Shown: one piece after another, positions 1-64,000 of the stretch
Layout of the letters: each line of letters opens with the position of its first letter
Position numbering within the stretch: the first letter of the stretch is position 1
DNA from: a virus
Virus genome (UHGV): UHGV-1370141
DNA: 64,000 nucleotides
Direction: 5' to 3' (one strand)
Program-made: the position numbers and the translations under genes
Notes under the pieces: generated by a model
What the model was told of the DNA's origin: nothing
Database searches by the model: none
What the model saw: the letters and a program-made list of their open reading frames with translations, nothing else

Positions 1-501
1 TGCTGCCCGAGACTTGCTTTTAATCCTGGCGTGTGCACCGCTTTCACCCCAGTGATAAGCCAATGCAATTTCTGCAATAGTGGGCTTGCGTTTGAGTCGT
101 TTAGTCAACCCCTTTTCTAAATGTTTAACGTAGACGGAAGCCAATAGCACCGCATTACGAGGATTGTACAAATCCGCGTTACGACTAAGTCCGATTTCGT
201 TGCCGTAGAGTTTTAGTAAATTACGCTTTGTGCTCGGTAGCATCTGAACCAGACTGTGCGCTTTAGACGTTCGATTATACGCCTTCGGATTAAACCGCGA
301 TTCCCGATAGATTAGCGTGGTCATCAACTTAGGATCGACGCCCTGCTTTCGGGAGATTTCCACAATCAACGGTTTTACCCGTTCGAAACGGTCTTGAATC
401 ATTTCGAATTCACGATGGTGTTTGGCACTGGGTGCGGATTTGGATGCGTATGCGTTAAACGCGAAAAGTGTTACCAGTAAAAGAAAGAAAATACGAAACA
501 T
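1..501 (-). CDS. Secreted lytic transglycosylase (SLT domain); partial, C-terminus beyond window start
   Basis: Minus-strand ORF with ATG at 501-499, absent from ORF track because it runs off the window; signal peptide MFRIFFLLLVTLFAFNAYA; SLT motif ESRFNPKAY...SKAHSLVQMLPST. Confidence 0.75.
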   Translation of the reverse strand, partial: MFRIFFLLLVTLFAFNAYASKSAPSAKHHREFEMIQDRFERVKPLIVEISRKQGVDPKLMTTLIYRESRFNPKAYNRTSKAHSLVQMLPSTKRNLLKLYGNEIGLSRNADLYNPRNAVLLASVYVKHLEKGLTKRLKRKPTIAEIALAYHWGESGAHARIKSKSRAA

Positions 502-601
502 ACTAGTTCTCCAGTTGGATTTATACATTTCCGTGTTCCGTAGAACGAAATCACGGCGCGGACAGCTGGAACTCCTTTGTTGTGTGCCCTAATGATAATA
601 T

Positions 602-1126
602 CTATTTAAAAAGGTTTGGAATTAAAGGTTTTGCTTCTTGGTAAAGCGTATCGGGTAAATAGAAACGGTAATGTTGTCTCCTCGGTACGAGTTTCTTTTC
701 GATAAACAAAAAGATTTGTTGACGTTCAGCTTTTGTCAACCAACCGTTAGCCATCCCTAACGGCGGTAAAGCCACCCCACCCTCTAAGTTTTCTGCGGCA
801 TCTGCCAACGCGGTGATACCCGCGATAACATAAGAAACCTGGGATTTCAGTTTCCAATGTGTTTTAGTTGGTAAGAGAATGCAGTTTTCCTCGGGATAAA
901 CATACACATTCCCTATTCGTATTTCGTTAGCGAAGCAACGTTCTCGGTAGTCCTGATAAAGCCCAGGATAGCGTTCTCTGCACGCTAAAGCGATACCCCG
1001 ACCCATTGCCCCTACACAATTTATCGTAACGACCTTGAAGCGCTCAGGGGCGTTAAACAGGTCGTTGTCAATATCCGATTCTGGAAGTATCGTTAGCATA
1101 ACGGTCTTACCGAGTGAGGTAAGCAT
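602..1126 (-). CDS. Macro-domain (ADP-ribose binding/processing) protein, putative
   Basis: VVTINCVGAMGRGIALA resembles macro VNAAN..GGGGVDGAI; later CILLPT and ALPPLGMANGW resemble HTVGP and FPAISTGVYG segments. Confidence 0.5.
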   Translation of the reverse strand: MLTSLGKTVMLTILPESDIDNDLFNAPERFKVVTINCVGAMGRGIALACRERYPGLYQDYRERCFANEIRIGNVYVYPEENCILLPTKTHWKLKSQVSYVIAGITALADAAENLEGGVALPPLGMANGWLTKAERQQIFLFIEKKLVPRRQHYRFYLPDTLYQEAKPLIPNLFK

Positions 1127-1199
1127 AATTGATGCACAGGGATAAACCGCGTTCCACCAATCGCCAACTCAACCAAAATCGCTATATACGTTTTAGACA

Positions 1200-1574
1200 T
1201 TAACGATTCCTTTTCACCCATTGACTGATAACGGACTCCAGTCCTTCGTGTTCGAGACCGAGGCGTTTCATGGCAAGGTGTAATTCCAGCGTGTGAGTAA
1301 TCTGTTCTCGGGTTTGGGCGTCGTTCATCTTCTCCCAGACCTTCTCCAGATTAATGTTAAATTTTGACAGCATATACGCTTCGCGACACGCACCACGACG
1401 CCACAAACTCGGTTTAACGAACGGTAATTCGATTTCTGGAATCAGCCACAGCAGTTTATTAACCCGCGTAAGTTCACTACCACCGATTTCGTGACACTGA
1501 TAACAGATTTGTAAGATGTCGCTGTTATCCAGTGGTTCACTAAATAGATACGGGGTTTGGGTTCCTGGTAACAT
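1200..1574 (-). CDS. Hypothetical protein
   Basis: 124-aa ORF; AAGGAG 7 nt upstream of ATG. Confidence 0.55.
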   Translation of the reverse strand: MLPGTQTPYLFSEPLDNSDILQICYQCHEIGGSELTRVNKLLWLIPEIELPFVKPSLWRRGACREAYMLSKFNINLEKVWEKMNDAQTREQITHTLELHLAMKRLGLEHEGLESVISQWVKRNR

Positions 1575-1776
1575 CTGGATTCTCCTTAGGCTCGAAAGGT
1601 GATTCAGGTGGCAGCGTTCCTAACGCACCTTGAATACAGGCTGTCAGTGCAGGTTTACCAAAACACACCTGACCGATCTTACCCATGTTGGGATGCTGGA
1701 GAAATGCTTTTGCGCGTTCGTATTCTTTCCAGCAAATGCTTGTATCCATTCCACCTACACCGAAACTGTTTAACAT
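1540..1776 (-). CDS. Hypothetical small protein
   Basis: 78-aa ORF; AGGAGA RBS; 35-nt overlap with downstream gene. Confidence 0.45.
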   Translation of the reverse strand: MLNSFGVGGMDTSICWKEYERAKAFLQHPNMGKIGQVCFGKPALTACIQGALGTLPPESPFEPKENPDVTRNPNPVSI

Positions 1777-1842
1777 AAGTAGCTCTCCTGACGTAAAATT
1801 CTCACACTCATAGTGAGGAACGTCAAGAGAGCCTTTATTGTT

Positions 1843-2286
1843 TTAGAAAGTTTTGCTGAAATCCACCCATTCTTTATCGTGAGAATAGGTTGCTTTGTAG
1901 CCACGACGAATGAAATACTCTTTCGCTTCTTTGCACTTCGTGTACATCCCAATGGCAATTTCACCGAATGCTTCATCAGCGGCTATCGCTTTGAAGATTT
2001 CTTTCATTACCCCACGCTGACGGTAATCAGGCAGCACGTATAACGAACGAATTTTGAGTACCCCGTTGCGATTACGGTAACTGCAATAACCCACCGCAAC
2101 ATCGTCGATATAAATCAGAACAACACAGTTGCCTTCGATCAGTTGACGCACGTTTAATTTCGGTACAGCGGTTTTGATTTTCAGCATCGTTGCTTGGTGA
2201 TCTAAGTAACGGTAATGAAGTGCGAGTAAATCTTTCGCTTGTTCTTCACCGATTTTAGAAAGTGCGTTCAACAAATAAATTTCCAT
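1843..2286 (-). CDS. GNAT-family N-acetyltransferase
   Basis: 147 aa; acetyl-CoA motif A-like LYVLPDYRQRGV(MKEIFKA). Confidence 0.6.
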   Translation of the reverse strand: MEIYLLNALSKIGEEQAKDLLALHYRYLDHQATMLKIKTAVPKLNVRQLIEGNCVVLIYIDDVAVGYCSYRNRNGVLKIRSLYVLPDYRQRGVMKEIFKAIAADEAFGEIAIGMYTKCKEAKEYFIRRGYKATYSHDKEWVDFSKTF

Positions 2287-2318
2287 TTATCAGACCTTAC
2301 AGACGCAAAAAGATGAAA

Positions 2319-2447
2319 TTAAAACCAACGTCCAATGATAAAAGCGGCAGCGGCGAGAAGCAGTACGGTAATAAAACCCGCACCCCATGTTAGTTCCGCG
2401 TTATATAAAGCGCCGATTGCAGCATTGGTAGTATTGACAACAGTCAT
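2319..2447 (-). CDS. Small hydrophobic peptide (42 aa, one TM helix), putative
   Basis: Own translation MTVVNTTNAAIGALYNAELTWGAGFITVLLLAAAAFIIGRWF; GAGGGAAG RBS before ATG; below ORF-track size cutoff. Confidence 0.3.
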   Translation of the reverse strand: MTVVNTTNAAIGALYNAELTWGAGFITVLLLAAAAFIIGRWF

Positions 2448-2461
2448 AGTTCTTCCCTCGT

Positions 2462-2492
2462 AAAACACCCTCCCAGTTACCCAGGAGGGGGT
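2462..2492 (-). terminator. Possible intrinsic terminator hairpin
   Basis: Inverted repeat CCCTCC...GGAGGG followed by T-run on minus strand. Confidence 0.3.
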
Positions 2493-2498
2493 TCTAAC

Positions 2499-2609
2499 TT
2501 AACTGTGCGTAGAGCCTTTGAAAGCCCATCCGTACTTATTAATCAGCCAGTTGAGAGATTTCCCAATAATCCACAACGACCCAAGTGTTAACAGAATACC
2601 CTCAATCAT
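2499..2609 (-). CDS. Small hydrophobic peptide (36 aa), putative
   Basis: Own translation MIEGILLTLGSLWIIGKSLNWLINKYGWAFKGSTHS; ATGA start/stop overlap with upstream ORF; GGAGGGAAG RBS. Confidence 0.3.
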   Translation of the reverse strand: MIEGILLTLGSLWIIGKSLNWLINKYGWAFKGSTHS

Positions 2610-2806
2610 GACTTCCCTCCAACACACCGCCACTCACATTCGCGTTGGTGCCAAATTGAACCCCAGGTGAGCCTAATCGCGTACGCTAAGACCACCCATA
2701 AAATCGCCGTTATACAAAATAGCACGTACAGAATGGCAACCAGCACCATGACGCTAAACCCTAAAACGCTTAGTAACTGACGCCACCAATCAGTTTGCGT
2801 AGACAA
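2606..2806 (-). CDS. Small membrane protein (66 aa, hydrophobic core)
   Basis: TTG start preceded by AAGGAG; start overlaps ATPase stop by 17 nt; hydrophobic stretch LLSVLGFSVMVLVAILYVLFCITAILWVVLAYAI. Confidence 0.4.
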   Translation of the reverse strand: MSTQTDWWRQLLSVLGFSVMVLVAILYVLFCITAILWVVLAYAIRLTWGSIWHQRECEWRCVGGKS

Positions 2807-5312
2807 TTTTTACTCCTTCGTTGTAAACCGCAGGCAGTGTTACGCCTTCAGGTTCAATAACACAGTATGCGGCTTCGTTAAGTTTTGAATGAATTTCTGC
2901 TTCGTGAGATACCACCAGTAACTGAGAGAACTCACCGGAATTCGCCAGGGTTTTAATAAACCCAACGAGGTTATTTCGGTGTTCTTCATCCATCCCTTCT
3001 GACGGCTCATCCAACAGTAGCGGATACTGATGAAGTTTCAGGGCTTTGTAAGCGGTTAAACGAAACATCAAATTAAAGATGGCTCGCTGCGCTTTCGACC
3101 CTTTCCGCACGTCAGGTACCGGTTCAGGATGGGTTTTTAACTGCACTGGGAACGTGTAGTCTAAGTCACCGTCGGTTAAGTCACACGGCATGACCCGCAT
3201 AGGGTAGGTCCAGACTTGTTCGATATATCGCGTCATCAATTCCGTGATTCTCACGATAGCGTTGTAGAAGTATTTGCGTAGTACCCCTTTCTCGGGCGAG
3301 AACGCTTGAATCATCAGTTTGTTATTGAATTGCTGTGCCTGTAAATCCGATAACTCCTTTTCTAACGCAGTAAGTTGGTTGAGCTCGTTTTCCATCTGAC
3401 GGTACCGTTCCCGTGCTGTGGTGAACGCATCCAACTTGTTTTCTCGGGCGTTTAATAACGTTTCGACCACCGTGTTGGTTAATGTTACCTTAACATCGTT
3501 CTCTAAACGCTCAAAAACCGCATTAAAATTGTCTACAGTGGCTTTAAGTTCGTTTAGATAACAAAAGGTATCATTAGCAACTGCGTGCTCTCTACGGCGC
3601 TCTGAGAGCGTTTCTGTCGCCTTACCCAAACGCTCCTGCTGGAAGGCAATTTTCTGCTGTAGAGCACCATCAACGTTACCTACCGCTGCAACTGCGTTTG
3701 CCCACTCTTTTTCCGCTTTAGCAAAACGGTGTTTCGTTTCGTGGTATTCAATTGCGGAATAAAGTTCACGATCGAACTCTGCACACAAACTGCCAAACTG
3801 ACTGCGGTTATCCGTAAAGACATTCCGCTCCTGGAGACGTTTAAAGAACAAACTCAATACCGGGTCTTTCGAGTATGTTAAAACGATTTCCCGCACTTGG
3901 CGCATGTAATTAACGTCCGACTCTAATTCCGTACGGTCTCGCAACACGGAATCAAGCTGAGTCTGTAACGTATTACGTTGCTCCATTTGTCCACGAATGG
4001 CTTCTTCCAATTCAGGCAAAGAACGACGCACGCCCGGACGGAATTTAAATTGACACTGCGGACAATCAACCTCTGCGGTTTCCAAATAGTGATTCCGTTC
4101 GTGGTTGAGGTTCTGCAATACGTTTTCAACGCGTTGTAGTCGGTCACGCAACCCAGATGAGTTCTGGTCTAAGGTCAACAGTTTCTCTTCCAGTACGTTC
4201 AACCGTTCCGTTGATTTAATAGCATCCAGCGTTGTTCCTAAACGTTGTCCCCAGACACGCGCATCCGTCGCTGCTTTAAGCTGGTCAATGTTAACGGTCT
4301 CCGCAAACAGTTCAGGGAAAAGATGTTCGGTGTCCCACTGCTTTAATAACTCACGCAGTTTTGCAACCGTGTTCTTTAACCCTTCGTGATTCCGCATCAG
4401 GTAATCTTGGCGGGTAGACTCGTCCATCAACAGAGACAAATCTTTGTTTAGCATAGACAGCTCTGTTTCAGCAGAGACCACCGCTTCACGGGCAGTGGCT
4501 TCAACGCGTCGTGCTTCCTCTACCTGTTCTTCCGTAGGTAATCCACCACGGTGTTCCAAGATAGCATTAATCGGTGCTTCGATTTTAAGCAATAGCGATT
4601 GAATCGTTGCCACCGTAACGTCACGATTCAGGCCCGGCAGTTGTTCAATCTGTTTGTTGAGTTCACGTAAATCTGCTTCTAATGCTTTTAACCGTGTTGC
4701 TAACTGCTGACGTTCTTCCTCGTTATCAATCACGCGGGTACGCAACTCTGCAATCTTGCGGCTGGTGATTTCAATACCGCCGTTTAACATCGTCAGGTTT
4801 TTTCGTAAACGTTGATAAAAACCTAACGCGTAAGTTAAGTCTGACGTACTTAAACGGTAGAACCACTTACGACGCAGTTCCGTTCCTGCATCCGTTAAAA
4901 GCACTTCTCCGTTCAGTAACTCTTTAATCTCTTTTGTAATGCCCGTGATTTCTTCTACACGAGAGTTATACACTTTCGCATTACCTTGTTCGACGATTTT
5001 GGTACCCGTCGTCAGGTTCTCGATATCGCAAACCAGTGAGTTGCCTTTACGTGCAACCTTAAATTTGTAACGATGGTCGTTAACCAAACAGATGTTGGTG
5101 TAAGAACCCCCGTCACGGAATTCGGATTTCGAAGGTGCGATAGGTAGAAACACGGACAGTAAGCTGGTCTTACCGCAGCCGTTACCACCGAGGATAATAG
5201 TGGTTGGGGAATGGATAGTAAAATCGAAGGTTTCGATTTCGTGTAGTCCCATCCCGGTAAACCCTTTAAGTACAATACGTTCAACTTTTAACATGTCCAC
5301 CTCCATATTCAC
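2790..5312 (-). CDS. SbcC/Rad50-like ATPase (Walker A, coiled coil with CxxC zinc-hook-like motif, Walker B)
   Basis: N-terminal GGNGCGKTS; long coiled-coil region with central CPQC; C-terminal LLLDEPSEGMD and VVSHEAE. Confidence 0.65.
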   Translation of the reverse strand: MNMEVDMLKVERIVLKGFTGMGLHEIETFDFTIHSPTTIILGGNGCGKTSLLSVFLPIAPSKSEFRDGGSYTNICLVNDHRYKFKVARKGNSLVCDIENLTTGTKIVEQGNAKVYNSRVEEITGITKEIKELLNGEVLLTDAGTELRRKWFYRLSTSDLTYALGFYQRLRKNLTMLNGGIEITSRKIAELRTRVIDNEEERQQLATRLKALEADLRELNKQIEQLPGLNRDVTVATIQSLLLKIEAPINAILEHRGGLPTEEQVEEARRVEATAREAVVSAETELSMLNKDLSLLMDESTRQDYLMRNHEGLKNTVAKLRELLKQWDTEHLFPELFAETVNIDQLKAATDARVWGQRLGTTLDAIKSTERLNVLEEKLLTLDQNSSGLRDRLQRVENVLQNLNHERNHYLETAEVDCPQCQFKFRPGVRRSLPELEEAIRGQMEQRNTLQTQLDSVLRDRTELESDVNYMRQVREIVLTYSKDPVLSLFFKRLQERNVFTDNRSQFGSLCAEFDRELYSAIEYHETKHRFAKAEKEWANAVAAVGNVDGALQQKIAFQQERLGKATETLSERRREHAVANDTFCYLNELKATVDNFNAVFERLENDVKVTLTNTVVETLLNARENKLDAFTTARERYRQMENELNQLTALEKELSDLQAQQFNNKLMIQAFSPEKGVLRKYFYNAIVRITELMTRYIEQVWTYPMRVMPCDLTDGDLDYTFPVQLKTHPEPVPDVRKGSKAQRAIFNLMFRLTAYKALKLHQYPLLLDEPSEGMDEEHRNNLVGFIKTLANSGEFSQLLVVSHEAEIHSKLNEAAYCVIEPEGVTLPAVYNEGVKIVYAN

Positions 5313-5378
5313 GGAGCGTGGTGTAAAAAGAAAAAAAATAAAAGAGAAGGGAGAGAACCCGAAGGTTCTCTCGTGGTA

Positions 5379-5987
5379 TTACGGCTGGTAGAGTTTGTAA
5401 CCCATCTCCTGCCAGTTTTGGATATTTTTCGATTGCTCAACCCAAGCCTGGCCTGCGTCGGACGCAACAACTTCCATCGTCAGTAAACAAATCAGATTGG
5501 TAACGGGAACACATTTGCCTGGTGTAACGTCATCCAAATACACCGGATACAGATAAGGTGATTTGATGCTTTGATACGGATAGGAATAATGCGTTCCTAC
5601 AACCCAACCTTCTTCCACCGGGCAGAGGTTAAAGGTACGCGTTTCTGGGATTTCCCCTTCAGAGATCCAATTTACAACGTCGGCCTTAATACGGCCGTTG
5701 TCGATGTAGTAGAACACAACACGTTGCGGGATACCTGCACCCCCGGTAGGGTCTATTGCTTCCAGCGCTTTAAACGGTGTATTATTTAGCGTAGTACGGT
5801 TATCTAACGCGTACATCAGCTTTTCGTAAGCGGTTGGCGTTTTACGTTCGAAATACGCTTTCAAACGCGGGTACGCTAAGAACCCTTCGACTTCTTCCTC
5901 CATTAAATCGATGAATAACGGAGAATGTGGATTAGCTTCGTTTAGTCGCATCGCTTCGATAAAACGAACCAAAGTAATTTCGTTCAT
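5379..5987 (-). CDS. Hypothetical protein
   Basis: 202-aa ORF, ATG start. Confidence 0.55.
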   Translation of the reverse strand: MNEITLVRFIEAMRLNEANPHSPLFIDLMEEEVEGFLAYPRLKAYFERKTPTAYEKLMYALDNRTTLNNTPFKALEAIDPTGGAGIPQRVVFYYIDNGRIKADVVNWISEGEIPETRTFNLCPVEEGWVVGTHYSYPYQSIKSPYLYPVYLDDVTPGKCVPVTNLICLLTMEVVASDAGQAWVEQSKNIQNWQEMGYKLYQP

Positions 5988-6003
5988 GTTTCAGTTTCCT
6001 TTG

Positions 6004-6034
6004 GCAAAAAAGAAGCCCCGTACACAGCGGGGCC
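6004..6034 (-). terminator. Intrinsic terminator
   Basis: Hairpin GCCCCG-tacacag-CGGGGC then T-run on minus strand, just downstream of 6042..6518. Confidence 0.6.
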
Positions 6035-6041
6035 GGGCTAA

Positions 6042-6518
6042 TCACAGCCCTAAGTGCGTGAGTGATAAGATAGGCTGTGAGACACCCTGGATAGTAGCGT
6101 GGGAACGATACATTTCGGCGTTGGTTGAGAATACCTCGTTAGCGATAATGCATTCACCCGTCTCTAAAGATAGGAGATAAATGTAATCGCTCCATACGCT
6201 TTGTACCAAGACCCACTCTAAGGATGGACCACAGTCTGATGTTGCTTGCAAATAGTGGAAATAAGGACGTATCGCATCCACCGCCGCATTAAAGCGACGA
6301 TGATAAATTCGAGTTAAGTCAAACGACCAAATTGTTTCCAGGTCAATAGGGCGTAAAGTACGCACGGTTTTGATAATAGTTTCCTGGTCGTTGTGTCGTG
6401 CAGCATCAGCAATCAATAGCAGTTTCCAAGCTACCGTTAAGTTGTGGCGAATATACTCAGGCTTAGCCGTCAGTTCGTGATGGAATTGGGCTGCTTGATA
6501 AACATTAGATAAACGCAT
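6042..6518 (-). CDS. Hypothetical protein
   Basis: 158-aa ORF. Confidence 0.55.
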   Translation of the reverse strand: MRLSNVYQAAQFHHELTAKPEYIRHNLTVAWKLLLIADAARHNDQETIIKTVRTLRPIDLETIWSFDLTRIYHRRFNAAVDAIRPYFHYLQATSDCGPSLEWVLVQSVWSDYIYLLSLETGECIIANEVFSTNAEMYRSHATIQGVSQPILSLTHLGL

Positions 6519-6545
6519 TTTAATTCTCCTTTAGGTAAAACAAGT

Positions 6546-6586
6546 CGTAAAAAGGACCCCGGACGAATCGGAACGTACCGGGGCCA
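6546..6586 (-). terminator. Intrinsic terminator
   Basis: GC-rich hairpin CCCCGGACG...CGTACCGGGG then TTTTT on minus strand, downstream of 6597..6986. Confidence 0.55.
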
Positions 6587-6596
6587 AGACTACACA

Positions 6597-6986
6597 TCAG
6601 TAATCTAATTCGATAGCACCTAACATCTCACCGCGTTCTTCGATGACGATAAGATGGCGGTCACGTGATTTGCTTTTCGCAAGCGTTAGTACAACTGTGG
6701 GGTCACACGTTTTGGTCGTTACAGGAAGCACCTCTTTTGCTACAGAGTCGAGTACGAAATAATAACCCGCAGGGCAGGTTGTCCCACCATCTGCTTTTAC
6801 GAGTATATAGCGTCCATCTGCGCCAACTTCTTGGCACTCGCCTGCATCGCCTTCGCAGACTTCAAAACCCGGTGGGTTGTAGTGATAGTCTGTGTTCGTT
6901 GCCGGGGTAAGTAATAAATCGTCGATGTGTGTAGAAGCCATAACTCCGATTGAGAAAAACGCCAACAAAGCGCAGATAAGACGCAT
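6597..6986 (-). CDS. Small secreted protein (signal peptide)
   Basis: MRLICALLAFFSIGVMAST N-terminus; 6 Cys in mature part. Confidence 0.55.
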   Translation of the reverse strand: MRLICALLAFFSIGVMASTHIDDLLLTPATNTDYHYNPPGFEVCEGDAGECQEVGADGRYILVKADGGTTCPAGYYFVLDSVAKEVLPVTTKTCDPTVVLTLAKSKSRDRHLIVIEERGEMLGAIELDY

Positions 6987-6996
6987 GGTTTACTCC

Positions 6997-7407
6997 TTAG
7001 ATTTTAAGTTTGTCCTGTGCTACAACGATTGGTGCTCCAGAGGTGTCGATAACACCTACAGTCGGCACACCATTTTTGATTTTGAAGAACGGTTTGTTTT
7101 CGCCTGAACACAATTGGTTGTCTTTGTATTCGATTTTCTGTGCTTTCCAAGTTTCCAGGTTGAGTACCGACATAGGGCTGTCGTAGCACCAGGCACCACC
7201 TTGCTCAACAACGAAAACATATCTGTTACCTTTGTATTCAAACAAATTCTTTGTCTGGCAATACAGACCGTCAATTTCTGTGCAGTAGAATTCATCGGTA
7301 CTGTTGACGTATTTGATACCCGCCGGTAGCTTTATTGTTTTTGCTGCTACGTTAAGAGAGAACAGAACAGTTACAGCAACGAGTAAAGTTTTGATAAACG
7401 TTTTCAT
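6997..7407 (-). CDS. Small secreted protein (signal peptide)
   Basis: MKTFIKTLLVAVTVLFSLNVAA then KT; Cys-containing mature region. Confidence 0.55.
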   Translation of the reverse strand: MKTFIKTLLVAVTVLFSLNVAAKTIKLPAGIKYVNSTDEFYCTEIDGLYCQTKNLFEYKGNRYVFVVEQGGAWCYDSPMSVLNLETWKAQKIEYKDNQLCSGENKPFFKIKNGVPTVGVIDTSGAPIVVAQDKLKI

Positions 7408-7422
7408 GACAGACTCCTTAAA

Positions 7423-7905
7423 TTAATTAACCGTAGCTACGTATTTCTTAACCAGATAGGCGAATTCATTAACGCCGATATCGCCAAACCAAACCAGGTA
7501 ACCTGGGTCGACGTTGTAATAGTAACCTACCACGACATGGGTCTGCGGGTTATAAAGCGTCGTGATGTATTCCCAACCACAAGCATTGCTTTTGCAAGCG
7601 GTAGATTCAAGCCAGATTTTGCCGTTGATTTGCACGGGAATAACATCGCCGCCAGGACCATCCATCACGCCATCTTTACCGAATAACCCGTCTAGTCCGA
7701 CAGGTTTCAACGCTTTATCGATTGCGGCTTTATAAGTCGCATCGTCGGTATAGAGTGTGTTGATATCAGGACATGCACTGGGTTGTTCAGCCCAGGCTTC
7801 CGGGTTACAACTAAGTGCTTGTTTTACACTAGCCGCTTCTGCGTTAAAGGTAAAGCCCGTGAACAGAACCGCCACGAAGAACATCAGGGTATGTAAACGT
7901 TTCAT
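7423..7905 (-). CDS. Small secreted protein (signal peptide)
   Basis: MKRLHTLMFFVAVLFTGFTFNAEA signal; contains ACKSNACG loop. Confidence 0.55.
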   Translation of the reverse strand: MKRLHTLMFFVAVLFTGFTFNAEAASVKQALSCNPEAWAEQPSACPDINTLYTDDATYKAAIDKALKPVGLDGLFGKDGVMDGPGGDVIPVQINGKIWLESTACKSNACGWEYITTLYNPQTHVVVGYYYNVDPGYLVWFGDIGVNEFAYLVKKYVATVN

Positions 7906-7923
7906 TGTAAATTCTCCATTAAA

Positions 7924-8310
7924 TTATTCAGCGCTACGATTTAAAGTAATACGACCGATCAGTTCTGCATTATGGAAGAAGTCCACAGCAGTATAGTTAC
8001 CGACCTCTAACGGATGAATACTGACTGACATGACTTTTGGTTGTTCGCAGGCGATATCCGTCAGACGTTGGTAGACTTGTGCACGAGTGTCAGCAATGAG
8101 TAATCCGGTACACGATTCACCACGCACTAAACGATAAACTTGCAGTTTACCGAAACTGCGCATTAACGTAGGCGACTCATCCGGGTTGATAATGGGTGAA
8201 TCAGGAGCCGGTTCGTAATGGCGGACGTCCGAATCGCCGAAAGCATAAGTGGCCGTAATACCGACTGCACAGAAAATAATGATGGTATAAAGTATAGTTC
8301 TGATATTCAT
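7924..8310 (-). CDS. Small secreted protein (signal peptide)
   Basis: ATG at 8310 (ORF track uses GTG at 8316); MNIRTILYTIIIFCAVGITATYAFG signal. Confidence 0.5.
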   Translation of the reverse strand: MNIRTILYTIIIFCAVGITATYAFGDSDVRHYEPAPDSPIINPDESPTLMRSFGKLQVYRLVRGESCTGLLIADTRAQVYQRLTDIACEQPKVMSVSIHPLEVGNYTAVDFFHNAELIGRITLNRSAE

Positions 8311-8338
8311 TTTCACGCACTCTAAAAAAGATTAATAC

Positions 8339-8800
8339 TTATTTGTTAGGACGGGTGTGTCCACAGTTCTGGAAGAAAGTTTCAGACAGACGTTCGCCTT
8401 CTACGGTAAAGTTAGCGGCTTCGTTTCCGTTGATATTCACACTGAAAGTTTTGGCATTGCCGATAGCATTAACGAAAGCCACCCAAGCGAGTTCTGCTTT
8501 GTCACTACCATCCACCGTAGGGATGTTGTAAGTTTTGCCATTTACGACAATATCCAGCGTGTTGTCTTCAGCGTTAGTTGCACCTACAGGTTCCCCGTAA
8601 TACCAAACCATGCGACCGTAAAATTTGCGATTCGCGGTTTCAGTGTCACAGTTGATAGACAGTCCGTTTCCGGTGGTGTCTTCGATTTCGTAAACAGCTT
8701 GACCTGGGTTCTGTAGTTGTTCCCAACTATTGATTGCAGCGTGTGCAGTATTGAATCCGATTGCGAAAAGGCCGATTAAAAAGGAAGTGAAGATTTTCAT
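8339..8800 (-). CDS. Small secreted protein (signal peptide)
   Basis: MKIFTSFLIGLFAIGFNTAHA signal; GAGGAG RBS. Confidence 0.55.
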   Translation of the reverse strand: MKIFTSFLIGLFAIGFNTAHAAINSWEQLQNPGQAVYEIEDTTGNGLSINCDTETANRKFYGRMVWYYGEPVGATNAEDNTLDIVVNGKTYNIPTVDGSDKAELAWVAFVNAIGNAKTFSVNINGNEAANFTVEGERLSETFFQNCGHTRPNK

Positions 8801-8845
8801 TGTTTTGCTCCTCGTGGGGTTAACAAGTAAAAGAGTTAATCTTAA

Positions 8846-8871
8846 CTCTCACCTAAGTAATATATATCTGA
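8846..8871 (-). promoter_or_regulatory. Conserved 26-bp promoter-like motif, copy 1 of 4
   Basis: Minus-strand TCAGATATATATTACTTAGGTGAGAG about 45 nt upstream of 8339..8800 start. Confidence 0.4.
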
Positions 8872-8892
8872 GATTATTTTTAATGTTAGATA

Positions 8893-8927
8893 ACAAAAAA
8901 TAAAAGGTGGGGTTTACACCCCACCGT
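8893..8927 (-). terminator. Intrinsic terminator
   Basis: Hairpin GGTGGGG-tttaca-CCCCACC then T-run on minus strand after 8930..9508. Confidence 0.6.
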
Positions 8928-8929
8928 TG

Positions 8930-9508
8930 TTAAACGTCGAATCGATACTGACGAGAATTGATTAAGAATTCTGTATTCAGTTCAATCCATTCGAGCAGGT
9001 CACCCAGTTGTAAACGACTTGGGTTTTCTAACTCGATAGTGGCAACCGGATAAGAGTTTACTAATTCCGTAATTGCCTCAATACCTTCTTGCGTTCCATC
9101 GTCTTCTAAGGTAATTATAAACGGCATATCGGTACGCTCTGCGTTCGGGTTATACAGACTGACTTTCGTTGCCTGTACAAACGCCGAGTAATCGTCACGC
9201 ATGATTCTAATGTCAGGCGCTAACGTTACCCAGAGGTGTTGTCCCGGTTGGAGTTTACGTTTTGCGTAGTTTAAGAACGGATTAGCCGGTAAGTTTTCCA
9301 AACCACTGCAAATGTTCCGTAAATGAATTCCTCGCGGGTCTTTATAGTCCACAGTGAAAATTCCTACCGGTTCACGGTCTGCCTGTTTTACCAGAAAGGC
9401 CAATACCGTGTCCGCTCTCTCTGGTAAGGAAAGCTCTATTCCCTCAAGCTCCCCGTCGACGAGGTTTTCCAACCAAACGTCTTTTCTCATTTCTATTAAT
9501 CGGTACAC
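8930..9508 (-). CDS. Hypothetical protein
   Basis: 192 aa; GTG start with AGAGGTGG RBS. Confidence 0.5.
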   Translation of the reverse strand: MYRLIEMRKDVWLENLVDGELEGIELSLPERADTVLAFLVKQADREPVGIFTVDYKDPRGIHLRNICSGLENLPANPFLNYAKRKLQPGQHLWVTLAPDIRIMRDDYSAFVQATKVSLYNPNAERTDMPFIITLEDDGTQEGIEAITELVNSYPVATIELENPSRLQLGDLLEWIELNTEFLINSRQYRFDV

Positions 9509-9520
9509 GGTACCACCTCT

Positions 9521-10294
9521 TTAGTTATTGAGATTTACATCTGCGATAAACAACAATTGTTTGCCGTGTTGCTGTACTTCTTTCCAACCTAATTTCATAG
9601 CAGTATCAACAACATCAACCATGCTGTAACGGGACATCAAAGATTCTGATTTTGTTCCTGACATTAAGTAAAGTGGCTCATTAGGGCTACGGTCACGTGC
9701 GTCAGGAAGTTCACGTACGACTGCCGAGCCTTCGGGTACGGTAACAAGATGAATCACGGTAAATGGCCTCTTGTGCGTTAAATAGATACGAAATCCAACG
9801 TGTTCAGATTCATGAAAGATTTTCCTCACAACCACATCTTTCAGTGTTGTTTGAACATCAGCCCCAGGCAATATCATGGATTCGCGTGAAACGAAACAAC
9901 GACTATTTTCAATTGTGGAGAAATAATTACGTAGCGGTAAACTGGCGTTATTATCGCGCAGTCTTTTGCTTAAACGGTCGTAATCCATTTCTTTAACTTC
10001 TTCTAACCATGCGTAGGCACGTTCAACGTAGTACAGACCAACAGCGCGATAAGTTAATACTTTGCCTGTGGCCACTTGCCAGAGCTTAACGGTTAGCGTA
10101 TCAGGTTTATATCGCCGATATTCTCCGCGTGTATAAGTGATACGTTGATAAAGACCCACGTCTTCTGTTGGCGCGGATTCGACCGATTGTAATTGCAGCG
10201 TTCGATGAAATCTATCGTCTAGCAACAATGAAGCCAGCGAACCTTTAACCATATACGGTTCAGATTTAAAGAGGTCGTCTAAATGAATTTTCAT
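9521..10294 (-). CDS. Hypothetical protein, paralog family with conserved C-terminal GW..V...G.QLLF.A motif
   Basis: 257 aa; C-terminus LGWKEVQQHGKQLLFIADV. Confidence 0.55.
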   Translation of the reverse strand: MKIHLDDLFKSEPYMVKGSLASLLLDDRFHRTLQLQSVESAPTEDVGLYQRITYTRGEYRRYKPDTLTVKLWQVATGKVLTYRAVGLYYVERAYAWLEEVKEMDYDRLSKRLRDNNASLPLRNYFSTIENSRCFVSRESMILPGADVQTTLKDVVVRKIFHESEHVGFRIYLTHKRPFTVIHLVTVPEGSAVVRELPDARDRSPNEPLYLMSGTKSESLMSRYSMVDVVDTAMKLGWKEVQQHGKQLLFIADVNLNN

Positions 10295-10361
10295 TTCTAT
10301 TTCCTTCTTAACAAAAGCCGCGACTAAAGCGCGGCAGTTAGAGAAAGTGTATTTTCACTTA

Positions 10362-11513
10362 TTAAAGGTCAGCAACAAACAGCAGCTGATTGCCGTACGG
10401 TTCGACAGATTTCCAACCGTAATCTTTACCGATCGTCGTTAGATGACCGGTATTTAACTTTTTGTCAACCATTCGCAGACGCATCATTAGCGTATTGGAT
10501 TCTGCCGCATCGAGTAATAACGCAGGTTCTTTTTCAGTGCGGTCATCTGCTTTCGGGAAGAAACTGTAATATTGACTTTTGGGCAGATCGATTGACAACG
10601 TATAATTTTTCTTTGTAACGAATAACGCCATCCCTTCGAAATTGCAATCGAAGCGATATTCCCAACCCGCTTCTGCTAAAACGTCCTTTAGCATCTCCAT
10701 GACTTTAAGCTGGTTAACGCTAGGCAGTCGGTAGATTGCAAGACCACTTGGGAAAATGCGTATACCGTCGACGACACTATCGGTGGTTTCGTCAATAAGT
10801 TCAGGATAGCGTTGTGAGAAAATGTGATCGCTCTTGCTTTTCTCTTCGACGTCACGAATGAATTGGGCTAATTCGTCTTTTAAGGCAGACATTTGATTTT
10901 CTCCTTTGTCTTCAATAATCAGGTGGGGTTCGCCGCTAACTAAAATGTGGTAAACAATGTCGTCGGTAGAACGGTAAGTGAGCTTGATAGCTTTATCACT
11001 TAACATTTCGTAGCGGAAGAAGCTTTCGTACCAGCTTGAGCCGAAATCGTTTTGTGTGAGTTCCTGCTCAACTTTGATGGTTTTTGCTTCAAAGCCAATT
11101 AACCCGCTTAATAACGCGAGTTCTGGTTTAGTTAAAATAGCTGCGCCGTGAAAGGACACTTGTTCAAGCTGAAAACATAAATTACTGACTTTACCACTTG
11201 GGAAGACTTTAAACATAATCTTCCGGTTGCTACTCTTTTCTCTAACAACGAGTTTACGGTAATTTAGTCCAGAATTTGTGTAAGCCGTGAACTGGTAACC
11301 TTCAATTTCTTCGTCGTAAGTACAGACATCGACAGGCGCGATAATCTCATCGTATTCACTCAGTACACAGCAGCCCAAGTTATAACCAAACAACTCGCGT
11401 TGTAATGAAGACTCGATGGTTAAGCTTGGCAGTGGCCATGTCCGATTATAGCATCTGTCCATCAGTTCTTTTAGGATCTTGACATGCCCTGGTTTAGAAA
11501 TAATATTTCGCAT
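10362..11513 (-). CDS. Hypothetical protein, same paralog family
   Basis: 383 aa; C-terminus YGWKSVEPYGNQLLFVADL. Confidence 0.55.
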   Translation of the reverse strand: MRNIISKPGHVKILKELMDRCYNRTWPLPSLTIESSLQRELFGYNLGCCVLSEYDEIIAPVDVCTYDEEIEGYQFTAYTNSGLNYRKLVVREKSSNRKIMFKVFPSGKVSNLCFQLEQVSFHGAAILTKPELALLSGLIGFEAKTIKVEQELTQNDFGSSWYESFFRYEMLSDKAIKLTYRSTDDIVYHILVSGEPHLIIEDKGENQMSALKDELAQFIRDVEEKSKSDHIFSQRYPELIDETTDSVVDGIRIFPSGLAIYRLPSVNQLKVMEMLKDVLAEAGWEYRFDCNFEGMALFVTKKNYTLSIDLPKSQYYSFFPKADDRTEKEPALLLDAAESNTLMMRLRMVDKKLNTGHLTTIGKDYGWKSVEPYGNQLLFVADL

Positions 11514-11541
11514 TTTTACTCTCCTTTAGGGTTTTCGTTAC

Positions 11542-12081
11542 TTAAACATCAAAAGCTAAGAACAACAGTTGCTGACCGAGTTTGCGCACAGTATGCCAGC
11601 CGTGCGCTTTTGCTGTTTCTACTAACGTTTCCCAATCGTCAACGTTACAACCGTCTTTTTTCAGTTTTGTAAGTAGTGTCTCTGCTTCTTTATCTGTCAA
11701 CAATAATCCTGGGTTACTTAACGTAGACGTAAGTGGGTTAGGGAAATATGCGTAGCGTCTTGCGAAAGTAAAGTTCACGAGATAACGTGCTTTCCCCGTG
11801 TCTAGAAGCGTAACAACATCCACGCCGCCGTCGTAGGACGCGCTCGTCACTTTCCATCCTGTACCGGAAAACAGTTGACTGAATAATTTGGTAAAGATAT
11901 CCCCGGAACCGCGATGATAAAGCACAGCATCTTCGTTGATTTTTTCTATTTCAATACCAGTGATCGTTGTACCCGGTTGAATAACGTTAGACAATATACT
12001 GTACGGGCTTTCAAAACGATGTTTACCCACACCCAGGTTAACAAACTTAATAGCTTGTTGTTTCATTTCGATACTAACCAT
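11542..12081 (-). CDS. Hypothetical protein, same paralog family
   Basis: 179 aa; C-terminus HGWHTVRKLGQQLLFLAFDV. Confidence 0.55.
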   Translation of the reverse strand: MVSIEMKQQAIKFVNLGVGKHRFESPYSILSNVIQPGTTITGIEIEKINEDAVLYHRGSGDIFTKLFSQLFSGTGWKVTSASYDGGVDVVTLLDTGKARYLVNFTFARRYAYFPNPLTSTLSNPGLLLTDKEAETLLTKLKKDGCNVDDWETLVETAKAHGWHTVRKLGQQLLFLAFDV

Positions 12082-12108
12082 GATATTTTCTCCTTTAGGT
12101 TTTTTTAC

Positions 12109-12948
12109 TTACGCGGTTTTAATTAACAGCAGATAGTCCTTCGTAATCTCAGCACAACCCCACCCTCTCATCGCGGCGATTTTACGAAGATCAATTTTCT
12201 CGTGATATTTCAATAAGGGATCGTCCGGGTTAATTTCAACCAGGTGTGTGGCTTTAGAAATCGTTTCCACATCTGGTATTTGTTTTGCTAAGTCCGATGC
12301 AATTAGTTCAATAACGCGGTATCCGTTTAACACAGAAACATAAATGCGTAAACCATATAGCGTGCCCTCGTCTTCTAATGGACAAAGATCGATGCCGGGT
12401 CCAAGCAGTGATAACTCGACGTTATCGGGAAGGTTTTCTGCATTTCGGAGTAACCCTATCCCATTTCTAAACAGAGGGAAGTAAGAGAATAGTGGTGGTA
12501 AAGCCCAACCATTCCCAATAAGCACATCAGCGATACTCGTAGGTGTGTTCGCAAGAAGACGAATGTGGTCAGCCACAACTTCAAGTTCGGCATCACTGAT
12601 CAACTTATAGATTAACATGACACTGGTTTCGGTATTAATAACAAAGAAGACGCGGTTGGCGTAACTGCCTATCACGTATTCGTCAATCATACAGTCGATA
12701 ACGTCACTGTCTGGATAATCTTCAGGTTTAATTGTTCCAGCATCGATTAACTTAGCAGGTTGCGATTGTTTTAATAGTTCTTTAACCACCGTAGAAGAAA
12801 GTTCTAAACTGGTGTTGGTAAAGATATCGTCTAACAATTCTCTCATGGGGTTTATTCTCCTAAAAAGGGATAAGGAAGTCACTACGTTCCTCTGGGAAGA
12901 GTATGTCGGTATACTACGTATACCTCCGCTATTTATATCCGTATACAT
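12109..12948 (-). CDS. Hypothetical protein, possible distant member of same family
   Basis: 279 aa; C-terminus MRGWGCAEITKDYLLLIKTA. Confidence 0.5.
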   Translation of the reverse strand: MYTDINSGGIRSIPTYSSQRNVVTSLSLFRRINPMRELLDDIFTNTSLELSSTVVKELLKQSQPAKLIDAGTIKPEDYPDSDVIDCMIDEYVIGSYANRVFFVINTETSVMLIYKLISDAELEVVADHIRLLANTPTSIADVLIGNGWALPPLFSYFPLFRNGIGLLRNAENLPDNVELSLLGPGIDLCPLEDEGTLYGLRIYVSVLNGYRVIELIASDLAKQIPDVETISKATHLVEINPDDPLLKYHEKIDLRKIAAMRGWGCAEITKDYLLLIKTA

Positions 12949-13024
12949 AATGCCCCCTACCCCCTACCGGTATCCCGAGTAGCAGAATAAAGGGACAATC
13001 TGTAAATTTTAAGTAATACTATGA

Positions 13025-13102
13025 TTACCGTGGTAGATAAGGTGAATAGTGACGGAAGAGTCTCACTACCTCTTCGATACCGTCTTTCTGTTCAGCGAAC
13101 AT
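13025..13102 (-). CDS. Possible 25-aa micro-ORF
   Basis: Own translation MFAEQKDGIEEVVRLFRHYSPYLPR; GGAGG 5 nt before ATG; lies between promoter-like motif and 12109..12948. Confidence 0.2.
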   Translation of the reverse strand: MFAEQKDGIEEVVRLFRHYSPYLPR

Positions 13103-13180
13103 GGTAGCCTCCACTATTGTTAGTATCCGTTTCGAAAAGAAACGTGCCCATAGGGGTTGAAGTGCGAGTTCAACCCCTAT

Positions 13181-13203
13181 TCACTTAAGTAAAATATATC
13201 TGA
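13181..13203 (-). promoter_or_regulatory. Conserved promoter-like motif, copy 2 of 4 (diverged)
   Basis: Minus strand TCAGATATATTTTACTTAAGTGA in the divergent intergenic region; a 10-bp hairpin (13151-13180) lies adjacent. Confidence 0.35.
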
Positions 13204-13231
13204 ATCTATTTCCGATCTAAGGAACGACCTA

Positions 13232-14197
13232 ATGGAGAAATCCAGCGTTGATTTTTTCTCAATTGGTATCGTCGCGGAAGACAAACCCCGTGGTACAGAT
13301 CGGGTAAAAGTGATACCAATTGAAACCAACTTTGCGAACCCTACCGTTGTACAATCGGTTTCCTCAACCGCTGAAAAGGTACACGATACTGGGGGTGCTA
13401 CTGACAACCTAACGATTAAAACAGGTAACACGATTACCGCAAAGTGGTGGAAGTTTAATTCCAACCGAATTAATTCCCCAGACGTTAAGCGAGAAGATTA
13501 CGTTATCTTGCTACGTCTAGGGCAAACCGATATTTATTTTTGGATTGATCTGAATTTTGCTAACGTTAAGCGATTAGAAGATGCGGTTTACGCGTGGTCT
13601 GCTGACCCTGAAAACCAGATGGCGGATGACTTGTCGAATGCGTATGTGTTAAACGTCTCAACGATTGACAAACACGTTACCCTAAGAACAAGTATGGTGA
13701 ACGGGGAGAAAGCGGCGTGGTTATTCCAATTCGATAACGCTAACGGGTCGTGGCAGTGCGTTGACCATAAAGGGAATAAGTATTACATTAACTCGGTGGA
13801 AGACGATTTAGGTTTTGAGAACGCGATGCTTTCGAAAGTGAACATCAACAAAGAAGATGCATTCATTTACGCAAAACGTTCGATTAACCTGGAAACGAAA
13901 ACGATTAATGAGAAATGCGAAGTTCGGAATACCGAAGCGTCGAAATCGGTTACCTTTAAAACAGAAACCTGGCTAACTGAAGCTTCTGGTTCAACAACGT
14001 ATAAAACGCCGAACTTCAAGCAAGAAGGTAATGAAGCGATGTTCACCGGTAATTTGGAAGTTGCTAAGAACTTCAAATACGGTGGTACGGGCGAAGGCGT
14101 GGGTATCTTTACGGTTAAGGATGCGGTTATTTCCGGTATTACCTTCAGCGTACACATCCATGACGGCGTCCATGGCCCAACTTCAGGCCCACGCTGA
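13232..14197 (+). CDS. Hypothetical protein (first gene of the rightward block)
   Basis: 321 aa; AAGGA RBS 8 nt before ATG. Confidence 0.6.
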   Translation: MEKSSVDFFSIGIVAEDKPRGTDRVKVIPIETNFANPTVVQSVSSTAEKVHDTGGATDNLTIKTGNTITAKWWKFNSNRINSPDVKREDYVILLRLGQTDIYFWIDLNFANVKRLEDAVYAWSADPENQMADDLSNAYVLNVSTIDKHVTLRTSMVNGEKAAWLFQFDNANGSWQCVDHKGNKYYINSVEDDLGFENAMLSKVNINKEDAFIYAKRSINLETKTINEKCEVRNTEASKSVTFKTETWLTEASGSTTYKTPNFKQEGNEAMFTGNLEVAKNFKYGGTGEGVGIFTVKDAVISGITFSVHIHDGVHGPTSGPR

Positions 14198-14315
14198 TTT
14201 CCCCTTTTTCTTACGTTGGTATTATATATTGTGACCTGACGTTGGTAAGCTTCTTATCAACACTTTTCTTAAACCTCATCGTTTAGTTAAGCAGGCCACT
14301 TTTTTCGCGCACTCA

Positions 14316-14335
14316 CTCCTCCCTTCGGGGAGGAG
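14316..14335 (+). promoter_or_regulatory. Stable UUCG-tetraloop RNA hairpin in 5' leader
   Basis: CTCCTCCC-ttcg-GGGAGGAG perfect 8-bp stem, no trailing T-run, 60 nt before 14397 start. Confidence 0.3.
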
Positions 14336-14396
14336 CTATCTTATGCTTTGGTTGTAACACGATACAGTCCTTCCTTTCTTTAACTGGAGAGTAGCT

Positions 14397-14606
14397 ATGG
14401 CTATTAAAGAATTCTCTTCTGCTGAACACATTCCTGAAGAGTTCAAGAAAATTGGTAACGTAAGCGCTTTCGGTGATACCGTAGACGACGTTACTGCTAA
14501 GCTGGCTGTCGAAGCTGAAAAGATCGGCGGTGAAGCGTTTAAAGTTATCGGTATTTCCGGTAACAACAAACTGCACGGTAACGCGATTGTCTACAAAAAA
14601 GACTAA
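14397..14606 (+). CDS. DUF1471 (YdgH/BhsA/McbA-like) domain protein lacking a signal peptide
   Basis: KKIGNVSAFGDTVDDVTAKLAVEAEKIGGEAFKVIGISGNNKLHGNAIVYKK matches the BhsA-type pattern ending ...HGTAVIYK; GGAGA RBS. Confidence 0.55.
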   Translation: MAIKEFSSAEHIPEEFKKIGNVSAFGDTVDDVTAKLAVEAEKIGGEAFKVIGISGNNKLHGNAIVYKKD

Positions 14607-14607
14607 G

Positions 14608-14664
14608 TGAAAAAAAAACGTGCTACTCCTACCCTCTAAGAGGGTAGGAGGTTACTTATTTTTT
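14608..14664. terminator. Bidirectional intrinsic terminator between convergent genes
   Basis: A9 run, 10-bp perfect hairpin CTCCTACCCT-ctaag-AGGGTAGGAG, then T7 run. Confidence 0.7.
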
Positions 14665-15918
14665 TCTTGCACGGAAACGATGCATTTCCAAATAGACTTT
14701 TTCCCAGGGACCGAAAGGCCCTACGATTGCCTGTGCATCGTTAATTTTCTTCTGGTTATACCAACGGGCCTCACGGAACACGTAGTTTTGACTGTCGAAT
14801 TCCGTGGTGTTAAATACCCATTCCCCTTCTTCCCACGTCGGCCAGTAACCAACGGTTTTACCGAAGCGGTTTAACAGATAACCCAGTTGTTTTTCCCCAT
14901 CAGGGTCATTAGGATCTTTAAGGTATAAACGTCCCCAGATAGCGTTGTGAGAAACCCCCACAACTTCTTCTTCCAGATACGGATTATCCACCGTAAAGAT
15001 AAACGACGACTCGTGGGTTAAAAGCGCCTTTAACGTTTCTGGGTTGCGGATACGCTGTACGCTGGTCGGGGATGACAGATCGCCAACGCCGATGCTATCC
15101 CAGTCGTAATAACGTCGGGTTTCTAGCACAGTACGCGCAACGTCAAAGTTCGGTAACGAGACCATAATGGCTTTGTCGGAGAAGTACCCAGTAACCGGTA
15201 ACCAGTGTATCAGACCCCCGATAACAAACCCCACGGTTTTACCCGTAATAGATTCCGGTAAAGAAATCATTAACGTGGAATAATAGTCACGGGTGGTGTC
15301 GAGTTTGTTTAAGGTCAAGTTAGCAATGGGGTACGTTTTAACATTCCCCAACTTACTAAAGACCATGCACCCGATATCCGGTGTCCCTGCACGACGTACT
15401 ATCTTACCCGCACCCGGTAAACGTACACCAACAGTATCCGACTGATGTGGTACCCATTGACCGTTGATGTTGTACAACACCCCGTTACGGTATTTGTCTT
15501 TCCATTTATCTTCGCAAACAATCACAACGTCGTCAGCATCGTCTATACTGAAATTTTGACTGTAGTGATAACCGGGAGGACACAGATAAGTTTCTACTGG
15601 AACATCAGCATTAATCGATTGGTAGTGTGCCCAATCAAACTCTAACGTCGGTAAACCGTCTTTCAACGCAGAGATAACCACACCGGCTTTTTCATTCAGC
15701 CAGTCTTGTAACGTATCGGTACGGTTTTGTAAGTCAGCGAGGTGATATTGGCTAATTAACGTATAGTCTTTACCAAGCGCACTCAGACCGACTTCGAAAA
15801 TATGGTAATCAGAACACAAGGTTTCTAAGGGTTGCGTGACGTCGATGGCTCCCCAGGTACGGGTCTCTCGAGAGAAGCCAAAAGCGCTGTCAGGCCGTAC
15901 TTGATAAGCAGTAGTCAC
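14656..15918 (-). CDS. Hypothetical protein
   Basis: ORF track gives 14656..16134, but that N-terminus overlaps the RBS-supported start of the divergent gene at 15986; proposed GTG start at 15918 preceded by GAGGAAAAGA. Confidence 0.5.
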   Translation of the reverse strand: MTTAYQVRPDSAFGFSRETRTWGAIDVTQPLETLCSDYHIFEVGLSALGKDYTLISQYHLADLQNRTDTLQDWLNEKAGVVISALKDGLPTLEFDWAHYQSINADVPVETYLCPPGYHYSQNFSIDDADDVVIVCEDKWKDKYRNGVLYNINGQWVPHQSDTVGVRLPGAGKIVRRAGTPDIGCMVFSKLGNVKTYPIANLTLNKLDTTRDYYSTLMISLPESITGKTVGFVIGGLIHWLPVTGYFSDKAIMVSLPNFDVARTVLETRRYYDWDSIGVGDLSSPTSVQRIRNPETLKALLTHESSFIFTVDNPYLEEEVVGVSHNAIWGRLYLKDPNDPDGEKQLGYLLNRFGKTVGYWPTWEEGEWVFNTTEFDSQNYVFREARWYNQKKINDAQAIVGPFGPWEKVYLEMHRFRARKK

Positions 15919-15985
15919 AGCTCTTTTCCTCAATAGATTCAAGTCATAGTATGAACTCGACGCCCACGGACTATAGGAGTAGATA

Positions 15986-18900
15986 ATGGCTGTCGTCCTA
16001 GACCCACACTTCAAAGAACCGGGGAATAAAATAACCGGTGAAGCGGTCGCCGTCATTGGTACGAAGTACCGAATGTTGGTACCTGCCCACGCCCCTTTTT
16101 TCACCACATCCCTGGTGGTCAAGAGCGGCGGCAAAATACTGACCTTAGGCGACGATTACGTTATTACACACCCGTACGAGACCGGTATGTTGCGCACAGC
16201 CTATCTCGTGCACGGGATGATTTGGATTGTTAACGACAAATACAAATCGAATTTCACGGTAGATTACCACGCCGTAGGTTGCGGTGAGGCAACCCAAGAA
16301 CAGATTACCGCAGAACGCGAACTCAATAAAGATAAATACCCGTCTGCGTGTCAATGGGATACCGTTATCGGCGACGTTTACTTTCCACCGGTCGACATTC
16401 AGTTCGACTGGGAAAACTGGAAAGGTGAACTGGAATTAATGCAGACCATTGCAGGCTTAGGTGATTCGTTAGGTAACGTGGTGAATCGGGTAGACCCGAT
16501 TGCACGTAACACGTTAGATATCGAGCATCGCGCTAATGGTACGGTTAGCACGTCTGAACAGTACGCAACGTACGACAACAAAGGTGGGTATACTTACAAT
16601 ACCGCTAAACGTCGTTTCTCCGTTACGTACAAAACCACCACGTTAAATGAATATTCCCTGTCGATGAAATACCGTATTCCGGCTATTTTTCCGAATATGG
16701 GGAGTATTAATCCGAACGAACAAATCGATTGGATGTTGTGCTATGCGAATGGTGGCGCAAGTATCCTTCGTCTCCAATTAAAACAACGTAAAATCAGCCT
16801 ACGACTGACGGTCGCGTTAGGCAGTGGTTCGACCGATTATGATTATACGTTAATCAACGGTTTGACCGATGACGAATTAAAAGGCGAATTAACGTTTAGC
16901 GTTGTCCGTCAACCGGGTAACGGTGTATACGTTATCGAGGTGACGACTAACAAACAGTCCATGGACTATACGTTTAACGTCGACACACCGCCAGACGAAT
17001 TCTCAGCAGGTTACAGCAAAACGGATGTTGCGAAGTGGCTGAAATACAAAACCAACGTTAACTTAAACTGGTGGGCGGCTGAAAACGATTACGCTCAATT
17101 CCTTGCGTTACCTGGTGCGCCAGAAGCAGACGTAAGTAACGACGTTTATCAGTTAATCGTTAAGTACCATCAGTTAGTAGAGCAACTCTATCGCAACGCA
17201 CCTGCACACGAACACGTTACACGTAAGGACAACCCGCACAGCGACACGTGGGGACCGATTCGTGCGTTAGAATTAAACGGCATTGCGTCCGACGCAGCGT
17301 TAACCTACGGGAAAACCAAGCGACAGTTAACGGACTACGTTAACGCTAAATACCCAACACAGGCAACGCTAACCACCCAGAGAAAACTGCTTCGAGAATC
17401 GGCGAGCAAGAACGTTAACGGCACGATTACAGCGCTCCCTGGCTTTACGTCATTTACTACTGAAGTCGACCCAGTGTCGATGTCGAAATACGTTAGTCGG
17501 CAATTTAGCGAATATTACGTTTCGAACGGAATTGGATACCACGGAGCACTTCGCTACGCTGGAACTAAAAACGGGTTCTCATGTTATTTTAACGGTGTTC
17601 CCGCTGATTTACAAGACATCGACTTTATTGTAACGGGTACAAGAGTTGCAGGCGATAATTCAGCGATCGGCGTGGCTCAGATGCGATTCTACGAGAATCC
17701 GGGTACCGAGTCCGGTAAGTATGTTGAGCTGGAAGGTTCGCTCTCCGGAGATCGCCTTTCCATCCAAGTATCGCTTGGCGGATATGGTGTCGGTACAGAC
17801 CCACAAGTCCGTTATATCTCCAAAGCACCTGATCCGGTGGTGCCTGCTGGCGATTTCACATTACGTTTCCAGATGAAACGAACCGGTAATCTTTTTGACG
17901 TTATCGTTACGGTGAACGGGAAAACCTACAGTGCGCGTGTCAATTTCGTCAATATGGATGCCGAGTTAGAAGCGCTGGAAAACCGTTATCACTTCAAGAG
18001 CTTTATTAATAACGTTGCAGATAGGGTCAGTATCCAATCTGCTCACAACAGAAACTACGTTACCATCAAAAAGGCTCCTGACGTTGTTGACGAAAGACGT
18101 TTAGGCGCTCAATTCGTTGTTGATCCGAAGTCCATTAAGTTTATCGGTCAAGGTTCTACCGATGTTCATGCGGGTAACAACCCTGTTACGTTACAGGCAG
18201 GCGATAACCAGCTTGTGCTATACCCCGATGACCGTGGACTGTTGTGGCGTGGTAAGAAACTCTTAGACCCCACTACGGTAGCGCCGTATTTGCCGGGTAA
18301 TACCGCAGGCGGTACAGGTCTGTTCTACGGTGCATCTACAGCTACAGTGGAACTTACTGGTAGCGGGATTAAAGCATCGCCGTTTGTCGCAACGTTTATC
18401 CTTCCGGTTGCCGAAGACGTCACGACGTTAGCCTGCTGGCAGTTAACGGATGAATTCGGTACGGCTGAAAACCTTGCAGCTACACCCGCGTTAATTGAAA
18501 AACTGGACGCAGAGTTTACCGGTAAGTTAGTTGCTGCCAAGTCGTACATCAACGACATGCAGCTTACCAGTTCGATTACTATCGACAAAATTACCTTTGG
18601 TTTAGGTAACGTTGCGAATACCCCGGACCTCGATTTGCCGATTTCTGTTGCACAACAGACTGAGTTAGACAAATACTCACCGAAGGTTCACCAACACCCG
18701 TCTTCTGTGTTCGGTGTTGAAAACGCAGACACCACGAAACGGGGTCTGATTAAATTCGGTCTGGAAGTGGATGATACCACTTTAGCACTCGATGGTAGTG
18801 TGGTGATGGCGCAGACTTCCCAGATTGAAAATTTGGAGAATACCGTCGGCGGGGTTGACTCGGGTGCGCGCGTTGACATTATTCGCTTTGGTAAGTCCGG

Positions 18901-20311
18901 TAACGACTTAATTGACGTTACGGTTAAAGACAATATCCTGGTGTCACTTCCTGCTTCCACGTATTTCGTTGGCGGCGAAACGTACGACGTGCCGTTGATG
19001 ACGGTTAACGTTACCGAACGTTTCCCGAACCCGAAAACAGTAATTTACGCAGGGATTTTTGTTGATATCGTTGACAACAAAGCGAAGTACATTATCCACG
19101 ACAGCTATAACCAAGCTGAGACGGATACCATGACGCGTGTGGGAAGACTCGTTGTTAATGATCTTTCCGAAGTGGATGTAGTGGAGTTGCGTAACGTGAC
19201 ACGGTTAGGCGATTTCCGTGAGCTGAAAGACCACGTCGCCAATGACAACGCACACATTCACCGCTCCGCGTCACGTGCAGTGCTGGGGTTAAGCAATTTA
19301 ACAGTAGGTGCGCCCTGCTGGGCTTCTGGACTTCAAGCGGTTGTGCGTGGCGAGGCAGATTGGCGCTATGTGGTTGGTGGTGGATATAAAGCACTCGATG
19401 GTGTGAAATACGACCAGCTTGCGTCGAAGTGGGTGTTTGATGCGAAAGGGGTAAGTGATAATGTTCACGGGTTTATCCACAACCTGTTCCCAGTATTTAA
19501 CAATGCGGGGATGCGAGTCAGTTGGGAAACCGAAAGCAACGCAAAAACCGGTACGGTGCTAGAAACCATCCTGGGTTGCTGGAAAAACACCGATGGCGAG
19601 TTTATGCGGTTGTCGTTACTTATCACCCGTGGTTACCGGTTAACTGACAGTAACGGTGAATATTGTTACGCGGGGTTCGGTTTGAACTTCAGTAACGGGA
19701 AATCGGTAGTGTTAGGTTTCACGCCAACGAAACGTGTTACAGCTGCACCATGGAGCACATTACAACCTGACGTAACGTTTAGTCACACCCGTGGTGCAAA
19801 CAACGCAATAACGTTTAATGCAACACTGACCTTAGCTGGTACTGCGTATACCATTGTGGTGTATTTGTCTGCGACGGATAAATACGTAAGCTGTACAGCA
19901 GCAGGGGGAACTACGCAGAAAATCTCACTGAGTGACCGTTTAACCGGGTTCAACCTCGCACCTATCGTTAACGATCCGTATACCCCTATTTACTACGGAT
20001 TAGGGGGACTTTATGAGGACGAAGTGCGTGCTAATATCCGTTCTACGGCAGACAGCATAATCGGGAACAAACTCTACGGTACGCTGTTGGATTATATCAG
20101 CAACTACTCCTCGTTAAATCGTGTACGCGTCGTGGAATTGGCCGGGACAAGCTCAGACCCTGAAACGCTTAATGCGCTAGTGGCGACTGAGTTTAATAAC
20201 AACCTGGCGGATTACGCTGCGTTACCGATACCTCCTTATCTTAACAAGGAGCGCGTAATGTCGTTTATCGACACCAACAATTTAGTGCAGGCGGTAATCA
20301 TTCGCGATTAA
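15986..20311 (+). CDS. Giant tail fiber / baseplate-associated fiber protein (1441 aa)
   Basis: TAGGAG RBS; internal phage-fiber-type repeat ...FGLGNVANTPDLDLPISVAQQTELDK...; size and context. Confidence 0.6.
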   Translation: MAVVLDPHFKEPGNKITGEAVAVIGTKYRMLVPAHAPFFTTSLVVKSGGKILTLGDDYVITHPYETGMLRTAYLVHGMIWIVNDKYKSNFTVDYHAVGCGEATQEQITAERELNKDKYPSACQWDTVIGDVYFPPVDIQFDWENWKGELELMQTIAGLGDSLGNVVNRVDPIARNTLDIEHRANGTVSTSEQYATYDNKGGYTYNTAKRRFSVTYKTTTLNEYSLSMKYRIPAIFPNMGSINPNEQIDWMLCYANGGASILRLQLKQRKISLRLTVALGSGSTDYDYTLINGLTDDELKGELTFSVVRQPGNGVYVIEVTTNKQSMDYTFNVDTPPDEFSAGYSKTDVAKWLKYKTNVNLNWWAAENDYAQFLALPGAPEADVSNDVYQLIVKYHQLVEQLYRNAPAHEHVTRKDNPHSDTWGPIRALELNGIASDAALTYGKTKRQLTDYVNAKYPTQATLTTQRKLLRESASKNVNGTITALPGFTSFTTEVDPVSMSKYVSRQFSEYYVSNGIGYHGALRYAGTKNGFSCYFNGVPADLQDIDFIVTGTRVAGDNSAIGVAQMRFYENPGTESGKYVELEGSLSGDRLSIQVSLGGYGVGTDPQVRYISKAPDPVVPAGDFTLRFQMKRTGNLFDVIVTVNGKTYSARVNFVNMDAELEALENRYHFKSFINNVADRVSIQSAHNRNYVTIKKAPDVVDERRLGAQFVVDPKSIKFIGQGSTDVHAGNNPVTLQAGDNQLVLYPDDRGLLWRGKKLLDPTTVAPYLPGNTAGGTGLFYGASTATVELTGSGIKASPFVATFILPVAEDVTTLACWQLTDEFGTAENLAATPALIEKLDAEFTGKLVAAKSYINDMQLTSSITIDKITFGLGNVANTPDLDLPISVAQQTELDKYSPKVHQHPSSVFGVENADTTKRGLIKFGLEVDDTTLALDGSVVMAQTSQIENLENTVGGVDSGARVDIIRFGKSGNDLIDVTVKDNILVSLPASTYFVGGETYDVPLMTVNVTERFPNPKTVIYAGIFVDIVDNKAKYIIHDSYNQAETDTMTRVGRLVVNDLSEVDVVELRNVTRLGDFRELKDHVANDNAHIHRSASRAVLGLSNLTVGAPCWASGLQAVVRGEADWRYVVGGGYKALDGVKYDQLASKWVFDAKGVSDNVHGFIHNLFPVFNNAGMRVSWETESNAKTGTVLETILGCWKNTDGEFMRLSLLITRGYRLTDSNGEYCYAGFGLNFSNGKSVVLGFTPTKRVTAAPWSTLQPDVTFSHTRGANNAITFNATLTLAGTAYTIVVYLSATDKYVSCTAAGGTTQKISLSDRLTGFNLAPIVNDPYTPIYYGLGGLYEDEVRANIRSTADSIIGNKLYGTLLDYISNYSSLNRVRVVELAGTSSDPETLNALVATEFNNNLADYAALPIPPYLNKERVMSFIDTNNLVQAVIIRD

Positions 20312-20324
20312 GGAGAATTTTTTG

Positions 20325-23300
20325 ATGAAAGCGTATCCTTACGATCCTCGGGGGACGAAAACCGAGAATCACTTCTTAGAGGAGCGTATCATCGGGTCAG
20401 AAAACAACAACGACCGGGTGGTGATTTTAGACCATCGCCCGTTCTTTGAAGACTTAGTCGTCAGACAACCAGGTTCAACCACCCCACTGAGCCGTGGGGT
20501 GGACTACGAACTGCAATATCAGCTGACGGAACTGGATGACTCGGTAGCAGCCAACGTGTATTGTGGGGTACACCTTATCAACCCATCCATTAAAGGTATT
20601 GTAACCTTTGAAGGACAAATGCTCGGCGGTACGTTCTACGACCCGTTCGTTGACATGCTCGACGAGTTGGTGAAATATTTGAATAACCCAGTCAGTGCAG
20701 ACTGGCTGTTGTTAGACGGTAGACCGTCATTATACCCAGCTACGCCTGCGGCAACGTCCTGGGCGGATTTGCTGAACAAAAAATACTTAGCGTCAGCGAT
20801 TCACGATATTGAGTTGAAAACCGATGACGCTAACCAGCTAATTAAAGATAAATTAGCCGAAGTTAAAGCGCTAGTGACTGCGTTGGGGAAAGAAATTGAA
20901 GCGTTTAACTACCCAGCACATATCGCCGCGACGAACCCGCACGAAACCACGAGCGCACAAATTAACGCCCATCCCGTTAACCTGAAAACACCTGACACCT
21001 TTATGGCGTACGGGTTAAAGTTGAAAGCGTTAACGGATGAACTGAAAGCGTTTCGTTTACCACAGTCAGTTATTGACACGTATATCTCCCACTGGATTTC
21101 TTCGGAAGTACGGGGCGTGTTTAACTGTACGGTGTCTGGAAACCGCGCACAATTCCGTTCGAAAAACGGTGAGTCAGAAATCATTTTTGCGAATGATGGC
21201 TTTACGTTAAAATCCAACGGTTCTGTGGTATTAGCGGTAGGGCATCTGGAAGGCACAGGTGCGGGGCGTTACATTAACTGGCGTGCGGGTAAAAACACGT
21301 TACGCATCGAGTCAACCGGTGACGCTTTAGGGATGAACAAACTCACCCTGAACGGTAACCCGTTGTTGACCACCACAGCGCTGATGGAGTATCAGCAAGA
21401 CCCTGATGCTGGCGGGAGTGGCGGTAGCGATCCTGATGACTCCAAAGTGTATATCGAAGGCCGTAACGGGATTAGTTTTACCGGTAAAGGTTCTCGTGCC
21501 GATCCCATCGTGGGGACTATCGACCCGACGAAAGCGACCACCGCTGAAAAAGGTGTTGTTAAGCTTAAAACCGGTAAAGGCACAGAAACGGTTGGGGTTG
21601 CTGCAACACCTGCGTCATTAACGCCGTATTCAACCGACTTATCAGGGTACGTGACTAAAACGACCATGATTAACGGTAAGCCGATGAACGACGGTTCCAG
21701 GACAATCACGAAAGCTGACCTGGGATTAGGGCAAGCGGATAACACCGCAGACCTTGACAAACCGTTGTCTACTGCACTGAATGCTTCGGTTAGTGGTTTA
21801 GCAGATGTTGGCCACCATCACGACTGGTCAGAGTTAGGCATTTATAAAGCCTCGCAGACGGTTTACGGTATCGGTCGTTACGCAACTAACCAGAATGGCT
21901 TAGTTGAAAACCGTGCAGTGGTACCGAACATCCTAAAAGAGCTTTCAGCACGTTTAGATGTGGTTGCTGCCGCAATTGCGAATGCGAAAGAAGGTACGGT
22001 AACTGATTTTGCTGCTGTGAAAGGTGCAGACTGGCGTTTTAATAGCCAGGGTACGGCAATCTCCGTTCAGGATTTGAAATATTTCTATTTGCTAAATGGT
22101 GAAAAGGCCGACGGTGTCGTTACCGGCGCGATTGACCTGCAAACCACCCCGATGTTTAACTGGTTCTCACCGAACAACCAGCTTGAGCTGACTTGGCCTA
22201 CGGGGAAAGTTAGTAGGGGTACTGGGATTAGTTGGGATGGAATTGTTGATCCTCCAACAATGGGGTTTCAGTCAGTTCCGGTAGGTAAAACCGCTATACA
22301 GATGGGTGACCAGTCAGTTGTTACGGTGCTGGCAAAAACACGGGTCAAAGCTTATCAGAATAGGCTGTTTGTTTACGCCGCTGGCGGTGGAATGATAACC
22401 GTTTATGTAAATGGTGTTGTGGCTGCTACCGGTGAATCTCCGTTGTTAATGAACTACACAACGTCGTCAGATGTTGAAAATTACACAATCGCTGTTAAAG
22501 CAGAATGTAGCGATACGGCTAAGTCCGCAGCGGTACAGTTTGAAGTTTACGATGGCGATTACCCTGTTTACTTCAGTGGCCCTGAAACACACGTAGAGCT
22601 TCTCCAGGAGTTTGTTACCACGCACGTAGGGATTCGTCACTATTTGTACGTTAACATGCTCACAGGCTCTCTATATTCGCGTGCTGAACCGATTCAGAGC
22701 ATCGCAGTTGATCCTGAACGTGGTTATATCGGTTACGTTGATATTGTTGCTGGTGAGAATTACGCGAATAAAACGGTAGGGTTCGAAACCACGTTTGATT
22801 TCGGGAAAAGTGCCGAGGTTAGTGAACACATCGACACGCGTAAAGCGCACGGACTCAGTTCTGTGGACTGGGCGTTAACGGATAACCCACGTTTGCCGTT
22901 ATTAAACCGTGCTATTGCCGAACCGAGAGCGTGTATCTTTAGGAAAGCGTTAGCAACCGGTACAGGCGATGTTTTCCATCTTGTCAGTCGTGGTCTTTAT
23001 ACTTACGCACACAACCAAAACGTGAAGTCCAGTCTTCAGTACGTTGTGATTCCTGAAGGTGCTACACCGTATTGCTGGTTTACACCGTTTAACCCGAAAG
23101 AAAACAACGCACCGACTTTCGAAGGTTCGTTTGCGTTTGACGTTGACGACGTCGGTGGGACGCAAGCCCTTGCTGCTGCGCCGGATTTGGTTCTATGCTC
23201 GTCAACGCAAGGGAGTAGCGTTAAACGTCGCTATCTGCGCATTGACCTAACTGCCAAAGCGTGTAAGCTGGGGATTGGTTCCCGTTCAGATTCTGCCGTT

Positions 23301-24506
23301 ACTGACATTCCGTTGGTAATGGAGGAGTCTGGGGAAACAGCGGTGAATGCAACGTTTAAGGACGTTTTGTTCAACGGTGAAGAAACGAATGCTGCGATTC
23401 TCGATTTGATTGGCTGGGGTGCCGCCCGAGATAAAATCTCTGCAAACCATGCACCTCGTGGGATGATTCGTTACCGTTATAACGTAAGTACGCGTGTGTT
23501 ACGTTTAGCGTTGTCGTTCTCGCAGTTTGGGACGACGACAGTTAAACAACGTCAGTTGGAAATTCAATTCCCGTTCGACTTAGTGGATTATTTCACCGGT
23601 GACGGAATAGGATTATCGTTTAAAGAACTGAGCGCGAAATGCCGAGTAACGATTAGCCATGCGTTGATTGATCCGGTTACGAACAACATCGACATTGATA
23701 AGTATCATTACTTACGTTCGTTGTTTGAGTCGTATTTGGATTCATCCGTTGGGTATTTGGCTGATAACAAAGACGCTGATTATAGTCAGTCTGTGATTGA
23801 CCCTGCGACTTATGAGATTAGTCAAAAATACCGTGCCACGGAGAGCATTGCCTTGCCAACTGGTCAGGGAAGTGTTGCGGTTTCTCACGATGGGCAGTTA
23901 CCTGCGCAGTTCTTTGACCGTAAACTGTCTCGTGGTGCGTTGATGGCGAAGAACAACGAACTGCACACTTCCTGGAACAATGTGTGGAGTACGACTAAGG
24001 TTGCTGCAAGTCGTTATCGTCACAAACTCATTCTCCGTTTTGCACAAGGTGTTGATAAACAGCAATACCGAGTTGCAAAAGTGACGGGAACGATAAAAAG
24101 TAACTGGCCAGGTAAAGTGATTATCGGCGACGCTGGGAAAGACCCATTCTTAGCGTCTACCGATAGCGCAGAGTTTGCTCTGTCAACCAGTTCTGATGCT
24201 GGTAAAGCGATTAGTATCACTGCCACTGACTTACGCGTGGGTCAGGACATCTATATTGTCTTAGACCCGCCAGGTAATAATCCAGAAGGTTATGAACTTA
24301 ACTTTACCTGTTCGTTAGACGTGACTGATGAGCAAAGCACTCGTCAGGATCAGCTTAATGCGCAGAGCTTCGAACTGCGTAGCGGTGAAAAGCAGTTCTT
24401 AATGGAGAAACGCAATCCGTACCATATCACGAGTAAAGCGTGGAAATGGATACTTTCTGTACTGAAACGAGAACTTAACGGGAAGCAGTTAGGGGATCGT
24501 ACTTAG
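20325..24506 (+). CDS. Tail fiber protein (1393 aa)
   Basis: ATG at 20325 with AAGGAG (track uses TTG at 20322); fiber motifs TAEKGVVKLKTGKGTETVGVAATPASL and DLGLGQADNTADLDKPLSTA. Confidence 0.65.
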   Translation: MKAYPYDPRGTKTENHFLEERIIGSENNNDRVVILDHRPFFEDLVVRQPGSTTPLSRGVDYELQYQLTELDDSVAANVYCGVHLINPSIKGIVTFEGQMLGGTFYDPFVDMLDELVKYLNNPVSADWLLLDGRPSLYPATPAATSWADLLNKKYLASAIHDIELKTDDANQLIKDKLAEVKALVTALGKEIEAFNYPAHIAATNPHETTSAQINAHPVNLKTPDTFMAYGLKLKALTDELKAFRLPQSVIDTYISHWISSEVRGVFNCTVSGNRAQFRSKNGESEIIFANDGFTLKSNGSVVLAVGHLEGTGAGRYINWRAGKNTLRIESTGDALGMNKLTLNGNPLLTTTALMEYQQDPDAGGSGGSDPDDSKVYIEGRNGISFTGKGSRADPIVGTIDPTKATTAEKGVVKLKTGKGTETVGVAATPASLTPYSTDLSGYVTKTTMINGKPMNDGSRTITKADLGLGQADNTADLDKPLSTALNASVSGLADVGHHHDWSELGIYKASQTVYGIGRYATNQNGLVENRAVVPNILKELSARLDVVAAAIANAKEGTVTDFAAVKGADWRFNSQGTAISVQDLKYFYLLNGEKADGVVTGAIDLQTTPMFNWFSPNNQLELTWPTGKVSRGTGISWDGIVDPPTMGFQSVPVGKTAIQMGDQSVVTVLAKTRVKAYQNRLFVYAAGGGMITVYVNGVVAATGESPLLMNYTTSSDVENYTIAVKAECSDTAKSAAVQFEVYDGDYPVYFSGPETHVELLQEFVTTHVGIRHYLYVNMLTGSLYSRAEPIQSIAVDPERGYIGYVDIVAGENYANKTVGFETTFDFGKSAEVSEHIDTRKAHGLSSVDWALTDNPRLPLLNRAIAEPRACIFRKALATGTGDVFHLVSRGLYTYAHNQNVKSSLQYVVIPEGATPYCWFTPFNPKENNAPTFEGSFAFDVDDVGGTQALAAAPDLVLCSSTQGSSVKRRYLRIDLTAKACKLGIGSRSDSAVTDIPLVMEESGETAVNATFKDVLFNGEETNAAILDLIGWGAARDKISANHAPRGMIRYRYNVSTRVLRLALSFSQFGTTTVKQRQLEIQFPFDLVDYFTGDGIGLSFKELSAKCRVTISHALIDPVTNNIDIDKYHYLRSLFESYLDSSVGYLADNKDADYSQSVIDPATYEISQKYRATESIALPTGQGSVAVSHDGQLPAQFFDRKLSRGALMAKNNELHTSWNNVWSTTKVAASRYRHKLILRFAQGVDKQQYRVAKVTGTIKSNWPGKVIIGDAGKDPFLASTDSAEFALSTSSDAGKAISITATDLRVGQDIYIVLDPPGNNPEGYELNFTCSLDVTDEQSTRQDQLNAQSFELRSGEKQFLMEKRNPYHITSKAWKWILSVLKRELNGKQLGDRT

Positions 24507-24542
24507 GACAGGCTGCCTGCGGGCAGTTGTGTGTCCGTAGGT

Positions 24543-24581
24543 AACCCCTCCCTGTAATGGGGAGGGGTATCCATTTTATTT
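24543..24581 (+). terminator. Intrinsic terminator/attenuator between fiber genes
   Basis: Hairpin ACCCCTCCC-tgtaat-GGGGAGGGGT followed by TTTTATTT. Confidence 0.55.
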
Positions 24582-24601
24582 AAAAAGTAGGAGTCTTTAC
24601 G

Positions 24602-27600
24602 ATGCCGAGAGAAGACGCGGCGCAGTTTAACGGTACGCTAAGCACAGCAACGTACCCTAACCGATTTAATGTGGTCATTCCACCTGAAGGACCTTTTTAT
24701 CGTATCGGATTAAAACTCACAGTAGCCGACGATACCGCGCCTAACGGACGTCGTACTCTGATTGAGGGGTTGGACTACTATTTAGGCTATTACTTTAAAG
24801 AACTCGCAGAAGCTGAACAAGATCAGATTTATGGCGGGTTTATGTTGCTTACTGCAACAGAAATCGAATATGAGATTTTAGGGGTAGCACGTCAATACCG
24901 TGTGCCGCAATCTGAAATCGGGAAGTTCTTAGTTCGTACTGACCTGAAAGACCCACGTAACGTGGACTGGTCTGAACTAATGGCGTATGCGCCGGTTATT
25001 CAGCCTATCGACCCGCCTGCTAACTTAGAAGAAGCGATTCTGAGGGATGAGGTTGTTAAGGCGTTAGAAGACATTCGCAAGAAAATCATTAAGCGTTCTA
25101 CGGAATTAGATGCTGCGTTCAGTGAAGTCACTAACCTGATTTACGAGAACGGGAAAAAGGTTTTCGACGAAGAATTATACCAGCATCACCGTAACCCTAA
25201 CGCGCATCATTACACCACCGATGACATTGCCGCTCTCCCCGTATTAGGACGTGCTGTTGACGCTACAAAAGCGTTTGGGTTGACGATTGACGAGTTGGCT
25301 ACGCTGATGGGTTCAGCGGGTATTGAGCAATCGGACGTTGACCAGTTAATGGGTGAAGCCCTCGGCACCGTTTACGGTCGATGGGGCACCACGAACGGTA
25401 ATGAATTAACGTTTAAAACGTCAGGTGGCCACATCATCAGTATTCGTGGTGATAAGTGGTTAATTACCTCGCCACAACCGTTGGTGATTAAAGCAGACCA
25501 GGACAACAACGAATCGGGTTTAGCGGTTGAATTCAGTGCGGGTCTGAATACGCTTTGGGTTCACTCGGGGTCAGAACAGGATGTATTAGCGCCAGTTTAT
25601 AACTCCGTGTATCTGGTTACGCCAGAAATGGTGAACATGTACCTGACGTCAGTAACGTTGCTCGAAGCAAACGCATATTTCAAAGCGTCAGACACTGTAA
25701 AACCGCACGGTACCGCAAAACAGACTAACCCGGTTACGTTAAACGCGAATATTCCTACAGCGACCGAATCAGTTTATGGGTTGTTCTCGATTACGAATAT
25801 CTCCACGTCTGCGGCGTTAGGTACTGCTATCTCCCAGAAAGCCGTAACCGAACTAAAAGACCGTTTGGACCTGTACGTTGACGATGACTATACCGTTAAC
25901 GGTAAAGGGTTTGTTAAAACAGGTGACAATATGGTGTTAACCTTAACGAAAACCGATTTCGGTATCGATAGGATGGATAACACCACGCCAAGTGCTAAGC
26001 CGGTGACGAAAGCGTTAGCGAACGTGTTGAAAAACAAGAGTTTGAAGACGCACACCCACACTACTGCTGATTTGGATAACGTTCCAATTGGTAGTGCAAC
26101 GGTTGACGGTATCTTACAGCTGTGGGATGCGATTGACACCACTAACGATAAAGCTGTCACGTCACGTCAAGGCTGGTTGTTCGCAAAAGAGATTAAGAAA
26201 GTCTCTGATAAACTCAATACCATCTTACCGGCATGGACGGTAGGTGGTGCGAAGTTCGGTAACAAGAACTTCTTACCTATTCCAGCGTTAGGCAACTACG
26301 CAGGCTACACCAAAAACCAGTCCTACCAGAAAGGGATCGTTGGGTATCAGCAGGGTAAGGTTTATTCACTCCGTAACGGTTCTAACGGCGTTCCAGGTAC
26401 GGAAGCTATCTATTACGGCTATGCTGACATTAACACGTCAAACGCGTTTGTAAATCCGCAGCAAACCTCAGTGAAATATCACCCTGCCGGGATGAGTAAA
26501 TATCCTGGCGTGACCCTAAAAGCGATATTGATTGGTGGGCAGGAAGCGATTATTTGTCTGGGTTCTGACAATAACCGATATTTGGTGCTGTTCAATGGTT
26601 CGATGGACCACACTAAGCACACGGTGGTATGTCGTGTTACGATGCCTATGTACCGTAACGACAACCCCGGCGGTACTACGGAACAGACCTGGAATCCCCG
26701 GCCAGAAGCTGACGATGTTGTGTTAGTTGACGATCACGTTTATCTTCTCCGTTCTTCGGTAAGTAACATTGCTTATGGCGTGGCAGCATGGCGTTTACGT
26801 AAAGCCGATTTGACTACTAATACTGAGTTAGAGTTTGAACGCGTAACCCTAACCGGTGAAATGGGGCAATTCGGAGATAACCTCTGGTTACGATTTGGTC
26901 AGAAGACCGAAGAGTCGCAAACGGGTCAATTCTTTACATTTCTCACGCCGGAGGGTCGTGCTAAATGGACGATCGGACGTAGCTTTGTTCACGGTCCAGA
27001 ATGTAACCACGCCTGTGCTGTACGCGAAAGCGTGATTCGTGTGAACCATATGCCTACTGTGTGGTTTGCAGCGGCCGACGGTACGACGATTAATTTCCGT
27101 CAATGGGCAACAAGTTTTACAATCGATACGTTAACGGGAAAAGTTACGTTAGAAGGAGGCGAACGCTTCCCCATCAAGGCTGATGCTACTACACTCTCGT
27201 TCGCGGATGGTTCAACTGTAGAAACCAGTCGTAAGTGGGGTGGTGGTCTGGCAAACAACCGTTGTTTCGCGACATATGCTAAACCCAACGGTACAGGAAT
27301 GATGCTTTCCTGTTGGCAGATTAACGATGCGGACCAAATGCCTAATGTTTCTATTAAAGGAACACAAGGCAAAGAGCTTTTCGATTATCTGCGTTATGAT
27401 AACCCAAACAACACCTCGGGCGAAGGAACGTTTACCTGGGATAAAGGTCGCGGTTCTATTTATACCATCGGTCTTTCCCATCCGGTCGGCATTGGCGGTT
27501 CGAATAAGGTGTGGTTGTCTAATCCACGTAACCGTTACACCATCGAAGTAGAAGTTGATCCGAACAAACCTTACGATGTTCCAGGTTATGGCGGATACGG

Positions 27601-29785
27601 TCCGAACAACAACCGTCGTGAAGTCGATGCGACGCTTTACGAGCAGCTTAGCTGTATGGCTGCGTGCATGACTCCTGAGGAGCGTCACGGACAGTTAAAC
27701 GGTTGGTATTTGACCAAAGCAGAAACGTTCCCGTATCGCAACATCTACGGTAACTTCGCGTTGTCTTCCGAACGCTTAACGCTAGAAGAAGCCGATCGCC
27801 AGAAAATGATTCGGATGATCGTTGACGGTGCGCCATCTGGTCAAGCAAATGGTTACGCGAACGAACGTATTAGTGCTGCCCATCAAACCGGTAATGCATT
27901 GTTTGCTCTTTGGATGTTGGGTATCAACACCGTGTGCGAATTTGACTTGTTGCAAGTTTCGTGCATGAAAACCTCAAGTAACGGACGTCGAATTCTTGAC
28001 ATCTATTACTTCATGGTGAGTCCATCTAAAGAGAACGGCTACTTACGGTTCAACTCAGCCACCTTTAAGTTGGTGGACTGGTTCTTAGACCTCGATTATG
28101 GTTTAAGTTATCAGTCTCTGAGGGAAGAAGCGGGTAATAAAACGCGACGTGTAGGCCAGCCAATTTTTGCTTCTGCCGACGGTGTAAACTTCGGTCTATG
28201 GCTACCTTATACGCTGACAATACGGAATATCGGGGACCTAAATGCTTTGGGTTACGCTGCGAAGTACACCTTCGACCCTGGGTCGGGTTGGACTCGCGTT
28301 CCTGGTAAGTCACAGTTGCGTCAGATGGCCCCTGCTCATAATCCCGAATCAGGTTGCTACATGGGTGCGGGTAATTGGGACAAGATGGCGTTGATTTTCT
28401 CTAAAGCTGACCGTGTTTTCTGTTCAGGTAACGCGTATACAGCCGCAGAGTTCGTTAACGACACGACGTTCTCAACGGGAGGTCAGGCTGTTATTATTGC
28501 TGGTGTGGAAACAGCGGAAGGTTGGATTCTGTATTTGACAGAAGAAGTCAAATTAGATTTCGGTAGCAGCAGTTACACACTCCCAACGTGGTCTGTGGAT
28601 TTAAGCAGCGAGTTCCCGTCCAATCACGCTAACCAGACGTTCTACGTACACGCTGAGGTGTCGGGTTCTACCGCACAATACCGCATCGGTTTGGAGCAGT
28701 TAGCCGATACTTCAACAAGACTGTTCGTCGGGACAGTAACCACCGATTCCAGCCGTATTACTGATATCAGTATCGACAAAGTAAAACGCTTGGGTCGTGT
28801 AAAAGAGCTGGAAGACCACGCAGCAATTATCGACCAACACGATGTTGCAGCAGCGTTTGACAGAAAGACGGGTCCTCTATTAACGCTGGTTAACAAGCCC
28901 GTTAAAGCACCTACGGCGTCTGCGTCGAAAGGCGAAGGGTATGTTGACGGTCAGAAATGGGGTTCACTGTCTGGCATCACGACGCGTCCTAAGTTACCAA
29001 TTCAGGAAACGTATTCGGGTTATAAGAGTGTGGCCAGAGTAGCGTATGAGAACTGCGCCGACCAATTCTGGCAGAAAGCGGTAGCTGCTAACATTACGAC
29101 AGCCACTGCTTCTGAGAACTCGCAGGCAGCGTCTGCGAACATGAAATGGATAGGTGCGTATACGAAACCGACTACCGGAACGTATGCTTACTTAGCATTG
29201 AGTTTGCGCGTTCAAGTGCCAGGTAATCCAGGAACGGCGAATCGTGCTCTGAAGCTGAGACTTGCTGCACCAACCGGTATTGTTGAAGCTCGGTATGCAA
29301 TAAACCAGGCCGGTGGTACGATGAAAGAGCAGGACGTCACGTTAACCGCCAACCAGTACCTGGAAAAAGAGCACAGTGGGTTTAAACCTGCCGAGGAGGT
29401 TCGTGTTCATGTCACGTTCGTTATTCCGAAGAACGAATATGAAAGTTATCGTACGAAGTTTGGGGCGGTACAGTTGATTGACGTCGAGTCTGGTACTACA
29501 ATCAAACAGGCAGATATTGATACGCCGTTCTTTGTCTTTACGGACACTGAACTGTCTGCACAATCCGGTTTGGTGTATAAAGCGGTCAAGGGTCAGTTTG
29601 ACAATCTCCCGAGTGAACCTACACTCATTGTGCGAGATGGTCAGACCGGAACTAACCCACCGGTGAAATCGTCTTACGCTGACGGTACGCTAACGGTTTA
29701 CGTAGCGACCGCGTACGATGGTGTGAATCCGGCAGAAACTCGCGATATCGACAAACTCCAGTTCAATCTTATGTTTACATCTTAA
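24602..29785 (+). CDS. Giant tail fiber protein (1727 aa)
   Basis: AGGAG RBS; fiber-type motifs TESVYGLFSITNISTSAALGTAISQKAV and HTHTTADLDNVPIGSATVDG. Confidence 0.6.
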   Translation: MPREDAAQFNGTLSTATYPNRFNVVIPPEGPFYRIGLKLTVADDTAPNGRRTLIEGLDYYLGYYFKELAEAEQDQIYGGFMLLTATEIEYEILGVARQYRVPQSEIGKFLVRTDLKDPRNVDWSELMAYAPVIQPIDPPANLEEAILRDEVVKALEDIRKKIIKRSTELDAAFSEVTNLIYENGKKVFDEELYQHHRNPNAHHYTTDDIAALPVLGRAVDATKAFGLTIDELATLMGSAGIEQSDVDQLMGEALGTVYGRWGTTNGNELTFKTSGGHIISIRGDKWLITSPQPLVIKADQDNNESGLAVEFSAGLNTLWVHSGSEQDVLAPVYNSVYLVTPEMVNMYLTSVTLLEANAYFKASDTVKPHGTAKQTNPVTLNANIPTATESVYGLFSITNISTSAALGTAISQKAVTELKDRLDLYVDDDYTVNGKGFVKTGDNMVLTLTKTDFGIDRMDNTTPSAKPVTKALANVLKNKSLKTHTHTTADLDNVPIGSATVDGILQLWDAIDTTNDKAVTSRQGWLFAKEIKKVSDKLNTILPAWTVGGAKFGNKNFLPIPALGNYAGYTKNQSYQKGIVGYQQGKVYSLRNGSNGVPGTEAIYYGYADINTSNAFVNPQQTSVKYHPAGMSKYPGVTLKAILIGGQEAIICLGSDNNRYLVLFNGSMDHTKHTVVCRVTMPMYRNDNPGGTTEQTWNPRPEADDVVLVDDHVYLLRSSVSNIAYGVAAWRLRKADLTTNTELEFERVTLTGEMGQFGDNLWLRFGQKTEESQTGQFFTFLTPEGRAKWTIGRSFVHGPECNHACAVRESVIRVNHMPTVWFAAADGTTINFRQWATSFTIDTLTGKVTLEGGERFPIKADATTLSFADGSTVETSRKWGGGLANNRCFATYAKPNGTGMMLSCWQINDADQMPNVSIKGTQGKELFDYLRYDNPNNTSGEGTFTWDKGRGSIYTIGLSHPVGIGGSNKVWLSNPRNRYTIEVEVDPNKPYDVPGYGGYGPNNNRREVDATLYEQLSCMAACMTPEERHGQLNGWYLTKAETFPYRNIYGNFALSSERLTLEEADRQKMIRMIVDGAPSGQANGYANERISAAHQTGNALFALWMLGINTVCEFDLLQVSCMKTSSNGRRILDIYYFMVSPSKENGYLRFNSATFKLVDWFLDLDYGLSYQSLREEAGNKTRRVGQPIFASADGVNFGLWLPYTLTIRNIGDLNALGYAAKYTFDPGSGWTRVPGKSQLRQMAPAHNPESGCYMGAGNWDKMALIFSKADRVFCSGNAYTAAEFVNDTTFSTGGQAVIIAGVETAEGWILYLTEEVKLDFGSSSYTLPTWSVDLSSEFPSNHANQTFYVHAEVSGSTAQYRIGLEQLADTSTRLFVGTVTTDSSRITDISIDKVKRLGRVKELEDHAAIIDQHDVAAAFDRKTGPLLTLVNKPVKAPTASASKGEGYVDGQKWGSLSGITTRPKLPIQETYSGYKSVARVAYENCADQFWQKAVAANITTATASENSQAASANMKWIGAYTKPTTGTYAYLALSLRVQVPGNPGTANRALKLRLAAPTGIVEARYAINQAGGTMKEQDVTLTANQYLEKEHSGFKPAEEVRVHVTFVIPKNEYESYRTKFGAVQLIDVESGTTIKQADIDTPFFVFTDTELSAQSGLVYKAVKGQFDNLPSEPTLIVRDGQTGTNPPVKSSYADGTLTVYVATAYDGVNPAETRDIDKLQFNLMFTS

Positions 29786-29825
29786 TGACTCGGGACAAGG
29801 ATGTCTCGAATAAAGGAGAGTGGCC

Positions 29826-31025
29826 ATGGCCTCCATTGTTTATCAATATCCTTTAGATTTAACGGGCTCGCTAACGTCTAACGCTGTGGAGCGTCAGATT
29901 ACGTTAGGTACAGGTAAAGTAAACCGTGCTTTTGCTTTTCCTGACGGCCCGTTCTTTGCGGACACGTTCCGTTTACGTGTTGCTAACCGACCGGATGCAA
30001 CCTACGAACGTGGTACCGATTATGAGTTGATTTTTGCACACCCGACTTATGAAAAGCTGACTAAAAACCGCGAGATTGTTATGGCGGTGGTGGTCACTAA
30101 CACAGCGATTCCAACAGATATTACGGTATCTGCGCAGGTCGTTGGTGGACCACAGTCTGCGAACATCGTGGCTATCGAACAGGCGATTGCTGAATTAAAC
30201 CTCGATAACCGTACGGTTGCGTTTAAAGACCTGCGTAACGTACCAGATACATTCCCTTCTGCACCGACGTATAAAGACGTAGGTGACATCTACGGTTTTG
30301 AATATATCATTACCGTATTGGCGGGTATTAAAGATGCGATCAGTTCCGGTGACGCAGTACAGTTAGAGAACATTAAAGCGATTTTAGAAAGCCTGAAAAA
30401 TGACTTCTTAGACGCTTTAAATGCACACATTAACGCAACCGGTAACGTTCACCATCTTGATATTCATCAGGTTAACGGGTTAACAGAAACTGAAATCCGT
30501 GCGCTTATTCGTGACGTCCAGTCTGCCATCGACGCAACGATTACGGAAATCAATGCACTGAAGAAAGCGGACGAAGCTTTAGGTAAACGTATTGACGCTG
30601 TTGTCAACTCTCTGGAAGCGTGGAACGACCAACTTAACGTGGTTGCTCAAAACTACCAGAAAATGGCCTTAGCGTTGGCGAACCTGAACTCGTTAGTGTT
30701 ACAGCTGCAAAAGAGCATTAACGATCTGAACACGAAACTGAATCAGGTTATTCAGCGTGTTGATGCGTTAGAGCAACAGGGTCAAGAAACCGATCAGAAA
30801 ATCGATCAGCTACAACAAAACCTGGATGCGCTTAAACAGCAGGTTAACAATAACACGAACGCAATCAGTCAAGCGAACCAGAACCTACAAAACCACATTG
30901 CGGCAGATGACCCGCACACCGGTTATCTCCACAAGAGATACGGTGGTGTGGTTCAGGCCCCAGTACACGTTAACGCTAACCTGACGTCTCGTGATGACGT
31001 ACAGGCGGAAGCGGGTACGAAATAA
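29826..31025 (+). CDS. Coiled-coil fiber-like protein (399 aa)
   Basis: ATG at 29826 with AAGGAG at correct spacing (track GTG at 29820 is too close); Q/L/N-rich heptad coiled coil in C-terminal half. Confidence 0.55.
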   Translation: MASIVYQYPLDLTGSLTSNAVERQITLGTGKVNRAFAFPDGPFFADTFRLRVANRPDATYERGTDYELIFAHPTYEKLTKNREIVMAVVVTNTAIPTDITVSAQVVGGPQSANIVAIEQAIAELNLDNRTVAFKDLRNVPDTFPSAPTYKDVGDIYGFEYIITVLAGIKDAISSGDAVQLENIKAILESLKNDFLDALNAHINATGNVHHLDIHQVNGLTETEIRALIRDVQSAIDATITEINALKKADEALGKRIDAVVNSLEAWNDQLNVVAQNYQKMALALANLNSLVLQLQKSINDLNTKLNQVIQRVDALEQQGQETDQKIDQLQQNLDALKQQVNNNTNAISQANQNLQNHIAADDPHTGYLHKRYGGVVQAPVHVNANLTSRDDVQAEAGTK

Positions 31026-31034
31026 TTTAATTAC

Positions 31035-31080
31035 AGGAGGAACTATGCTTATGGGCGTAGTCCTCCTCTTTTTTATTTTA
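31035..31080 (+). terminator. Possible terminator before peptide cluster
   Basis: AGGAGGA...TCCTCCT inverted repeat with large loop followed by TTTTTTATTTT. Confidence 0.4.
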
Positions 31081-31090
31081 AGGATACGGA

Positions 31091-31483
31091 ATGGCGATTA
31101 GTGTTAAAAACGTACGCGACCGAATCACCAACGTAGAGAATCAGATGGCGACTGGGCCACGCATAGATCCTCAGGTTGCGTCAAAGGCGCACAATGCCGC
31201 AGACTCTTTTTCAGGTTGGACGCCAGGTCGTCTAGACTGTGGCGGTAGCTGTAGCTGGACGTGCTCGAACGGCTGCACACATGGTTGTACGAGTTGTTCA
31301 GGTACGTGTACATCTGTGTGTGTAGGAAGTTGTTCGTCTGCTTGCGGTAATCAGTGTACCGGATGTTCCGCTACATGCTCTGGTGGGTGCACTGGTTGTA
31401 GCGCTACATGCAGCGGTAGATGTTCCGGGCGTTGTAGCTCGGGTTGTAGTGGCGCGTGTGCGTCTTGTTCAGGGCCGACTTAA
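31091..31483 (+). CDS. Cys-rich precursor-like peptide 1 (130 aa; about 21 Cys in C-terminal 80 aa)
   Basis: Leader-like N-terminus then DCGGSCSWTCS... core of C/S/G/T with regular CxxxC or CxxC spacing; directly upstream of radical-SAM gene. Confidence 0.6.
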   Translation: MAISVKNVRDRITNVENQMATGPRIDPQVASKAHNAADSFSGWTPGRLDCGGSCSWTCSNGCTHGCTSCSGTCTSVCVGSCSSACGNQCTGCSATCSGGCTGCSATCSGRCSGRCSSGCSGACASCSGPT

Positions 31484-31507
31484 TTTAACAGATAGGTATT
31501 ATCTCTG

Positions 31508-32419
31508 ATGATAGAATTAACCACACCGACAGTATCCGATCAATTGTATTCTGAAGCAAGAACGTTAAATGTTATTACTACATCCAAATGTAATCTGGAC
31601 TGTAGTTTCTGCGGCGGAGCCTATTACATGCATAGAGAGGATACAACCGCAGAAGTACAAAAGAAAAGTATTATCGAGGCGCTGGAAAATAACCCAACCA
31701 TTACAAACATTCAATGGTCAGGGGGTGAACCATTACTCGCTTCGCGTAAAATTGATACCCTTATAGAAGAGATAAGGGAGAAGTATCCTCGTTGCGATCA
31801 TTACCTCTATACCAACGGTTTAAAGATGCGTAAAACGCATCTCCCGTTGTTAAAGGGTTTCGATAGTATCTTTTTTAGCATGGACGGATTCAAAGAATCA
31901 GAGCGCCCATTCATGCGGATTATCGAAGAAAAACAATACGAGGTTTTGGAGACAATTTACGAGTTGAAAAATATTCGTACTTGGGCAGTCTTGACGCGAG
32001 AACGTATTGGTGATAAACGCTGGTATGAGGATATAATTGCGTTACATAATCACATCTACCATTACGGTTTTCGCGAGATGTCGCTAGTTTTGGACAAAAA
32101 CATGCCAAAACCGTTATCTCCCGATCACGTTATGAACTTTATTTACGGGTATTTTAGAATTCAGGAAAATATAGAAAGACTGAACTCGTCCAATCGAAGC
32201 GAGTGCGCGTTTACGCTAAACGCGTTATTTGATGAACCCTGTAATACATGTAGTCGTTGTTTTCGTATCGAGTCTGACGGTGCCCAGAACCAAGTAAAAA
32301 ATGTTGAAATCGTAACGCAGCATGGCTGTAGTGACTTGGCCAGAAAGGTTGGCTTAGAAGCTTACGATTATATACGACGAGTGGTAGGGGCTAAGAATAG
32401 GATTCCAGCAAAATTGTGA
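31508..32419 (+). CDS. Radical SAM enzyme (paralog A)
   Basis: CNLDCSFCGG (CxxxCxxC with aromatic) and GGEPLL SAM motif; C-terminal extra Cys (CNTCSRC). Confidence 0.75.
   Translation: MIELTTPTVSDQLYSEARTLNVITTSKCNLDCSFCGGAYYMHREDTTAEVQKKSIIEALENNPTITNIQWSGGEPLLASRKIDTLIEEIREKYPRCDHYLYTNGLKMRKTHLPLLKGFDSIFFSMDGFKESERPFMRIIEEKQYEVLETIYELKNIRTWAVLTRERIGDKRWYEDIIALHNHIYHYGFREMSLVLDKNMPKPLSPDHVMNFIYGYFRIQENIERLNSSNRSECAFTLNALFDEPCNTCSRCFRIESDGAQNQVKNVEIVTQHGCSDLARKVGLEAYDYIRRVVGAKNRIPAKL
32102..32184 (+). repeat. 83-nt tract identical to 34620..34702 (gene-conversion tract between radical-SAM paralogs)
   Basis: Identical DNA read by eye; further identical tracts 31572-31630 = 34090-34148 and 31811-31854 = 34329-34372. 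Confidence 0.7.
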
Positions 32420-32480
32420 TATTTTTACAGAGAATGAATTATAATGTGCCTTAGCTGGCACTGAACCAGTAGGTGTTAAA

Positions 32481-32879
32481 ATGGCGATTGGTTTATCTTC
32501 TTTAAAAGCGCGTTTGGATAATATAGATTCTTCCGCGCTAAAAAACACTGGAGCAGTACAGAACTATATTCGTGGAAAGGCTACGAATAATGTCGATCTA
32601 TTTGGCGGCCAACCTAAAAACCATTACGACTGTGGCGGTAGCTGTAGCTGGACGTGCTCTAGTTGTTCTGGTGGTTGTACCGGTAATGCTTCAGGAGGTT
32701 GTGGTTCCTCATGTTCAGCAAACTGTGTTTCTGGTTGTAGTTCTGGATGTTCAGGTTGCTCTAGTTCATGTTCTGGAGGCTGCACGGGGACATGTATAGG
32801 CCAATGTACGACTACATGTACAGGTACATGTAGTCGTACCTGTCATGGTGGCTGTTCACAATCGTGTACGGGAAGATAA
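32481..32879 (+). CDS. Cys-rich precursor-like peptide 2 (132 aa; about 20 Cys)
   Basis: Shares DCGGSCSWTCS junction (32 nt DNA identical to 31234-31265) then Cys/Ser/Gly/Thr core. Confidence 0.6.
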   Translation: MAIGLSSLKARLDNIDSSALKNTGAVQNYIRGKATNNVDLFGGQPKNHYDCGGSCSWTCSSCSGGCTGNASGGCGSSCSANCVSGCSSGCSGCSSSCSGGCTGTCIGQCTTTCTGTCSRTCHGGCSQSCTGR

Positions 32880-32882
32880 GAA

Positions 32883-33092
32883 ATGATAAGTCTTAAAAAC
32901 ATACGCGACAGATTAGTAACGGCAGAAGGGTACATTACCACAGCAGGAGCAAACAACTATATTGCAAACCAAGGTACAGTGTCATCTACTAATAACCTTT
33001 CTGGTTTACCGTTGAGTCACTATAACTGTAACGGTGGGTGTAGCTGGTCCTGTAGCGGTAGTTGTAGCCGTGGTGCTGGCGGTAGTAAGTAG
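32883..33092 (+). CDS. Short Cys-rich precursor-like peptide 3 (69 aa; 4 Cys)
   Basis: Leader similar to peptides 1 and 2 (KNIRDRL; NNYIANQGT), core NCNGGCSWSCSGSCS. Confidence 0.5.
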   Translation: MISLKNIRDRLVTAEGYITTAGANNYIANQGTVSSTNNLSGLPLSHYNCNGGCSWSCSGSCSRGAGGSK

Positions 33093-33115
33093 TAGAAACG
33101 TGTCAGAGGTATTCA

Positions 33116-34003
33116 ATGAAAAACGATTTACATTTAGCATATAACACTACATTTAACCATCCTTTGCAAATCTCTTCTCCAGATTCTGTACGTTATCATT
33201 TAAGTGATGACGTTCGTTTAATTACCATGCTACCTGGCGAATGGCCGAAATTACGGGGCCGTGATATCGTCAACCGTGATAATATCTCCGTAGAAAATAC
33301 TTTTACAATTCGTGATCTGCCGGTCGAACGTGTGATTGTTTTTACAGGAGATGATGAACTTTATGGAATGATTGTTGATGGTAAATACTTCTTCAGTGAC
33401 GGGGTTTTAAATGCTGGTAGCGATTTAGAACTTTTTTTTACACCGTTTGCTGAGCTTGACGCTAAGCCTATGGTTCGCAGATGGTGGAGTCCAGATTACA
33501 TGGGGGCTTTTCCGTATTACTATACTCTTGTTGGTAAGGATGTTGAAGAGTATTCCGATAGTGAACCATACACCAACATTGAAGGTTATCAGGACCTCGG
33601 AATTGCACATTTAGCTGATTTAATGGCTTATAGCTATAAGTTCGAATGGATTCGTGAACGTTCTGTTTGGAAAGCCATTACTGACGACCATGTTATTACG
33701 AAACGTATTCGTAAACCATGGATGCAACATCTTGTTCAAATACGATTTGGCCAAAGTCCAGTAACCGAGGCTGATATTTCTAAACTTGTTAGTTTTTTAT
33801 TGTCTAAGGTTGAATTGACTGATGAAGAAGCCGAAGCTGTTAAGCCGATGCTTGATCGTATTGTGACCTTAGAAGACCTCAAAAGAATGAATAGTCGTTA
33901 TAACGATCTTAATCGGTTGCTAGAGGCGTATAATTCGACAAAGGTTTTAAAACCTGGAGTCAATTTCGACGAAGATCCGTTGTTCGCTATCGACTATAAT
34001 TAA
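33116..34003 (+). CDS. Hypothetical protein within the radical-SAM cluster
   Basis: 295 aa; GAGGT RBS; no recognised motif. Confidence 0.55.
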   Translation: MKNDLHLAYNTTFNHPLQISSPDSVRYHLSDDVRLITMLPGEWPKLRGRDIVNRDNISVENTFTIRDLPVERVIVFTGDDELYGMIVDGKYFFSDGVLNAGSDLELFFTPFAELDAKPMVRRWWSPDYMGAFPYYYTLVGKDVEEYSDSEPYTNIEGYQDLGIAHLADLMAYSYKFEWIRERSVWKAITDDHVITKRIRKPWMQHLVQIRFGQSPVTEADISKLVSFLLSKVELTDEEAEAVKPMLDRIVTLEDLKRMNSRYNDLNRLLEAYNSTKVLKPGVNFDEDPLFAIDYN

Positions 34004-34025
34004 ATAATTAATGGAGTCACCTGCA

Positions 34026-34949
34026 ATGGCGACCAATGCGGAACCAAAATTATCAGATCAGTTATTTGACAATCCAACAATATTAGCCGTTATTACTACA
34101 TCCAAATGTAATCTGGACTGTAGTTTCTGCGGCGGAGCCTATTACATGAATCGTGAAGATTCTTCTCGAGAGTTTCAACGTGACCGAATTATGGAGGCGT
34201 TAGAAGCTAACCCAACAATCACCGAGATTCAATGGACGGGTGGTGAGCCTTTGTTAGCCACTCGTAAAATTGAGGCGTTTGTTGACGAGTTAAAAGTAAT
34301 TCGTCCAGAGCTCAAACATCAGTTATATACCAACGGTTTAAAGATGCGTAAAACGCATCTCCCGTTGTTAAAACAATTTGATAATGTGTATGTTAGCATC
34401 GACGGGTTTGAGTTGTCTGAACGCCCTTTTAAGCGTTTTATTAACGATGGTTGCTACGAAGCTTTAGAAGTAATGCATGAGCTTGAAAATGTTCATACAT
34501 GGGCCGTTTTAACTCGAGAACAGTTGGGTAACAAACGGTGGCATGAAGACATTATTGAGCTTCATAATGCGATCTATCACTACGGTTATCGTACCATGAC
34601 GTTGCTGTTAGACGCGAATATGCCAAAACCGTTATCTCCCGATCACGTTATGAACTTTATTTACGGGTATTTTAGAATTCAGGAAAATATAGAAAGACTG
34701 AATGTTTCCAACTCGAAAAGGTGTGACTATGTCGTAAGCAAAGTTTTTGATGGTGGGTGTAACGTATGCAGCAATAGTTTATGGTTAAGAGCAGATGGAA
34801 CCGAATATCAGTTGCAAAATGCCCCGAGATTATTAGAATCGGGATGTAACCAATTAGCTTGTTCCATCGGGTTAGAAGCCTACGAGTATATTCGACGAGT
34901 GGTTATGGCCAACCGTAATAGTGGAGTATTAAATGAACCAAGAAAATAA
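34026..34949 (+). CDS. Radical SAM enzyme (paralog B)
   Basis: ATG at 34026 has GGAG RBS (track ATG 34011 has none); CNLDCSFCGG, GGEPLL; identical DNA tracts shared with paralog A. Confidence 0.75.
   Translation: MATNAEPKLSDQLFDNPTILAVITTSKCNLDCSFCGGAYYMNREDSSREFQRDRIMEALEANPTITEIQWTGGEPLLATRKIEAFVDELKVIRPELKHQLYTNGLKMRKTHLPLLKQFDNVYVSIDGFELSERPFKRFINDGCYEALEVMHELENVHTWAVLTREQLGNKRWHEDIIELHNAIYHYGYRTMTLLLDANMPKPLSPDHVMNFIYGYFRIQENIERLNVSNSKRCDYVVSKVFDGGCNVCSNSLWLRADGTEYQLQNAPRLLESGCNQLACSIGLEAYEYIRRVVMANRNSGVLNEPRK
34620..34702 (+). repeat. 83-nt tract identical to 32102..32184
   Basis: See paired repeat. Confidence 0.7.
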
Positions 34950-36255
34950 TTACCCGAAACAGTTGACTTACCAGATTGTTACAAACTTGTCGTGTAATTT
35001 GGACTGTGAGTATTGTTACGAGCGTAAATATCCCCGCAATAACAAAGCAGCAGATATTGTAGATTTTCTTCATGCCTGTTTCGAGCGTGATAAAGATTTA
35101 CCAAACGTAGAAGTCGTCATTGACATTATCGGCGGCGAGCCGTTTATGCAGCCTAAGCTTCTAATGGCCGCTTTCGAAACAGCCGAGCAGTTGTGTGAAG
35201 AACATAAACGCCCGTTTATGTTTAGTATCTCTACTAATGGGACATTATTAGATAGGCCGTTGAACAGGGAAATTATTGAACGTTGGAAGGACAGACTTTC
35301 TATCGGGGTGTCTATTGATGGGTTACCTGAGTCGCACGATAAGTACCGTATTTTTACAACGAGTCGCGAAGGTTCTTACGAGGCCGCTGTACGTGGTTAC
35401 AATTATCTAAAAGAAGTAGGTATCGCGGAGCTTGGGGTTAAAGCGACATTTACTTTGGAAACGCTCCCACATTATGCGGCGGGTATGAAATCCCTAATCG
35501 ATTTGGCTGGAGGTGGAACCATTTCTGGTAACGTAACCTTCGAAGACATTATGCCACGGAGTATGGCTACGTCGATAGCGCTACAAATGATGGATGTAGT
35601 CGATTATTGGGTTGAAAAGGGTTTACACACCAACCCACGTAATACCCTATCACATATCATCCCGGAAGGGTTAGATTTCGACACTATCTGGGAACCGAAC
35701 TGGCGGGATCAGCTACTTTACAACGATACTGTACGTTTAAACCCGGAACGCTTGCGTCCGTTCTGCGGGACATTAACTCACATGACTTGTTTAGGGTTTG
35801 ACAGGAAGATTTTCGGTTGTAACCGTTTCATGTCGACTGTAACGTCACGTTCTGCGGTATTTGAGTTAGTCGGTCGTGAGTTTGTTAGCTTAGACGGTGG
35901 GAAACTGCTGGAAGAGATTCAGACGCAATACACCAACTATCCTGAGACGTGCTTAGGTTGTCCGATGAAACACGCTTGTGGTAGCTGTGCAGCAGCTTCC
36001 TACGAGAATGGGGAAGGGACGTTAGAAGACCGTAAAGCGTATCACGCTGAACGTCGTCAATGTGGTTGGACAACTGCAAAATTAATGGTCGCGGAATACT
36101 GGAAACAGAAGATGGGTACAACATCTGTGAAGGATTTCCACGATAATAGCATGTGTTACTGCCCTCGCTGTGTACGTGAACGTGCCCAAAAAGAAAAACA
36201 ATTGAGAGAAGCCAAAGATGAAGCCAATTCTGATCCACAATATTACGAAGCGTAA
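34933..36255 (+). CDS. Radical SAM enzyme with C-terminal SPASM-like Cys cluster
   Basis: CNLDCEYC, GGEPFM; C-terminal FCGTLTHMTC...CLGCPMKHACGSC...CYCPRC; start overlaps upstream stop by 17 nt. Confidence 0.75.
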   Translation: MNQENNYPKQLTYQIVTNLSCNLDCEYCYERKYPRNNKAADIVDFLHACFERDKDLPNVEVVIDIIGGEPFMQPKLLMAAFETAEQLCEEHKRPFMFSISTNGTLLDRPLNREIIERWKDRLSIGVSIDGLPESHDKYRIFTTSREGSYEAAVRGYNYLKEVGIAELGVKATFTLETLPHYAAGMKSLIDLAGGGTISGNVTFEDIMPRSMATSIALQMMDVVDYWVEKGLHTNPRNTLSHIIPEGLDFDTIWEPNWRDQLLYNDTVRLNPERLRPFCGTLTHMTCLGFDRKIFGCNRFMSTVTSRSAVFELVGREFVSLDGGKLLEEIQTQYTNYPETCLGCPMKHACGSCAAASYENGEGTLEDRKAYHAERRQCGWTTAKLMVAEYWKQKMGTTSVKDFHDNSMCYCPRCVRERAQKEKQLREAKDEANSDPQYYEA

Positions 36256-36790
36256 ATTCCGTTTTCTGGAAAAGTTTTTAGAAACTACGAAACTGTTTGG
36301 CTGTTATGTGCAGATTAACGGCGAAGATTTCAATGACGATGTTAAGCGTTTATTAATTCGTCACGGAATCACCGTTGTTATCCCGATGTATTGTACAGAA
36401 CTTACCGAACTTTCTGTGGCCGAAATCGAGAAACAAAATCCAGGCTTTGAACAGCGCGTGCTGGAATTTCCTAAACATAAAATCGTTCTTTTACGCCGCG
36501 CTTTGCAAGAGCCGAGCGTTGAATCTGTTGCTGCTCTAGGTTTATCGTTTCCTGGTGTGACAATTTATGTCACACGAAACCCAGAGTCCACCATCGATGG
36601 TTTTTACGATGAAAGGGAAACTTTTCATAGTTTAGTTTATCCCGAGCTTACAGAAGACGAACGTCAAGGACTACATATTGACTGGGACTCAAATTTTGAT
36701 AGTAAGTTTCGTAAAATCGATTTTGATCTTCTGATCGAGCTGGGTTTAATTAAAGGAGAAGACGAATGCCTGCTCTTGACAAAAGCTTAA
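36218..36790 (+). CDS. Hypothetical protein (cluster-associated)
   Basis: 190 aa; overlaps upstream gene end, translationally coupled. Confidence 0.5.
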   Translation: MKPILIHNITKRKFRFLEKFLETTKLFGCYVQINGEDFNDDVKRLLIRHGITVVIPMYCTELTELSVAEIEKQNPGFEQRVLEFPKHKIVLLRRALQEPSVESVAALGLSFPGVTIYVTRNPESTIDGFYDERETFHSLVYPELTEDERQGLHIDWDSNFDSKFRKIDFDLLIELGLIKGEDECLLLTKA

Positions 36791-37440
36791 TAAACGAAGA
36801 TATTCGCGCCAGATTTTTTAGCCGACTTTCCCCAATTGATCGCCACGGAAACTTTTTGGGTCATATAGGTACTGAAGATCGCGGCAGAACGGGTTTTTGT
36901 ACAATGCTTCATTACAAACTACTCGATGGCATGTCCGATGAAGACGCGTTAGATCAAATGCGTAGTTACAATATGTCAGATATTGAAGCAAATTTCACCC
37001 TGAAAAAAGCAAAAGAGTTCATTTCAGATGTATTGGAGATAGATCTGGATGAAATTCGAAGTAACGTTCGTTCAACAGCACGATATATTTATTTAGATGT
37101 TCAAAAGATCATGAAGGCGTTGGAGTCGCGTTACGAAGCAGAACGTTACGAACCAATTCAGCTGAATGATCGTCATTTTCAGGCTGATGCAATCTCCCGA
37201 CAAATGTTAGGGCAATATATCCAATCTGAAACTGCGCCAGAATATTGGTTGGATACCGCCAATACGCGTTTAGAACCCTTTACATTAGAAGAATGTAAGG
37301 AACTATTGTCCGAGATCGTAAAACGTGATCAGAAACTGCATGGACAAATGACCGCGCAGAAAAAAGAGCTTCGCCTCTTAGCTGAACAGCGTGACTACGA
37401 CACTATCCGTGCACTTGCACTGGAAATGGGATTAGAATAA
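36766..37440 (+). CDS. Hypothetical protein (cluster-associated)
   Basis: 224 aa; AAGGAG RBS; followed by terminator. Confidence 0.55.
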   Translation: MPALDKSLINEDIRARFFSRLSPIDRHGNFLGHIGTEDRGRTGFCTMLHYKLLDGMSDEDALDQMRSYNMSDIEANFTLKKAKEFISDVLEIDLDEIRSNVRSTARYIYLDVQKIMKALESRYEAERYEPIQLNDRHFQADAISRQMLGQYIQSETAPEYWLDTANTRLEPFTLEECKELLSEIVKRDQKLHGQMTAQKKELRLLAEQRDYDTIRALALEMGLE

Positions 37441-37444
37441 AAAA

Positions 37445-37488
37445 TACCTACCTCCGTAAAGGAGGTAGGTAAACTTATTATTTTTTTG
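37445..37488. terminator. Intrinsic terminator between convergent blocks
   Basis: Hairpin CCTACCTCC-gtaaa-GGAGGTAGG then T-rich run ending TTTTTTT. Confidence 0.6.
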
Positions 37489-37509
37489 TTATAGTAGTTG
37501 ACTTAGCGG

Positions 37510-38040
37510 TTAAGCAGTAAAACCGTCCAATTCACCGTTGGTGGTGGCCAGGTCAATACGATTATCGACAACCTTCGGTGTAATTACGAAAGTTGCCATT
37601 ACACCCGGTTTATAACGGAGGTTCTGTTCAGTAACGGTGCACGTCACGGTACGCAGAGTGACGTTTTCATGTTCGTCTTTCTGGTCTTCGGTGCTGTACA
37701 CAACGTCACCTGGCGCGATAGCGTCGTCAGGTTTTACTTTGTTGATGTAATATTGTAACCAAGCGCGGAGTTCGTTTTCTTGAACCCAGCGAGACAGATC
37801 ATCAGTTAGTTCAATCCGTCCTACAACACCTGGCTCCAGACGATCGTAATGCAGTTCGATTGCACCTTTGAAATTCTCAGAACCTGGTAGTGCAGTCATG
37901 GTAACTTTGGTATTCTTACTTTCGCCTTCCAGCGCAGTAGGGAGACCAAAGGACACTTCTTTATCAGTAATCTGATGTGGTAGCTCAGTGTTAGCAGCAT
38001 TATAAAGCGCGACCAACATCATCTGGTTAGTAGCGGCCAT
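37510..38040 (-). CDS. Hypothetical protein, paralog of 38112..38648 (C-terminal GELDGFTA)
   Basis: 176 aa; shared NTK(V/I)T(M/L)TA...NFKG...HY.RL and C-terminal GELDGFTA. Confidence 0.55.
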   Translation of the reverse strand: MAATNQMMLVALYNAANTELPHQITDKEVSFGLPTALEGESKNTKVTMTALPGSENFKGAIELHYDRLEPGVVGRIELTDDLSRWVQENELRAWLQYYINKVKPDDAIAPGDVVYSTEDQKDEHENVTLRTVTCTVTEQNLRYKPGVMATFVITPKVVDNRIDLATTNGELDGFTA

Positions 38041-38089
38041 TATCTTAGGTCCTTAATAGAACAAGTTAGAGAAATATCGGGGGAGGTCA

Positions 38090-38099
38090 CCCCCCCCCC
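38090..38099. repeat. C10 homopolymer in conserved intergenic context TCA-C(n)-GATT
   Basis: Read directly; preceded by GGGGGAGG giving a G/C hairpin; about 50 nt upstream of 37510..38040 start. Confidence 0.8.
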
Positions 38100-38111
38100 G
38101 ATTTAACTTAC

Positions 38112-38648
38112 TTAGCCACCGACACCCGGCGCAGTGAAGCCATCAAGTTCACCTTCCAGACCGCCCAGTGCTACCTTCTCAGGAGCTGGGTTGGAATAAG
38201 TGAAAGTAGCAATAGTACCCGCCAGGAATTTAATGTGGCCATCGTTTACTTTGACAGTGTAAACTTTAGCACCGCTGTCGCCTTCGGATTTAACGATAGT
38301 GAGTTCGCTCTCTGCAAACGCGTCATCGACATAACCTTTAGTAACCATTTCTTTGTTCAGTTTGGTTACAATGGCAGAGTTTTCCAGATCGAGACTACCA
38401 GCTTGTTCGTAAGCTTTAGCACCGATCAGGTCTTGGGATGCCAGACGGATATAATGGAATTCTTTCTCGCCTTTGAAGTTCTGGCTTTCTGCCTTGGCGG
38501 TCAGTGTAATTTTGGTGTTACGACCAGCGTCTCCGCTGTGCGCTTCGACAGCACCAAAATCGACATCACCAACCGTCAGATTAGAAGCGGTTGCAGAGTT
38601 TTTAGCAATTACAGCTTCGATGAGCTGTTGTTTGAAGGCTTTAGCCAT
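38112..38648 (-). CDS. Hypothetical protein, paralog of 37510..38040
   Basis: ATG at 38648 has GAGG RBS (track start 38684 lacks one); C-terminal GELDGFTA. Confidence 0.55.
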   Translation of the reverse strand: MAKAFKQQLIEAVIAKNSATASNLTVGDVDFGAVEAHSGDAGRNTKITLTAKAESQNFKGEKEFHYIRLASQDLIGAKAYEQAGSLDLENSAIVTKLNKEMVTKGYVDDAFAESELTIVKSEGDSGAKVYTVKVNDGHIKFLAGTIATFTYSNPAPEKVALGGLEGELDGFTAPGVGG

Positions 38649-38786
38649 CTTTTTTACCTCGTAAGTGGTAGGGGTGGATTGCATAAGAAAGTTATTTTAG
38701 ACATTTCCTAAAATATAGATATGACGGTTGGCAGTAGGCGCTAACCTGAAAAAATAATTTTTCTTAATTTTAATAAGGGTGAGTTT

Positions 38787-39266
38787 ATGCTAAAACGCAT
38801 TCTCGTGGTCGTTGCTTTTGTAATGACGTTGGCAGGTTGTGCTATTCAGCCGAACGCAGAAGGTCAGTTCTCCACCGTACCTGTTGACCAACATGATATG
38901 GTCATTTACACCTGTACAGGTGCTTCTCAAGAATTCGTCGATTTTAAACCGGTACCGTCTAGCCTAAAACTGATGCCCCTTTCGGTGTTAGTCATGGATA
39001 CAGGGGCGAATTGGGTCGCTACATGGGACGAAGGTAAAATCGAATCTCCGCAACTTTATAAAGACCTGTTAGGTAAGGTGGACGGTAACTTAAACGTTGT
39101 TACCGGTGAGCGCTATTACCGTGTAAACGGGTTACTGTCAAAAACTCCAACGTTTGCGTATTCTACCATCAACTACAAAACAGGTGAAGGTAAAGGTGTA
39201 ACGTTCTTCAGATGTCACGAAGGTAGCATTCCGGATACCGGCACTATGCTGCACCCGGTAGAATAA
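38787..39266 (+). CDS. Lipoprotein (lipobox LAGC), isolated on opposite strand
   Basis: MLKRILVVVAFVMTLAGCA signal with lipobox; own terminator downstream. Confidence 0.6.
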   Translation: MLKRILVVVAFVMTLAGCAIQPNAEGQFSTVPVDQHDMVIYTCTGASQEFVDFKPVPSSLKLMPLSVLVMDTGANWVATWDEGKIESPQLYKDLLGKVDGNLNVVTGERYYRVNGLLSKTPTFAYSTINYKTGEGKGVTFFRCHEGSIPDTGTMLHPVE

Positions 39267-39269
39267 TAA

Positions 39270-39307
39270 ATACCCTCCTGCTTAGCAGGAGGGTAGGTTT
39301 ATTTTGT
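39270..39307. terminator. Bidirectional intrinsic terminator
   Basis: Hairpin ACCCTCCTGC-tta-GCAGGAGGGT then TTTATTTT; A/T-rich on both sides. Confidence 0.65.
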
Positions 39308-39386
39308 CCGTAGAACGCGCTAGAACGCGTTCTAAGACGGTTTATACAAAATAAGGTACAATCATCCTAAGTTTCGGTTTACGCGC

Positions 39387-39902
39387 TTAGATTTTAACTA
39401 AGGCGCTCCAATCGATAGGGCTTTGTTTCACGACTTTCGCAGTACCGCGATTCGGTGACCAGAACGTGATATTCGGTTGGTTACGAACGTCGATATGCAA
39501 CCAACTGATGTCGCATTCGATAAAGTGAATAAACGGAAACTCATCAGGATTAGCGGCAATATAATCGTGGACTTGTTTTACCGTTGAATCTAACAGTGTC
39601 GCGTCGAACGCATTACCGAACTTGTGCTGACTCCCTGAATCGGAATAGAGTTGTAACGCACGTTGTTTATAGTTACCGCCCTTAGGCTTTTCTTGATTGA
39701 TGAAAAAGTCTAAGGTTCTTAGGCCACGCTGTTGCGCAGCAGACGAGTTAATCACCATTCTGCCGAAACGGTTACGAATCTGTTGCAGCGAAATCATTAA
39801 CAACGGGTTCATAAACCGAATTGCAGAATCACCGTATTTGGCGATGTACGATTGCGGTACTAACTCTTTGAGTTTAAAGTTACTCGGATTTGGATGAAAC
39901 AT
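39387..39902 (-). CDS. Peptidase M15 (VanY / L-Ala-D-Glu peptidase-like) cell-wall hydrolase, putative endolysin
   Basis: SQHKFGNAFDATL matches M15 S.H..G.A.D zinc-binding motif; C-terminal WLHIDV. Confidence 0.55.
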   Translation of the reverse strand: MFHPNPSNFKLKELVPQSYIAKYGDSAIRFMNPLLMISLQQIRNRFGRMVINSSAAQQRGLRTLDFFINQEKPKGGNYKQRALQLYSDSGSQHKFGNAFDATLLDSTVKQVHDYIAANPDEFPFIHFIECDISWLHIDVRNQPNITFWSPNRGTAKVVKQSPIDWSALVKI

Positions 39903-40545
39903 CTTCCCTCCCAGACAGAAAAGCCCGTTTGATGTTCAGGTATTTGACATTAACGGGACAACCTGTGGTGATATCAACACGTTCGTGGTCAGGAATAGCA
40001 GGCTCCTTAAACTCACGAACGAACAAATAGTTTCGATTGTAATCTAACGTACGGTAATCGTTAGTGGTATAAGACGGCTTCGCGTTAGGGTCTACGTAAG
40101 CATCCCAACCGAACCCCGCCACGGCTTTATAAAACGTTTGGCAGATATACGGTGAGATTTCCAACGACTGCATAATACGCAGGAATGTTAAGTCAGAGAA
40201 CTCTTTATCGATAATACGCGAAACGTTACCACCCGGTGTCATGGGATAGCTACGCTCCGTGTTACATTTTTGATAGAGTAAGTCGTGAATGCAGGCCGCA
40301 GGTGCCCACGGTCCGTCAGGATGGAAAATTCCCTGGAGGTGTTCAGGAATTGACGCTAAATCGGTAACGAACCCTTTCGGTGCTGTTAACCACAGTTGCG
40401 TGTCAGGCAATACACCCGTTAAATAAACCGCACGGTCTAAGTGTACGTGGTCGTGATAAATCTCACGTAACGTAAACGGATAATGGTAATCCTCCGTTAA
40501 TACAAACCACTTATTGTCTAAACGTTTATATTGAAGCTTCTCCAT
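39880..40545 (-). CDS. Hypothetical protein
   Basis: ATG at 40545 with AAGGTG RBS (track GTG 40554). Confidence 0.5.
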   Translation of the reverse strand: MEKLQYKRLDNKWFVLTEDYHYPFTLREIYHDHVHLDRAVYLTGVLPDTQLWLTAPKGFVTDLASIPEHLQGIFHPDGPWAPAACIHDLLYQKCNTERSYPMTPGGNVSRIIDKEFSDLTFLRIMQSLEISPYICQTFYKAVAGFGWDAYVDPNAKPSYTTNDYRTLDYNRNYLFVREFKEPAIPDHERVDITTGCPVNVKYLNIKRAFLSGREDVSSKSE

Positions 40546-40661
40546 TACCCACACCTTTCCTTACAAAAACCAGAAGAACTCTTGCCCACGCTTTTCGTCT
40601 TTACGTTTTCGACCAGACGTTAACGCTTTCCACAATAACGCTAAGAGTTTAGCAAACCAGT

Positions 40662-41252
40662 TCATTTTACTAACCCCGCTTTTACCGCATAATCTGCCAT
40701 TTCTCTGAAGACGCGGCCGTACCAACCGTAGGTGTATTTCTCGTTTCTCTTACGTTTTTCGGAGATTTCCGTGTAGTAAGTTACTTGGTGCGAGATTAAC
40801 GCAAAGATTAAAATGCTCAACCCTTCATCTTTACGATATTTCAGGTAGGCGTTCAACGCACCCAGTGTCTTAGGACCCATACCGCCGTCGGTGTCAATAT
40901 CTGCGTAAAGTTTCCCTTCGTTATTTAAAACGTTGAGAATACGTTGTAACGATTTCACACAGTTAGCACGCCCTGCGTTAATACCAAAATCAAACATCCG
41001 GTCTGCGAGTAACGGTGAGATAGCGAAAATCTCATCAAGTTTGAGCTTCTTCCACCAACCGCGATCGTAAATATCAAACGCTTGTGCACGGGTGAGGTCT
41101 TTCATTTTCCCTGTGTAGCCGTATTCGCGTGCAGTAGTTAAAGTTACACCGTGACAGGTTTCTCCACCTTTGTCGTCAGGGTCGTTGACGTACCCGCCTT
41201 CTAAATCCGTTTTGGATTCAATAATACCTTCTTTAGTCCAACGTTCAGCCAT
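40662..41252 (-). CDS. Glycoside hydrolase family 108-like lysozyme with C-terminal peptidoglycan-binding domain
   Basis: N-terminal EGGYVNDPDDKGGETCHGVT typical of GH108; C-terminal DTDGGMGPKTLGALNAYL typical of PG_binding_3. Confidence 0.7.
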   Translation of the reverse strand: MAERWTKEGIIESKTDLEGGYVNDPDDKGGETCHGVTLTTAREYGYTGKMKDLTRAQAFDIYDRGWWKKLKLDEIFAISPLLADRMFDFGINAGRANCVKSLQRILNVLNNEGKLYADIDTDGGMGPKTLGALNAYLKYRKDEGLSILIFALISHQVTYYTEISEKRKRNEKYTYGWYGRVFREMADYAVKAGLVK

Positions 41253-41261
41253 TTTCGTTCA

Positions 41262-41312
41262 ACTCCTCTTTTACACAAAAAAGAAAAGAGGGTGGGGATT
41301 ACCCCCACCCTG
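41262..41312 (-). terminator. Intrinsic terminator
   Basis: Hairpin AGGGTGGGG-attac-CCCCACCCT then T-run on minus strand. Confidence 0.5.
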
Positions 41313-41315
41313 TAA

Positions 41316-41795
41316 TTATTTTTTCTTCTTAGCGCGTGATGGCTTAGCTGGCGGTGTTTCAACAGCCGGTTTACGTGCAACACGCACTGTAAAACCACCA
41401 ACCCAGGTCAGACACTCAGGACGGAAGAAAATACCGTGTTCGATTGCGCTACCGTCCAACGGTAACTCACCAACCTGTTCTACCCATACATCGTCTTCTG
41501 TAAGGGTTAGGCTATACTGTTCGTTAATTACGGGCAGTAGGTCAGCGGTAGTCGTTGCAGACTCCACTAACAGTTTCGGTAATACGTTCAGGAAATACAA
41601 ACCTGCGTCAATGCGGTTATACTGGAACGTTTGTTCGTTAGTGTAACCGAGATTCTTAATTGACGCAACTGTGATTTCGGTATTGTACGTACCGGTGGTT
41701 ACGACCGGGTCACCCAGCGTGACTTTGGTGGTGTCGAACTCAGCGTCTGGGTTAGCCTTTTTAATAAGGTCGAAGATAGTTTCTTGATTGGTCAT
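41316..41795 (-). CDS. Hypothetical protein (Lys-rich C-terminus)
   Basis: 159 aa; AGAGGA RBS; C-terminal PAKPSRAKKKK. Confidence 0.55.
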   Translation of the reverse strand: MTNQETIFDLIKKANPDAEFDTTKVTLGDPVVTTGTYNTEITVASIKNLGYTNEQTFQYNRIDAGLYFLNVLPKLLVESATTTADLLPVINEQYSLTLTEDDVWVEQVGELPLDGSAIEHGIFFRPECLTWVGGFTVRVARKPAVETPPAKPSRAKKKK

Positions 41796-41808
41796 TACTG
41801 TAATCCTC

Positions 41809-42657
41809 TTAATCTAAGAATCCCGGTAAGACCGGATTAGTCTGCGCTAATTCAATCTTCGACTTCGGACGATCGGTGCCGTTAAAGTGGATTAACAGAT
41901 TACCGGTCAGGTTAGAACACAGCGGGCTGAGCGTCAGCACCAACACACGCGTGAACTTCGTATTTGCGCCTTCGTAACCTGCGGTTGGACCATCGTAAAT
42001 AATCTTCGCACCATACAGGTTGTTAGCCGCGTTCTTAGGTACACTTACCCATTTCTCATCAACGACGTTAGCCAGTTTAGTGGCTAACTCAGCCAGGTCG
42101 ACGGTGTCGTTGATAGTAATCGGGTCAAGGTAATCTTTTTCTGCGGTGAAATCAATCGGGTGAGAATAAACCGCAGCGTTACCTTTCTTAGTAGACGGAT
42201 ACTCTACCAGATTCTCTAATTGAGTAACTGGTAACAGTTCAGTCAGGTCAATAGGATCACGCAGCGTAAGTGTTACTACACCGCACCACTCGTAAGATTT
42301 CTCGTTAGCGGTAAGCTGATGGGTTTCACCTTCAACTTTTGCGTCAACGATATCCGAGGGTAAAATATTTAGGTTGTATTTTGCGTTAATCGCATTAAGC
42401 AAATCCGATGCGGTTACCACACTGTCGTTACCGAACACCAACTCACCGGTTAGGTAGTCAGGTAAATTACGACGGTGGTAAGTCACGGTTAAAGTAGTAG
42501 ACTCATCGCCTTTGAGTTTAGAGGTCAGAACCACCTGGGTATCAACCCCAGTACCGGTAGGTTCTCCGATATCAACATCACTGAAAGTCAACGGTGGACT
42601 AATATTGTTTTCAGTGTTGATGAGTTTTAGCAGTTTCTGTTTTGACGTAAGAGACAT
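41809..42657 (-). CDS. Hypothetical protein
   Basis: 282-aa ORF. Confidence 0.55.
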   Translation of the reverse strand: MSLTSKQKLLKLINTENNISPPLTFSDVDIGEPTGTGVDTQVVLTSKLKGDESTTLTVTYHRRNLPDYLTGELVFGNDSVVTASDLLNAINAKYNLNILPSDIVDAKVEGETHQLTANEKSYEWCGVVTLTLRDPIDLTELLPVTQLENLVEYPSTKKGNAAVYSHPIDFTAEKDYLDPITINDTVDLAELATKLANVVDEKWVSVPKNAANNLYGAKIIYDGPTAGYEGANTKFTRVLVLTLSPLCSNLTGNLLIHFNGTDRPKSKIELAQTNPVLPGFLD

Positions 42658-42769
42658 CGCGTTAACTCACAGTAAGTAAAAAGGTTTAAGAGGTCGTTTT
42701 ACATCCCTCAGCCAGCATAGGAATAGTCGGGTAGGGTGTAAGTAAAGCGGTGTCAAAATAACAAAAAAG

Positions 42770-42816
42770 AAAAGGGAAAGAAAATTAATTCCGCTATAGA
42801 CCGAAGCCTATAGCGG
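42770..42816 (-). terminator. Intrinsic terminator
   Basis: Perfect 9-bp hairpin CCGCTATAG-accgaagc-CTATAGCGG next to stop of 42824..43255, T-rich downstream on minus strand. Confidence 0.5.
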
Positions 42817-42823
42817 AGAGTGG

Positions 42824-43255
42824 TTAGCGAACGTTGTGTGCTAAGTACATTAGCGTACGGGTGTCGATATCACGAGAAGTTTGTGACATTTGGTTCAGTA
42901 GAGTGCTGGCAGTAGGGTCGTTGTAAACACGACTTAACCACTCGTCAACCATTTCTGGTACAGTGTCGACTAAAAGCGGATAGTTAAGATTTTCCAGTGT
43001 GTATTCAACGAATTCGTGCATCAGATTCTGGTCACGATGCATAGTGTCACCTAACTCACCTACAGGGTACTCTTCACGAGGACGTTTACCCCAGCTACAG
43101 ATGTGCATGTAGTTAGTATTCACAATTTCTTGATATTCTTCTAACTTAACTAAATCGAAGTCAGTATTTGGACGACAGAAACCTGCTAAAACGCCTAAAG
43201 CAATCGGATTGTTACGAATGTAGTTACGGATATCATCTTTTAATAGGAAAAACAT
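42824..43255 (-). CDS. Hypothetical protein, paralog of 44521..44952
   Basis: LKDDIRNYIRNNPIALGVLAGF vs LKLELRDYIRKYPASIPVLASL. Confidence 0.55.
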   Translation of the reverse strand: MFFLLKDDIRNYIRNNPIALGVLAGFCRPNTDFDLVKLEEYQEIVNTNYMHICSWGKRPREEYPVGELGDTMHRDQNLMHEFVEYTLENLNYPLLVDTVPEMVDEWLSRVYNDPTASTLLNQMSQTSRDIDTRTLMYLAHNVR

Positions 43256-43271
43256 TTTAATGCTCCTTTAG

Positions 43272-43308
43272 GTAAATACAATAATAGAGGGGTGGATTAC
43301 CACCCCTT
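43272..43308 (-). terminator. Intrinsic terminator
   Basis: Hairpin AGGGGTGG-atta-CCACCCCT then T-rich on minus strand. Confidence 0.5.
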
Positions 43309-43331
43309 GGTTGAATTTAGAACGTCGTTAA

Positions 43332-44498
43332 TTAACGACGTTTTTGACAATTAGGGCAGTTGCAACCTACGCCAGAAGATATTTCTCTAAAGTACGCGTC
43401 GAGTAAGTGCTCGTTATTATTAAGAAAACGAACTGACCACAAGTCACGCAGATGAGTTTTTAACTTTCCAATAATACCGGGTTCATAGTTGAGTAGAATG
43501 GTAAGTGCGTTGTCTGTGTAAGTCCACTGACGGACTTTCTCAGGAAACCAACGAGTGATATCACGCATAAACGTATCGGCATCTTCTTTCCCAATAGCAG
43601 TGATTGTCAGAAGACGTAGACGGTTGTTAACAAACTCATCAATGAGACTATGAATTTCTTCTTCAAAAGCAATGTTCCACCATTTCCATTTAAAGGTGAG
43701 TTTTTCGCCCTCGAGTTTGGTCTCTACCTTGGTAGAATAGAATGCTGTCAAAGTGTCATTAATCGCTTCGGCATCTGGACCAGTGTATGTAAAGGCTTTC
43801 AACACATCGGACTCTTCACGCGGTTGCTCCCCTTCTTCGAGTTGGTTAAGAAAAATTTTCTTTGTTAACTTACGCATACAGATGTTCAATTGATTAATAA
43901 CAACAGGGTCATTATCAACAATCACTGTTAAAGTATCGCCAACATAATTAGACTGGCGAATTTTCTCCTTGTGTTCGTGAACAACTATACGCATGAATTC
44001 GTCCGCTTCACCTTTTCCGATACCTTGAAACGAAATAAGACGAACGGTGTCGTTATCGATCATCTCAGCGACAGAACGTACTTCTTCCATGAGGTTACGA
44101 TCGTCTTTCTTCAATCGAACGACGAGTTTGCTGTTATCCCAGTAAATGCCTAAATCGTCGGGATAGAAGGTCTCTAACGCCTCTTTAATATCCTTAATCT
44201 TTTCGCCTTCGTACCAGAGGACGTGCGGTTCGTCTTTCTGCTGCTCTTCGACTTTCGGTTGTTCAGTCTCGGCCGTTTCTACCGGGTTGAGCAACTCACC
44301 GATTTCCACCGCGATAGTGTCGCAAAGATAATCGTTGCAGTGAGTCCAGTAGAACACGATGCTTTCATCATTGACCTGCTCTACGCGGAAATGTACACCT
44401 TTATCCAGGAATATACGATAAAGTTGATCGAGTAACTGTGCTTCAGGAACCGGACGGATTTCGGTTTTAACGAGCGGTGTAATCTCGATATTATACAT
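43332..44498 (-). CDS. Hypothetical protein with internally repeated domain and C-terminal CxCPxC
   Basis: Two similar segments (...GKGEADEFMR... / ...GKEDADTFMR...) also related to 48200..49042; ends GVGCNCPNCQKRR. Confidence 0.55.
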   Translation of the reverse strand: MYNIEITPLVKTEIRPVPEAQLLDQLYRIFLDKGVHFRVEQVNDESIVFYWTHCNDYLCDTIAVEIGELLNPVETAETEQPKVEEQQKDEPHVLWYEGEKIKDIKEALETFYPDDLGIYWDNSKLVVRLKKDDRNLMEEVRSVAEMIDNDTVRLISFQGIGKGEADEFMRIVVHEHKEKIRQSNYVGDTLTVIVDNDPVVINQLNICMRKLTKKIFLNQLEEGEQPREESDVLKAFTYTGPDAEAINDTLTAFYSTKVETKLEGEKLTFKWKWWNIAFEEEIHSLIDEFVNNRLRLLTITAIGKEDADTFMRDITRWFPEKVRQWTYTDNALTILLNYEPGIIGKLKTHLRDLWSVRFLNNNEHLLDAYFREISSGVGCNCPNCQKRR

Positions 44499-44520
44499 GT
44501 CAATTTTCCTTTTTGGTAAA

Positions 44521-44952
44521 TTATTCGTAGTTGTGCTTAAGGAACTCTAAAGCACGTTGGTCATTGGTTAATGCTACTGCCGACATTTTCTTTAAGGCTT
44601 GACGACAGTAAGCGTCACTCACAATACGTTGTTGCCAAGCATTGACAATTTCCGTAACGGTTTCTCCTTCTACAGCCGTATTGAGTTTATCGATAAAGTG
44701 ACGTCCCATCAGATACGCAACTGCGTAGTCCGTGAACATCTCTGTACCGAAATCACCGTCTGGGTAGTCAGCACGTTTCCGCACTGACATATCGGTAACG
44801 ATTTGATACGACGACTTCACCACTTCGTGGAATTTTTCTACCGTTAAGGTGTTAAGGTCCATACCCGATAAAGAGAGTGAAGCCAGTACCGGAATACTGG
44901 CTGGGTATTTACGAATGTAATCACGCAACTCTAATTTCAGTTCTTTGCTCAT
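44521..44952 (-). CDS. Hypothetical protein, paralog of 42824..43255
   Basis: ATG at 44952 with GGTGAG RBS (track GTG 44964). Confidence 0.5.
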   Translation of the reverse strand: MSKELKLELRDYIRKYPASIPVLASLSLSGMDLNTLTVEKFHEVVKSSYQIVTDMSVRKRADYPDGDFGTEMFTDYAVAYLMGRHFIDKLNTAVEGETVTEIVNAWQQRIVSDAYCRQALKKMSAVALTNDQRALEFLKHNYE

Positions 44953-44957
44953 TGAAC

Positions 44958-45431
44958 TCACCACTTATATTCAAACAAATAGCTGGAGAAAACATCGGCG
45001 AAATTTTCTAAATCATCGGTGTCAATCAAATCCAATCCTTTATTCAGAGATCCTAGCCATGTACCGTCGTAGCAAACTGCCATTACAGAATGGCGAACTT
45101 TTAGTTTACCGTCATTAGTAAATGAACGTTCACCGTTCTCGCCCGCCTCGTAGCGTTCCCCATTGTCAGCCAAGATAACCAGTTTGTCTAACGGGATGAA
45201 AGCGTCCATTACAACAAAGTCATAACGTGCAGTGACATGATTGTCGGTTACAGTTAAACGTTCAATAATGTAAAGGTTTGAATCACGTTTCAGCTCTTTG
45301 CTTTTTCTCCATCCATTCTTAATCAGCGAAAAAGCATCGCTTCTGCCAGTAAACAGATCTTTAATTTTATAGGTTTTTTCTACTGAATGGAAAGCGGCAT
45401 GAACGTTGCTGTTGATTTCTAAGCTAAACAT
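44958..45431 (-). CDS. Hypothetical protein
   Basis: 157-aa ORF. Confidence 0.55.
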   Translation of the reverse strand: MFSLEINSNVHAAFHSVEKTYKIKDLFTGRSDAFSLIKNGWRKSKELKRDSNLYIIERLTVTDNHVTARYDFVVMDAFIPLDKLVILADNGERYEAGENGERSFTNDGKLKVRHSVMAVCYDGTWLGSLNKGLDLIDTDDLENFADVFSSYLFEYKW

Positions 45432-45479
45432 ATTCTATTCCTTATATACAAGTCGAAGAGTTAATGTGTTAATTTTCGT

Positions 45480-45974
45480 TTAGAGATGTTTTTCGATAAC
45501 TTCCGAAACTAATTCGTAAAGGTCATCGTCGCTGCACACTTCTACACTAATTCCGATATCGATACTACGACTACGGAACCCAACTTTGAGCGATTTACCG
45601 AACTCGGTTTGAAAGGCTTTATAGAGGATGTTCTTATCTTCTTCTGTGAGGCGAACAGGTAGTCTAACGGTGAACTTGTAATGTTCTTTCGAAACAAGTT
45701 CGTTGGAATAATTGAGTCGTTTGGCTCCACGCGTTCCGACAATCTGTGTTACCAGCTTAAACATTTCCTCGTCGGTATACGCTGTTGCGCTATAACCGAT
45801 ATCGATAGTGTTTCTGCGGAAACCTGCGCAGAACAAAGCACCGAACTGTTCACGGAATTCTTTGTACAGGACGTCTTTTTCTACGTCCAGTAATCCGTAA
45901 CCCAAGTCAACAGTAAATTTGTATTTTTCTTTGTCAACCAATTCATTAGTGTAATCAAGTCTAGTGAAGTTCAT
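45480..45974 (-). CDS. Hypothetical protein made of two tandem ~80-aa repeats
   Basis: LDYTNELVDKEKYKFTVDL...FRRNTIDIGYS vs LNYSNELVSKEHYKFTVRL...FRSRSIDIGIS. Confidence 0.55.
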   Translation of the reverse strand: MNFTRLDYTNELVDKEKYKFTVDLGYGLLDVEKDVLYKEFREQFGALFCAGFRRNTIDIGYSATAYTDEEMFKLVTQIVGTRGAKRLNYSNELVSKEHYKFTVRLPVRLTEEDKNILYKAFQTEFGKSLKVGFRSRSIDIGISVEVCSDDDLYELVSEVIEKHL

Positions 45975-46019
45975 GGTATATGCTCCTAAAATGGTTTTAG
46001 TTAAGTGAGAGCTTTCGTA

Positions 46020-46045
46020 CTCTCACCTAAGTAATATATATCTGA
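46020..46045 (-). promoter_or_regulatory. Conserved 26-bp promoter-like motif, copy 3 of 4
   Basis: Minus strand TCAGATATATATTACTTAGGTGAGAG about 50 nt upstream of 45480..45974. Confidence 0.4.
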
Positions 46046-46056
46046 AAATATTTTAA

Positions 46057-46338
46057 TTAAAACCCAGCAATAAAACTGCCTAATGAAAGACGCTGTAAGT
46101 ATTTTGGCTTACGTGCCAGGTAACAGTTCTTAGGATTACCTATCGCCATCTGTGCAACCGCACGTTCTAAACGCGGTGCTTCTAAGATAGCACGATAGTT
46201 CCCTTCGTAATGCATTAACCATGCACACTCTTCAACAAAACGTTTTGCTTCTCGGTATTCTAACGTACGAATACGTTTCTTACCACGATACAAAACCACA
46301 TCACCATTACTACGAAATACAACCGTTTCACGATTCAT
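46057..46338 (-). CDS. Hypothetical protein
   Basis: Track gives GTG at 46395; internal ATG at 46338 reduces overlap; start uncertain. Confidence 0.4.
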   Translation of the reverse strand: MNRETVVFRSNGDVVLYRGKKRIRTLEYREAKRFVEECAWLMHYEGNYRAILEAPRLERAVAQMAIGNPKNCYLARKPKYLQRLSLGSFIAGF

Positions 46339-46624
46339 TGATTTTACCCCATAATTCTCGCCGTAAAACTTGTTTATACATATCGACCTGAGCACGACAA
46401 TCTTTTGTGGCCTTCTCTAGTATTAAAAAACCAGCTTCTTTTGGCAATTTCTCCTCGCAAATGTACTCGGTAATAGCACAAAGCTTGTAATAAAGCTCTA
46501 GCTGTTCCCTGAGCGATTTTTCCTGCACTTTAATTAATTCATCTTGCTTAGCAATAACCTTTTCATTAACTTCGCAGACAGGACATTTCTTACGTTTAAA
46601 TAGCCGAATTAGTTTAAAAACCAT
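46328..46624 (-). CDS. Hypothetical protein (CPVC motif)
   Basis: ATG at 46624 with GGTGG RBS (track TTG 46642). Confidence 0.45.
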   Translation of the reverse strand: MVFKLIRLFKRKKCPVCEVNEKVIAKQDELIKVQEKSLREQLELYYKLCAITEYICEEKLPKEAGFLILEKATKDCRAQVDMYKQVLRRELWGKINES

Positions 46625-46922
46625 TATCGCCACCGTTTGCAATCCAGGTTGCTACACGAACGTGTGCACTGTGAAAGTTAGAGACTAAGAGTATTACACC
46701 ACCTAACGTACGTGGAACGCGTAAGGCTTCGAAACGACGACAGTAAGAACGTACACAATACTCAGAACCTAAGATAACGATTTCGCAGTATTCTGAACGA
46801 ATCGGCAGTAGTTGAGAAACGAGTTTATCACACGTTTCTTTGTTGTCTTCTAATAACCCGCCACTGAGAATATAGTTGACGATGTTCTCAGGTGCCGATG
46901 TGTTTGCGATTTTATTTTCCAT
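46614..46922 (-). CDS. Hypothetical protein
   Basis: 102 aa; AGGAG RBS. Confidence 0.5.
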   Translation of the reverse strand: MENKIANTSAPENIVNYILSGGLLEDNKETCDKLVSQLLPIRSEYCEIVILGSEYCVRSYCRRFEALRVPRTLGGVILLVSNFHSAHVRVATWIANGGDNGF

Positions 46923-46924
46923 CG

Positions 46925-47314
46925 TTAAACTCCTATAGTGATCTCCGTGATGTGCATTCTTCGCATCTCACGAGTCATTCTGTCTATTGCCCGTTGACAT
47001 TCGAATAAATTGTCGTAGTATTTCTGGGCAGTAACGTTGAATATAATCCGACCTTCTTTCAATTGTTTAGCAACGACTTTTGTAGTTTCCGATTCAAACA
47101 GCAGACCACCTTCCCTGCCAATCTTAACTAAAACGTCACGAATAGCAACGTTTATAAGCTCGCCATTTGGGGAAACCACGATTTCCGTATACCAGTCGCC
47201 CTCACTAACGATACGTTGTACCCTTTCACCGCATAGCCAGTTTTTGACTTTCCCATTGACGAATAATTGGGCCTTTAGTAACAAACGTCTTTTTAAGTAA
47301 GATAAACGCATCAT
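46925..47314 (-). CDS. Hypothetical protein
   Basis: ATG at 47314 with AAGGTG RBS (track GTG 47323). Confidence 0.5.
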   Translation of the reverse strand: MMRLSYLKRRLLLKAQLFVNGKVKNWLCGERVQRIVSEGDWYTEIVVSPNGELINVAIRDVLVKIGREGGLLFESETTKVVAKQLKEGRIIFNVTAQKYYDNLFECQRAIDRMTREMRRMHITEITIGV

Positions 47315-47357
47315 GCAAATCACCTTATCTCCCTCGGGAAAACCGAGGGAGTGCTAA

Positions 47358-47639
47358 TCACAGTTTCTCTTCTATTGTATCGATTCGAACTAACGCATCG
47401 TGACTGACTTTACGTGCGTGTCCAATCGTACTACCTAAAGCTTTTGTTGTTGGGTCTAAGGTATTCAGACGGTGATACTGATAATCGATATCTCGTATAC
47501 AACGCGCCTGTTGTTTTACCATCCGAATTAATTGTCGTTTGGTCTGACGATTGTTACTAAGTTCCTGTCGTAATCGCGTGTTTTCTTTATAAAGCTCCTG
47601 TTGACGTGTGTTAATTAAACCCAACAACCAATCTAACAT
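47358..47639 (-). CDS. Hypothetical coiled-coil protein
   Basis: 93 aa; GGGGGT RBS. Confidence 0.5.
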   Translation of the reverse strand: MLDWLLGLINTRQQELYKENTRLRQELSNNRQTKRQLIRMVKQQARCIRDIDYQYHRLNTLDPTTKALGSTIGHARKVSHDALVRIDTIEEKL

Positions 47640-47641
47640 TT

Positions 47642-48157
47642 TTACCCCCTGTGCAAGAAAATGCGGTTAGTGTTTTCGAATTTCGGTTCTGTCCACTCTA
47701 GTTCCCAGTAAGCCTGGTTAATATCGCGAGACGTGAGTTTCAAATTCGAAACACCGGGGATATCGATCTGTTGCAGTAAATTAATAATCGTCACCAGCTC
47801 TTTACGAGGACGGTTCCAGATAACTTCAAGATACTCTTTCAGACGTTCTGGGTAAGCAACGGGGCGAATATAGACTAGCCCAGAAGGATACTCAATTGCT
47901 GAGGGTGTTCTTGGCACTAACCAAACCCAGTCTTTTAATAGCGGTCCTGGGTGATAATTCGAGAGTTGGGTAAGCGCGTTCGCGACGGAACAACAGCGAA
48001 AATACATGATGTCCCAGTCTTTTTCGAAACAATTACGTGCGACCAGGACCTTTAGCTTATCGATAGGTTTACCGTCAATCGTAGTAACACCTGGCTGATT
48101 AGCCAAGATTTGACGTTCACGTTTGGTATAAAGATTCATGTTGATTGTTACAGACAT
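47642..48157 (-). CDS. Hypothetical protein
   Basis: 171 aa; AAGGAG RBS. Confidence 0.55.
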   Translation of the reverse strand: MSVTINMNLYTKRERQILANQPGVTTIDGKPIDKLKVLVARNCFEKDWDIMYFRCCSVANALTQLSNYHPGPLLKDWVWLVPRTPSAIEYPSGLVYIRPVAYPERLKEYLEVIWNRPRKELVTIINLLQQIDIPGVSNLKLTSRDINQAYWELEWTEPKFENTNRIFLHRG

Positions 48158-48199
48158 TTAATGCTCCTTTAGGTAAATAGTGGGGTAATTAAGCCTTCG

Positions 48200-49042
48200 T
48201 TATTTAAGATTCCGAACTTCTCTCATCTCGTTACAAAATCTATCAAACAGCTGGGCGTATTCGCCAACGTGAGCTTCTAGCTGTCCAAAAAAGTGGCGTG
48301 AAAGTCGTTCGCTGATTTCTTTTTCGTATTTCTTGAGAACGTGTTTAAAATATTCACCGTCTCTCTTAATTTTCTGCGCAAGGGGTTCCAGAACTTTAAG
48401 AACCCATGGTTTGTTTGGGATCAAGAGATTCAGGTTACCTTCAAGATATTTGCTTTGATAAATTATAAATAGATGGTGTTCGTGTTCATCTTTCACTGCG
48501 CGAATAAACTCGGCAGCATCGGCCTCGCTAATATCCTCAACTGTAAATAGCAGAATATTTTCTTTCTCTATGTCATTCAATAGGTTATTTAAAAAAGCGC
48601 GATAAGTAGCACCTTCATAGTTCACTTTAAGCACGTTGTTTTCAACCAGATAAGTGAATTTGTCGTTGTAAAAAAGGTATAATATCGAACCGATTTTACC
48701 TGCCTGTTTGGGGGTAAGTGGAATCTCGTCTGTGAAGTAAGCGACGTCTTTCGCAGTTGGCTTGTCTTTTAGCCTACAAGTCATTTGATCCGGAATTTCT
48801 GGATCTTTAGGCGTCTCAACAGCCCGTACTAAAATATCCATAACCGCACTAATGAGCTTGTTAGGGAAATCGACCTCGCCTTCTACCCAGAAAATGTTAA
48901 ACGCTTCTGATTTAACTTTATAGTAAAACGTGTATGTGTTTTGTAGCTCAGTGATTTCTTTAATTTGATCCTCAGTAGGGATAGGGGAAATTTTAAACTT
49001 GTTGATAACCTTTTCTTCTTCGGTGAGTTCGAACTGAAACAT
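48200..49042 (-). CDS. Hypothetical protein (domain shared with 43332..44498)
   Basis: 280 aa; AAGGAGG RBS; EADAAEFIRAVKDEHEHHL segment. Confidence 0.55.
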   Translation of the reverse strand: MFQFELTEEEKVINKFKISPIPTEDQIKEITELQNTYTFYYKVKSEAFNIFWVEGEVDFPNKLISAVMDILVRAVETPKDPEIPDQMTCRLKDKPTAKDVAYFTDEIPLTPKQAGKIGSILYLFYNDKFTYLVENNVLKVNYEGATYRAFLNNLLNDIEKENILLFTVEDISEADAAEFIRAVKDEHEHHLFIIYQSKYLEGNLNLLIPNKPWVLKVLEPLAQKIKRDGEYFKHVLKKYEKEISERLSRHFFGQLEAHVGEYAQLFDRFCNEMREVRNLK

Positions 49043-49053
49043 GCTACTCCTCC

Positions 49054-49497
49054 TTAAATCATTGCTGGGAATTCGAAATCAATCTTATTTACGATCCCGT
49101 AATCTTCTTTTAGTTGAATGTTTAATGTTCCCTGAAATAACTCAAGAGAACCGATGAAGAACGCTGTGTAGCAGTTTCCACGAACAGAAAAGGCAAGATC
49201 CAATCCCCTTAAACAGCGTTTTAAGGTATCGTGTTCTTCTTTACTACCGAACAACTGGAAATTGATAACGGTAATCTGTTTGTTAATGATTGCCATTAAC
49301 CAATTTTTAATTCTTTTCGTGGTTATACTCTCTTTAAAATCGTTAGCTTCTGGTAGCCAACTAACGTGAACAAACGGAGCGGCATAATCCACGCGAACCT
49401 TTTGCTGCCAACGTACTTGCATCAAACCACGAATACGATTTGCTAACGTTTCAGAATCACAAAGTAGCATAATGCCATTAGTAGTATTTGGTTTCAT
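49054..49497 (-). CDS. Hypothetical protein
   Basis: 147 aa; AAGGAAGGA RBS. Confidence 0.55.
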   Translation of the reverse strand: MKPNTTNGIMLLCDSETLANRIRGLMQVRWQQKVRVDYAAPFVHVSWLPEANDFKESITTKRIKNWLMAIINKQITVINFQLFGSKEEHDTLKRCLRGLDLAFSVRGNCYTAFFIGSLELFQGTLNIQLKEDYGIVNKIDFEFPAMI

Positions 49498-49563
49498 AAT
49501 TGTCCTTCCTTCTTAATGTACTCTTCAACTCAGCTATAACTAGTGGAGTGAACGTAATTTTCA

Positions 49564-49589
49564 CTCTCCCCTAGGTAATATATATCTGA
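49564..49589 (-). promoter_or_regulatory. Conserved 26-bp promoter-like motif, copy 4 of 4
   Basis: Minus strand TCAGATATATATTACCTAGGGGAGAG about 65 nt upstream of 49054..49497. Confidence 0.4.
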
Positions 49590-49636
49590 GAAAAAATAAA
49601 AAAGGTAGTAGGGGCTAAGCCCCTACTACCTAAAAT

Positions 49637-50257
49637 TTATTTCATTCCGTTCTGAGAAAGTGTTGTCCCTGCAAGATGCTTAATAACGATCTTGACAGGC
49701 AAATTACTATTCTCGTACTGTACTTCGGTTTCAGACAAATCGGTGATATCGACAACTTTAGAAGGTACTTTCGCTAAGACAACCCGAATGGTGTGGGTTA
49801 TCGTACTGGCTGTGGTCTTTGTATTACTAATGTAGAAGTACGCATCAATAATACCGCCGTCTTCTGCCAGATAAACCAATTTATTTTCCAACAGACACTG
49901 GGTATAAATTGACACTCCAGATAATTGCGAAATCCCCAGTCTATTATTAACGTCAACTGTTGTTTTGCAGATTACCGCACCACCTGTCAACGTTTTTTCT
50001 ACCACCATATTTCCCGATAAGGTTTTTGCATCCATTTTTGGTACAATCGGATGAGTGCCGTCAACAAACAACCCATCGCTGTTAGACTTAAGGATGTTAT
50101 TCGCCGACGGACTCACTGTAACCTCGCCACCCCCTAATTTCTCAATCGGGAGTTGGTATTCAGTTTGTTCCTTAGACGCTAAGACTACTACACCCGTGAT
50201 GTCTTCTGAAAGTGTCTCCAGTTCATGAATGCGCACCTTTCCTACCAGTTCAGCCAT
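49637..50257 (-). CDS. Short receptor-binding / fiber protein with conserved N-terminal anchor domain
   Basis: N-terminus MAELVGKVRIHELETLSEDITGVVVLASKEQTEYQLPIEKL matches N-termini of 52032..56513 and 59597..60058. Confidence 0.55.
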   Translation of the reverse strand: MAELVGKVRIHELETLSEDITGVVVLASKEQTEYQLPIEKLGGGEVTVSPSANNILKSNSDGLFVDGTHPIVPKMDAKTLSGNMVVEKTLTGGAVICKTTVDVNNRLGISQLSGVSIYTQCLLENKLVYLAEDGGIIDAYFYISNTKTTASTITHTIRVVLAKVPSKVVDITDLSETEVQYENSNLPVKIVIKHLAGTTLSQNGMK

Positions 50258-50772
50258 TAGTGGCCTCCGAATGTTAAGACACGGTTATCTGCGGTAACGA
50301 TTAAATCGTTGTCTTTTACTACAGCGGCTTCTTCATCGTTACCGAAAACCAGAACGGAGAATTGGCCTTTATAACCTAACGAGTTGGGTGAAACCTGTAA
50401 CGTTACAGCGTCTTTCCCTACGGTAAATGATTCGTCGGTAAGATCGTCGGGTTGTAAATTACAACCACAAGCCGCGTTAATTCCGTCGATTAGATCGTGT
50501 GCGGTAAAGCCATTACCGGAAACCTTTACCAGAATAGGTTGCTGGTTTAACCACCGCTCTGCGGTTAAACGGTTGTAATAAATCTGTAACGTTCTGTTGT
50601 CCGGACGTTTTATCTTTACAACAGCAGTGGTGTCACGATCCATTTCGTTACTGGTCTTTACGTCGCTGACTTCAACCTCGTTCTCTTGCAGGTCGAGCTG
50701 GAGGTCATGGTTAACCAGTGAAATAACCATGTTAAGTGAAGTTAACGACAAATCTGGCGTGAATTGTTCCAC
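50257..50772 (-). CDS. Hypothetical protein, paralog of 60024..60587
   Basis: GTG start with GGAGGT RBS; N-terminus FTPDLSLTSLNMVISLVNHD vs YVPDLSLTSAELVVALINHD; TAATG overlap with downstream gene. Confidence 0.55.
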   Translation of the reverse strand: MEQFTPDLSLTSLNMVISLVNHDLQLDLQENEVEVSDVKTSNEMDRDTTAVVKIKRPDNRTLQIYYNRLTAERWLNQQPILVKVSGNGFTAHDLIDGINAACGCNLQPDDLTDESFTVGKDAVTLQVSPNSLGYKGQFSVLVFGNDEEAAVVKDNDLIVTADNRVLTFGGH

Positions 50773-50827
50773 GTATGGTTACCTCCTATGATTGGGGAGA
50801 CGTAAAATGTTGGCTAAAAACATTTCA

Positions 50828-50836
50828 CCCCCCCCC
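50828..50836. repeat. C9 homopolymer in conserved intergenic context TCA-C(n)-GATT
   Basis: Read directly; about 55 nt upstream of 50257..50772 start. Confidence 0.8.
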
Positions 50837-50870
50837 GATTACGTTTTCAAGCACACTCGCTTGAAAATTA

Positions 50871-51377
50871 TTAACTGATTTTGAAATCTCTTAACGTACC
50901 AGTTGATCTCATCACGTTTTGAAAAGCAGTGCTGATGTTATTAGTCCAGTAGTAATGCTGTCCGTTAATAACCTGCTGATAGGTCAGTGCGCAAGTGTTA
51001 CCGCCTAGATTTACAGTGATGTTAGAGGCCCTGCCGCCTTGTAAGTAAACCGCTAAACTAGGCCTTGCGTTGCCAACTACCGTCGTTAACTGTAATTCGA
51101 TACCTACTAAAGTTCCCACCCCGCAGTTACCCGCGTTTTGAATGGTCCCCTGATTTTTCTGGTTTAACGGCCAATTTGGTCCTACTGCGCCCCATTTCTT
51201 ACCTAAAGAATCTCTATATGCGGCAGTTGCAATTTTACAGCCCATAGATCTTCCCACCATTTGACTCATCATAAAAGGTCTACTCAATCCTAATTTACTA
51301 CCCGCAGCGCTCATCCACTGTTCGCCCGTTTCATTCCTAGCTGAAGATCCGACCCATCCTGACGCTACCCCCCCCAT
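50871..51377 (-). CDS. Putative fiber-tip adhesin-like protein (paralog of 51394..52032 N-terminus)
   Basis: AAGGAGGG RBS; N-terminal GWVGSSARNETGEQWMSAA shared with neighbour; G8 run spans the start codon (ATGGGGGGGG). Confidence 0.5.
   Translation of the reverse strand: MGGVASGWVGSSARNETGEQWMSAAGSKLGLSRPFMMSQMVGRSMGCKIATAAYRDSLGKKWGAVGPNWPLNQKNQGTIQNAGNCGVGTLVGIELQLTTVVGNARPSLAVYLQGGRASNITVNLGGNTCALTYQQVINGQHYYWTNNISTAFQNVMRSTGTLRDFKIS
51368..51375. repeat. G8/C8 homopolymer overlapping the start codon of 50871..51377
   Basis: Plus strand C8 at 51368-51375 = minus-strand ATG-GGG-GGG-G. Confidence 0.8.
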
Positions 51378-51393
51378 CTACCCTCCTTTTTAA

Positions 51394-52032
51394 TTAAACA
51401 CGTGAACCGTATATTGCACCTACTGCGTCCCATCTTGGCGCATTACCAGTAACAGCTTTACCAGCTGCTCCGCCGTTATATTCTGTACCGTTACCATGAG
51501 TATTACATCTTCCTCCAGCAGCACCGACATTACCACCCGAACCGCCTGTATATGCACTAAGAGACCCCTCACCAACAGATCCTCTACCAGGAGCGGAAAT
51601 AGTACCAGCAGCTGCACCGGAACTCATATGAGAGGAAGACCCACCAGCACCGCCTGGCGAGTTAGAACCACCGTTGCCTCCTCTGCCGTATACTGTAACC
51701 CCAGGATTGATGATGAGTGTAATATACGAATTTGGAAGATTGCTAGGGAATTCTAAACAAGGAACCCCGCTACTATAAGACACTAAATCCCCTGTAATGG
51801 TCACAACGACAGCAGTAGAGCCTAAAGAACGTAAATAGTTAATAAGAGTATCCTTATTATAGCTATGGTTAGCACCAATAGAATAATGGACCTCTTTTGA
51901 TTTTCCCGCCAATTGCGACATCCAGCCTGGAACCGGCACACCAAGTGTGCGCATCGCGCCAGACATCCATTCGTTACCAGCTTCAGCTTTTGCTGAAGAA
52001 CCAATCCAACCACCTACGCCGACAACTGCCAC
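51394..52032 (-). CDS. Glycine-rich adhesin-like protein (gp38-type architecture), putative
   Basis: GTG start coupled to fiber stop; conserved N-terminal domain then Gly-rich tracts (GRGGNGGSNSPGGAGG..., TGGSGGNVGAAGG). Confidence 0.5.
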   Translation of the reverse strand: MAVVGVGGWIGSSAKAEAGNEWMSGAMRTLGVPVPGWMSQLAGKSKEVHYSIGANHSYNKDTLINYLRSLGSTAVVVTITGDLVSYSSGVPCLEFPSNLPNSYITLIINPGVTVYGRGGNGGSNSPGGAGGSSSHMSSGAAAGTISAPGRGSVGEGSLSAYTGGSGGNVGAAGGRCNTHGNGTEYNGGAAGKAVTGNAPRWDAVGAIYGSRV

Positions 52033-55000
52033 TAGGATCTCCCTTTGATTTCGTTAACCTCTTGACGCAACGCTTTCATACCCTCTACTAACAGCGCAAT
52101 AACGCCATTGTAGTTTAGACGTAAACGTTTTTCGCCTGAAATGGCATCATCATCCTCAGACACAAGTTCAGGTAACGCTTCTAATGCGTCTTGAGCAATT
52201 AGACCTACAGAAGTTTGCCAACCGTCATCCGGATGCTGAATTTCGTACAAATAACCAGTTAGTAACTCTAACCGATCCAAAGCCTTATCCAGCTTCACCA
52301 GATTACGTTTGTTACGACGGTCAGAACGAATCTGTACGTCGTTAAACGAACCGTTACCGCTGCCAGTAACGTTATGACCAAAGGTTACTTGGCCATTAGC
52401 GTTATTAAAATACAACGGACGTAGTCCGTTCCAGGAACCCGTTGCAGCTTGTCCGGCGTCGGTTACTAAGAAATAGGTATTGGCACCATCGTTACGTAAC
52501 ATAAAGCCGTAGTTGCCGTAAGCGATTCGAAAATCAGGGTACTTAGTGACCAATTTACCGTTAACGGTTAAATCGCCACCTATAGTACCGCCCCCTGACG
52601 GTAACGCACCGATGTCACCAGCGTTAGGTTTGTTGTGTGTGCTGTAAATCAGATAGACGGTACCGTCTGTTAGTCCTGCGGGTTTATTAGCCGTATAGCT
52701 TGGCGATGTGTGAATCGTTACGTTGGCATTACTAGTGTAGTCCCACTGAATATTAACACCGGTGGCGTAATTACCTATTTCAACATAAATATCGTAAGTG
52801 TCACCAGATGTATTCACCCATGCAAAATTAGTGAAGCCGACTGAGGTCAGTCGCCATAACGCACCAGTAATACCTTTTGGATTCCCATTTCCTGCACGCA
52901 GAACCAGCTCAGAGATACCTGCTTGATGCGGGGAACCAACGTTAAACCCTGCACCACCAATCAGGCTTATGTAAACCACGGAACTGGCTTGTGGCATCGT
53001 TACAGTTGCTAGTTTGAACCATCCGGCACCACCATTAAAAGACACAGTTGTTGTGTTCGCGGCACCAACATTTCGTAAGAATTTTCTCTTATCTGGAATA
53101 TCGGCACCGTTCTGTTTCTTCTGCAATGACCCACCGGCCAATTCTACAGTTTGGCCAAGATTTAAACTTTCAGCCGTTATTTCGATGTTTTTAGTGCCGT
53201 CAAACGCAATACCGTTGATGGTTCTTGCAGTTTGCAACTTTGTTGCAGTGGCCGCGTTTCCGGTGGTCGACTGATTACCCGTTTGGTTTACTCCAGGAAG
53301 ATTAACGTCTTTCGTCCCATCGAAAACCACACCACCGATCCTACGTCCTGTTTGTAACTTGGTAGCGGTTGCTGCATTACCTGTCGTATTCTGGTTGCCT
53401 TGCTGGTTAACCCCCGGTAAATTGATATCCCCAGTACCGTCAAAGGTAACGCCGCCGATTCTGCGAGCGGTTTTCAGTTTCGTCGCGGTAGCGGCGTTGC
53501 CGGTAGTATCTTGATTACCTGTGGTATTTACGCCAGGAATACTGTCACGGGCAGTATAAACTTGTGCCCAATCTGACCACGGCGCATCTGCCGTATCACG
53601 TCGACTACGAATATAAACTGGCGCGTGCGCACCACTCGTGCCCGACCAACCAATTAACAACTCGCCTTCGCCTAGCGCAGCAGAACCACCCAAATGCAGT
53701 AAGTTACCATAAGCGGTCGGATAACCGTTATTGTAAACTTCGTACATCTGAATACCAGGCGTACCTTTGTTTGAACCAGTCAGTGCAGTAACACGTCCAC
53801 GTCCTACCAACGTGTTGATATTGATGTCTCTAGACCCATCAAATTTCACACCGTTGATGTTTCGAGCCGTTTGTAATTTGGTTGCGGTTCCCGCGTTCCC
53901 AGAGGTGTTTTGATTACCTTGTTGGTTAACACCTGGGAGGTTAACGTCGCCGCTACCGTCGAAGGCGACCCCACCAATTCTACGTGCCGTCTTTAATTTA
54001 GTGGCGGTTGAAGCATTGCCTGTTAACTCACCTGCTAACCCTTTTGCAAAGGTCTGTTTTTCTGCCCAGGTGTGCGCTGCGTTCAATACAGGCATCTGGC
54101 GTGGCGTAATTGTTCGACTACCTTTCTCACCAGCGATACGAACAGCAAAGAAGCGATAGTTGGCAGTAGACACCGTACTACGCCAAACCAACATGCTCCG
54201 ACCGGTGCCGGTGTCATCAGACGGCCCTACAAGGATGTTAACTAAGTTACCGTCAATCACACCCCAATCCATTCCCGCAGGAATATTTTTCATGGTGTTC
54301 AACGGTGACGTTAACATCTGACCGGGAACGAAGTCGTAGGTTTGCCAGTCTAACGGGTCAACCTTAGCAGCTACACCACCAATGCCTAAAACTAACGGAA
54401 GTGAATACGAGGTGAAAACCTCTCGCCACCCACTCCAAATGTTACCCGTACGGATACGTTGGAATTTACGACCTTTAGTTTCTCTACCCGTGCCGTATGT
54501 GGTATAATTCTGTTCGACCCCTGTACCGTCTAAGCGTAAGGTAACTTCACAAACGCCTACCACGGTTTCGCTAGAAGAACCGATAAGTGGACCGTTAGTT
54601 GCCTCACCAGTGACACTGAAACGACCCGGTTTAACGAGATCGTTAAAATTGGCTTTAAAGAAAGCACCGTCAGTCTGATAACCAACCTGAATCCAATCTT
54701 CCCATTGTGGGTTTGATGAATCCCACGTTGCAGTCAAACCACGGACATACATTGTGCCACGACGCGTAGTGTATCGCTGCAACCGTCCGAAAAGACCACC
54801 TTCCATTACTTCTAGTACGCCTTGCGCGTTACCGCCTTCTTCAGGGTAATGCCGGTCGAACACCGCTAACGAACTGGACGAGTTCCGCCAGTTACCCATA
54901 TGCTCAGCGCCACCCAGAGAGTTCAAGTCTATAGAGGTAGACAGTGGGCGAACACCAGTGGTTACCATTCTCCACGGTGACCAGGGTCCATTAGTTCCGT

Positions 55001-56513
55001 TCCACACACCTGACAACATACGGTTGTACACGTTACCATTACGACAGGTAAAACGTTGCGCGCCACTGTAGTTGCCCGCTTTATACACTTCCAGATAACC
55101 GACTGCACCGTCTTCTGGGAAGTGTTTTGCCATCGACGCATTGGTTGATGTCGACTTAGACCACGTTCCTGTGTAATTAGCATCTGGAGCAAATGTGTTA
55201 ATATCAGCATCTACAGGCATTTCGCCACGGAAACGCAGGTAGGTATCAGGAGATAGGCCGATGTTGCGAGCAAAAGTTTCTTTATCTGGGATATCAGCGC
55301 CGTTAGAGTTTTTCTGTAACGCACCATTCGCTTTATCGACGGTAGTTTTCAAACCCAGGAAGTTAATGATATCCGCCGTCGACCCTTTCGCTAACAAATC
55401 GCGCGCAGTCGAGGTGAAATCCGCTAATCCCACCCGATTACTACCGGTAAAGTAAGGGAGTTTGTTTGCAGCGGTGGTGACTGCGGCAATCGCTGTCAGT
55501 AACGGACTTAACGGCTGTTTACCCGCGAGTTGGTTCGTTATCGTTGTCGCAAAGTTAGGATCGTTTCCTAACGCGGCTGCAATTTCTGATAACGTATCTA
55601 ACGTCTCGGGTGAAGAGTCCACTAATTCAGCAATCGCTTGCCGTACCCATGCCGTCGTTGAGACTGTCGTGTCGTTAGAATCCGCAGCAGGAGTCGGAGC
55701 TTTTACTACGCCAGTAAACGTCGGCGAGTGACGGTTTGCTTTTAACTGCAAATCATCATTTAACTGCTTAACCGTTGACGGTGTAGCCGCTTCCGTAACC
55801 GAGTCACTGGTTAAGGTATTATTAAGTTTAACGATACCTTTACTGGACGTTGTTGCATCAACGTTACCTTTTGCAGCGATTTCCTCTGCACGCTTAGCGG
55901 CTGCCTCAGAACGCGTTGCCGCATTCTCTGCGGTTTCTTTGTCTGAGGTAACTTGCGTTGCTGTAGCCTCTACAGAGGCTTTTGACGACTCTACTGACGC
56001 GACAGCTTCGTTAACTGCCGTAAGCGACTGTTCTACTTGACCGGCTTGTGTGGCAACAGTTTCTGCTTTCTTCGTAACGGTAGTCACCGCTTGTGTGACG
56101 TTGGCCTCGCTTGCCGCTACCGCTTGTGCTTTCTCATTAACGGACACAACCTGGGTATCTACCGCCGTTTTCGCGGCTAACACTTCAGTGTGTTTTGTAC
56201 CGACCTCAGTTGCTTTTTCGGTTACAGTTTGCGCTTGTTGAGCAACCGTAGCCGCAACGGTGTCAGTTTGTTGTTTTGCTGTTTCTGCTAAATTCTTTGC
56301 TTGTGTAGCCTGAGTTGCAGCTTCTTGTGATTGTGTTGCTGCTGCTTGTGCATCAGACACCGCATTACGCACGGTGTCAATATCTGCAACGATCTCACGG
56401 ACTGGTAACTTATAATCTTTCTCATCTTTGGAGAAAAGTAAAACACCTTCACCGATATCCCCGGTGTATGGACGTAAGTCGTGTAAACGAATTTTCTTTA
56501 CCGCTTTAGCCAT
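52032..56513 (-). CDS. Long tail fiber (1493 aa) with N-terminal anchor, coiled-coil stalk, 40-aa repeats and C-terminal intramolecular chaperone (S74-like) domain
   Basis: Anchor MAKAVKKIRLHDLRPYTGDIGEGVLLFSKDEKDYKLPV; fiber motifs ATPSTVKQLNDDL and PTFTGVVKAP; repeats TGNAATATKL.TARRIGGV.FDGT.D.NLPGVNQ; C-terminal SDRRNKRNLVKLD...GLIAQDALEALPELV chaperone-like. Confidence 0.75.
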   Translation of the reverse strand: MAKAVKKIRLHDLRPYTGDIGEGVLLFSKDEKDYKLPVREIVADIDTVRNAVSDAQAAATQSQEAATQATQAKNLAETAKQQTDTVAATVAQQAQTVTEKATEVGTKHTEVLAAKTAVDTQVVSVNEKAQAVAASEANVTQAVTTVTKKAETVATQAGQVEQSLTAVNEAVASVESSKASVEATATQVTSDKETAENAATRSEAAAKRAEEIAAKGNVDATTSSKGIVKLNNTLTSDSVTEAATPSTVKQLNDDLQLKANRHSPTFTGVVKAPTPAADSNDTTVSTTAWVRQAIAELVDSSPETLDTLSEIAAALGNDPNFATTITNQLAGKQPLSPLLTAIAAVTTAANKLPYFTGSNRVGLADFTSTARDLLAKGSTADIINFLGLKTTVDKANGALQKNSNGADIPDKETFARNIGLSPDTYLRFRGEMPVDADINTFAPDANYTGTWSKSTSTNASMAKHFPEDGAVGYLEVYKAGNYSGAQRFTCRNGNVYNRMLSGVWNGTNGPWSPWRMVTTGVRPLSTSIDLNSLGGAEHMGNWRNSSSSLAVFDRHYPEEGGNAQGVLEVMEGGLFGRLQRYTTRRGTMYVRGLTATWDSSNPQWEDWIQVGYQTDGAFFKANFNDLVKPGRFSVTGEATNGPLIGSSSETVVGVCEVTLRLDGTGVEQNYTTYGTGRETKGRKFQRIRTGNIWSGWREVFTSYSLPLVLGIGGVAAKVDPLDWQTYDFVPGQMLTSPLNTMKNIPAGMDWGVIDGNLVNILVGPSDDTGTGRSMLVWRSTVSTANYRFFAVRIAGEKGSRTITPRQMPVLNAAHTWAEKQTFAKGLAGELTGNASTATKLKTARRIGGVAFDGSGDVNLPGVNQQGNQNTSGNAGTATKLQTARNINGVKFDGSRDININTLVGRGRVTALTGSNKGTPGIQMYEVYNNGYPTAYGNLLHLGGSAALGEGELLIGWSGTSGAHAPVYIRSRRDTADAPWSDWAQVYTARDSIPGVNTTGNQDTTGNAATATKLKTARRIGGVTFDGTGDINLPGVNQQGNQNTTGNAATATKLQTGRRIGGVVFDGTKDVNLPGVNQTGNQSTTGNAATATKLQTARTINGIAFDGTKNIEITAESLNLGQTVELAGGSLQKKQNGADIPDKRKFLRNVGAANTTTVSFNGGAGWFKLATVTMPQASSVVYISLIGGAGFNVGSPHQAGISELVLRAGNGNPKGITGALWRLTSVGFTNFAWVNTSGDTYDIYVEIGNYATGVNIQWDYTSNANVTIHTSPSYTANKPAGLTDGTVYLIYSTHNKPNAGDIGALPSGGGTIGGDLTVNGKLVTKYPDFRIAYGNYGFMLRNDGANTYFLVTDAGQAATGSWNGLRPLYFNNANGQVTFGHNVTGSGNGSFNDVQIRSDRRNKRNLVKLDKALDRLELLTGYLYEIQHPDDGWQTSVGLIAQDALEALPELVSEDDDAISGEKRLRLNYNGVIALLVEGMKALRQEVNEIKGRS
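53165..53560 (-). repeat. Three or more tandem 120-nt (40-aa) repeats inside the tail fiber gene
   Basis: Period 120 nt seen at 53211, 53331, 53451; diverged at DNA level. Confidence 0.6.
53810..54045 (-). repeat. Two further copies of the 40-aa fiber repeat
   Basis: Protein repeats ...GNASTATKLKTARRIGGVAFDGSGDVNLPGVNQQGNQ / ...GNAGTATKLQTARNINGVKFDGSRDININ. Confidence 0.5.
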
Positions 56514-56542
56514 GATATTTAATTCTCTATCGGGAGCTAAAA

Positions 56543-56576
56543 GATCTGGGGGAGGTAAGCACCTCCCCCAACATTT
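56543..56576 (-). terminator. Intrinsic terminator / attenuator upstream of the long fiber gene
   Basis: Perfect hairpin TGGGGGAGGT-aagc-ACCTCCCCCA flanked by short T-runs. Confidence 0.5.
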
Positions 56577-56590
56577 TTATAAGCGGGTTA

Positions 56591-59500
56591 TTATTGCTCC
56601 GGTTTTAATGGAACATCTTCTACCGTTAACGTAACGTCTAAGGCCGCTTGACTGTGGTCAGTAATCGCTAAGTCACGATAAATATTAGCATTGGCTCCGT
56701 AGGTTTTATAAGTAACGTAGAGACCTAACGCACGTAGCACTTCCCCAGTGTAGAACCCATAAGCCATTCCGTTATCAGAAGACTCTCGAGCGGCTGGAGA
56801 CCACGCTCCATTAATCGGCTTATTCGGAATTGAGGTAATCGTAAACCCTTCACCTAACTCCTTAATTGCCGCATTAACCACTTTATCGTAGTTCGGATTC
56901 GTTGCACCGGCGAGTAATGCCCAGCAACACCCTGCTAACCACAACCCACACATATGTGCGGTGAAGTCGTTTTCCACCCAAACAGCTTTATCCGGTGCTG
57001 TAGGGAACTCGTTAGGAGTGTGGCCATTAAACCGATCCACAAACCCACCTAGCCAATTCACCCAGTTGTCAATATAGCTTGTTAACGCCTCGGGAACGTC
57101 TTTACCTCGCAGTTTCAGTTCGTACCAACAGCGACATGCGGCATGAAACGCACGAGGCTGATACCCTGCCCAAGGATGGTCATCACCCCAATGGAACGTC
57201 GTCCAGGTATCCGCTTCTCCGTAGCTGTAGTTGTCCCAACGGTTCCAGATATAAGCTGCACAACCAGGTCCTAATTCCCCAATTTGCTGTTGGTAAGCCA
57301 ACTGCGAATCGTACAGGAATTGAATCTGGTTATCTAACCACAGCTTATACCGGTCGTCTTTGTGGATACTGTACATAAACGGATACTGATAACCCGGATA
57401 AGGCATCCCGTGCCAAGCACCTAACTGTTCCGAACCTTCTAAGTAGCTGTTCGTGAACGGTATCGTACCCGGACAGTACGCTAACGAATCCAATCGGTAA
57501 TCTACAATCGTACAATCACCCACTTTTGCATCAAACTCTGCACCACCGCGTAAGGCAATACGGAAGGTTAAAATATAACCATCGTCTTTATTAAAGACCG
57601 GTGGAACATCGTTAACACAATAGTAAGCAAAGTGCGCATGGTCAACCGTAGAGTCAGGAAGAATCGTGACCTGATCCACCTTATCGAAATTCGGTGCTGA
57701 AGGTTTAGGGTCAGCGTCTGTGTGGTCTGGCTGATAACCGGAAAGTGTGGCTTCATCTGGATTCAACGTTACCTGACGCCATTCGTTGTTTGTGTTGGGT
57801 AACATCCACCACCAACGCCAGTTATCACTGTCGACTAAACGCAAGTTAAAATCTGCGTCTGCACGGTAAACAATAGAAACGGGTTTTACCTTCTCTTCAG
57901 CGGTTAACCAAAACCCGATAATAAACCCGGCACTGTCATCAGGAAATTCAGCTTCTACCACGGTACCCGCGCGACCATCGTAAATGCTATCCTCAAAACG
58001 TTCTTCCCATGTACAACCACCATAGTCCGAACACGCACGGGCTTCAGCTATCAGGTAGTCTCCCCCTTCTGGGGTGGTAATACGGGAAAGTTGGCCTAAG
58101 TCAATATCGTACTGTTTAACGGTATTTACCGTAGACCGAGGTAAGGTTAAACCGTACCAGTTTACTTCCTCGGTATCAGCTTTCGCAGGGTTAATGTTCA
58201 CCATCGCTTTACAGTAGACAGGATCGCCATTCTTACAAACTCCACCGTACGTGACACGAAGTTTGGAGTCTTTGTTAATCCTGAATCGAACCGCTTGCTG
58301 CTCCATAAAGTGTTGTACCGCTTCAGGCGCATGGATGGTAATGTCTCCATTCTCATCACGGCCGTAGGTAACACTTACGGTGTCCGGGTAATTGAAGTCG
58401 TACGAAATGCCATCCGTAAACGGTGTTTCCGCAGCGGTAGAACGACGGAAGAATTTATCTACCGCATCAATATACGTGTACTCGTGTGCTGTGTAGAAAG
58501 CACAGTCTAACGCTTGTTTGTATTTCTCTTCACCTGTTATACGCCACAGCAAATAACAGGCGTCGATAAACCACAGTTCAGCATCAGCGGCGTTACCGTA
58601 TTGGTTTTTCGACCCTAAGAACGGTGTGTGGACCGGACGGTTGTGCCACGGCTCATTACGTTTAAATTCGTAACCGCCGTGTTCGACGGGAAGTTTTACC
58701 GCGTAGTTAATTAAATAGACACCGTTTAACTGTGTGTCTTTTAACTGTACGGTACCTTTATCAGCGTCTGCTAATCCCGTCTCAATAATTTCACTATCCT
58801 GGATTTTGTTACCCGTCCAGGCAATTATCCAGTCAACGTCGTATTTAGGAGCTTTTGTTGCAGACCCGCCCCAAAGCGGGGTGTAACCTGTAGCATTATT
58901 TAGCAGTGTTGGCCAATCGACCCAAGCGATGCTTTCGTAAGGCTTATCAGGATTAGTAATAACGTGAGTTAAAACGTCTTCCCAATTAATCGACCCTTCT
59001 TTGTCTTCCTTGATAATCTGTACATCTGCGTTAATCGCGGCCCAGGCAGGGTGGCCACGATGTGCAAACGTACAGATATCCAAATACTCTCCCCAGAAAG
59101 GTGCACCGTGCGGTATCTTACATTGGCCATTTGTAAACCTTACAGGAACACATTTATACCCGCCGTTGGTAGGTTCCGTAGGGTGAATAGGATAGTGTGC
59201 TAATACCGGTTCTTTCCCGTTTACTAACCAGTTACAAATCCGACGCTGGGGTGTTGTCGGAATAGGCTGTCCGGCGTAGAAGTACGTGTTGTACGCATCC
59301 CAGGCGTGTTTCGCAGCATCTAACCATCTTTCGTCTTTTGTTGCGATATACATGTGGCAATAACCGATAATGTGTAACGACTGACCCTCGGTCGTTGCGT
59401 CACCATTCGGTTGGTATTCCGCCATGGTATCAGCGATGAAATGACGGTTATTCGACAGAACACCTTCTTCGTTTTGAATATAGTGTTCGTTGTGCGCGTC

Positions 59501-59596
59501 GTGAGTCGTTCCCGTATTCCGGGTAACGAAGGATTGGTGTCCGTAAGCTAACGATAACGCGTAGCTAATCGCGTGACGCTGAAAATGTTTTCTCAT
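56591..59596 (-). CDS. Large Trp/Tyr-rich protein (1001 aa), candidate enzymatic (glycan-degrading?) receptor-binding module; in frame with upstream anchor ORF
   Basis: ATG immediately follows the TAA of 59597..60058 in the same frame; no RBS upstream; no recognised catalytic motif by eye. Confidence 0.5.
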   Translation of the reverse strand: MRKHFQRHAISYALSLAYGHQSFVTRNTGTTHDAHNEHYIQNEEGVLSNNRHFIADTMAEYQPNGDATTEGQSLHIIGYCHMYIATKDERWLDAAKHAWDAYNTYFYAGQPIPTTPQRRICNWLVNGKEPVLAHYPIHPTEPTNGGYKCVPVRFTNGQCKIPHGAPFWGEYLDICTFAHRGHPAWAAINADVQIIKEDKEGSINWEDVLTHVITNPDKPYESIAWVDWPTLLNNATGYTPLWGGSATKAPKYDVDWIIAWTGNKIQDSEIIETGLADADKGTVQLKDTQLNGVYLINYAVKLPVEHGGYEFKRNEPWHNRPVHTPFLGSKNQYGNAADAELWFIDACYLLWRITGEEKYKQALDCAFYTAHEYTYIDAVDKFFRRSTAAETPFTDGISYDFNYPDTVSVTYGRDENGDITIHAPEAVQHFMEQQAVRFRINKDSKLRVTYGGVCKNGDPVYCKAMVNINPAKADTEEVNWYGLTLPRSTVNTVKQYDIDLGQLSRITTPEGGDYLIAEARACSDYGGCTWEERFEDSIYDGRAGTVVEAEFPDDSAGFIIGFWLTAEEKVKPVSIVYRADADFNLRLVDSDNWRWWWMLPNTNNEWRQVTLNPDEATLSGYQPDHTDADPKPSAPNFDKVDQVTILPDSTVDHAHFAYYCVNDVPPVFNKDDGYILTFRIALRGGAEFDAKVGDCTIVDYRLDSLAYCPGTIPFTNSYLEGSEQLGAWHGMPYPGYQYPFMYSIHKDDRYKLWLDNQIQFLYDSQLAYQQQIGELGPGCAAYIWNRWDNYSYGEADTWTTFHWGDDHPWAGYQPRAFHAACRCWYELKLRGKDVPEALTSYIDNWVNWLGGFVDRFNGHTPNEFPTAPDKAVWVENDFTAHMCGLWLAGCCWALLAGATNPNYDKVVNAAIKELGEGFTITSIPNKPINGAWSPAARESSDNGMAYGFYTGEVLRALGLYVTYKTYGANANIYRDLAITDHSQAALDVTLTVEDVPLKPEQ

Positions 59597-60058
59597 TTAG
59601 TAACCCGCTGCAAGAAGAGAACCTTTCCAGGTGGCACCCCCATCAAGGGTATAAAGCGACAGAGTGTCTTCCGCATTTGCCGCGTAGGATAAAACCGGTT
59701 GTGCACCGTGAGGCCATTTAACGTTTTCAGGCCAGGTTACTTTATTCGCCCCTGTTCCTTGCTTAATCGTTAGCATTACTTCGAAACGGGTATTTTCTGC
59801 AACGTTGGTAAGGGCTGCGAACGTCACTGTAGTGTTAGGATCGTTTAACACCAGAATAATGTCAGTGCTGGTATTGAAATCCAACGTGGCGGCATTATTC
59901 GAACCGTTAACCGTGGTGACTGTCGCAACCGGGGCTAACTTATCAACATCAATTTTATATTCTTTATTGTCTTTGCTATACAGCAGTACCCCGCCTTGGG
60001 GTGTGCCTGCGTAGCTTTCGAGCTCATGGAGTCTCGTCTTCTTCAGTGCTGTCGCCAT
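59597..60058 (-). CDS. Anchor-domain protein (154 aa) with conserved receptor-binding-protein N-terminus
   Basis: ATG at 60058 with GAGG RBS (track start 60109); N-terminus MATALKKTRLHELESYAGTPQGGVLLYSKDNKEYKIDV. Confidence 0.55.
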   Translation of the reverse strand: MATALKKTRLHELESYAGTPQGGVLLYSKDNKEYKIDVDKLAPVATVTTVNGSNNAATLDFNTSTDIILVLNDPNTTVTFAALTNVAENTRFEVMLTIKQGTGANKVTWPENVKWPHGAQPVLSYAANAEDTLSLYTLDGGATWKGSLLAAGY

Positions 60059-60587
60059 CTGGAACCTCAAATGTAAGAACGGCATCGTCACCAATACAGA
60101 AGATTGCATCTTCTTCGTTTGCTAATGCCCGTTCGGTTGTATCAAACAACGTCACCATAAACGCGTTCATCCACGCAGGAGAATCGTCGGCAACGTTAAC
60201 GGAAATGGGATCGTTACCTAAAGTGATATCTGAAGCACGTAAATCCTCGGGTTGTAAGTTCGTTCCGCAGAATTCATTTACAACACTAAGAATGTCACGA
60301 ACGTTGTCTTCAGTACCGTCTAACGAAATCAGAATGGGTTCATACGTTAATACTTCATCTGCGTCGAGTCTGTCGTAGTAAACCACAACAGACGCGCCAT
60401 CCGGTTTTCTGATTTTACTGATTTCGGTAATGGTGTTACGACGCGAAGTTGTTGGGGATGGGTTTGTTACAGTTCCGCTAATACGGATTTCGTTTAGTGT
60501 AAGCTGTAACCCGTTATCATGATTGATTAAAGCGACCACTAGCTCTGCTGAGGTCAGACTCAAATCAGGTACGTATGGTGTGGCCAC
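60024..60587 (-). CDS. Hypothetical protein, paralog of 50257..50772
   Basis: GTG start with GGAGGG RBS; shared PDLSLTS N-terminus; acidic C-terminus. Confidence 0.55.
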   Translation of the reverse strand: MATPYVPDLSLTSAELVVALINHDNGLQLTLNEIRISGTVTNPSPTTSRRNTITEISKIRKPDGASVVVYYDRLDADEVLTYEPILISLDGTEDNVRDILSVVNEFCGTNLQPEDLRASDITLGNDPISVNVADDSPAWMNAFMVTLFDTTERALANEEDAIFCIGDDAVLTFEVPDGDSTEEDETP

Positions 60588-60713
60588 TTAACCCTCCGAG
60601 ATCAAAAAAAATAAAACACCTACCGCCCATAGAATCGGGCGGTAGGAGACTATTCTGTAGTTAAAAATCAAGAACGATTAGTGATTTTTTTCGGAAGATT
60701 TCGATAGAATTTT

Positions 60714-61088
60714 TTATTCGGTTAATTCTCCACACAACACAACGTCGATACCAAACATCATTCCCACTTCTTGAAGTTTGTTCGCCAGTAAGTGACGATG
60801 ACAAAACTTACCTGCGGGACAATAACACATCAAAACCAAATCATCGTGTCTGAGTAATGACACTAAAACTTCGGCGTTGGTATCTAACAGTCGTTCGAGC
60901 TTATATAAATACTTTATCGTGTACTCACGTTCAGCGACAGTGTCCTTGGCAGAGTTTTTATACGCCATTAAGAAATCCCAGTCTGGGGCGAGTTCCTTTC
61001 TCCCCGATTTGACTGTAATATCCACTGCGTGAAATCCTTTCTGCTTAGCTAACCGCCACTTAGCGAGTTGTAACGTCCAGATACGCAT
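60714..61088 (-). CDS. Hypothetical protein with C-terminal CYCPxGxxCHRH motif
   Basis: 124-aa ORF; possible metal-binding Cys/His cluster. Confidence 0.5.
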   Translation of the reverse strand: MRIWTLQLAKWRLAKQKGFHAVDITVKSGRKELAPDWDFLMAYKNSAKDTVAEREYTIKYLYKLERLLDTNAEVLVSLLRHDDLVLMCYCPAGKFCHRHLLANKLQEVGMMFGIDVVLCGELTE

Positions 61089-61285
61089 TAGGAACGGGTC
61101 TGCGATTCAGCCATCAGCGCACAACTTTTCACAGCCTGTGCATGAAGTTCTGTACCCGGTGTGTAATCCTTTATACAATCCTGATACAATTCGCTTTTCT
61201 TTTCTAAAACACGATTGTCACACTCGGCACTTGCTAGTGCCCCTGCGATAAGGATAAAAACTAGAATCGGCAACCAAATTTTCAT
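61088..61285 (-). CDS. Small secreted protein (signal peptide, 4 Cys)
   Basis: MKIWLPILVFILIAGALASA signal. Confidence 0.45.
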   Translation of the reverse strand: MKIWLPILVFILIAGALASAECDNRVLEKKSELYQDCIKDYTPGTELHAQAVKSCALMAESQTRS

Positions 61286-61494
61286 TGCCCACCTCCCATT
61301 CGTTTAGCGTATTCCGTACATGCCATTACTAATTCAGCATAACGTGGGTTATCGACAGTGGTACCTGACATACATTCACGATAAAGGGACTCTTTACGCG
61401 ATTCGTCAGACGTCTTAACGTAGAACATCAGCATCGTTACAATCAGCGCAGTTGAAACAATTGCTGAGATGATATATCCGTCATTTATTTTCAT
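61282..61494 (-). CDS. Small membrane-anchored protein
   Basis: N-terminal TM ISAIVSTALIVTMLMFYV; ATGA overlap with downstream gene. Confidence 0.45.
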   Translation of the reverse strand: MKINDGYIISAIVSTALIVTMLMFYVKTSDESRKESLYRECMSGTTVDNPRYAELVMACTEYAKRMGGGQ

Positions 61495-62011
61495 CTATAA
61501 AGCACCAAGGTTCTGGATAAAACTCTGTAAGTAAATCAACGTAAAAGCAGTTTAGGTGGGTTAATTTTATAACACAACCCAACAGATCGTGTTCCCTCCA
61601 ATGGTAGATTACCACGGACGTTTCTGATAATCGCTTAACGTTCGTATATCCCGCATCTTTAATCGTACGATAAAATTGACCGAAATCGATTTGACCAGTA
61701 ACGTCCTTGTCGTCTGCGGTGAGATAACGTATTCGTGGAGCCTCGTTATTTACTAACGAAAGAAATTTCTCCACACTTTCAGCATGGATTCGTTCCATAA
61801 GGGATAAATGTGGGAACACTTCTTTACGTAATGCACCACTTGAAATCTTAGCAAAAACCTGACGTTCCGTTAAGCGCATTAACTCGCCTAATCTTTTCAA
61901 GTCTTTGTTATATCCCAAAAAAAGAGCCACTTTCTCGTCATGCGTAATAGGCGGCCATTCGACCGCCTTTGCCCGACGTTGCTTAAACCAACTCGCAAGT
62001 CGCGCTATCAC
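61481..62011 (-). CDS. Hypothetical protein
   Basis: 176 aa; GTG start with AGGAAGAGGA RBS. Confidence 0.5.
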   Translation of the reverse strand: MIARLASWFKQRRAKAVEWPPITHDEKVALFLGYNKDLKRLGELMRLTERQVFAKISSGALRKEVFPHLSLMERIHAESVEKFLSLVNNEAPRIRYLTADDKDVTGQIDFGQFYRTIKDAGYTNVKRLSETSVVIYHWREHDLLGCVIKLTHLNCFYVDLLTEFYPEPWCFIDENK

Positions 62012-62013
62012 GT

Positions 62014-62706
62014 TTAGTAATCCTCTTCCTGATTGACTACCGATTGGATACGGGTTGCGACTTCGCTGGTGTCCAGGTCAGTTTCGTCTACCTTATCCAC
62101 GAGTTTCTGTACTTTACGTACATGAGATTCGGTAATATCAAAACGACCACGATCGGCTAACAACAACGTTACCATATCCTTACGCGTAACCATCAGTTCT
62201 TCTTCAGGTAAGTGTAAGGATTTGTCTAACAGACCCGAATGCATGAAGTTTTCCAGTAAGCGTTCTTCTCCCTGGTCGAAATCATAACGTTCGTTAGGTG
62301 CAGCAACGAAAGCGTAACCGAAGTAGTTTTCTTCCGTCTCACGTAGCGACTTGATGATTTTATCACCATGCTGACAGAAATCACTTAACGTGTAGTCGTC
62401 AAGCGTTGCAACGATGGTTTCTGCTTGTACACCATTATCTGTTTCGTACAGATGTGCAACCCAAAGTTTCCAGTTACGCGGTTCGTCAAACAAACCACCG
62501 ATTAACATGTCGGTGGCTGCCATGCGCATACGCGGTGACGTTGTAAACTGGAAACCACGACCTGCATACGGACCGATAGGACGAATAGAGCTACCGACGA
62601 AAGTAATGCGGTTTAGCGCATTTTCAGCAATGGTGTGTGCAGTACGGTTAGCAGCCGCTTTCGGGTTATACTTTTTGTTACGAGGTTTCTTTTGTTTGGT
62701 AGCCAT
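62014..62706 (-). CDS. Hypothetical protein (basic N-terminus)
   Basis: 230 aa; N-terminal KQKKPRNKKYNPK. Confidence 0.55.
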   Translation of the reverse strand: MATKQKKPRNKKYNPKAAANRTAHTIAENALNRITFVGSSIRPIGPYAGRGFQFTTSPRMRMAATDMLIGGLFDEPRNWKLWVAHLYETDNGVQAETIVATLDDYTLSDFCQHGDKIIKSLRETEENYFGYAFVAAPNERYDFDQGEERLLENFMHSGLLDKSLHLPEEELMVTRKDMVTLLLADRGRFDITESHVRKVQKLVDKVDETDLDTSEVATRIQSVVNQEEDY

Positions 62707-63188
62707 TATTTATTCTCAACTAATACTGTGTGAAATGCTTTATAAAGAGCTTGACGTGTCTCAATTAACACAGGGCGATTAATCAAGCACATATATCCGA
62801 TTTTCCAAGACCAGTAAGACGTGTCGTCGGTATTTAACCCGTAATCGGGTTCAAGATATACCAAATCCGTGTATGAATCTGGTATATAAAGACGACACAA
62901 ACTAAGATTCCAAAAATTAGGTAAATCCGATTTTGCAAGTTCGGACATAACCTGCATTGGAAGCCAGCTTCCAATGGCATCTGTTGCAAAAACAATGTGC
63001 AGATTTCCAGGCGACTTAGAATACATACCGTGACCTTCACAGCTCCACATTGTCGCCAAGTGCGGATGGTCGTTGATTAGTTTACAAGTATCACGAACAC
63101 CTTTCTCAATGTAACCGTTTTTGATTGCAGACTGAGCACGCTCTTTAAACGACGCCAATCTTTCTGCGTCAACAGAAAATTGAATCAT
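62706..63188 (-). CDS. Hypothetical protein
   Basis: 160 aa; TAATG overlap with downstream gene. Confidence 0.55.
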   Translation of the reverse strand: MIQFSVDAERLASFKERAQSAIKNGYIEKGVRDTCKLINDHPHLATMWSCEGHGMYSKSPGNLHIVFATDAIGSWLPMQVMSELAKSDLPNFWNLSLCRLYIPDSYTDLVYLEPDYGLNTDDTSYWSWKIGYMCLINRPVLIETRQALYKAFHTVLVENK

Positions 63189-63649
63189 GACGGATTCTTC
63201 CCTAAAATTATCTCGCGCATTTCCAGGTAGGTGTCAAACGGCACCACGGTGTCTTTGTAACGCAACGTTACGTAGGTTACGAAATGCTGGGGTGCCAGGA
63301 AAGCACGTTTTGGCGACCCGTCGTGGTTGTAATACTGTTTCGGACGATAGTTGTTGAAAATGTCTTCACGCGGGAACAACGATTTCTGAATAACCACTTC
63401 CCAGCGATGCGGCGTTTCCAAAAGCGCGATACGGTTCAGTATGTCATCTACCCAACGTTCCTTATTTTCAGTTAACACGAAACTCACGTGATGGTGTTGG
63501 ACTTCTGCTAATGCGATTTCGGGTTCTTTATCCAGTTTCAACAATACCGCAAACAGAGGACGATAATCAGAATCGTACAGGTCACGGAAAGCGGTTTTCT
63601 CACGCTGTTTAAACAACTCAACAATTTCTTTAGATTCGAAGCAATTCAT
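63185..63649 (-). CDS. Hypothetical protein
   Basis: ATG at 63649 with GGGGA RBS and ATGA overlap (track GTG 63691). Confidence 0.5.
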   Translation of the reverse strand: MNCFESKEIVELFKQREKTAFRDLYDSDYRPLFAVLLKLDKEPEIALAEVQHHHVSFVLTENKERWVDDILNRIALLETPHRWEVVIQKSLFPREDIFNNYRPKQYYNHDGSPKRAFLAPQHFVTYVTLRYKDTVVPFDTYLEMREIILGKNPS

Positions 63650-64000
63650 TTTGAAATCCCCAATTCGTAAGTAACCAAATCGAACAAACACATTTCCAGC
63701 ATCGCTTGATACAACGTGTGTTCCCCATTACCCACAAAACCGTTGGTCAACATTTTATACGTATCTGCCCCAAACATCGTCTTTATGTCTATAGGACGTT
63801 TTTCGATAATACGTAATAGCGATATTTCCATTACAATCCAATAAGCAGGCTCAACCCTAATTCTAAATAACGGATTGATTTTACTTATTGTTTTATCCCA
63901 AATCCTAAACCAGCGAACCCATTCTGTGCTATTCTGGGGTTTACGCAATCTAAGACGCGTATACGGTGAGTTGTTATATTGGTCAATAAATGTCTCAATG
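63646..64000 (-). CDS. Hypothetical protein, partial (N-terminus beyond window end)
   Basis: Reading frame stays open to position 64000; track TTG start at 63948 is probably internal. Confidence 0.45.
   Translation of the reverse strand, partial: IETFIDQYNNSPYTRLRLRKPQNSTEWVRWFRIWDKTISKINPLFRIRVEPAYWIVMEISLLRIIEKRPIDIKTMFGADTYKMLTNGFVGNGEHTLYQAMLEMCLFDLVTYELGISK

Follow-up and report, generated by a model that had tools for sequence, protein, structure and literature searches.

Paralogous genes of bacteria are known to undergo ectopic gene conversion and concerted evolution, familiar examples being tufA/tufB in Salmonella and the rRNA operons (Sawyer's GENECONV logic). In T-even phages, recombination reportedly takes place at conserved 'His boxes' in the distal tail-fibre/adhesin genes, as Tetart et al. 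are said to have described in 1998. The locus considered here shares its gene order with the 'putative radical SAM superfamily protein 1/2' locus of SPN3US (Seoulvirus, and related Erwinia and Salmonella jumbo phages): a fibre-like protein of 1727 aa, a 401-aa virion protein, three precursors (P1, P2 and P3), a 295-aa protein, a small radical-SAM (rSAM) enzyme and a large one. The window, by which we mean the whole 64,000-nt stretch of virus genome UHGV-1370141 that was analysed, differs in that its lineage has an added, highly diverged small rSAM gene between P1 and P2. The two small rSAM genes, old paralogs 2.5 kb apart in this SPN3US-like jumbo phage, share tracts of identical DNA, as do the core-motif segments of P1 and P2, 1.4 kb apart, and these tracts very probably record ectopic gene conversion, in the form of repeated homologous recombination that was non-reciprocal and acted in short patches. 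The locus adds one more example, clear though ordinary, of a process that is well known; our literature search found no report on this cassette or these conversions.

The cassette and its extra radical-SAM gene

Precursor P1 (31091–31483; this and all features below are on the + strand) is an open reading frame of 130 aa whose leader is N-terminal and whose CXXX-repeat core, rich in Cys, Gly and Ser, is C-terminal; it matches phrog_6085 (E 4.9e-40) and is conserved in SPN3US, pEa29 and L003–L007. It is followed by the extra small rSAM gene, paralog A (31508–32419, 303 aa), by P2 (32481–32879, 132 aa), which also has a CXXX-repeat core and matches phrog_6085, and by P3 (32883–33092, 69 aa), which combines a leader of the P1/P2 type with a short NCNGGCSWSCSGSC core. 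Cys at every fourth residue is visible in the P1 and P2 sequences. Between the precursors and paralog B (34026–34949, 307 aa) lies the conserved 295-aa protein (33116–34003), which matches phrog_8030 and has no match in Pfam or NCBIfam. For paralog B we use ATG 34026, with GGAG 9 nt upstream, as the start; translation from another in-frame ATG, at 34011, would lengthen the protein to 312 aa. Paralog B is the syntenic orthologue of the single copy found in other phages (the synteny is seen in L001, L002 and L004–L006), and the large rSAM gene next to it (34933–36255, 440 aa) contains no identical tracts. With 50.4 and 52.8 bits against PF04055, A and B both exceed the gathering cut-off of 29.5 and belong to the radical SAM superfamily, and the CX3CX2C motif of small rSAMs is present, with CNLDCSFC invariant.

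The number of small rSAM genes varies among relatives, a comparison that the sequence-only reading of this DNA had proposed. A single copy is present in 64 of the 64 GenBank phage records with a match, and paralog A was found only in the window, in L003/L014 and in the L007–L010 lineage, which makes three lineages with both copies (window, L003 and the L007 group), two of them mutually close. The close relatives were obtained through protein-cluster look-ups and in IMG/VR; a megablast of phage GenBank gave one weak relative only, pEa_SNUABM_29 at 72.8%, and a metagenome scan brought no further lineage with paralog A (L014 matches L003 exactly, and L015 and L007 are one contig). No precursor/rSAM pair was duplicated as a unit, because the P1 beside A is the orthologue of P1 in the single-copy phages.

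Identical tracts within diverged genes

Three runs, of 60, 47 and 83 nt, are exactly the same in the two paralogs, all at a single ungapped offset of 2518 nt. Tract 1 (60 nt; 31571–31630 in A, 34089–34148 in B) encodes aa 22–41, VITTSKCNLDCSFCGGAYYM, with the CX3CX2C cluster loop; tract 2 (47 nt; 31808–31854 and 34326–34372) encodes aa 101–116, YTNGLKMRKTHLPLLK; and tract 3 (83 nt; 32102–32184 and 34620–34702) encodes aa 199–226, MPKPLSPDHVMNFIYGYFRIQENIERLN. Identical stretches of about 59, 44 and 83 nt amid diverged sequence had been noticed before; all three quoted pairs are exact, and two of the maximal runs turn out to be longer (60 and 47). Far from being evenly spread, divergence is confined to the sequence outside the tracts: nucleotides match at 190 of 190 positions within them and at 418 of 719 (58%) elsewhere, and protein identity is 61% over the whole length. 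Conserved degenerate codons differ synonymously in 0 of 58 cases within the tracts and in 66 of 115 outside (Fisher p = 2.6e-16), and in 20,000 codon shufflings the longest A/B runs never reached the observed length, a result that also holds when shuffling is limited to codons of conserved amino acids. A search of the entire 64 kb for exact direct repeats of at least 30 nt gave, besides the A/B and P1/P2 tracts, just one 36-nt intergenic motif family.

The A/B tracts fall on the three most conserved protein segments, namely the CX3CX2C loop, the YTNG ribose motif with a helix, and the MPKPLSPDHVMNF loop with a helix; these hold the Fe-S/SAM motif, the TNG ribose motif and a C-terminal helix. 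In our reading of the alignment, four of the six tract edges sit at synonymous differences in codons of conserved residues. The tracts also match blocks of amino-acid identity almost to the base, and the contributions of recombination mechanics and of selection against chimeric proteins are inseparable.

The earlier reading had suggested a recent duplication; in one version of this idea, a precursor-rSAM unit would have been copied in tandem and the tracts would be the identity left over after fast divergence elsewhere. The copies are in direct orientation 2.5 kb apart, a tree from all columns places A weakly with the clade of B and L004 (54% bootstrap), and outside the tracts A is slightly nearer to B and L004 (58% to each) than to the SPN3US-type orthologues (52%). 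However, A versus B dS outside the tracts is about 3.3, that is, saturated, and with 58% identity this does not fit a recent duplication, since selection at the protein level cannot yield such saturation. When the tract regions are masked, A falls outside all orthologues on a long branch of its own (70% bootstrap), and it is equally distant from B and L004. The orthology of P1 across single-copy phages means that no precursor-rSAM unit was copied at all, and the genome-specific covariation described below needs copying later than the split of the lineages. A recent tandem duplication is therefore highly improbable; these comparisons demonstrate that the A and B sequences diverged anciently, and the extra rSAM gene, to judge by its sequence, is no fresh duplicate but a module that is old, evolves separately and was exchanged recently.

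Covariation of the tracts across lineages

At the tract positions, A and B are identical at 190 of 190 sites in the window and again in L003, and every comparison between these two genomes gives 186 of 190; the four differing sites all lie in tract 2, and at each of them A and B of one genome carry the same variant. The two copies of the L007/L008 lineage have Ser-TCG where both window copies have Thr-ACG, and both also have G at column 660. The edges have moved as well, from alignment columns 64–123, 301–347 and 595–677 in the window to 76–126, 310–347 and 584–678 in L007, and the homogenised islands span 38–95 nt. Three genomes in which the copies agree within and differ between, with shifted edges, bear out the earlier suggestion of ongoing gene conversion, and their comparison demonstrates at least two apparent conversion events later than the split of genomes that are ~95% identical.

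The precursor cores follow this pattern too, same within a genome and variable between genomes. P1 and P2 share an exact 32-mer encoding DCGGSCSWTCS (31235–31266 in P1, 32628–32659 in P2), and the two copies agree inside each genome, with GGC...ACG in the window, GGT in L003 and GAT TGC GGA...ACA...TCA in L007. L004 is without paralog A, and its two precursor cores show 6 differences over the 32 nt. In the window, P3 has only 69% identity to the 32-mer. The repeat itself had been recognised previously, but with its first copy placed 1 nt off, at 31234–31265, where 29 of 32 positions mismatch P2 and a shift of +1 restores the exact match.

Strong constraint had been the other explanation on offer, and its most explicit form would be purifying selection acting directly on nucleotides or RNA (codons, RNA structure or a binding site) that keeps the segments alike with no copying between them. 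The tracts do overlap the most conserved protein segments, in which orthologues are 78–88% identical as against 60–79% elsewhere. Nevertheless, between orthologues (window B and L004, L004 and L005, Ea29 and SPN3US, and others) 35–49% of the conserved codons in the tract segments differ synonymously, a divergence not significantly lower than elsewhere, and their longest runs are unremarkable. Because single-copy orthologues diverge in this ordinary way, constraint alone does not explain the identity; moreover, tract sequence varies by genome with both copies changing together, the edges shift between lineages, and no conserved RNA or DNA element common to all orthologues was seen. We regard selection on nucleotide sequence as an extremely doubtful source of the tracts. 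What stands of the earlier proposal is the coincidence of the tracts with the three most conserved segments, and because of it constraint matters indirectly; selection certainly shapes where tracts survive. Its appeal to peptide recognition did not hold up, as in the predicted model of A residues 1–10 are disordered, beta-1 begins at residue 19 and there is no N-terminal RRE-like (winged-helix) domain, and on this model the tracts are not a peptide-recognition domain.

Some edges are informative about the direction of conversion. Window B has the A-type Ile23, where L007 B, L004 and all orthologues have Val, and L007 B has the A-type His42; this polarisation demonstrates transfer from A into B at two tract edges. 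Among sites that are invariant in orthologues, derived states make up 6% in the tracts, 9.5% in B outside them and 26% in A outside them, which makes the tracts more B-like, and copying in the opposite direction, from B into A, probably happens as well. These frequencies had led us to consider B-to-A as the main direction, a view given up because polarisation with L007 gave A-to-B at the two edges, and the overall direction, as far as the sequences tell, is best described as mixed or ambiguous.

It might be asked whether the identity was introduced by assembly or polishing, reads of one paralog having corrected the other in similar segments. The short metagenome contigs L011–L013 are A/B mosaics that change parent exactly at tracts 1 and 3, so assemblies, or real molecules, can jump at these places. 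The layout of L011, P1-A/B-large rSAM, is the one that loss of the 2.5-kb interval would leave. Yet the two-copy architecture recurs in independent assemblies from NCBI, ENA and IMG/VR, at least four independent long contigs (200–230 kb, from different sources) combine it with lineage-specific tract sequences, the tract edges are sharp, and identity over 83 nt cannot come from polishing sequence that is 58% identical. An artefact is barely credible.

A different origin for the mosaic would be exchange between co-infecting phages through a shuffling of modules at conserved linkers. Window and L007 are 93.5% identical over the body of gene A (columns 76–885) but far less alike in the first 75 nt of A (71%), in gene B (75%) and in the flanks (61–83%), and the similar body has its 5' junction in tract 1. 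Such exchange accounts for the similarity of A between lineages, but not for the identity of A with B inside each genome: identity within genomes together with difference between them needs A-B copying, either intramolecular or between sister genome copies. Exchange between phages is thus very unlikely to be the main origin of the mosaic.

Proposed mechanism and relation to known systems

If the tracts were produced by gene conversion, recombination during phage DNA replication would start and resolve only where the copies keep enough uninterrupted identity, namely in the three coding segments under the strongest constraint. Every conversion would renew the identity there, so that the islands would be self-perpetuating while the flanks drift out of recombination reach. 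A crossover would remove the 2.5-kb interval or double it, and such outcomes would presumably be counter-selected, leaving the conversion patches visible. A further, rather unlikely, idea is that the tracts also act as recombination linkers, by which the N-terminal, central and C-terminal (auxiliary-cluster) modules of the rSAM enzymes could be reassorted between paralogs and co-infecting phages. New maturase variants would then arise alongside the fast-evolving Cys-rich precursors, in the manner of T-even His-box adhesin shuffling, and the L011–L013 mosaics and the gene A junction in tract 1 would be natural products, not assembly chimeras.

For concerted evolution at the micro-scale, the locus of this lytic jumbo phage offers a clean and well-controlled instance, with islands of 38–95 nt identical amid saturated genes. 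The tracts bias gene trees, as is evident from the changed position of paralog A when they are included, and they are spots where short-read assemblies, or real genomes, may switch copies, as in L011–L013. They also mark possible sites of recombination between and within phages, which bears on the engineering of SPN3US-like phages, and the status of the extra rSAM gene as an old module bears on how the phage CXXX-repeat peptide/rSAM cassette diversifies.

The cassette resembles systems of CXXX-repeat peptides and rSAM/SPASM maturases in that phage peptides with Cys at every fourth residue adjoin rSAM enzymes. The 440-aa enzyme, related to the CXXX-repeat-target and PapB-type peptide maturases, matches TIGR04115 (119.8 bits, E 1.8e-34) and PapB (113 bits) best, and P2 weakly matches TIGR04114 and TIGR04117 (17.6 and 17.1 bits). 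All of these scores are under the curated cut-offs (350 bits for TIGR04115, 20 and 50 for the P2 profiles), and in an NCBIfam profile search P1 had no TIGR04114 or TIGR04117 match, so the relation to the CXXX-repeat/PapB-type ranthipeptide systems is putative. A fold search with the model of A, more informative than a PDB sequence search that returned only weak generic rSAM matches, found a resemblance to CteB, SuiB and SkfB, of which CteB and SuiB align over the core only (TMq 0.53–0.63). Unlike the RRE-dependent maturases of the CteB/SuiB type, the phage small rSAMs are predicted to be without an RRE domain, and the cassette differs further from the CXXX-repeat/PapB systems in being phage-borne, in following tail-fibre-like genes and in having two or three rSAM genes.

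With the T-even His boxes the locus has in common the use of short conserved coding motifs in diverged phage genes as recombination sites, as at the inter-lineage junction of gene A in tract 1. The His boxes serve exchange of host-range modules between phages, whereas here the copying is chiefly between paralogs within a genome, in enzyme genes, and is without a demonstrated functional change. The likeness to tufA/tufB and the rRNA operons lies in diverged paralogs with short tracts that are identical at silent sites, and in variants that sort by genome. The phage locus differs from them in its extreme background divergence (58% at the nucleotide level, dS saturated), in the homogenisation of only three islands and not of most of the gene, and in being carried by a lytic jumbo phage.

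The locus and its relatives

The window derives from a jumbo phage akin to SPN3US of Salmonella and the Erwinia phages related to it, and across 31000-36300 its single match in phage GenBank is a weak one, to Erwinia phage pEa_SNUABM_29 (72.8% nucleotide identity). The gene order is a fibre-like protein of 1727 aa (24602-29785), a coiled-coil virion protein of 401 aa (29820-31025), the Cys-rich precursor P1 (31091-31483), the small radical-SAM (rSAM) gene A (31508-32419), the Cys-rich precursor P2 (32481-32879), the short precursor P3 (32883-33092), a conserved 295-aa protein (33116-34003), the second small rSAM gene, B (34026-34949), and a 440-aa rSAM (34933-36255). The cassette, directly 3' of the tail-fibre-like and virion-protein genes, is conserved across SPN3US-like jumbo phages; a literature search on it found no publication. 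The top family matches of the 440-aa rSAM are TIGR04115 (CXXX-repeat-target rSAM maturase; 119.8 bits) and then PapB (113 bits), both far under curated cut-offs. P2 weakly matches CXXX-repeat target models, and both P1 and P2 have a Cys at each fourth residue. The matches of the 440-aa rSAM and P2 suggest a RiPP-like peptide-maturation system, yet one that does not reach the thresholds for membership of those families.

The Cys-rich precursor genes are absent from the annotation of GenBank relatives, or mis-annotated: SPN3US (NC_027402; L002:5040-6069) has a wrong-frame CDS over P2 (L002:5516-5851) and none for P1 or P3, and pEa_SNUABM_29 (L001:7098-8120) has opposite-strand CDSs over P1 and P2 (L001:7196-7408 and 7643-7915).

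A protein search with the small rSAM returned 64 phage records, nearly all SPN3US-like jumbo phages (of Salmonella, Erwinia, Escherichia and Cronobacter), and every GenBank phage record with a match (64/64) has only one. A single small rSAM, at the B position, is likewise found in SPN3US (L002), pEa_SNUABM_29 (L001), IMG/VR contigs L004-L006 and metagenome contigs L016-L017; P1 and P2 are present in L004-L006, and P3 too in L001, L002 and L004. Gene A lies between P1 and P2 in three lineages: the window; L003, which over this region shares about 95% identity with the window, with L014, identical to L003; and L007-L010, a set of 222-230 kb contigs with NCBI JACXXQ010000002.1 among them. The last lineage has an extra 96-aa ORF between P3 and the 295-aa gene (L007:7752-8042; also in L008-L010), within about 460 nt of additional sequence where the window's spacer is just 23 nt long (33093-33115).

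Identical tracts, constraint and copying

The three pairs of rSAM tracts picked out in the sequence-only reading are all exactly identical on direct comparison. As maximal exact runs, the A copies measure 60 nt (tract 1, 31571-31630), 47 nt (tract 2, 31808-31854) and 83 nt (tract 3, 32102-32184), each with its B copy at +2518 nt. The exact 32-nt repeat of P1 and P2, encoding DCGGSCSWTCS, also stands, at 31235-31266 and 32628-32659, its first coordinate having been read 1 nt too low. The whole 64-kb window holds no other exact direct repeat of at least 30 nt except a 36-nt AT-rich intergenic motif family (ACTCTCACCTAAGTAATATATATCTGAG...), whose four copies (8845-8880, 13177-13212, 46019-46054 and 49563-49598; 72-100% identity) might serve the phage as a promoter or regulatory element.

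A and B, 61% identical as proteins, match at 190/190 nucleotides within the tracts and at 418/719 (58%) elsewhere. At codons of identical degenerate residues there are 0/58 synonymous differences in the tracts versus 66/115 outside (Fisher p = 2.6e-16), and the observed run lengths were reached in 0 of 20,000 codon-column shuffles, a result unchanged when permutation was restricted to conserved-residue codons. Four of the six tract edges are themselves synonymous differences in codons of residues that A and B have in common (Leu100, Lys116, Asn198 and Asn226).

Strong constraint on these segments had been proposed as one source of the identity. When the tract segments were compared between orthologues (window B with the L004 and L005 genes, L004 with L005 and with SPN3US, and pEa_SNUABM_29 with SPN3US), 35-49% of conserved codons differed synonymously, not significantly below the rest of the gene, and the longest identical runs were unremarkable. 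There is therefore no intrinsic bar to silent change in these segments, and constraint alone does not account for the identity.

The alternative, ongoing gene conversion, is borne out by how the variants sort. In all three lineages with gene A, a genome's tracts are the same in both copies and differ from those of the other genomes. The window and L003 differ silently at four sites in tract 2, at each of which both paralogs of one genome share the base, so that identity is 190/190 within either genome and 186/190 in every cross-genome comparison; in L007/L008 both copies have Ser (TCG) where both window copies have Thr (ACG), and both have G at alignment column 660. The tract limits differ as well: in alignment columns, the window has 64-123, 301-347 and 595-677, L007/L008 have 76-126, 310-347 and 584-678, and tract 3 of L003 spans 595-678. 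Variants of the 32-nt repeat are also common to P1 and P2 of a genome (GAC TGT GGC...ACG in the window, GGT in L003, GAT TGC GGA...ACA...TCA in L007); in L004, without A, the two segments encode the identical 11 residues yet mismatch at 6/32 nt. Parallel mutation as the source of the shared tract variants is not credible, as too many sites are involved. Copying between paralogs, later than the lineage split, is the only simple explanation. As the window and L003 have diverged by only about 5%, the copying must be recent, and on this evidence it presumably still goes on.

Age of gene A and exchange between phages

The recent duplication proposed along with conversion does not hold. Synonymous divergence of A from B outside the tracts is saturated (dS about 3.3; dN 0.44). 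With the tract regions masked, a neighbour-joining tree places the A clade on a long branch outside B and all single-copy orthologues (70% bootstrap); with the tracts kept, A shifts beside the B/L004 clade (54% bootstrap). A is 58-59% identical in nucleotides to B and to the L004 gene alike, and 52% to SPN3US-type genes. Saturation, the masked tree and these distances show that A is no recent duplicate but either a paralog that is old or has long been diverging, or a gene acquired from some unsampled relative. Orthologues of P1, P2 and P3 are all found in single-copy phages; A brought no precursor copy along.

Gene A has apparently also moved between phages. The window and L007 share 93.5% identity over its body (alignment columns 76-885; window 31583-32392), compared with 71% over the first 75 nt of A, 75% over gene B and 61-83% over adjoining genes, and this excess indicates recent transfer between lineages, with one junction in tract 1. 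In ENA metagenomes, three short contigs are mosaics of A and B whose parent switches exactly at tracts 1 and 3: in L011 (2733 nt) an A-5'/B-3' hybrid lies between P1 and the large rSAM; L012 (1482 nt) is an A locus with a B-like middle; and in L013 (1366 nt) B-5'/A-3' is followed by P2. Either these contigs are genuine products of deletion, conversion or duplication, or they are assembly chimeras; if real, L011 would be a deletion joining A-5' to B-3' beside the large rSAM, and L013 the reciprocal junction.

Tract function, direction and mechanism

In an AlphaFold model of A (21 homologues, mean pLDDT 82.5), tract 1 is predicted to form beta-1 with the loop of the CX3CX2C cluster; tract 2 the last part of beta-3, with a YTNG motif that we take to have the SAM-ribose role known in rSAM enzymes, and the helix after it; and tract 3 the loop that follows beta-6 together with the long helix at 205-229, upstream of a C-terminal Cys motif in which C245, C248 and C274 are invariant. 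The model most resembles the RiPP maturases CteB, SuiB and SkfB, with anSME also among its top structural matches. It has no N-terminal recognition domain; the tracts are thus the most conserved segments of the catalytic core rather than a peptide-recognition module. The C-terminal motif reads CNTCSRC in A (32240-32262) and CNVCSNS in B (34758-34780), giving A one more Cys, and B carries an additional Cys in a later motif, GCNQLAC, so that the two paralogs may differ in the ligands of their auxiliary cluster.

Residue 23 is Ile in window B, L003 B and all A genes, and Val in L007 B, the L004 gene and all other orthologues; at residue 42, L007 B has His as in A, against Asn or Asp in other B-type genes. 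These two tract edges demonstrate transfer from A to B. Derived states at orthologue-invariant sites stand at 6% in the tracts, 9.5% in the B background and 26% in the A background, a comparison confounded by the stronger conservation of the tract segments; it would put the tracts nearer to B than to A, contrary to the edges, and we regard the direction as mixed.

Homologous recombination requires a minimal length of uninterrupted identity. At 58% identity, a sufficient match might be left only in the most constrained coding segments of A and B; every conversion would then restore identity in these islands, which would sustain themselves while the flanks drifted beyond the reach of recombination. 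Crossover between the direct repeats would lose or double the 2.5-kb interval holding P2, P3 and the 295-aa gene, and such products are presumably selected against. The process itself, gene conversion, is a known one, of which this locus is a new, well-documented case.

Follow-up and report, generated by a model that had tools for sequence, protein, structure and literature searches.

Three G/C homopolymer tracts in an enterobacterial jumbo phage: probable hairpin arms between genes and a candidate frameshift switch in an adhesin gene

Why would a phage genome that otherwise avoids runs of G or C carry three long ones, two of them between genes and one across the start codon of an adhesin gene? 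The initial annotation offered phase variation of a receptor-binding component, a shared regulatory element, or polymerase-slippage hotspots as explanations. Our analysis favors, with reasonable though not strong confidence, two kinds of tract: the intergenic ones (sites 1 and 2) as arms of RNA hairpins in which length is buffered, and the coding one (site 3) as a candidate switch of an adhesin.

The phage and its G/C runs

The window, the whole 64-kb stretch of DNA that was analyzed, comes from an uncultured SPN3US/phiKZ-like enterobacterial jumbo phage of ~225 kb and 45% GC, known from human gut metagenomes in which contigs of about 225 kb contain the same phage. Its PHROG and DNA matches point to SPN3US, phiEaH2, and Asesino, and relatives have been deposited as 222-kb "plasmid" records of E. 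coli and Enterobacter isolates. Phages of the SPN3US/phiKZ type transcribe their genes with their own RNA polymerases. All three tracts lie within a late structural gene cluster and are G-runs on the minus strand, which is the coding strand (Table 1).

Only three G/C runs of at least 6 nt occur in the window, and these are the C10, C9, and C8 runs (plus strand) of the initial annotation, each at the position given there. First- and third-order Markov simulations predicted 7 to 10 runs of 6 to 7 nt, where 0 were observed, and 0.3 to 0.5 runs of at least 8 nt, so that the three present amount to about 7 to 10 times the expectation; three such runs were reached in 1 to 2 of 200 simulations. The genome had been called poor in homopolymers, and this holds for G and C but not for A and T, whose runs are about as frequent as expected. 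In a complete relative of 221,873 bp, G/C runs longer than 6 nt are found only where sites 1 and 2 have their homologues. Homopolymer lengths in assemblies may be miscalled, one contig (L016) being visibly error-prone, and the "plasmid" records of isolates may be long-read assemblies.

Table 1. Positions of the three tracts and of neighboring features in the window
Feature	Positions	Strand	Evidence
DUF7941 virion-protein paralogue, 176 aa, downstream of site 1	37510..38040	-	
Site 1 hairpin, terminator-type: AUCGGGGGGGG-GGUGA-CCUCCCCCGAU, then AUAUUUCUCU	38076..38102	-	Terminator scan, folding
Site 1: G10 tract, 5' arm of intercistronic hairpin	38090..38099	-	
DUF7941 virion-protein paralogue, 190 aa, upstream of site 1	38112..38684	-	
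DUF7941 paralogue, 171 aa, GTG start, downstream of site 2	50257..50772	-	
Site 2 hairpin: G-run pairs with UCUCCCC around inner 10-bp stem	50794..50836	-	Folding
Site 2: G9 tract, 5' arm of bipartite hairpin	50828..50836	-	
Separate 9-bp hairpin, UUUUCAAGC...GCUUGAAAA, directly after adhesin 2 stop codon	50844..50867	-	Folding
Adhesin 2, 168 aa: Gp38_N fiber-docking domain and C-terminal domain of about 125 aa	50871..51377	-	
Site 3: G8 tract, candidate frameshift switch in adhesin 2	51368..51375	-	
Shine-Dalgarno sequence of adhesin 2, AAGGAGGG, 4 nt before ATG	51381..51388	-	Sequence reading
Adhesin 1, 212 aa: canonical Gp38_N and glycine-rich GP38, Krischvirus-like	51394..52032	-	
Long tail fiber, 1493 aa, gp37-type C terminus; expected dock for adhesins	52032..56513	-	

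Hairpins at the two intergenic tracts

The context TCA-C(n)-GATT described for C10 and C9 is confirmed by the sequence and reads AATC-G(n)-TGA on the minus strand. The distance to the next minus-strand start, given before as about 50 to 55 nt, is 49 nt at site 1 (to the ATG at 38040) and 55 nt at site 2 (to the GTG at 50772). At site 1, the G-run folds into an 11-bp stem with one G·U pair, 9 nt past the stop codon of the upstream gene (TAA, 38112-38114), with a folding energy of -23.3 kcal/mol (z = -2.7). A terminator scan recovered this hairpin as one of about seven similar hairpins with a GC stem and a T tail in the cluster; with 5 of 8 positions being U, its tail is above the scan threshold yet weak as a U-tract. 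Homologues in nine contigs have G9, G10, or G11, uninterrupted runs are always of at least 9 G, the 3' arm and tail are invariant, and the G-run folds onto the C-run in 6/6 variants. In the cultured relatives CR5 and Stratton the slot is occupied by ordinary terminator hairpins, and the same holds for other DUF7941 genes in the window. Site 1 may thus be a factor-independent terminator or a 3'-end stabilizer.

The stem at site 2 is bipartite (7 + 10 bp), begins 34 nt past the adhesin 2 stop codon (TAA, 50871-50873), and has a folding energy of -24.6 kcal/mol (z = -5.7). A Shine-Dalgarno sequence, GGAGG, follows 7 nt past the hairpin. Folding is alike in all 11 site 2 variants, the G-run being paired with the C-run. 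Compensatory changes include GGAGGGGG/CCCCCU and GGGGGAG/CUCCCC, and the inner stems also differ. Interrupted or short runs (GGAGGGGG, G5, or G6) are tolerated provided that the 3' arm matches. No U-tract was found 3' of the stem, where the sequence is AAUCAUAGGAGG, and because of this the label of terminator is weak here; site 2 is probably an mRNA-structure element of the same type as site 1 without the U-tract. The separate 9-bp hairpin next to it is also conserved in relatives with compensatory changes. No match to Rfam 15 was obtained at the gathering score anywhere in the window.

At both sites the G-run pairs, with the help of G·U pairs, with a C-rich 3' arm that is shorter and does not vary (CCUCCCCC at site 1, CUCCCC at site 2). 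Across about 12 assemblies the G-runs vary (G9 to G11 or interrupted) and the 3' arms are constant. Between the window and an assembly from another sample (L001), the sole difference over 20,507 bp is one indel in the site 2 tract, G10 in L001 and G9 in the window. As the G-arm is longer than the C-arm, slippage during replication would change only the size of the loop, and lengths could therefore drift between G9 and G11 without effect. The predicted stem energy reaches a plateau from 9 G up, and for that reason the length variation at sites 1 and 2 looks neutral. The proposal of slippage hotspots thus fits these two sites, which we do not take for switches. That of a shared regulatory element is right insofar as both tracts provide an arm of similar RNA hairpins, but there is no sign of regulation by tract length.

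The tract at the start of adhesin 2

At site 3 the sequence reads ATG GGG GGG GTA, and the run spans the G of the start codon and codons 2 to 4 of adhesin 2, as the initial annotation had seen. The "adhesin-like" label given to this gene is well founded, since its product matches Pfam PF21721 (Gp38_N) with 67.6 bits, compared to 52.9 bits for adhesin 1 (cutoff, 25). Adhesin 1 also matches PF05268 (GP38) with 154 bits. For adhesin 2, no PF05268 match, no PDB sequence match, and no significant fold match was found. As a match to the GP38 specificity domain is absent, adhesin 2 is best classed as a Gp38_N-containing "short gp38" (PHROG 1121) and not as a canonical gp38. The two proteins are 53% identical, and this identity is confined to the docking domain. 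Members of the adhesin 2 family are the sole gp38 in T4-like phages of Edwardsiella, Klebsiella, and Kosakonia, and in one relative (L005) a member directly follows the fiber gene. Adhesin 1 lacks a 51-aa block found in relatives.

It had been pointed out that a slip of one nucleotide would put the gene out of frame. In silico simulation agrees with this: G5, G8, and G11 give full-length adhesin 2, G7 gives MGG followed by a stop, and G9 gives a 13-aa peptide. Nearly all adhesin 2 homologues begin with MGV, encoded by ATG GGG GT (G5), and are always in frame. The expanded tract is found in a subclade of three strains only. The window strain has G8, in frame, in five of five assemblies, and the two others have G9, out of frame, for which each of them also appears to be fixed. 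In one of these (L013), a TAA codon lies immediately upstream of the G9 tract in the adhesin frame, and the ORF shows no interruption along 166 codons; its codon differences from the window are 18 synonymous and 5 nonsynonymous. Two gene calls, P0018 (187 aa, ...EGRWGGVASGW) and P0022 (147 aa, from Met22), correspond precisely to the ORFs expected from tracts that are out of frame; the tract length for P0018 was inferred from the protein sequence, and P0022 was placed in the L013-type strain by sequence identity. The L013-type call is found in several assemblies, as P0022 in 3 contigs and also in SKEP01000003. Out-of-frame alleles are confined to expanded tracts and absent among the many G5 alleles. 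Both are +1, whereas G7 was not encountered. Adhesin 1 is retained in the strains with out-of-frame adhesin 2.

The adhesin 2 ORF beyond the tract is under purifying selection in the out-of-frame strains. Site 3 looks like a contingency locus of the kind known from Campylobacter and T-even phages. The usual G5 of the family would have expanded to G8 in the window lineage, and slips of one G may then turn adhesin 2 off or back on, so that a virion would carry at its fiber tips either adhesin 1 alone or both adhesins mixed. The apparently fixed lengths per strain fit rapid phase variation but equally well frameshifts that occur rarely in evolution. The data show the anatomy and conservation of the tracts, their length polymorphism, and natural alleles in and out of frame, and we infer termination at the hairpins, reversible switching of site 3 within a population, and any effect on host range. 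Phase variation of a receptor-binding component, suggested for the tracts in general, is thus supported for site 3, with natural G9 alleles and an intact ORF in two strains, and not for sites 1 and 2. The comparison with related genomes that had been recommended revealed variable tract lengths, apparently neutral at the intergenic sites and with in-frame and out-of-frame alleles at the coding one.

Alternative readings, known systems, and implications

A reading in which slippage left all three tracts as by-products without function, and in which the out-of-frame adhesin 2 alleles reflect one-way loss of an accessory gene or homopolymer miscalls in assemblies, seems rather unlikely to us. The apparently fixed length of site 3 within each strain would agree with this, as would the exclusively +1 alleles and the selection that generally acts against SSRs in coliphage tail fiber genes, and adhesin 2 could be dispensable in strains that have adhesin 1. 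Gene loss or miscalls account poorly, however, for an out-of-frame ORF that has remained intact with an 18:5 ratio of synonymous to nonsynonymous differences, for the restriction of such alleles to the expanded tract, for the repeated L013-type call, and for the persistence of the site 3 tract although G/C runs of 6 to 7 nt are purged genome-wide.

Two further readings concern the intergenic tracts. That these act as phase-variable regulators, their length tuning terminator read-through or a promoter spacer and with it expression of the downstream DUF7941 gene, is very improbable to us. Both tracts share one sequence context and precede paralogous genes by 49 to 55 nt, their lengths differ between strains, and terminator strength reportedly depends on stem length in a phiKZ-like phage. 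Yet the predicted stem energy hardly changes between G9 and G12, all uninterrupted site 1 runs have at least 9 G, site 2 accepts interrupted or short runs, sigma-70 promoters are not enriched (26 found versus 30.9 expected), and phages of this type rely on their own RNA polymerases. It is also improbable that the hairpins act as DNA, as recombination junctions at module boundaries or as recognition sites of a protein or nuclease promoting the shuffling of adhesin and paralogue cassettes. Site 2 does lie exactly where a highly variable adhesin module meets the conserved DUF7941 gene, the hairpin is retained while the upstream sequence types A and B are wholly different, and the C terminus of the gene upstream of site 1 varies between relatives. 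In addition, AATC is conserved 5' of both G-runs, and at site 2 the pairing of the stem does not account for it. Nevertheless, owing to its G·U pairs the sense RNA gains 6 to 7 kcal/mol in stability over the antisense strand or a DNA cruciform, where these pairs become A·C mismatches, compensatory changes keep the pairing and not the sequence, and relatives carry ordinary terminators in the same slot.

Tentatively, one can go further and imagine a phage of the nucleus-forming type that hedges its host range. Slippage in the polyG tract would stochastically switch the second adhesin, which would compete with the constitutive gp38 for the docking site and give one lysate with mixed tips, and runs of G9 to G11 would be tolerated only where buffered in RNA hairpins, G/C runs being purged elsewhere.

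A close known case is Fletchervirus of Campylobacter, whose receptor-binding genes have hypermutable polyG tracts of 7 to 11 G (Sorensen et al. 2021 Cell Rep; cited in PMC12823448, bioRxiv 10.1101/2025.10.21.683753). Both have a G-homopolymer in a phage receptor-binding gene, and there a frameshift produces subpopulations with and without the protein. The window differs in coming from an enterobacterial phiKZ/SPN3US-like jumbo phage of 45% GC that otherwise avoids G/C runs, in that its only coding tract lies right where the gene begins, and in that the candidate switched gene encodes a second gp38-type tip adhesin whose docking domain also occurs in a constitutive adhesin; here, both switching and phenotype are predictions. 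In T2, T4, and other phages, homopolymer SSRs of at least 6 nt are contingency loci (Gomez, Barrick & Waters 2025, bioRxiv 10.1101/2025.10.21.683753), where slippage likewise gives reversible frameshifts and bet-hedging and intergenic SSRs vary too. Those loci are mostly A/T runs in defense-evasion genes (agt, rIIA), in contrast to polyG in an adhesin gene, and the same study found SSRs underrepresented in tail fiber genes. With the gp38 of the T2/T6/S16 type (Trojet et al. 2011, PMC3157838), both window adhesins share the N-terminal attachment domain (Gp38_N), adhesin 1 also shares the glycine-rich GP38 specificity domain, and the order of fiber and then adhesin is the same. Unlike that type, the window has two tandem adhesin genes in a jumbo phage that is not T-even, and adhesin 2 has a beta-rich C-terminal domain instead of the glycine-rich one. 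Conserved stem-loop terminators are numerous in phiKZ-like phages, with 132 terminators, 52 of them intrinsic, in 201phi2-1 (PMC11512511). Stable GC-rich stem-loops between codirectional structural genes are common to both phages, and the site 1 tail is weakly U-rich. In contrast to 201phi2-1, the stems here consist of a G-homopolymer and a C-rich arm with G·U pairs, their predicted -23 to -25 kcal/mol is stronger than the reported range, site 2 is without a U-tract, and the terminators are predictions.

The hairpins call for caution, as a long homopolymer may differ in length between strains and yet be buffered by structure and have no phenotype. If site 3 switches at a useful frequency, polyG contingency loci in receptor-binding genes would extend beyond the Campylobacter phages to a human gut jumbo phage with E. 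coli, Salmonella, or Enterobacter as host. Prediction of host range from genomes would be affected, since gene callers report out-of-frame alleles as odd proteins of 147 or 187 aa, and this may also be relevant to the design of phage therapy. Such a locus would be a simple and testable way for one phage stock to have two states of host recognition.

Long G-runs in a genome that avoids them

The three tracts reported by the initial annotation, two intergenic (sites 1 and 2) and one at the start of the gene for adhesin 2 (site 3), were found where it had placed them on the plus strand. Because all genes around them lie on the minus strand, they are sense-strand G-runs, and the 64-kb window has no other G/C run of at least 6. 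In simulations that preserved the di- or tetranucleotide content of the window, 7-10 G/C runs of 6-7 were expected and none was observed, and 0.3-0.5 runs of at least 8 were expected against three observed, a number reached in 1-2 of 200 simulations. A/T runs occurred at about the expected frequency, so the earlier description of a homopolymer-poor genome holds for G/C but not for A/T. These counts therefore indicate a G/C-specific avoidance of homopolymers, to which the three long runs are the exceptions. In a complete relative of 221,873 bp the only G/C runs above 6 are the elements of sites 1 and 2. The 222-kb relative NZ_CP173450.1 (loci L023-L027) has four G/C runs of length 6 and lacks any of 7-8. 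The three-tract observation is thus confirmed and non-random.

The tracts recur at the same sites in more than 10 independent assemblies, for which reason an origin as sequencing artefacts was rejected; G-quadruplex formation was rejected because each site has a single G-run. Homopolymer-length errors in assemblies are possible, and the tract lengths and extra tracts of contig L016 (CYGL01000001) were discounted, since it is clearly error prone, with frameshifts in conserved genes. It carries an additional coding-region G10 at 1763-1772 (…ELQGGGVTEPDYY…), in a gene that the window lacks, and a C10 at 6045-6054, about 25 nt upstream of another gene; given these frameshifts, both may be unreliable.

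Features of the window and their coordinates
Feature	Position	Strand	Remarks
Long tail fibre	52032-56513	-	gp37-type C-terminus
Adhesin 1	51394-52032	-	Gp38_N + GP38; 80-90% DNA identity to Krischvirus gp38
Adhesin 2	50871-51377	-	Gp38_N docking domain, 67.6 bits; PHROG 1121 'tail fiber adhesin'
Site 1 tract	38090-38099	+	C10
Site 2 tract	50828-50836	+	C9
Site 3 tract	51368-51375	+	C8
AATC at site 1	38100-38103	-	directly 5' of the G-run
AATC at site 2	50837-50840	-	directly 5' of the G-run
Late-gene hairpins	49603-49631, 39271-39295, 41289-41311, 42790-42817, 37445-37471, 43288-43307		strong GC stem, T-rich tail
Three successive giant virion structural proteins	15986-29785	+	1441, 1394, 1727 aa; PHROGs 7557, 8078, 7449
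Two adjoining radical-SAM-type genes	34011-36255	+	PHROG 1802 for 34933-36255

By PHROG and weak DNA matches (71-76% DNA identity at best), the window belongs with SPN3US, phiEaH2 and Asesino among the phiKZ-like jumbo phages, and these searches returned no close cultured relative. By exact-protein look-up, the same phage is present in contigs of about 225 kb from human gut metagenomes, and an ERZ919760 contig (run ERR414475) is 100% identical to the window across a locus of 15,210 bp (L002). Relatives are present in IMG/VR and in WGS metagenome contigs. Two circular, complete 222-kb 'plasmid' records, one from E. coli isolated from urine and one from an Enterobacter ludwigii gull isolate (NZ_CP173450.1, L018, and NZ_CP134650.1, L019), are also relatives, and family proteins occur in Salmonella and Shigella isolate assemblies, a pattern suggestive of pseudolysogeny or a carrier state in cultured isolates. 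E. coli 98232 and E. ludwigii 51A:C are strains that carry relatives. The paralogous giant virion proteins have N-terminal and central segments in common. The radical-SAM-type pair, located within the structural region, is kept in the E. coli and Enterobacter records.

Hairpins at the two intergenic sites

The common context AATC-G(n)-TGA noted earlier for sites 1 and 2 was confirmed by reading the sequence. At site 1, the sense RNA folds as AUCGGGGGGGG-GGUGA-CCUCCCCCGAU, an 11-bp stem with one G·U pair (-23.3 kcal/mol) that is followed by AUAUUUCUCU, and a terminator scan finds it together with six more GC-stem/T-tail hairpins in the same gene cluster. Nine distinct contigs have an invariant 3' arm, CCTCCCC(C)GAT, and tail, GATATTTCT, a TGA or TAA loop, and a G-run of G9 (four contigs), G10 (four) or G11 (one); two further relatives are without the element. 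Exact-protein look-ups with two neighbours of site 1, and with the window's own 147-aa ORF from a downstream start in adhesin 2, returned no record.

Site 2 forms a bipartite hairpin: pairing of the G-run with UCUCCCC encloses an inner stem of 10 bp (-24.6 kcal/mol, z = -5.7). Ahead of it, immediately behind the stop codon of adhesin 2, lies another hairpin of 9 bp. Among relatives, five genomes have G9 or G10, two have GA+G7 or GA+G10, two have GGAGGGGG, and GGGGGAGGGG, G6 and G5 occur in one each. Each of these runs is accompanied by a C-arm that matches it (CUCCCC, CCCCCU, CCCCC or CCCCCC), and the inner stem covaries. As G-run indels blurred the MAFFT/RNAalifold alignment, we folded the sequences individually, and all 11 variants took the same fold, at -17 to -24.6 kcal/mol. 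No U-tract was found at this hairpin, and we infer a role as a pause site, processing site or stability element. The AATC is kept in nearly all relatives at both sites; at site 2 it lies outside the stem, so pairing does not account for its conservation, and it may serve as a processing site or a motif for recognition.

Both hairpins lie just upstream of paralogous virion-protein genes of the DUF7941 family. The sense strand folds better than the antisense strand by 6-7 kcal/mol, owing to G·U pairs, and this gap favours a structure in RNA over a cruciform in DNA. When we varied tract length in silico, stability climbed to G9 at both sites and stayed flat from G9 to G12. As the G-arm exceeds the C-arm in length, a slip alters only the loop, and tract length above 9 is predicted to be energetically neutral. 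High mutability of the tracts is seen in two independent samples of the window phage, which differ across 20,507 bp by a single indel, in the site 2 tract (G10 versus G9).

The cultured relatives CR5 and Stratton have an ordinary GC-stem/U-tail hairpin at the corresponding intergenic position, and other DUF7941 genes in the window also have classic terminators upstream. In phiKZ-like phages, many conserved stem-loop terminators lie between structural genes (PMC11512511). The tabulated late-gene hairpins stand between late genes, and several of them are so palindromic that they score on both strands, which suggests bidirectional terminators. No Rfam family was matched. A sigma-70 promoter reading was rejected, as a scan gave no enrichment and this phage group has its own RNA polymerases. 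Sites 1 and 2 would then be lineage-specific versions of intercistronic terminator or stabiliser hairpins, with a G-arm that is a slippage hotspot whose length is buffered by the structure. The earlier suggestion of polymerase-slippage hotspots is borne out here by the G9-G11 runs of relatives and the one-indel sample pair. Slippage hotspots such as these, buffered by the structure of terminator-type RNA hairpins, are an ordinary arrangement with little that is new.

A probable second fibre-tip adhesin

The long tail fibre gene is followed by adhesin 1 and adhesin 2, which have only the docking domain in common (53% identity across 38 residues). This Gp38_N-type domain fixes gp38 to the fibre tip (PMC3157838). 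The C-terminal ~125 residues of adhesin 2 matched no Pfam family, PDB sequence or fold: a PDB sequence search gave a chance-level match only, and Foldseek of an AlphaFold model of moderate confidence (pLDDT 62) against the PDB gave nothing below E = 0.17. In Stx prophages and an SSU5-like phage-plasmid, members of its family carry the annotation gp38 or tail fibre adhesin; in some T4-like phages they are the sole gp38. In the related locus L005 adhesin 2 directly follows the fibre gene, without adhesin 1. On these grounds, adhesin 2 is most likely a genuine alternative adhesin of the fibre tip.

With 212 aa, adhesin 1 of the window is shorter than its 263-aa counterparts in the related contigs L013, L007 and L008, which have an additional in-frame block of ~51 aa (one glycine-rich/hypervariable unit). 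A shortened adhesin 1 thus occurs with an in-frame adhesin 2 in the window, and a full adhesin 1 with an out-of-frame adhesin 2 in L013; in two strains, this pairing is no more than a hint.

Alleles at the start of adhesin 2

As described before, the adhesin 2 ORF opens ATG GGG GGG GTA, and the run of eight counts the G of the ATG. This ATG is preceded, 4 nt away, by a strong Shine-Dalgarno sequence, AAGGAGGG. In simulated tracts G5, G8 and G11 give the full-length protein, G7 gives MGG-stop and G9 a 13-aa peptide. Nearly all family proteins begin MGV(A/T)SGW (ATG GGG GT, G5) or MAV without a tract, all in frame. The expanded tract is confined to three strains, in the closest subclade of the window. 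The window strain is G8 and in frame in all five assemblies. L013 (SKEP01000003, 224,834 bp) is G9 and out of frame, with a TAA immediately upstream in the adhesin frame. P0018, a family protein from a Salmonella Enteritidis assembly, contains …KKEGRWGGVASGW…, the ORF predicted for G9, its out-of-frame tract length being read back from protein rather than DNA. Another family protein, P0022 (147 aa, three contigs), is identical to the L013 ORF from Met22 on, as expected of a gene call on that allele. Ahead of the ATG, L013 (3500-3525) has GGAGGGTATAATG in place of GGAGGGTAGATG, a change that yields the TAA and a perfect TATAAT hexamer. P0002 (ENA contig, 1547 bp) is a 183-aa variant of adhesin 2 with a frameshift near the 3' end; it reads through into the downstream hairpin region and ends …NRGGG, the result of either an assembly error or a further indel allele.

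The simplest rival explanation is a rare, one-way frameshifting of a dispensable accessory adhesin. Each strain is apparently fixed at one site 3 length, and pattern scans across site 3 returned only already known contigs from IMG/VR and none from GTDB genomes. Out-of-frame alleles are found only where the tract is expanded, and the L013 ORF is otherwise intact, with 18 synonymous and 5 non-synonymous codon differences from the window, so it is under purifying selection and not a decaying pseudogene. Judged from the alleles compared, the tract states have the comparative signature of a contingency locus.

Phase variation of a receptor-binding component, as proposed earlier, is therefore favoured at site 3 by the G8/G9 alleles but not at the buffered hairpins of sites 1 and 2, and a single explanation for all three tracts gives way to one for sites 1 and 2 and another for site 3. 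The closest precedents are the polyG tracts of 7-11 G that Fletchervirus phages have in their receptor-binding proteins, as cited in PMC12823448 and bioRxiv 10.1101/2025.10.21.683753, and the contingency loci of T2/T4 (bioRxiv 10.1101/2025.10.21.683753). Site 3 is a credible candidate for a polyG on/off switch on a second gp38-family adhesin, which would be of the same kind as these known loci, here in a new host group and phage lineage.

Follow-up and report, generated by a model that had tools for sequence, protein, structure and literature searches.

Wall- and membrane-directed enzymes appear to be encoded together in one small operon of a SPN3US-like jumbo phage

The phage studied here appears to attack both the wall and the membrane of its host from one small operon. 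The DNA analysed, referred to below as the window, is a stretch of 64,000 nucleotides of the UHGV virus genome UHGV-1370141. In its positions 39387-41252 a GH108 muramidase, a 34-aa protein, a probable phospholipase A2 (PLA2)-family protein and an M15-like peptidase are encoded in tandem on the minus strand. In the reading we prefer, to which we assign a probability of about 0.55, these signal-less and presumably late cytoplasmic proteins serve jointly in the lysis of the host once the inner membrane has been breached. The features concerned are the following:

1..501, minus strand: lytic transglycosylase (SLT), 5' part; 167 aa; Sec signal peptide, SLT ES motif
36766..37440, plus strand: DUF4376 protein; Pfam E 9.7e-07
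38787..39266, plus strand: lipoprotein gene, convergent; 159 aa; lipobox LAGC
39271..39295, both strands: bidirectional terminator-like hairpin with a perfect 11-bp stem; T-runs on each strand
39387..39902, minus strand: putative LAS-fold / M15A-like zinc peptidase; 171 aa; motif, phrog_894, AF2 model
39880..40545, minus strand: DUF1353 / TtaP-family putative phospholipase A2; 221 aa from the ATG at 40545
40561..40665, minus strand: micro-ORF, unannotated; 34 aa; read from the sequence
40662..41252, minus strand: GH108 muramidase; 196 aa; Pfam and PDB matches
41289..41311, minus strand: terminator-like G+C-rich hairpin with T-run; terminator scan and sequence

On re-check, the ORF coordinates given for the two hydrolases in an earlier note on this DNA were matched exactly, and the distance of about 0.8 kb reported there corresponds to an inter-ORF gap of 759 nt. 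This gap is occupied by the DUF1353 gene and the 34-aa ORF, both of which had been overlooked. The hairpin at 41289..41311, which closes the upstream DUF7941 virion gene, lies approx. 37 nt ahead of the muramidase start, and the one at 39271..39295 separates the peptidase gene from the convergent lipoprotein gene; the region 39387-41252 between these two terminators would be co-transcribed as a single minus-strand unit. The cluster sits among DUF7941 virion-protein paralogs, in the late structural region of a SPN3US-like jumbo phage, and is probably expressed late; published work on the timing of SPN3US transcription and on Tn-seq of jumbo phages contained nothing about its genes. SPN3US and four near-identical IMG/VR contigs share this arrangement, which thus reflects conserved synteny and not chance. 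When the region was compared with phage records by Megablast, no match was obtained, and the similarity to SPN3US is seen at the protein level only.

Two peptidoglycan hydrolases had been proposed in the earlier note. For the product of 40662-41252 this was borne out by Pfam matches above the gathering scores, Glyco_hydro_108 (PF05838) being found with E 3.9e-23 (82.2 bits, gathering score 21.2) and a C-terminal PG_binding_3 domain (PF09374) with E 1.5e-16 (60.7 bits, gathering score 24.6). The protein also matched the endolysin family phrog_315 (E 8e-43), and its residues 6-179 matched the PDB entries 6v40 (E 5.6e-45) and 6v3z (E 6.2e-44; deposited as Sen1395); in NCBIfam just a sub-threshold match to 'holin-associated N-acetylmuramidase' was obtained. 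These alignments make it a homolog of TtsA/Sen1395 over its full length, and it is predicted to cut the glycan strands. The EGGYV motif is aligned and its glutamate, E18, which we take to be the catalytic residue, is present. No signal peptide, TMD, SAR domain or N-terminal hydrophobic segment was found in the muramidase, which is the ortholog of SPN3US gp156. Since it has neither a signal nor a SAR sequence, is homologous to TtsA/Sen1395 over the full length, and gp156 is unlisted in the accessible part of the SPN3US virion table, its designation as the endolysin is reasonable.

In the case of the M15-type protein the proposal was supported by evidence other than Pfam, where no match was obtained at E <= 0.01 and Peptidase_M15_3 (PF08291) gave a weak match confined to residues 9-55 (E 0.032; 14.8 bits, cut-off 23.2). 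It matched phrog_894 'endolysin' with E 4.5e-27, and its zinc-ligand motif H-x6-D ... H with a nearby acidic residue is intact, the segments S-x-H93-x2-G-x-A-x-D100 and W-x-H136-x-D138 being invariant in 17 homologs. When the AF2 model (pLDDT 89.8) was compared with the PDB by Foldseek, the best matches were all LAS-fold proteins (LdcB, 1lbu, VanXYc) and were marginal (E ~0.02, probability 0.90-0.97, TM 0.37-0.46); PDB sequence searches with the protein and with the profiles A1 and A2 gave nothing meaningful. Homologs of 28-35% identity in Vibrio phages of ~40 kb carry an endolysin or Peptidase_M15_3 annotation, and SPN3US gp158 is the ortholog (79% identity, equal length). The product of 39387-39902 is regarded here as a putative LAS/M15A-like zinc peptidase, sub-threshold in Pfam, that would cut peptide stems or cross-links. 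It has no signal peptide, and its ORF shares 23 nt with the end of the DUF1353 gene. The sub-threshold Pfam score and the marginal fold matches count against the lysis model.

The gene between the two hydrolases is likely to encode a phospholipase A2-family enzyme, which would cut membrane lipids. DUF1353 (PF07087) was detected with E 8.1e-15 and 54.7 bits (gathering score 22.5), and the protein is 35% identical to TtaP, whose PLA2 activity and loss of function in the D85A form were demonstrated experimentally (PMC11525133). H87, D88 and D118, the equivalents of the catalytic residues, align with the His/Asp dyad H70 and D71 and the neighbouring D85 of TtaP (pairwise BLASTP, E 2e-15) and are invariant across 26 DUF1353 homologs; the 15-residue His-to-Asp spacing is retained in the short homologs, and the helical core is akin to that of the fungal and bacterial secreted PLA2 (4aup and 1lwb family). 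Within the DUF1353 family, PLA2 activity is demonstrated for S. Typhi TtaP only (PMC11525133). Deletion of ttaP in S. Typhi gave no envelope or secretion phenotype (PMC11525133), which speaks against the model. It is from the gene order alone that a role in lysis may be proposed for the phospholipase of the window. The ATG at 40545, with GGAAAGG upstream, was taken as the start, the ORF itself reaching on to a GTG at 40554. The SPN3US ortholog, gp157, is widely labelled 'tail assembly chaperone', because many DUF1353 genes come after tail-fibre and DUF4376 genes.

The product of the micro-ORF, MNWFAKLLALLWKALTSGRKRKDEKRGQEFFWFL, has a hydrophobic N-terminus, a basic cluster and a net charge of +5. 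Its ATG overlaps the TGA stop of the muramidase (ATGA), which is compatible with translational coupling. Homologs were found at the same position in the SPN3US-like SPLA3, in phiEaH2 (annotated gp076) and in the locus L015, and in related jumbo phages all 13 gaps between GH108 and DUF1353 encode an ORF of 27-52 aa that either is of the same kind or has one TMD. No TMD was predicted in the micro-ORF (maximum 15-residue Kyte-Doolittle mean 1.1), an observation unfavourable to the model. A strongly amphipathic helix was considered and rejected, as its hydrophobic moment was reached by 746 of 2000 shuffles; the micro-protein is therefore called merely hydrophobic and basic.

The statement that no holin or spanin lies nearby was correct for the cluster and did not hold for the lineage. 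The TM check of the 39.3-41.3 kb ORFs gave zero TM and zero lipobox ORFs; next to the endolysin a holin with at least one TMD was absent, as was an i-spanin/o-spanin pair or a u-spanin, the only lipobox ORF of the window being 38787-39266. PHROGs searches on every small TM ORF of the window gave zero holin or spanin families, the CR5 i-spanin found no homolog within the window, and in NCBIfam the lipoprotein, the DUF1353 and M15-like proteins and the candidate holin and spanin proteins were all without a match. The signal-peptide lytic transglycosylase reported at the window start was found again (1-501, minus strand; phrog_4067, E 1.5e-43). Its gene is incomplete, extending past position 1, and is orthologous to that of SPN3US gp198, which is unlisted in the accessible part of the SPN3US virion table. 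The full SLT gene and its downstream neighbours are present on the contig L091, 97.9% identical to positions 1-3000 of the window. The CR5 spanin pair is included in the spanin census of Kongari et al., from which SPN3US is absent, and homologs of this pair could therefore be located in L091, together with a 159-aa multi-TMD protein. Since these candidate membrane and spanin genes lie beside the SLT gene, 0.8-6 kb past the left edge of the window, the lack of a local holin and of local spanins is explained by their dispersal. SPN3US likewise has a multi-TMD protein and spanin homologs close to its SLT.

The lipoprotein of 38787-39266 is the only one in the whole window; it has an LAGC lipobox with Ala at +2 and no C-terminal TMD. 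It is the ortholog of SPN3US gp159 and matched phrog_9559 (unknown function) with E 1.7e-71, with zero matches in Pfam or NCBIfam; its gene accompanies the cluster at each of the 13 jumbo loci having GH108. As a spanin it was rejected, being 159 aa long, convergent, and without an adjacent type-II membrane partner or a C-terminal TMD. The DUF4376 protein (29.7 bits, Pfam cut-off 25) belongs to a family encoded directly upstream of the endolysin or DUF1353 in further jumbo phages as well as in small ones.

Of 16 jumbo-phage DUF1353 loci, 13 have GH108 as the next gene upstream, and at 8 the next gene downstream is the M15-like one. CR5 and Phobos retain the order DUF4376 - DUF1353 - M15 with GH108 not adjacent, and the M15 gene is absent from the cluster in phiEaH2 and Huxley. 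In unrelated small phages, too, DUF1353 is found inside gene cassettes that can be recognised as serving lysis. It is followed immediately by Phage_holin_4_1 at 15 low-G+C small-phage loci, 14 of which have an M15 or Amidase_3 endolysin ~0.3-0.45 kb upstream of it; at a further small-phage locus (L084) Amidase_2 adjoins DUF1353, and the order in phage FNU1 is DUF1353 - ORF176 - amidase. The order DUF4376 - endolysin - small TMD protein - DUF1353 is common to those small phages and the jumbo phage Huxley, the endolysins being non-homologous. No recognisable lysis gene was found nearby at 47 of the 63 non-jumbo DUF1353 loci, which weighs against the model; at no fewer than 13 of the 47, DUF1353 comes after DUF4376 or tail-fibre genes. 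Since DUF1353 was present at only one of 80 TtsA-like loci of bacterial genomes, namely the typhoid toxin islet, a general linkage of GH108 and DUF1353 in bacteria was rejected, and this too weighs against the model. TM ORFs occupy holin or i-spanin positions at 68 of 80 prophage loci with TtsA-like muramidases.

It is unlikely that lysis is accomplished by GH108 alone and that the DUF1353 and M15-like proteins do otherwise, their adjacency being an accident of a module boundary. They might then act in tail-fibre maturation with DUF4376, in envelope remodelling during infection or, with the lipoprotein, in superinfection exclusion. The loci, at least 13 of the 47 lacking a recognisable lysis gene, where DUF1353 comes after DUF4376 or tail-fibre genes, the order in CR5 and Phobos, and the undetectable envelope phenotype of TtaP would agree with this. 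However, the stop/start overlaps (ATGA; 23 nt) tie the ORFs of the cluster together, an unrelated phage clade has lysis genes (endolysin, TMD protein, holin) on both sides of DUF1353, and the sole tested activity of the family is phospholipid hydrolysis, not a chaperone function. Still less likely is that the distant locus of SLT, multi-TMD protein and spanins is the working lysis system, analogous to phiKZ gp141-144, and that the GH108/PLA2/M15 operon is a dispensable accessory or back-up broadening the range of hosts or wall chemistries. The surroundings of the SLT in L091 and SPN3US fit such an explanation, and the phiKZ endolysin is likewise a transglycosylase clustered with its own holin and spanins; the make-up of the cluster varies too (M15 absent in phiEaH2 and Huxley, GH108 non-adjacent in CR5), and TtsA-type enzymes, as Geiger et al. 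2018 are said to have found, can be substrate-selective. However, the Sec signal of the SLT looks cleavable, whereas a cytoplasmic or SAR form would be expected for a holin-gated endolysin, and GH108 is kept beside DUF1353 in 13 of the 16 jumbo loci.

In the earlier note one enzyme was suggested to be the endolysin, which is reasonable for GH108 as described above, and the other a virion enzyme acting at entry; for this second part the SPN3US orthologs provided no support. For gp158, 2-3 spectra were recorded in part of the virion preparations and none in tailless particles (PMC5105663), and in a later study the protein was undetected in wild-type virions and judged probably non-specific (PMC5694885). 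In the accessible part of the SPN3US proteome table S4, gp153-155 and gp160 are listed and gp156, gp157 and gp159 are not, the neighbouring products having 20-280 spectra. Thus, judged from these orthologs, reproducible presence in the virion was not found, and the entry-enzyme idea is unsupported. Least likely of all is a virion- or tail-borne M15-like peptidase, perhaps together with DUF1353, that digests the envelope at entry while GH108 serves as the endolysin. The restriction of the gp158 trace to intact particles, the frequent adjacency of DUF1353 genes to tail-fibre and DUF4376 genes and the surrounding DUF7941 paralogs would favour it, whereas the annotation of M15-like homologs as endolysins in the ~40-kb Vibrio phages is, like the later proteome, against it.

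According to the preferred reading, joint service in lysis, the muramidase and the M15A-like peptidase would attack different bonds of the peptidoglycan. The PLA2 would generate lysophospholipids and thereby destabilise membranes; it may act on the inner membrane, on the inner leaflet of the outer membrane or on both, with a faster collapse of the envelope as the result. The timing and the outer-membrane functions would be encoded elsewhere, beside the secreted transglycosylase past the left edge. It is also possible, though doubtful, that the DUF1353/TtaP PLA2 represents an unrecognised class of phage lysis proteins acting by enzymatic membrane disruption, with ttsA-ttaP as a domesticated phage muramidase and phospholipase module. 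The tiny upstream hydrophobic protein would then possibly target or gate the PLA2 and, in the strongest form of this proposal, the two would give the signal-less muramidase and peptidase access to the wall without a classical holin.

The independent juxtaposition of ttsA and ttaP in the typhoid toxin islet of Salmonella, where toxin release depends on the muramidase, was counted as support for the lysis model. The same two families are side by side in the islet and in the window, and an adjacent holin is absent in both; in S. diarizonae ttsA and ttaP are 178 nt apart. In the islet, however, the two genes converge and ttaP shares a transcript with cdtB, whereas the genes of the window are in tandem with overlapping stop/start codons, include a micro-ORF and an M15-like peptidase, and are free of toxin genes. 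The DUF1353 protein of the window (221 aa against the 125 aa of TtaP) is extended at both its N- and its C-terminus and contains an insertion of 16 residues. The canonical cassettes, lambda S-R-Rz/Rz1 and phiKZ gp141-144 (PMC12894885), resemble the window in having a cytoplasmic endolysin that needs to cross the inner membrane, and spanin homologs are present in the window lineage too, but here the endolysin gene has as neighbours one gene of the phospholipase family and one for another hydrolase, not a holin and spanins. The phiKZ cassette, defined in 2026 (PMC12894885), is by its published description made up of different proteins, its endolysin being a transglycosylase and not a GH108 enzyme. 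Phage N4 gp61 (PMC12642591) shares the GH108 catalytic family with the muramidase of the window but is described as having an N-terminal signal-anchor-release domain, whereas a hydrophobic segment is absent from the N-terminus of the window protein.

The M15 endolysins (the T5 L-alanyl-D-glutamate peptidase and the Peptidase_M15_3 proteins of the Vibrio phages VP5, phiVC8 and J2) share the H-x6-D ... H motif and a putative LAS-like fold with the M15-like protein, which is 28-30% identical to the annotated endolysins of these Vibrio phages. Unlike them, it is below the M15_3 threshold and is the second hydrolase of an operon, not the sole endolysin. Mycobacteriophages employ LysA and LysB in lysis, a wall hydrolase and a lipolytic enzyme acting on the outer lipid layer. 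This likeness to the window is an analogy without homology, LysB being a cutinase-like serine esterase that acts on mycolyl-arabinogalactan, whereas the window enzyme has a predicted His/Asp PLA2-type fold and belongs to a phage of a Gram-negative host.

If the phospholipase acts in lysis, an enzymatic breach of Gram-negative membranes would be added to the holin, spanin and disruptin routes, and the widespread 'tail assembly chaperone' annotation would be corrected. It would also offer a hypothesis for the purpose of TtaP and for the passage of the signal-less TtsA across the inner membrane. The trio of muramidase, peptidase and phospholipase may be of practical interest as enzyme antibacterials against Gram-negatives.

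At the nucleotide level the window region had no match in the phage collection, but its proteins match those of SPN3US-like jumbo phages (Seoulvirus and related), and its gene order resembles roughly 113-177 kb of SPN3US in reverse orientation. The same genes were found on IMG/VR contigs of 107-225 kb, with protein identities of 94-100%. Both hydrolase ORFs described in the earlier note lie where it had placed them, 0.8 kb apart, and its signal-peptide lytic transglycosylase (SLT), cut off where the window begins, was confirmed too:

1-501, minus strand, SLT gene, truncated by the window edge
39387-39902, minus strand, M15-like peptidase gene (171 aa; 79% identity to SPN3US gp158)
likely start at the ATG at 40545, minus strand, DUF1353 gene (221 aa; Pfam E 8.1e-15)
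40561-40665, minus strand, 34-aa micro-ORF, next in line behind the muramidase gene, its start and the muramidase stop overlapping in ATGA, MNWFAKLLALLWKALTSGRKRKDEKRGQEFFWFL
40662-41252, minus strand, GH108 muramidase gene

The assignment of the last gene to a GH108 lysozyme with a peptidoglycan-binding domain was confirmed by profile search (GH108 and PG_binding_3). Its best solved relatives, matched over nearly the full length, are 6v40 (E 5.6e-45), which we take to be TtsA, the muramidase of the Salmonella typhoid toxin islet, and 6v3z (E 6.2e-44), deposited as Sen1395; no N-terminal hydrophobic segment was detected by the hydropathy scan. The proposed M15-type peptidase is accepted on its motif and predicted fold; the Pfam M15 threshold was not reached (E 0.032). 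The protein matches phrog_894 ('endolysin'), its S-x-H-x2-G-x-A-x-D ... W-x-H-x-D signature is invariant in 17 homologs, and the top PDB matches of its structure model (pLDDT 89.8) are LAS enzymes with marginal scores: LdcB, the Streptomyces Zn DD-peptidase 1lbu, VanXYc, VldE and hedgehog N-domains. It shares 28-35% identity with proteins of Vibrio phages of about 40 kb and of KVP40-like phages that carry the annotation endolysin or Peptidase_M15_3. 'M15-type' is an assignment by predicted fold and motif, not a curated family membership. Neither hydrolase is out of the ordinary, both belonging to known families.

No holin or spanin had been recognised between the hydrolases, and this was borne out: neither the hydropathy scan of all ORFs of at least 25 aa nor the six-frame lipobox scan gave a TM or lipoprotein ORF there. 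The 0.8 kb is coding throughout. The DUF1353 start agrees with the N-termini of homologs, and at its stop end the gene and the M15-like gene overlap by 23 nt. A strong hairpin with a T-run precedes the muramidase start by about 37 nt, and a second one lies between the peptidase stop and a convergent lipoprotein gene; given the overlaps and these flanking hairpins, the four ORFs look like one compact transcription unit. The literature search found no transcript data on it.

The lipoprotein (38787-39266, plus strand, 159 aa, LAGC with Ala at +2, outer-membrane type) is the only one in the 64 kb and is linked to the hydrolase operon in 13 of the 13 jumbo loci with GH108. It matches phrog_9559, a family without assigned function, and nothing in Pfam or NCBIfam; it might be a regulator, an inhibitor or an exclusion protein, its architecture ruling out a spanin.

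In all 13 jumbo-phage loci with a GH108-to-DUF1353 gap, the gap encodes a mostly unannotated ORF of 27-52 aa, either hydrophobic with RRKR (NWF...RRKR; window, SPN3US, and phiEaH2, where it is annotated gp076) or with a single TMD (SPN3US-like SPLA3, Huxley and others). SPN3US-like phages carry both types, the window phage only the former. Conserved micro-ORFs occupy the endolysin-DUF1353 gap at these places in the comparison loci:

L002, 5052-5159 and 5250-5342
L006, 2821-2937
L007, 2888-3004

The DUF1353 protein TtaP of the typhoid toxin islet has phospholipase A2 (PLA2) activity, which is lost in D85A, and its catalytic H70/D71/D85 are common to the secreted PLA2s 1LWB and 4AUP (JBC 2024, PMC11525133). 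The S. diarizonae islet (L095, 3070-6069; genes pltA, ttsA, ttaP and cdtB) yielded a TtaP ortholog, to which the window protein is 35% identical across 98 aligned residues (E 2e-15). H87, D88 and D118 of the window protein stand opposite the TtaP triad and do not vary across 26 homologs. The His-to-Asp spacing remains 15 residues in short homologs, and the jumbo-phage proteins carry 16 inserted residues at that place. DUF1353 is a phospholipase A2 family and the window protein a predicted PLA2. Since TtaP is without phenotype in S. Typhi (PMC11525133), caution is needed in any functional reading of the phage protein.

The gene neighbourhoods were surveyed in the best 80 IMG/VR loci, 16 from jumbo phages and 63 non-jumbo. 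Among the former, GH108 lies immediately upstream of DUF1353 in 13/16, the M15-like gene immediately downstream in 8/16 and the lipoprotein gene within 3 kb in 13/16. Phobos and CR5 have overlapping DUF1353 and M15 genes with no GH108 beside them; in phiEaH2 and Huxley, GH108 and DUF1353 are retained and M15 is missing. A recognised lysis gene occurs within 2.5 kb of DUF1353 in 16 of the 63 non-jumbo loci; the order is endolysin - TMD protein - DUF1353 - Phage_holin_4_1 in 15 of these (endolysin of phrog_465 M15 type in 8, Amidase_3 in 6), the sixteenth, L084, having only an adjacent Amidase_2. Phage FNU1 has DUF1353 - ORF176 - amidase, and the order DUF4376 - endolysin - small TMD protein - DUF1353 is common to the small phages and Huxley, their endolysins being unrelated. 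The remaining 47 loci have no recognised lysis gene near DUF1353, which often follows tail-fibre and DUF4376 genes there. Among 80 species-representative bacterial genomes that have a TtsA-like muramidase, DUF1353 lies within 4 kb of it in one, at the toxin islet. The 47 loci and this sole bacterial pairing count against a general lysis role of DUF1353.

It had been suggested that one hydrolase is virion-associated and serves entry, which can be judged on data from the relative SPN3US (RefSeq gpN being SPN3US_(266-N) of the proteomics papers, as checked by the gp202 and gp203 masses). The excerpted spectral-count table S4 has gp153, 154, 155 and 160, while gp156 (GH108), gp157 (DUF1353), gp159 (lipoprotein) and likewise gp198 (SLT) are not among its entries. 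For the M15-like gp158, two preparations yielded 2-3 spectra and tailless particles yielded none (PMC5105663); it was absent from wild-type virions in a later study, whose authors regarded it as non-specific (PMC5694885). An entry enzyme is therefore not supported by these data from a relative. Four DUF7941 paralogs bracket the operon (37510-38684 and 41316-42657, minus strand), and since their SPN3US counterparts (gp150-155, gp160) are abundant in virions and also in tailless particles, the operon is embedded in a head-associated structural paralog block, which is much shorter in the window phage than in SPN3US.

Dispersal of the lysis genes, as in T4, is the simplest explanation for the lack of a holin. 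The related phage CR5 has a separated spanin pair catalogued by Kongari et al.; nothing in the window matches its i-spanin, which does match SPN3US gp204 (RefSeq gp062), followed there by the lipoprotein gp205. Contig L091, 97.9% identical to window 1-3000, continues the window: downstream of the SLT it encodes proteins of 169 aa and 159 aa, the latter with two or three N-terminal TMDs (gp200, 86 aa with two TMDs, at the SPN3US counterpart position), two more genes, two virion genes, and homologs of the i-spanin (phrog_8719) and its partner (phrog_8165). The candidates, near the secreted SLT, are:

L091, 11257-11736, holin-like multi-TMD protein; 15406-16368, i-/o-spanin homologs
L005 (comparison locus), 31428-31688, holin-like multi-TMD protein; 35017-35976, i-/o-spanin homologs

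Those of L091 lie 0.8-6 kb beyond the left edge of the window, which goes most of the way to accounting for the absent holin. By contrast, in prophage loci with TtsA-like muramidases, TM ORFs stand directly in holin or i-spanin positions in approximately 68/80, counted on uncurated ORFs. The o-spanin homolog of the window lineage starts with MKSLLFIMILCVGLVSNSYG, lacking a canonical lipobox (LLLTGC in SPN3US), so the subunit may not be lipidated.

Other membrane-directed small ORFs were noted in the window. Those at 2319-2468, 2606-2806 (minus) and 61088-61494 (minus) gave no match to a holin or spanin family. One of them, of 66 aa with two TMDs, overlaps an 840-aa SMC-like gene at its end, with a 49-aa C-terminal-TMD ORF nearby (homologs of SPN3US RefSeq gp079 and gp077), and tandem, apparently related 65- and 70-aa proteins each have an N-terminal hydrophobic segment and conserved Cys. 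The four consecutive proteins of 129-160 aa at 6597-8316 (minus), each with a signal peptide or TMD at the N-terminus, are a periplasm-directed set; at least two are related, phrog_5248 matching 6597-6986 and, weakly, 7924-8316. Three radical-SAM genes (plus strand; 31508-32419, 34011-34949, 34933-36255) flank a 132-aa ORF (32481-32879) whose C-terminal 85 residues are nearly all Cys/Ser/Gly/Thr repeats (CGGSCSWTCSSCSGGCTG...); 31508-36255 resembles a set of RiPP-type precursor and maturases carried by a jumbo phage, and a radical-SAM pair lies at the same place in SPN3US and CR5.

The best-supported reading, to which we give a probability of about 0.55, is that of a late operon, not contributing to the virion, that takes the envelope apart through the combined action of its products, all functional steps being ones that we infer. 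The muramidase, the peptidase and the phospholipase would act together on the host envelope, the tiny membrane-seeking protein would occupy the slot of the TMD protein in other phages, and the distant locus would supply the timing and outer-membrane fusion functions. After triggering, the PLA2 could degrade phospholipid of the inner membrane or of the inner leaflet of the outer membrane, for which mycobacteriophage LysB, acting on lipids, would be a functional parallel; in a stronger version, the hydrolases, having no signal sequence, may depend on help from the PLA2 to get across the inner membrane. Of the five papers in the searched library that mention DUF1353, none connects it with phage lysis, and a search on phospholipases and lysis cassettes gave none either. 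What is unexpected is the PLA2-family gene itself, set in tandem between two hydrolases and overlapping its neighbours, a muramidase and PLA2-family pairing paralleled by ttsA and ttaP of the typhoid toxin islet.
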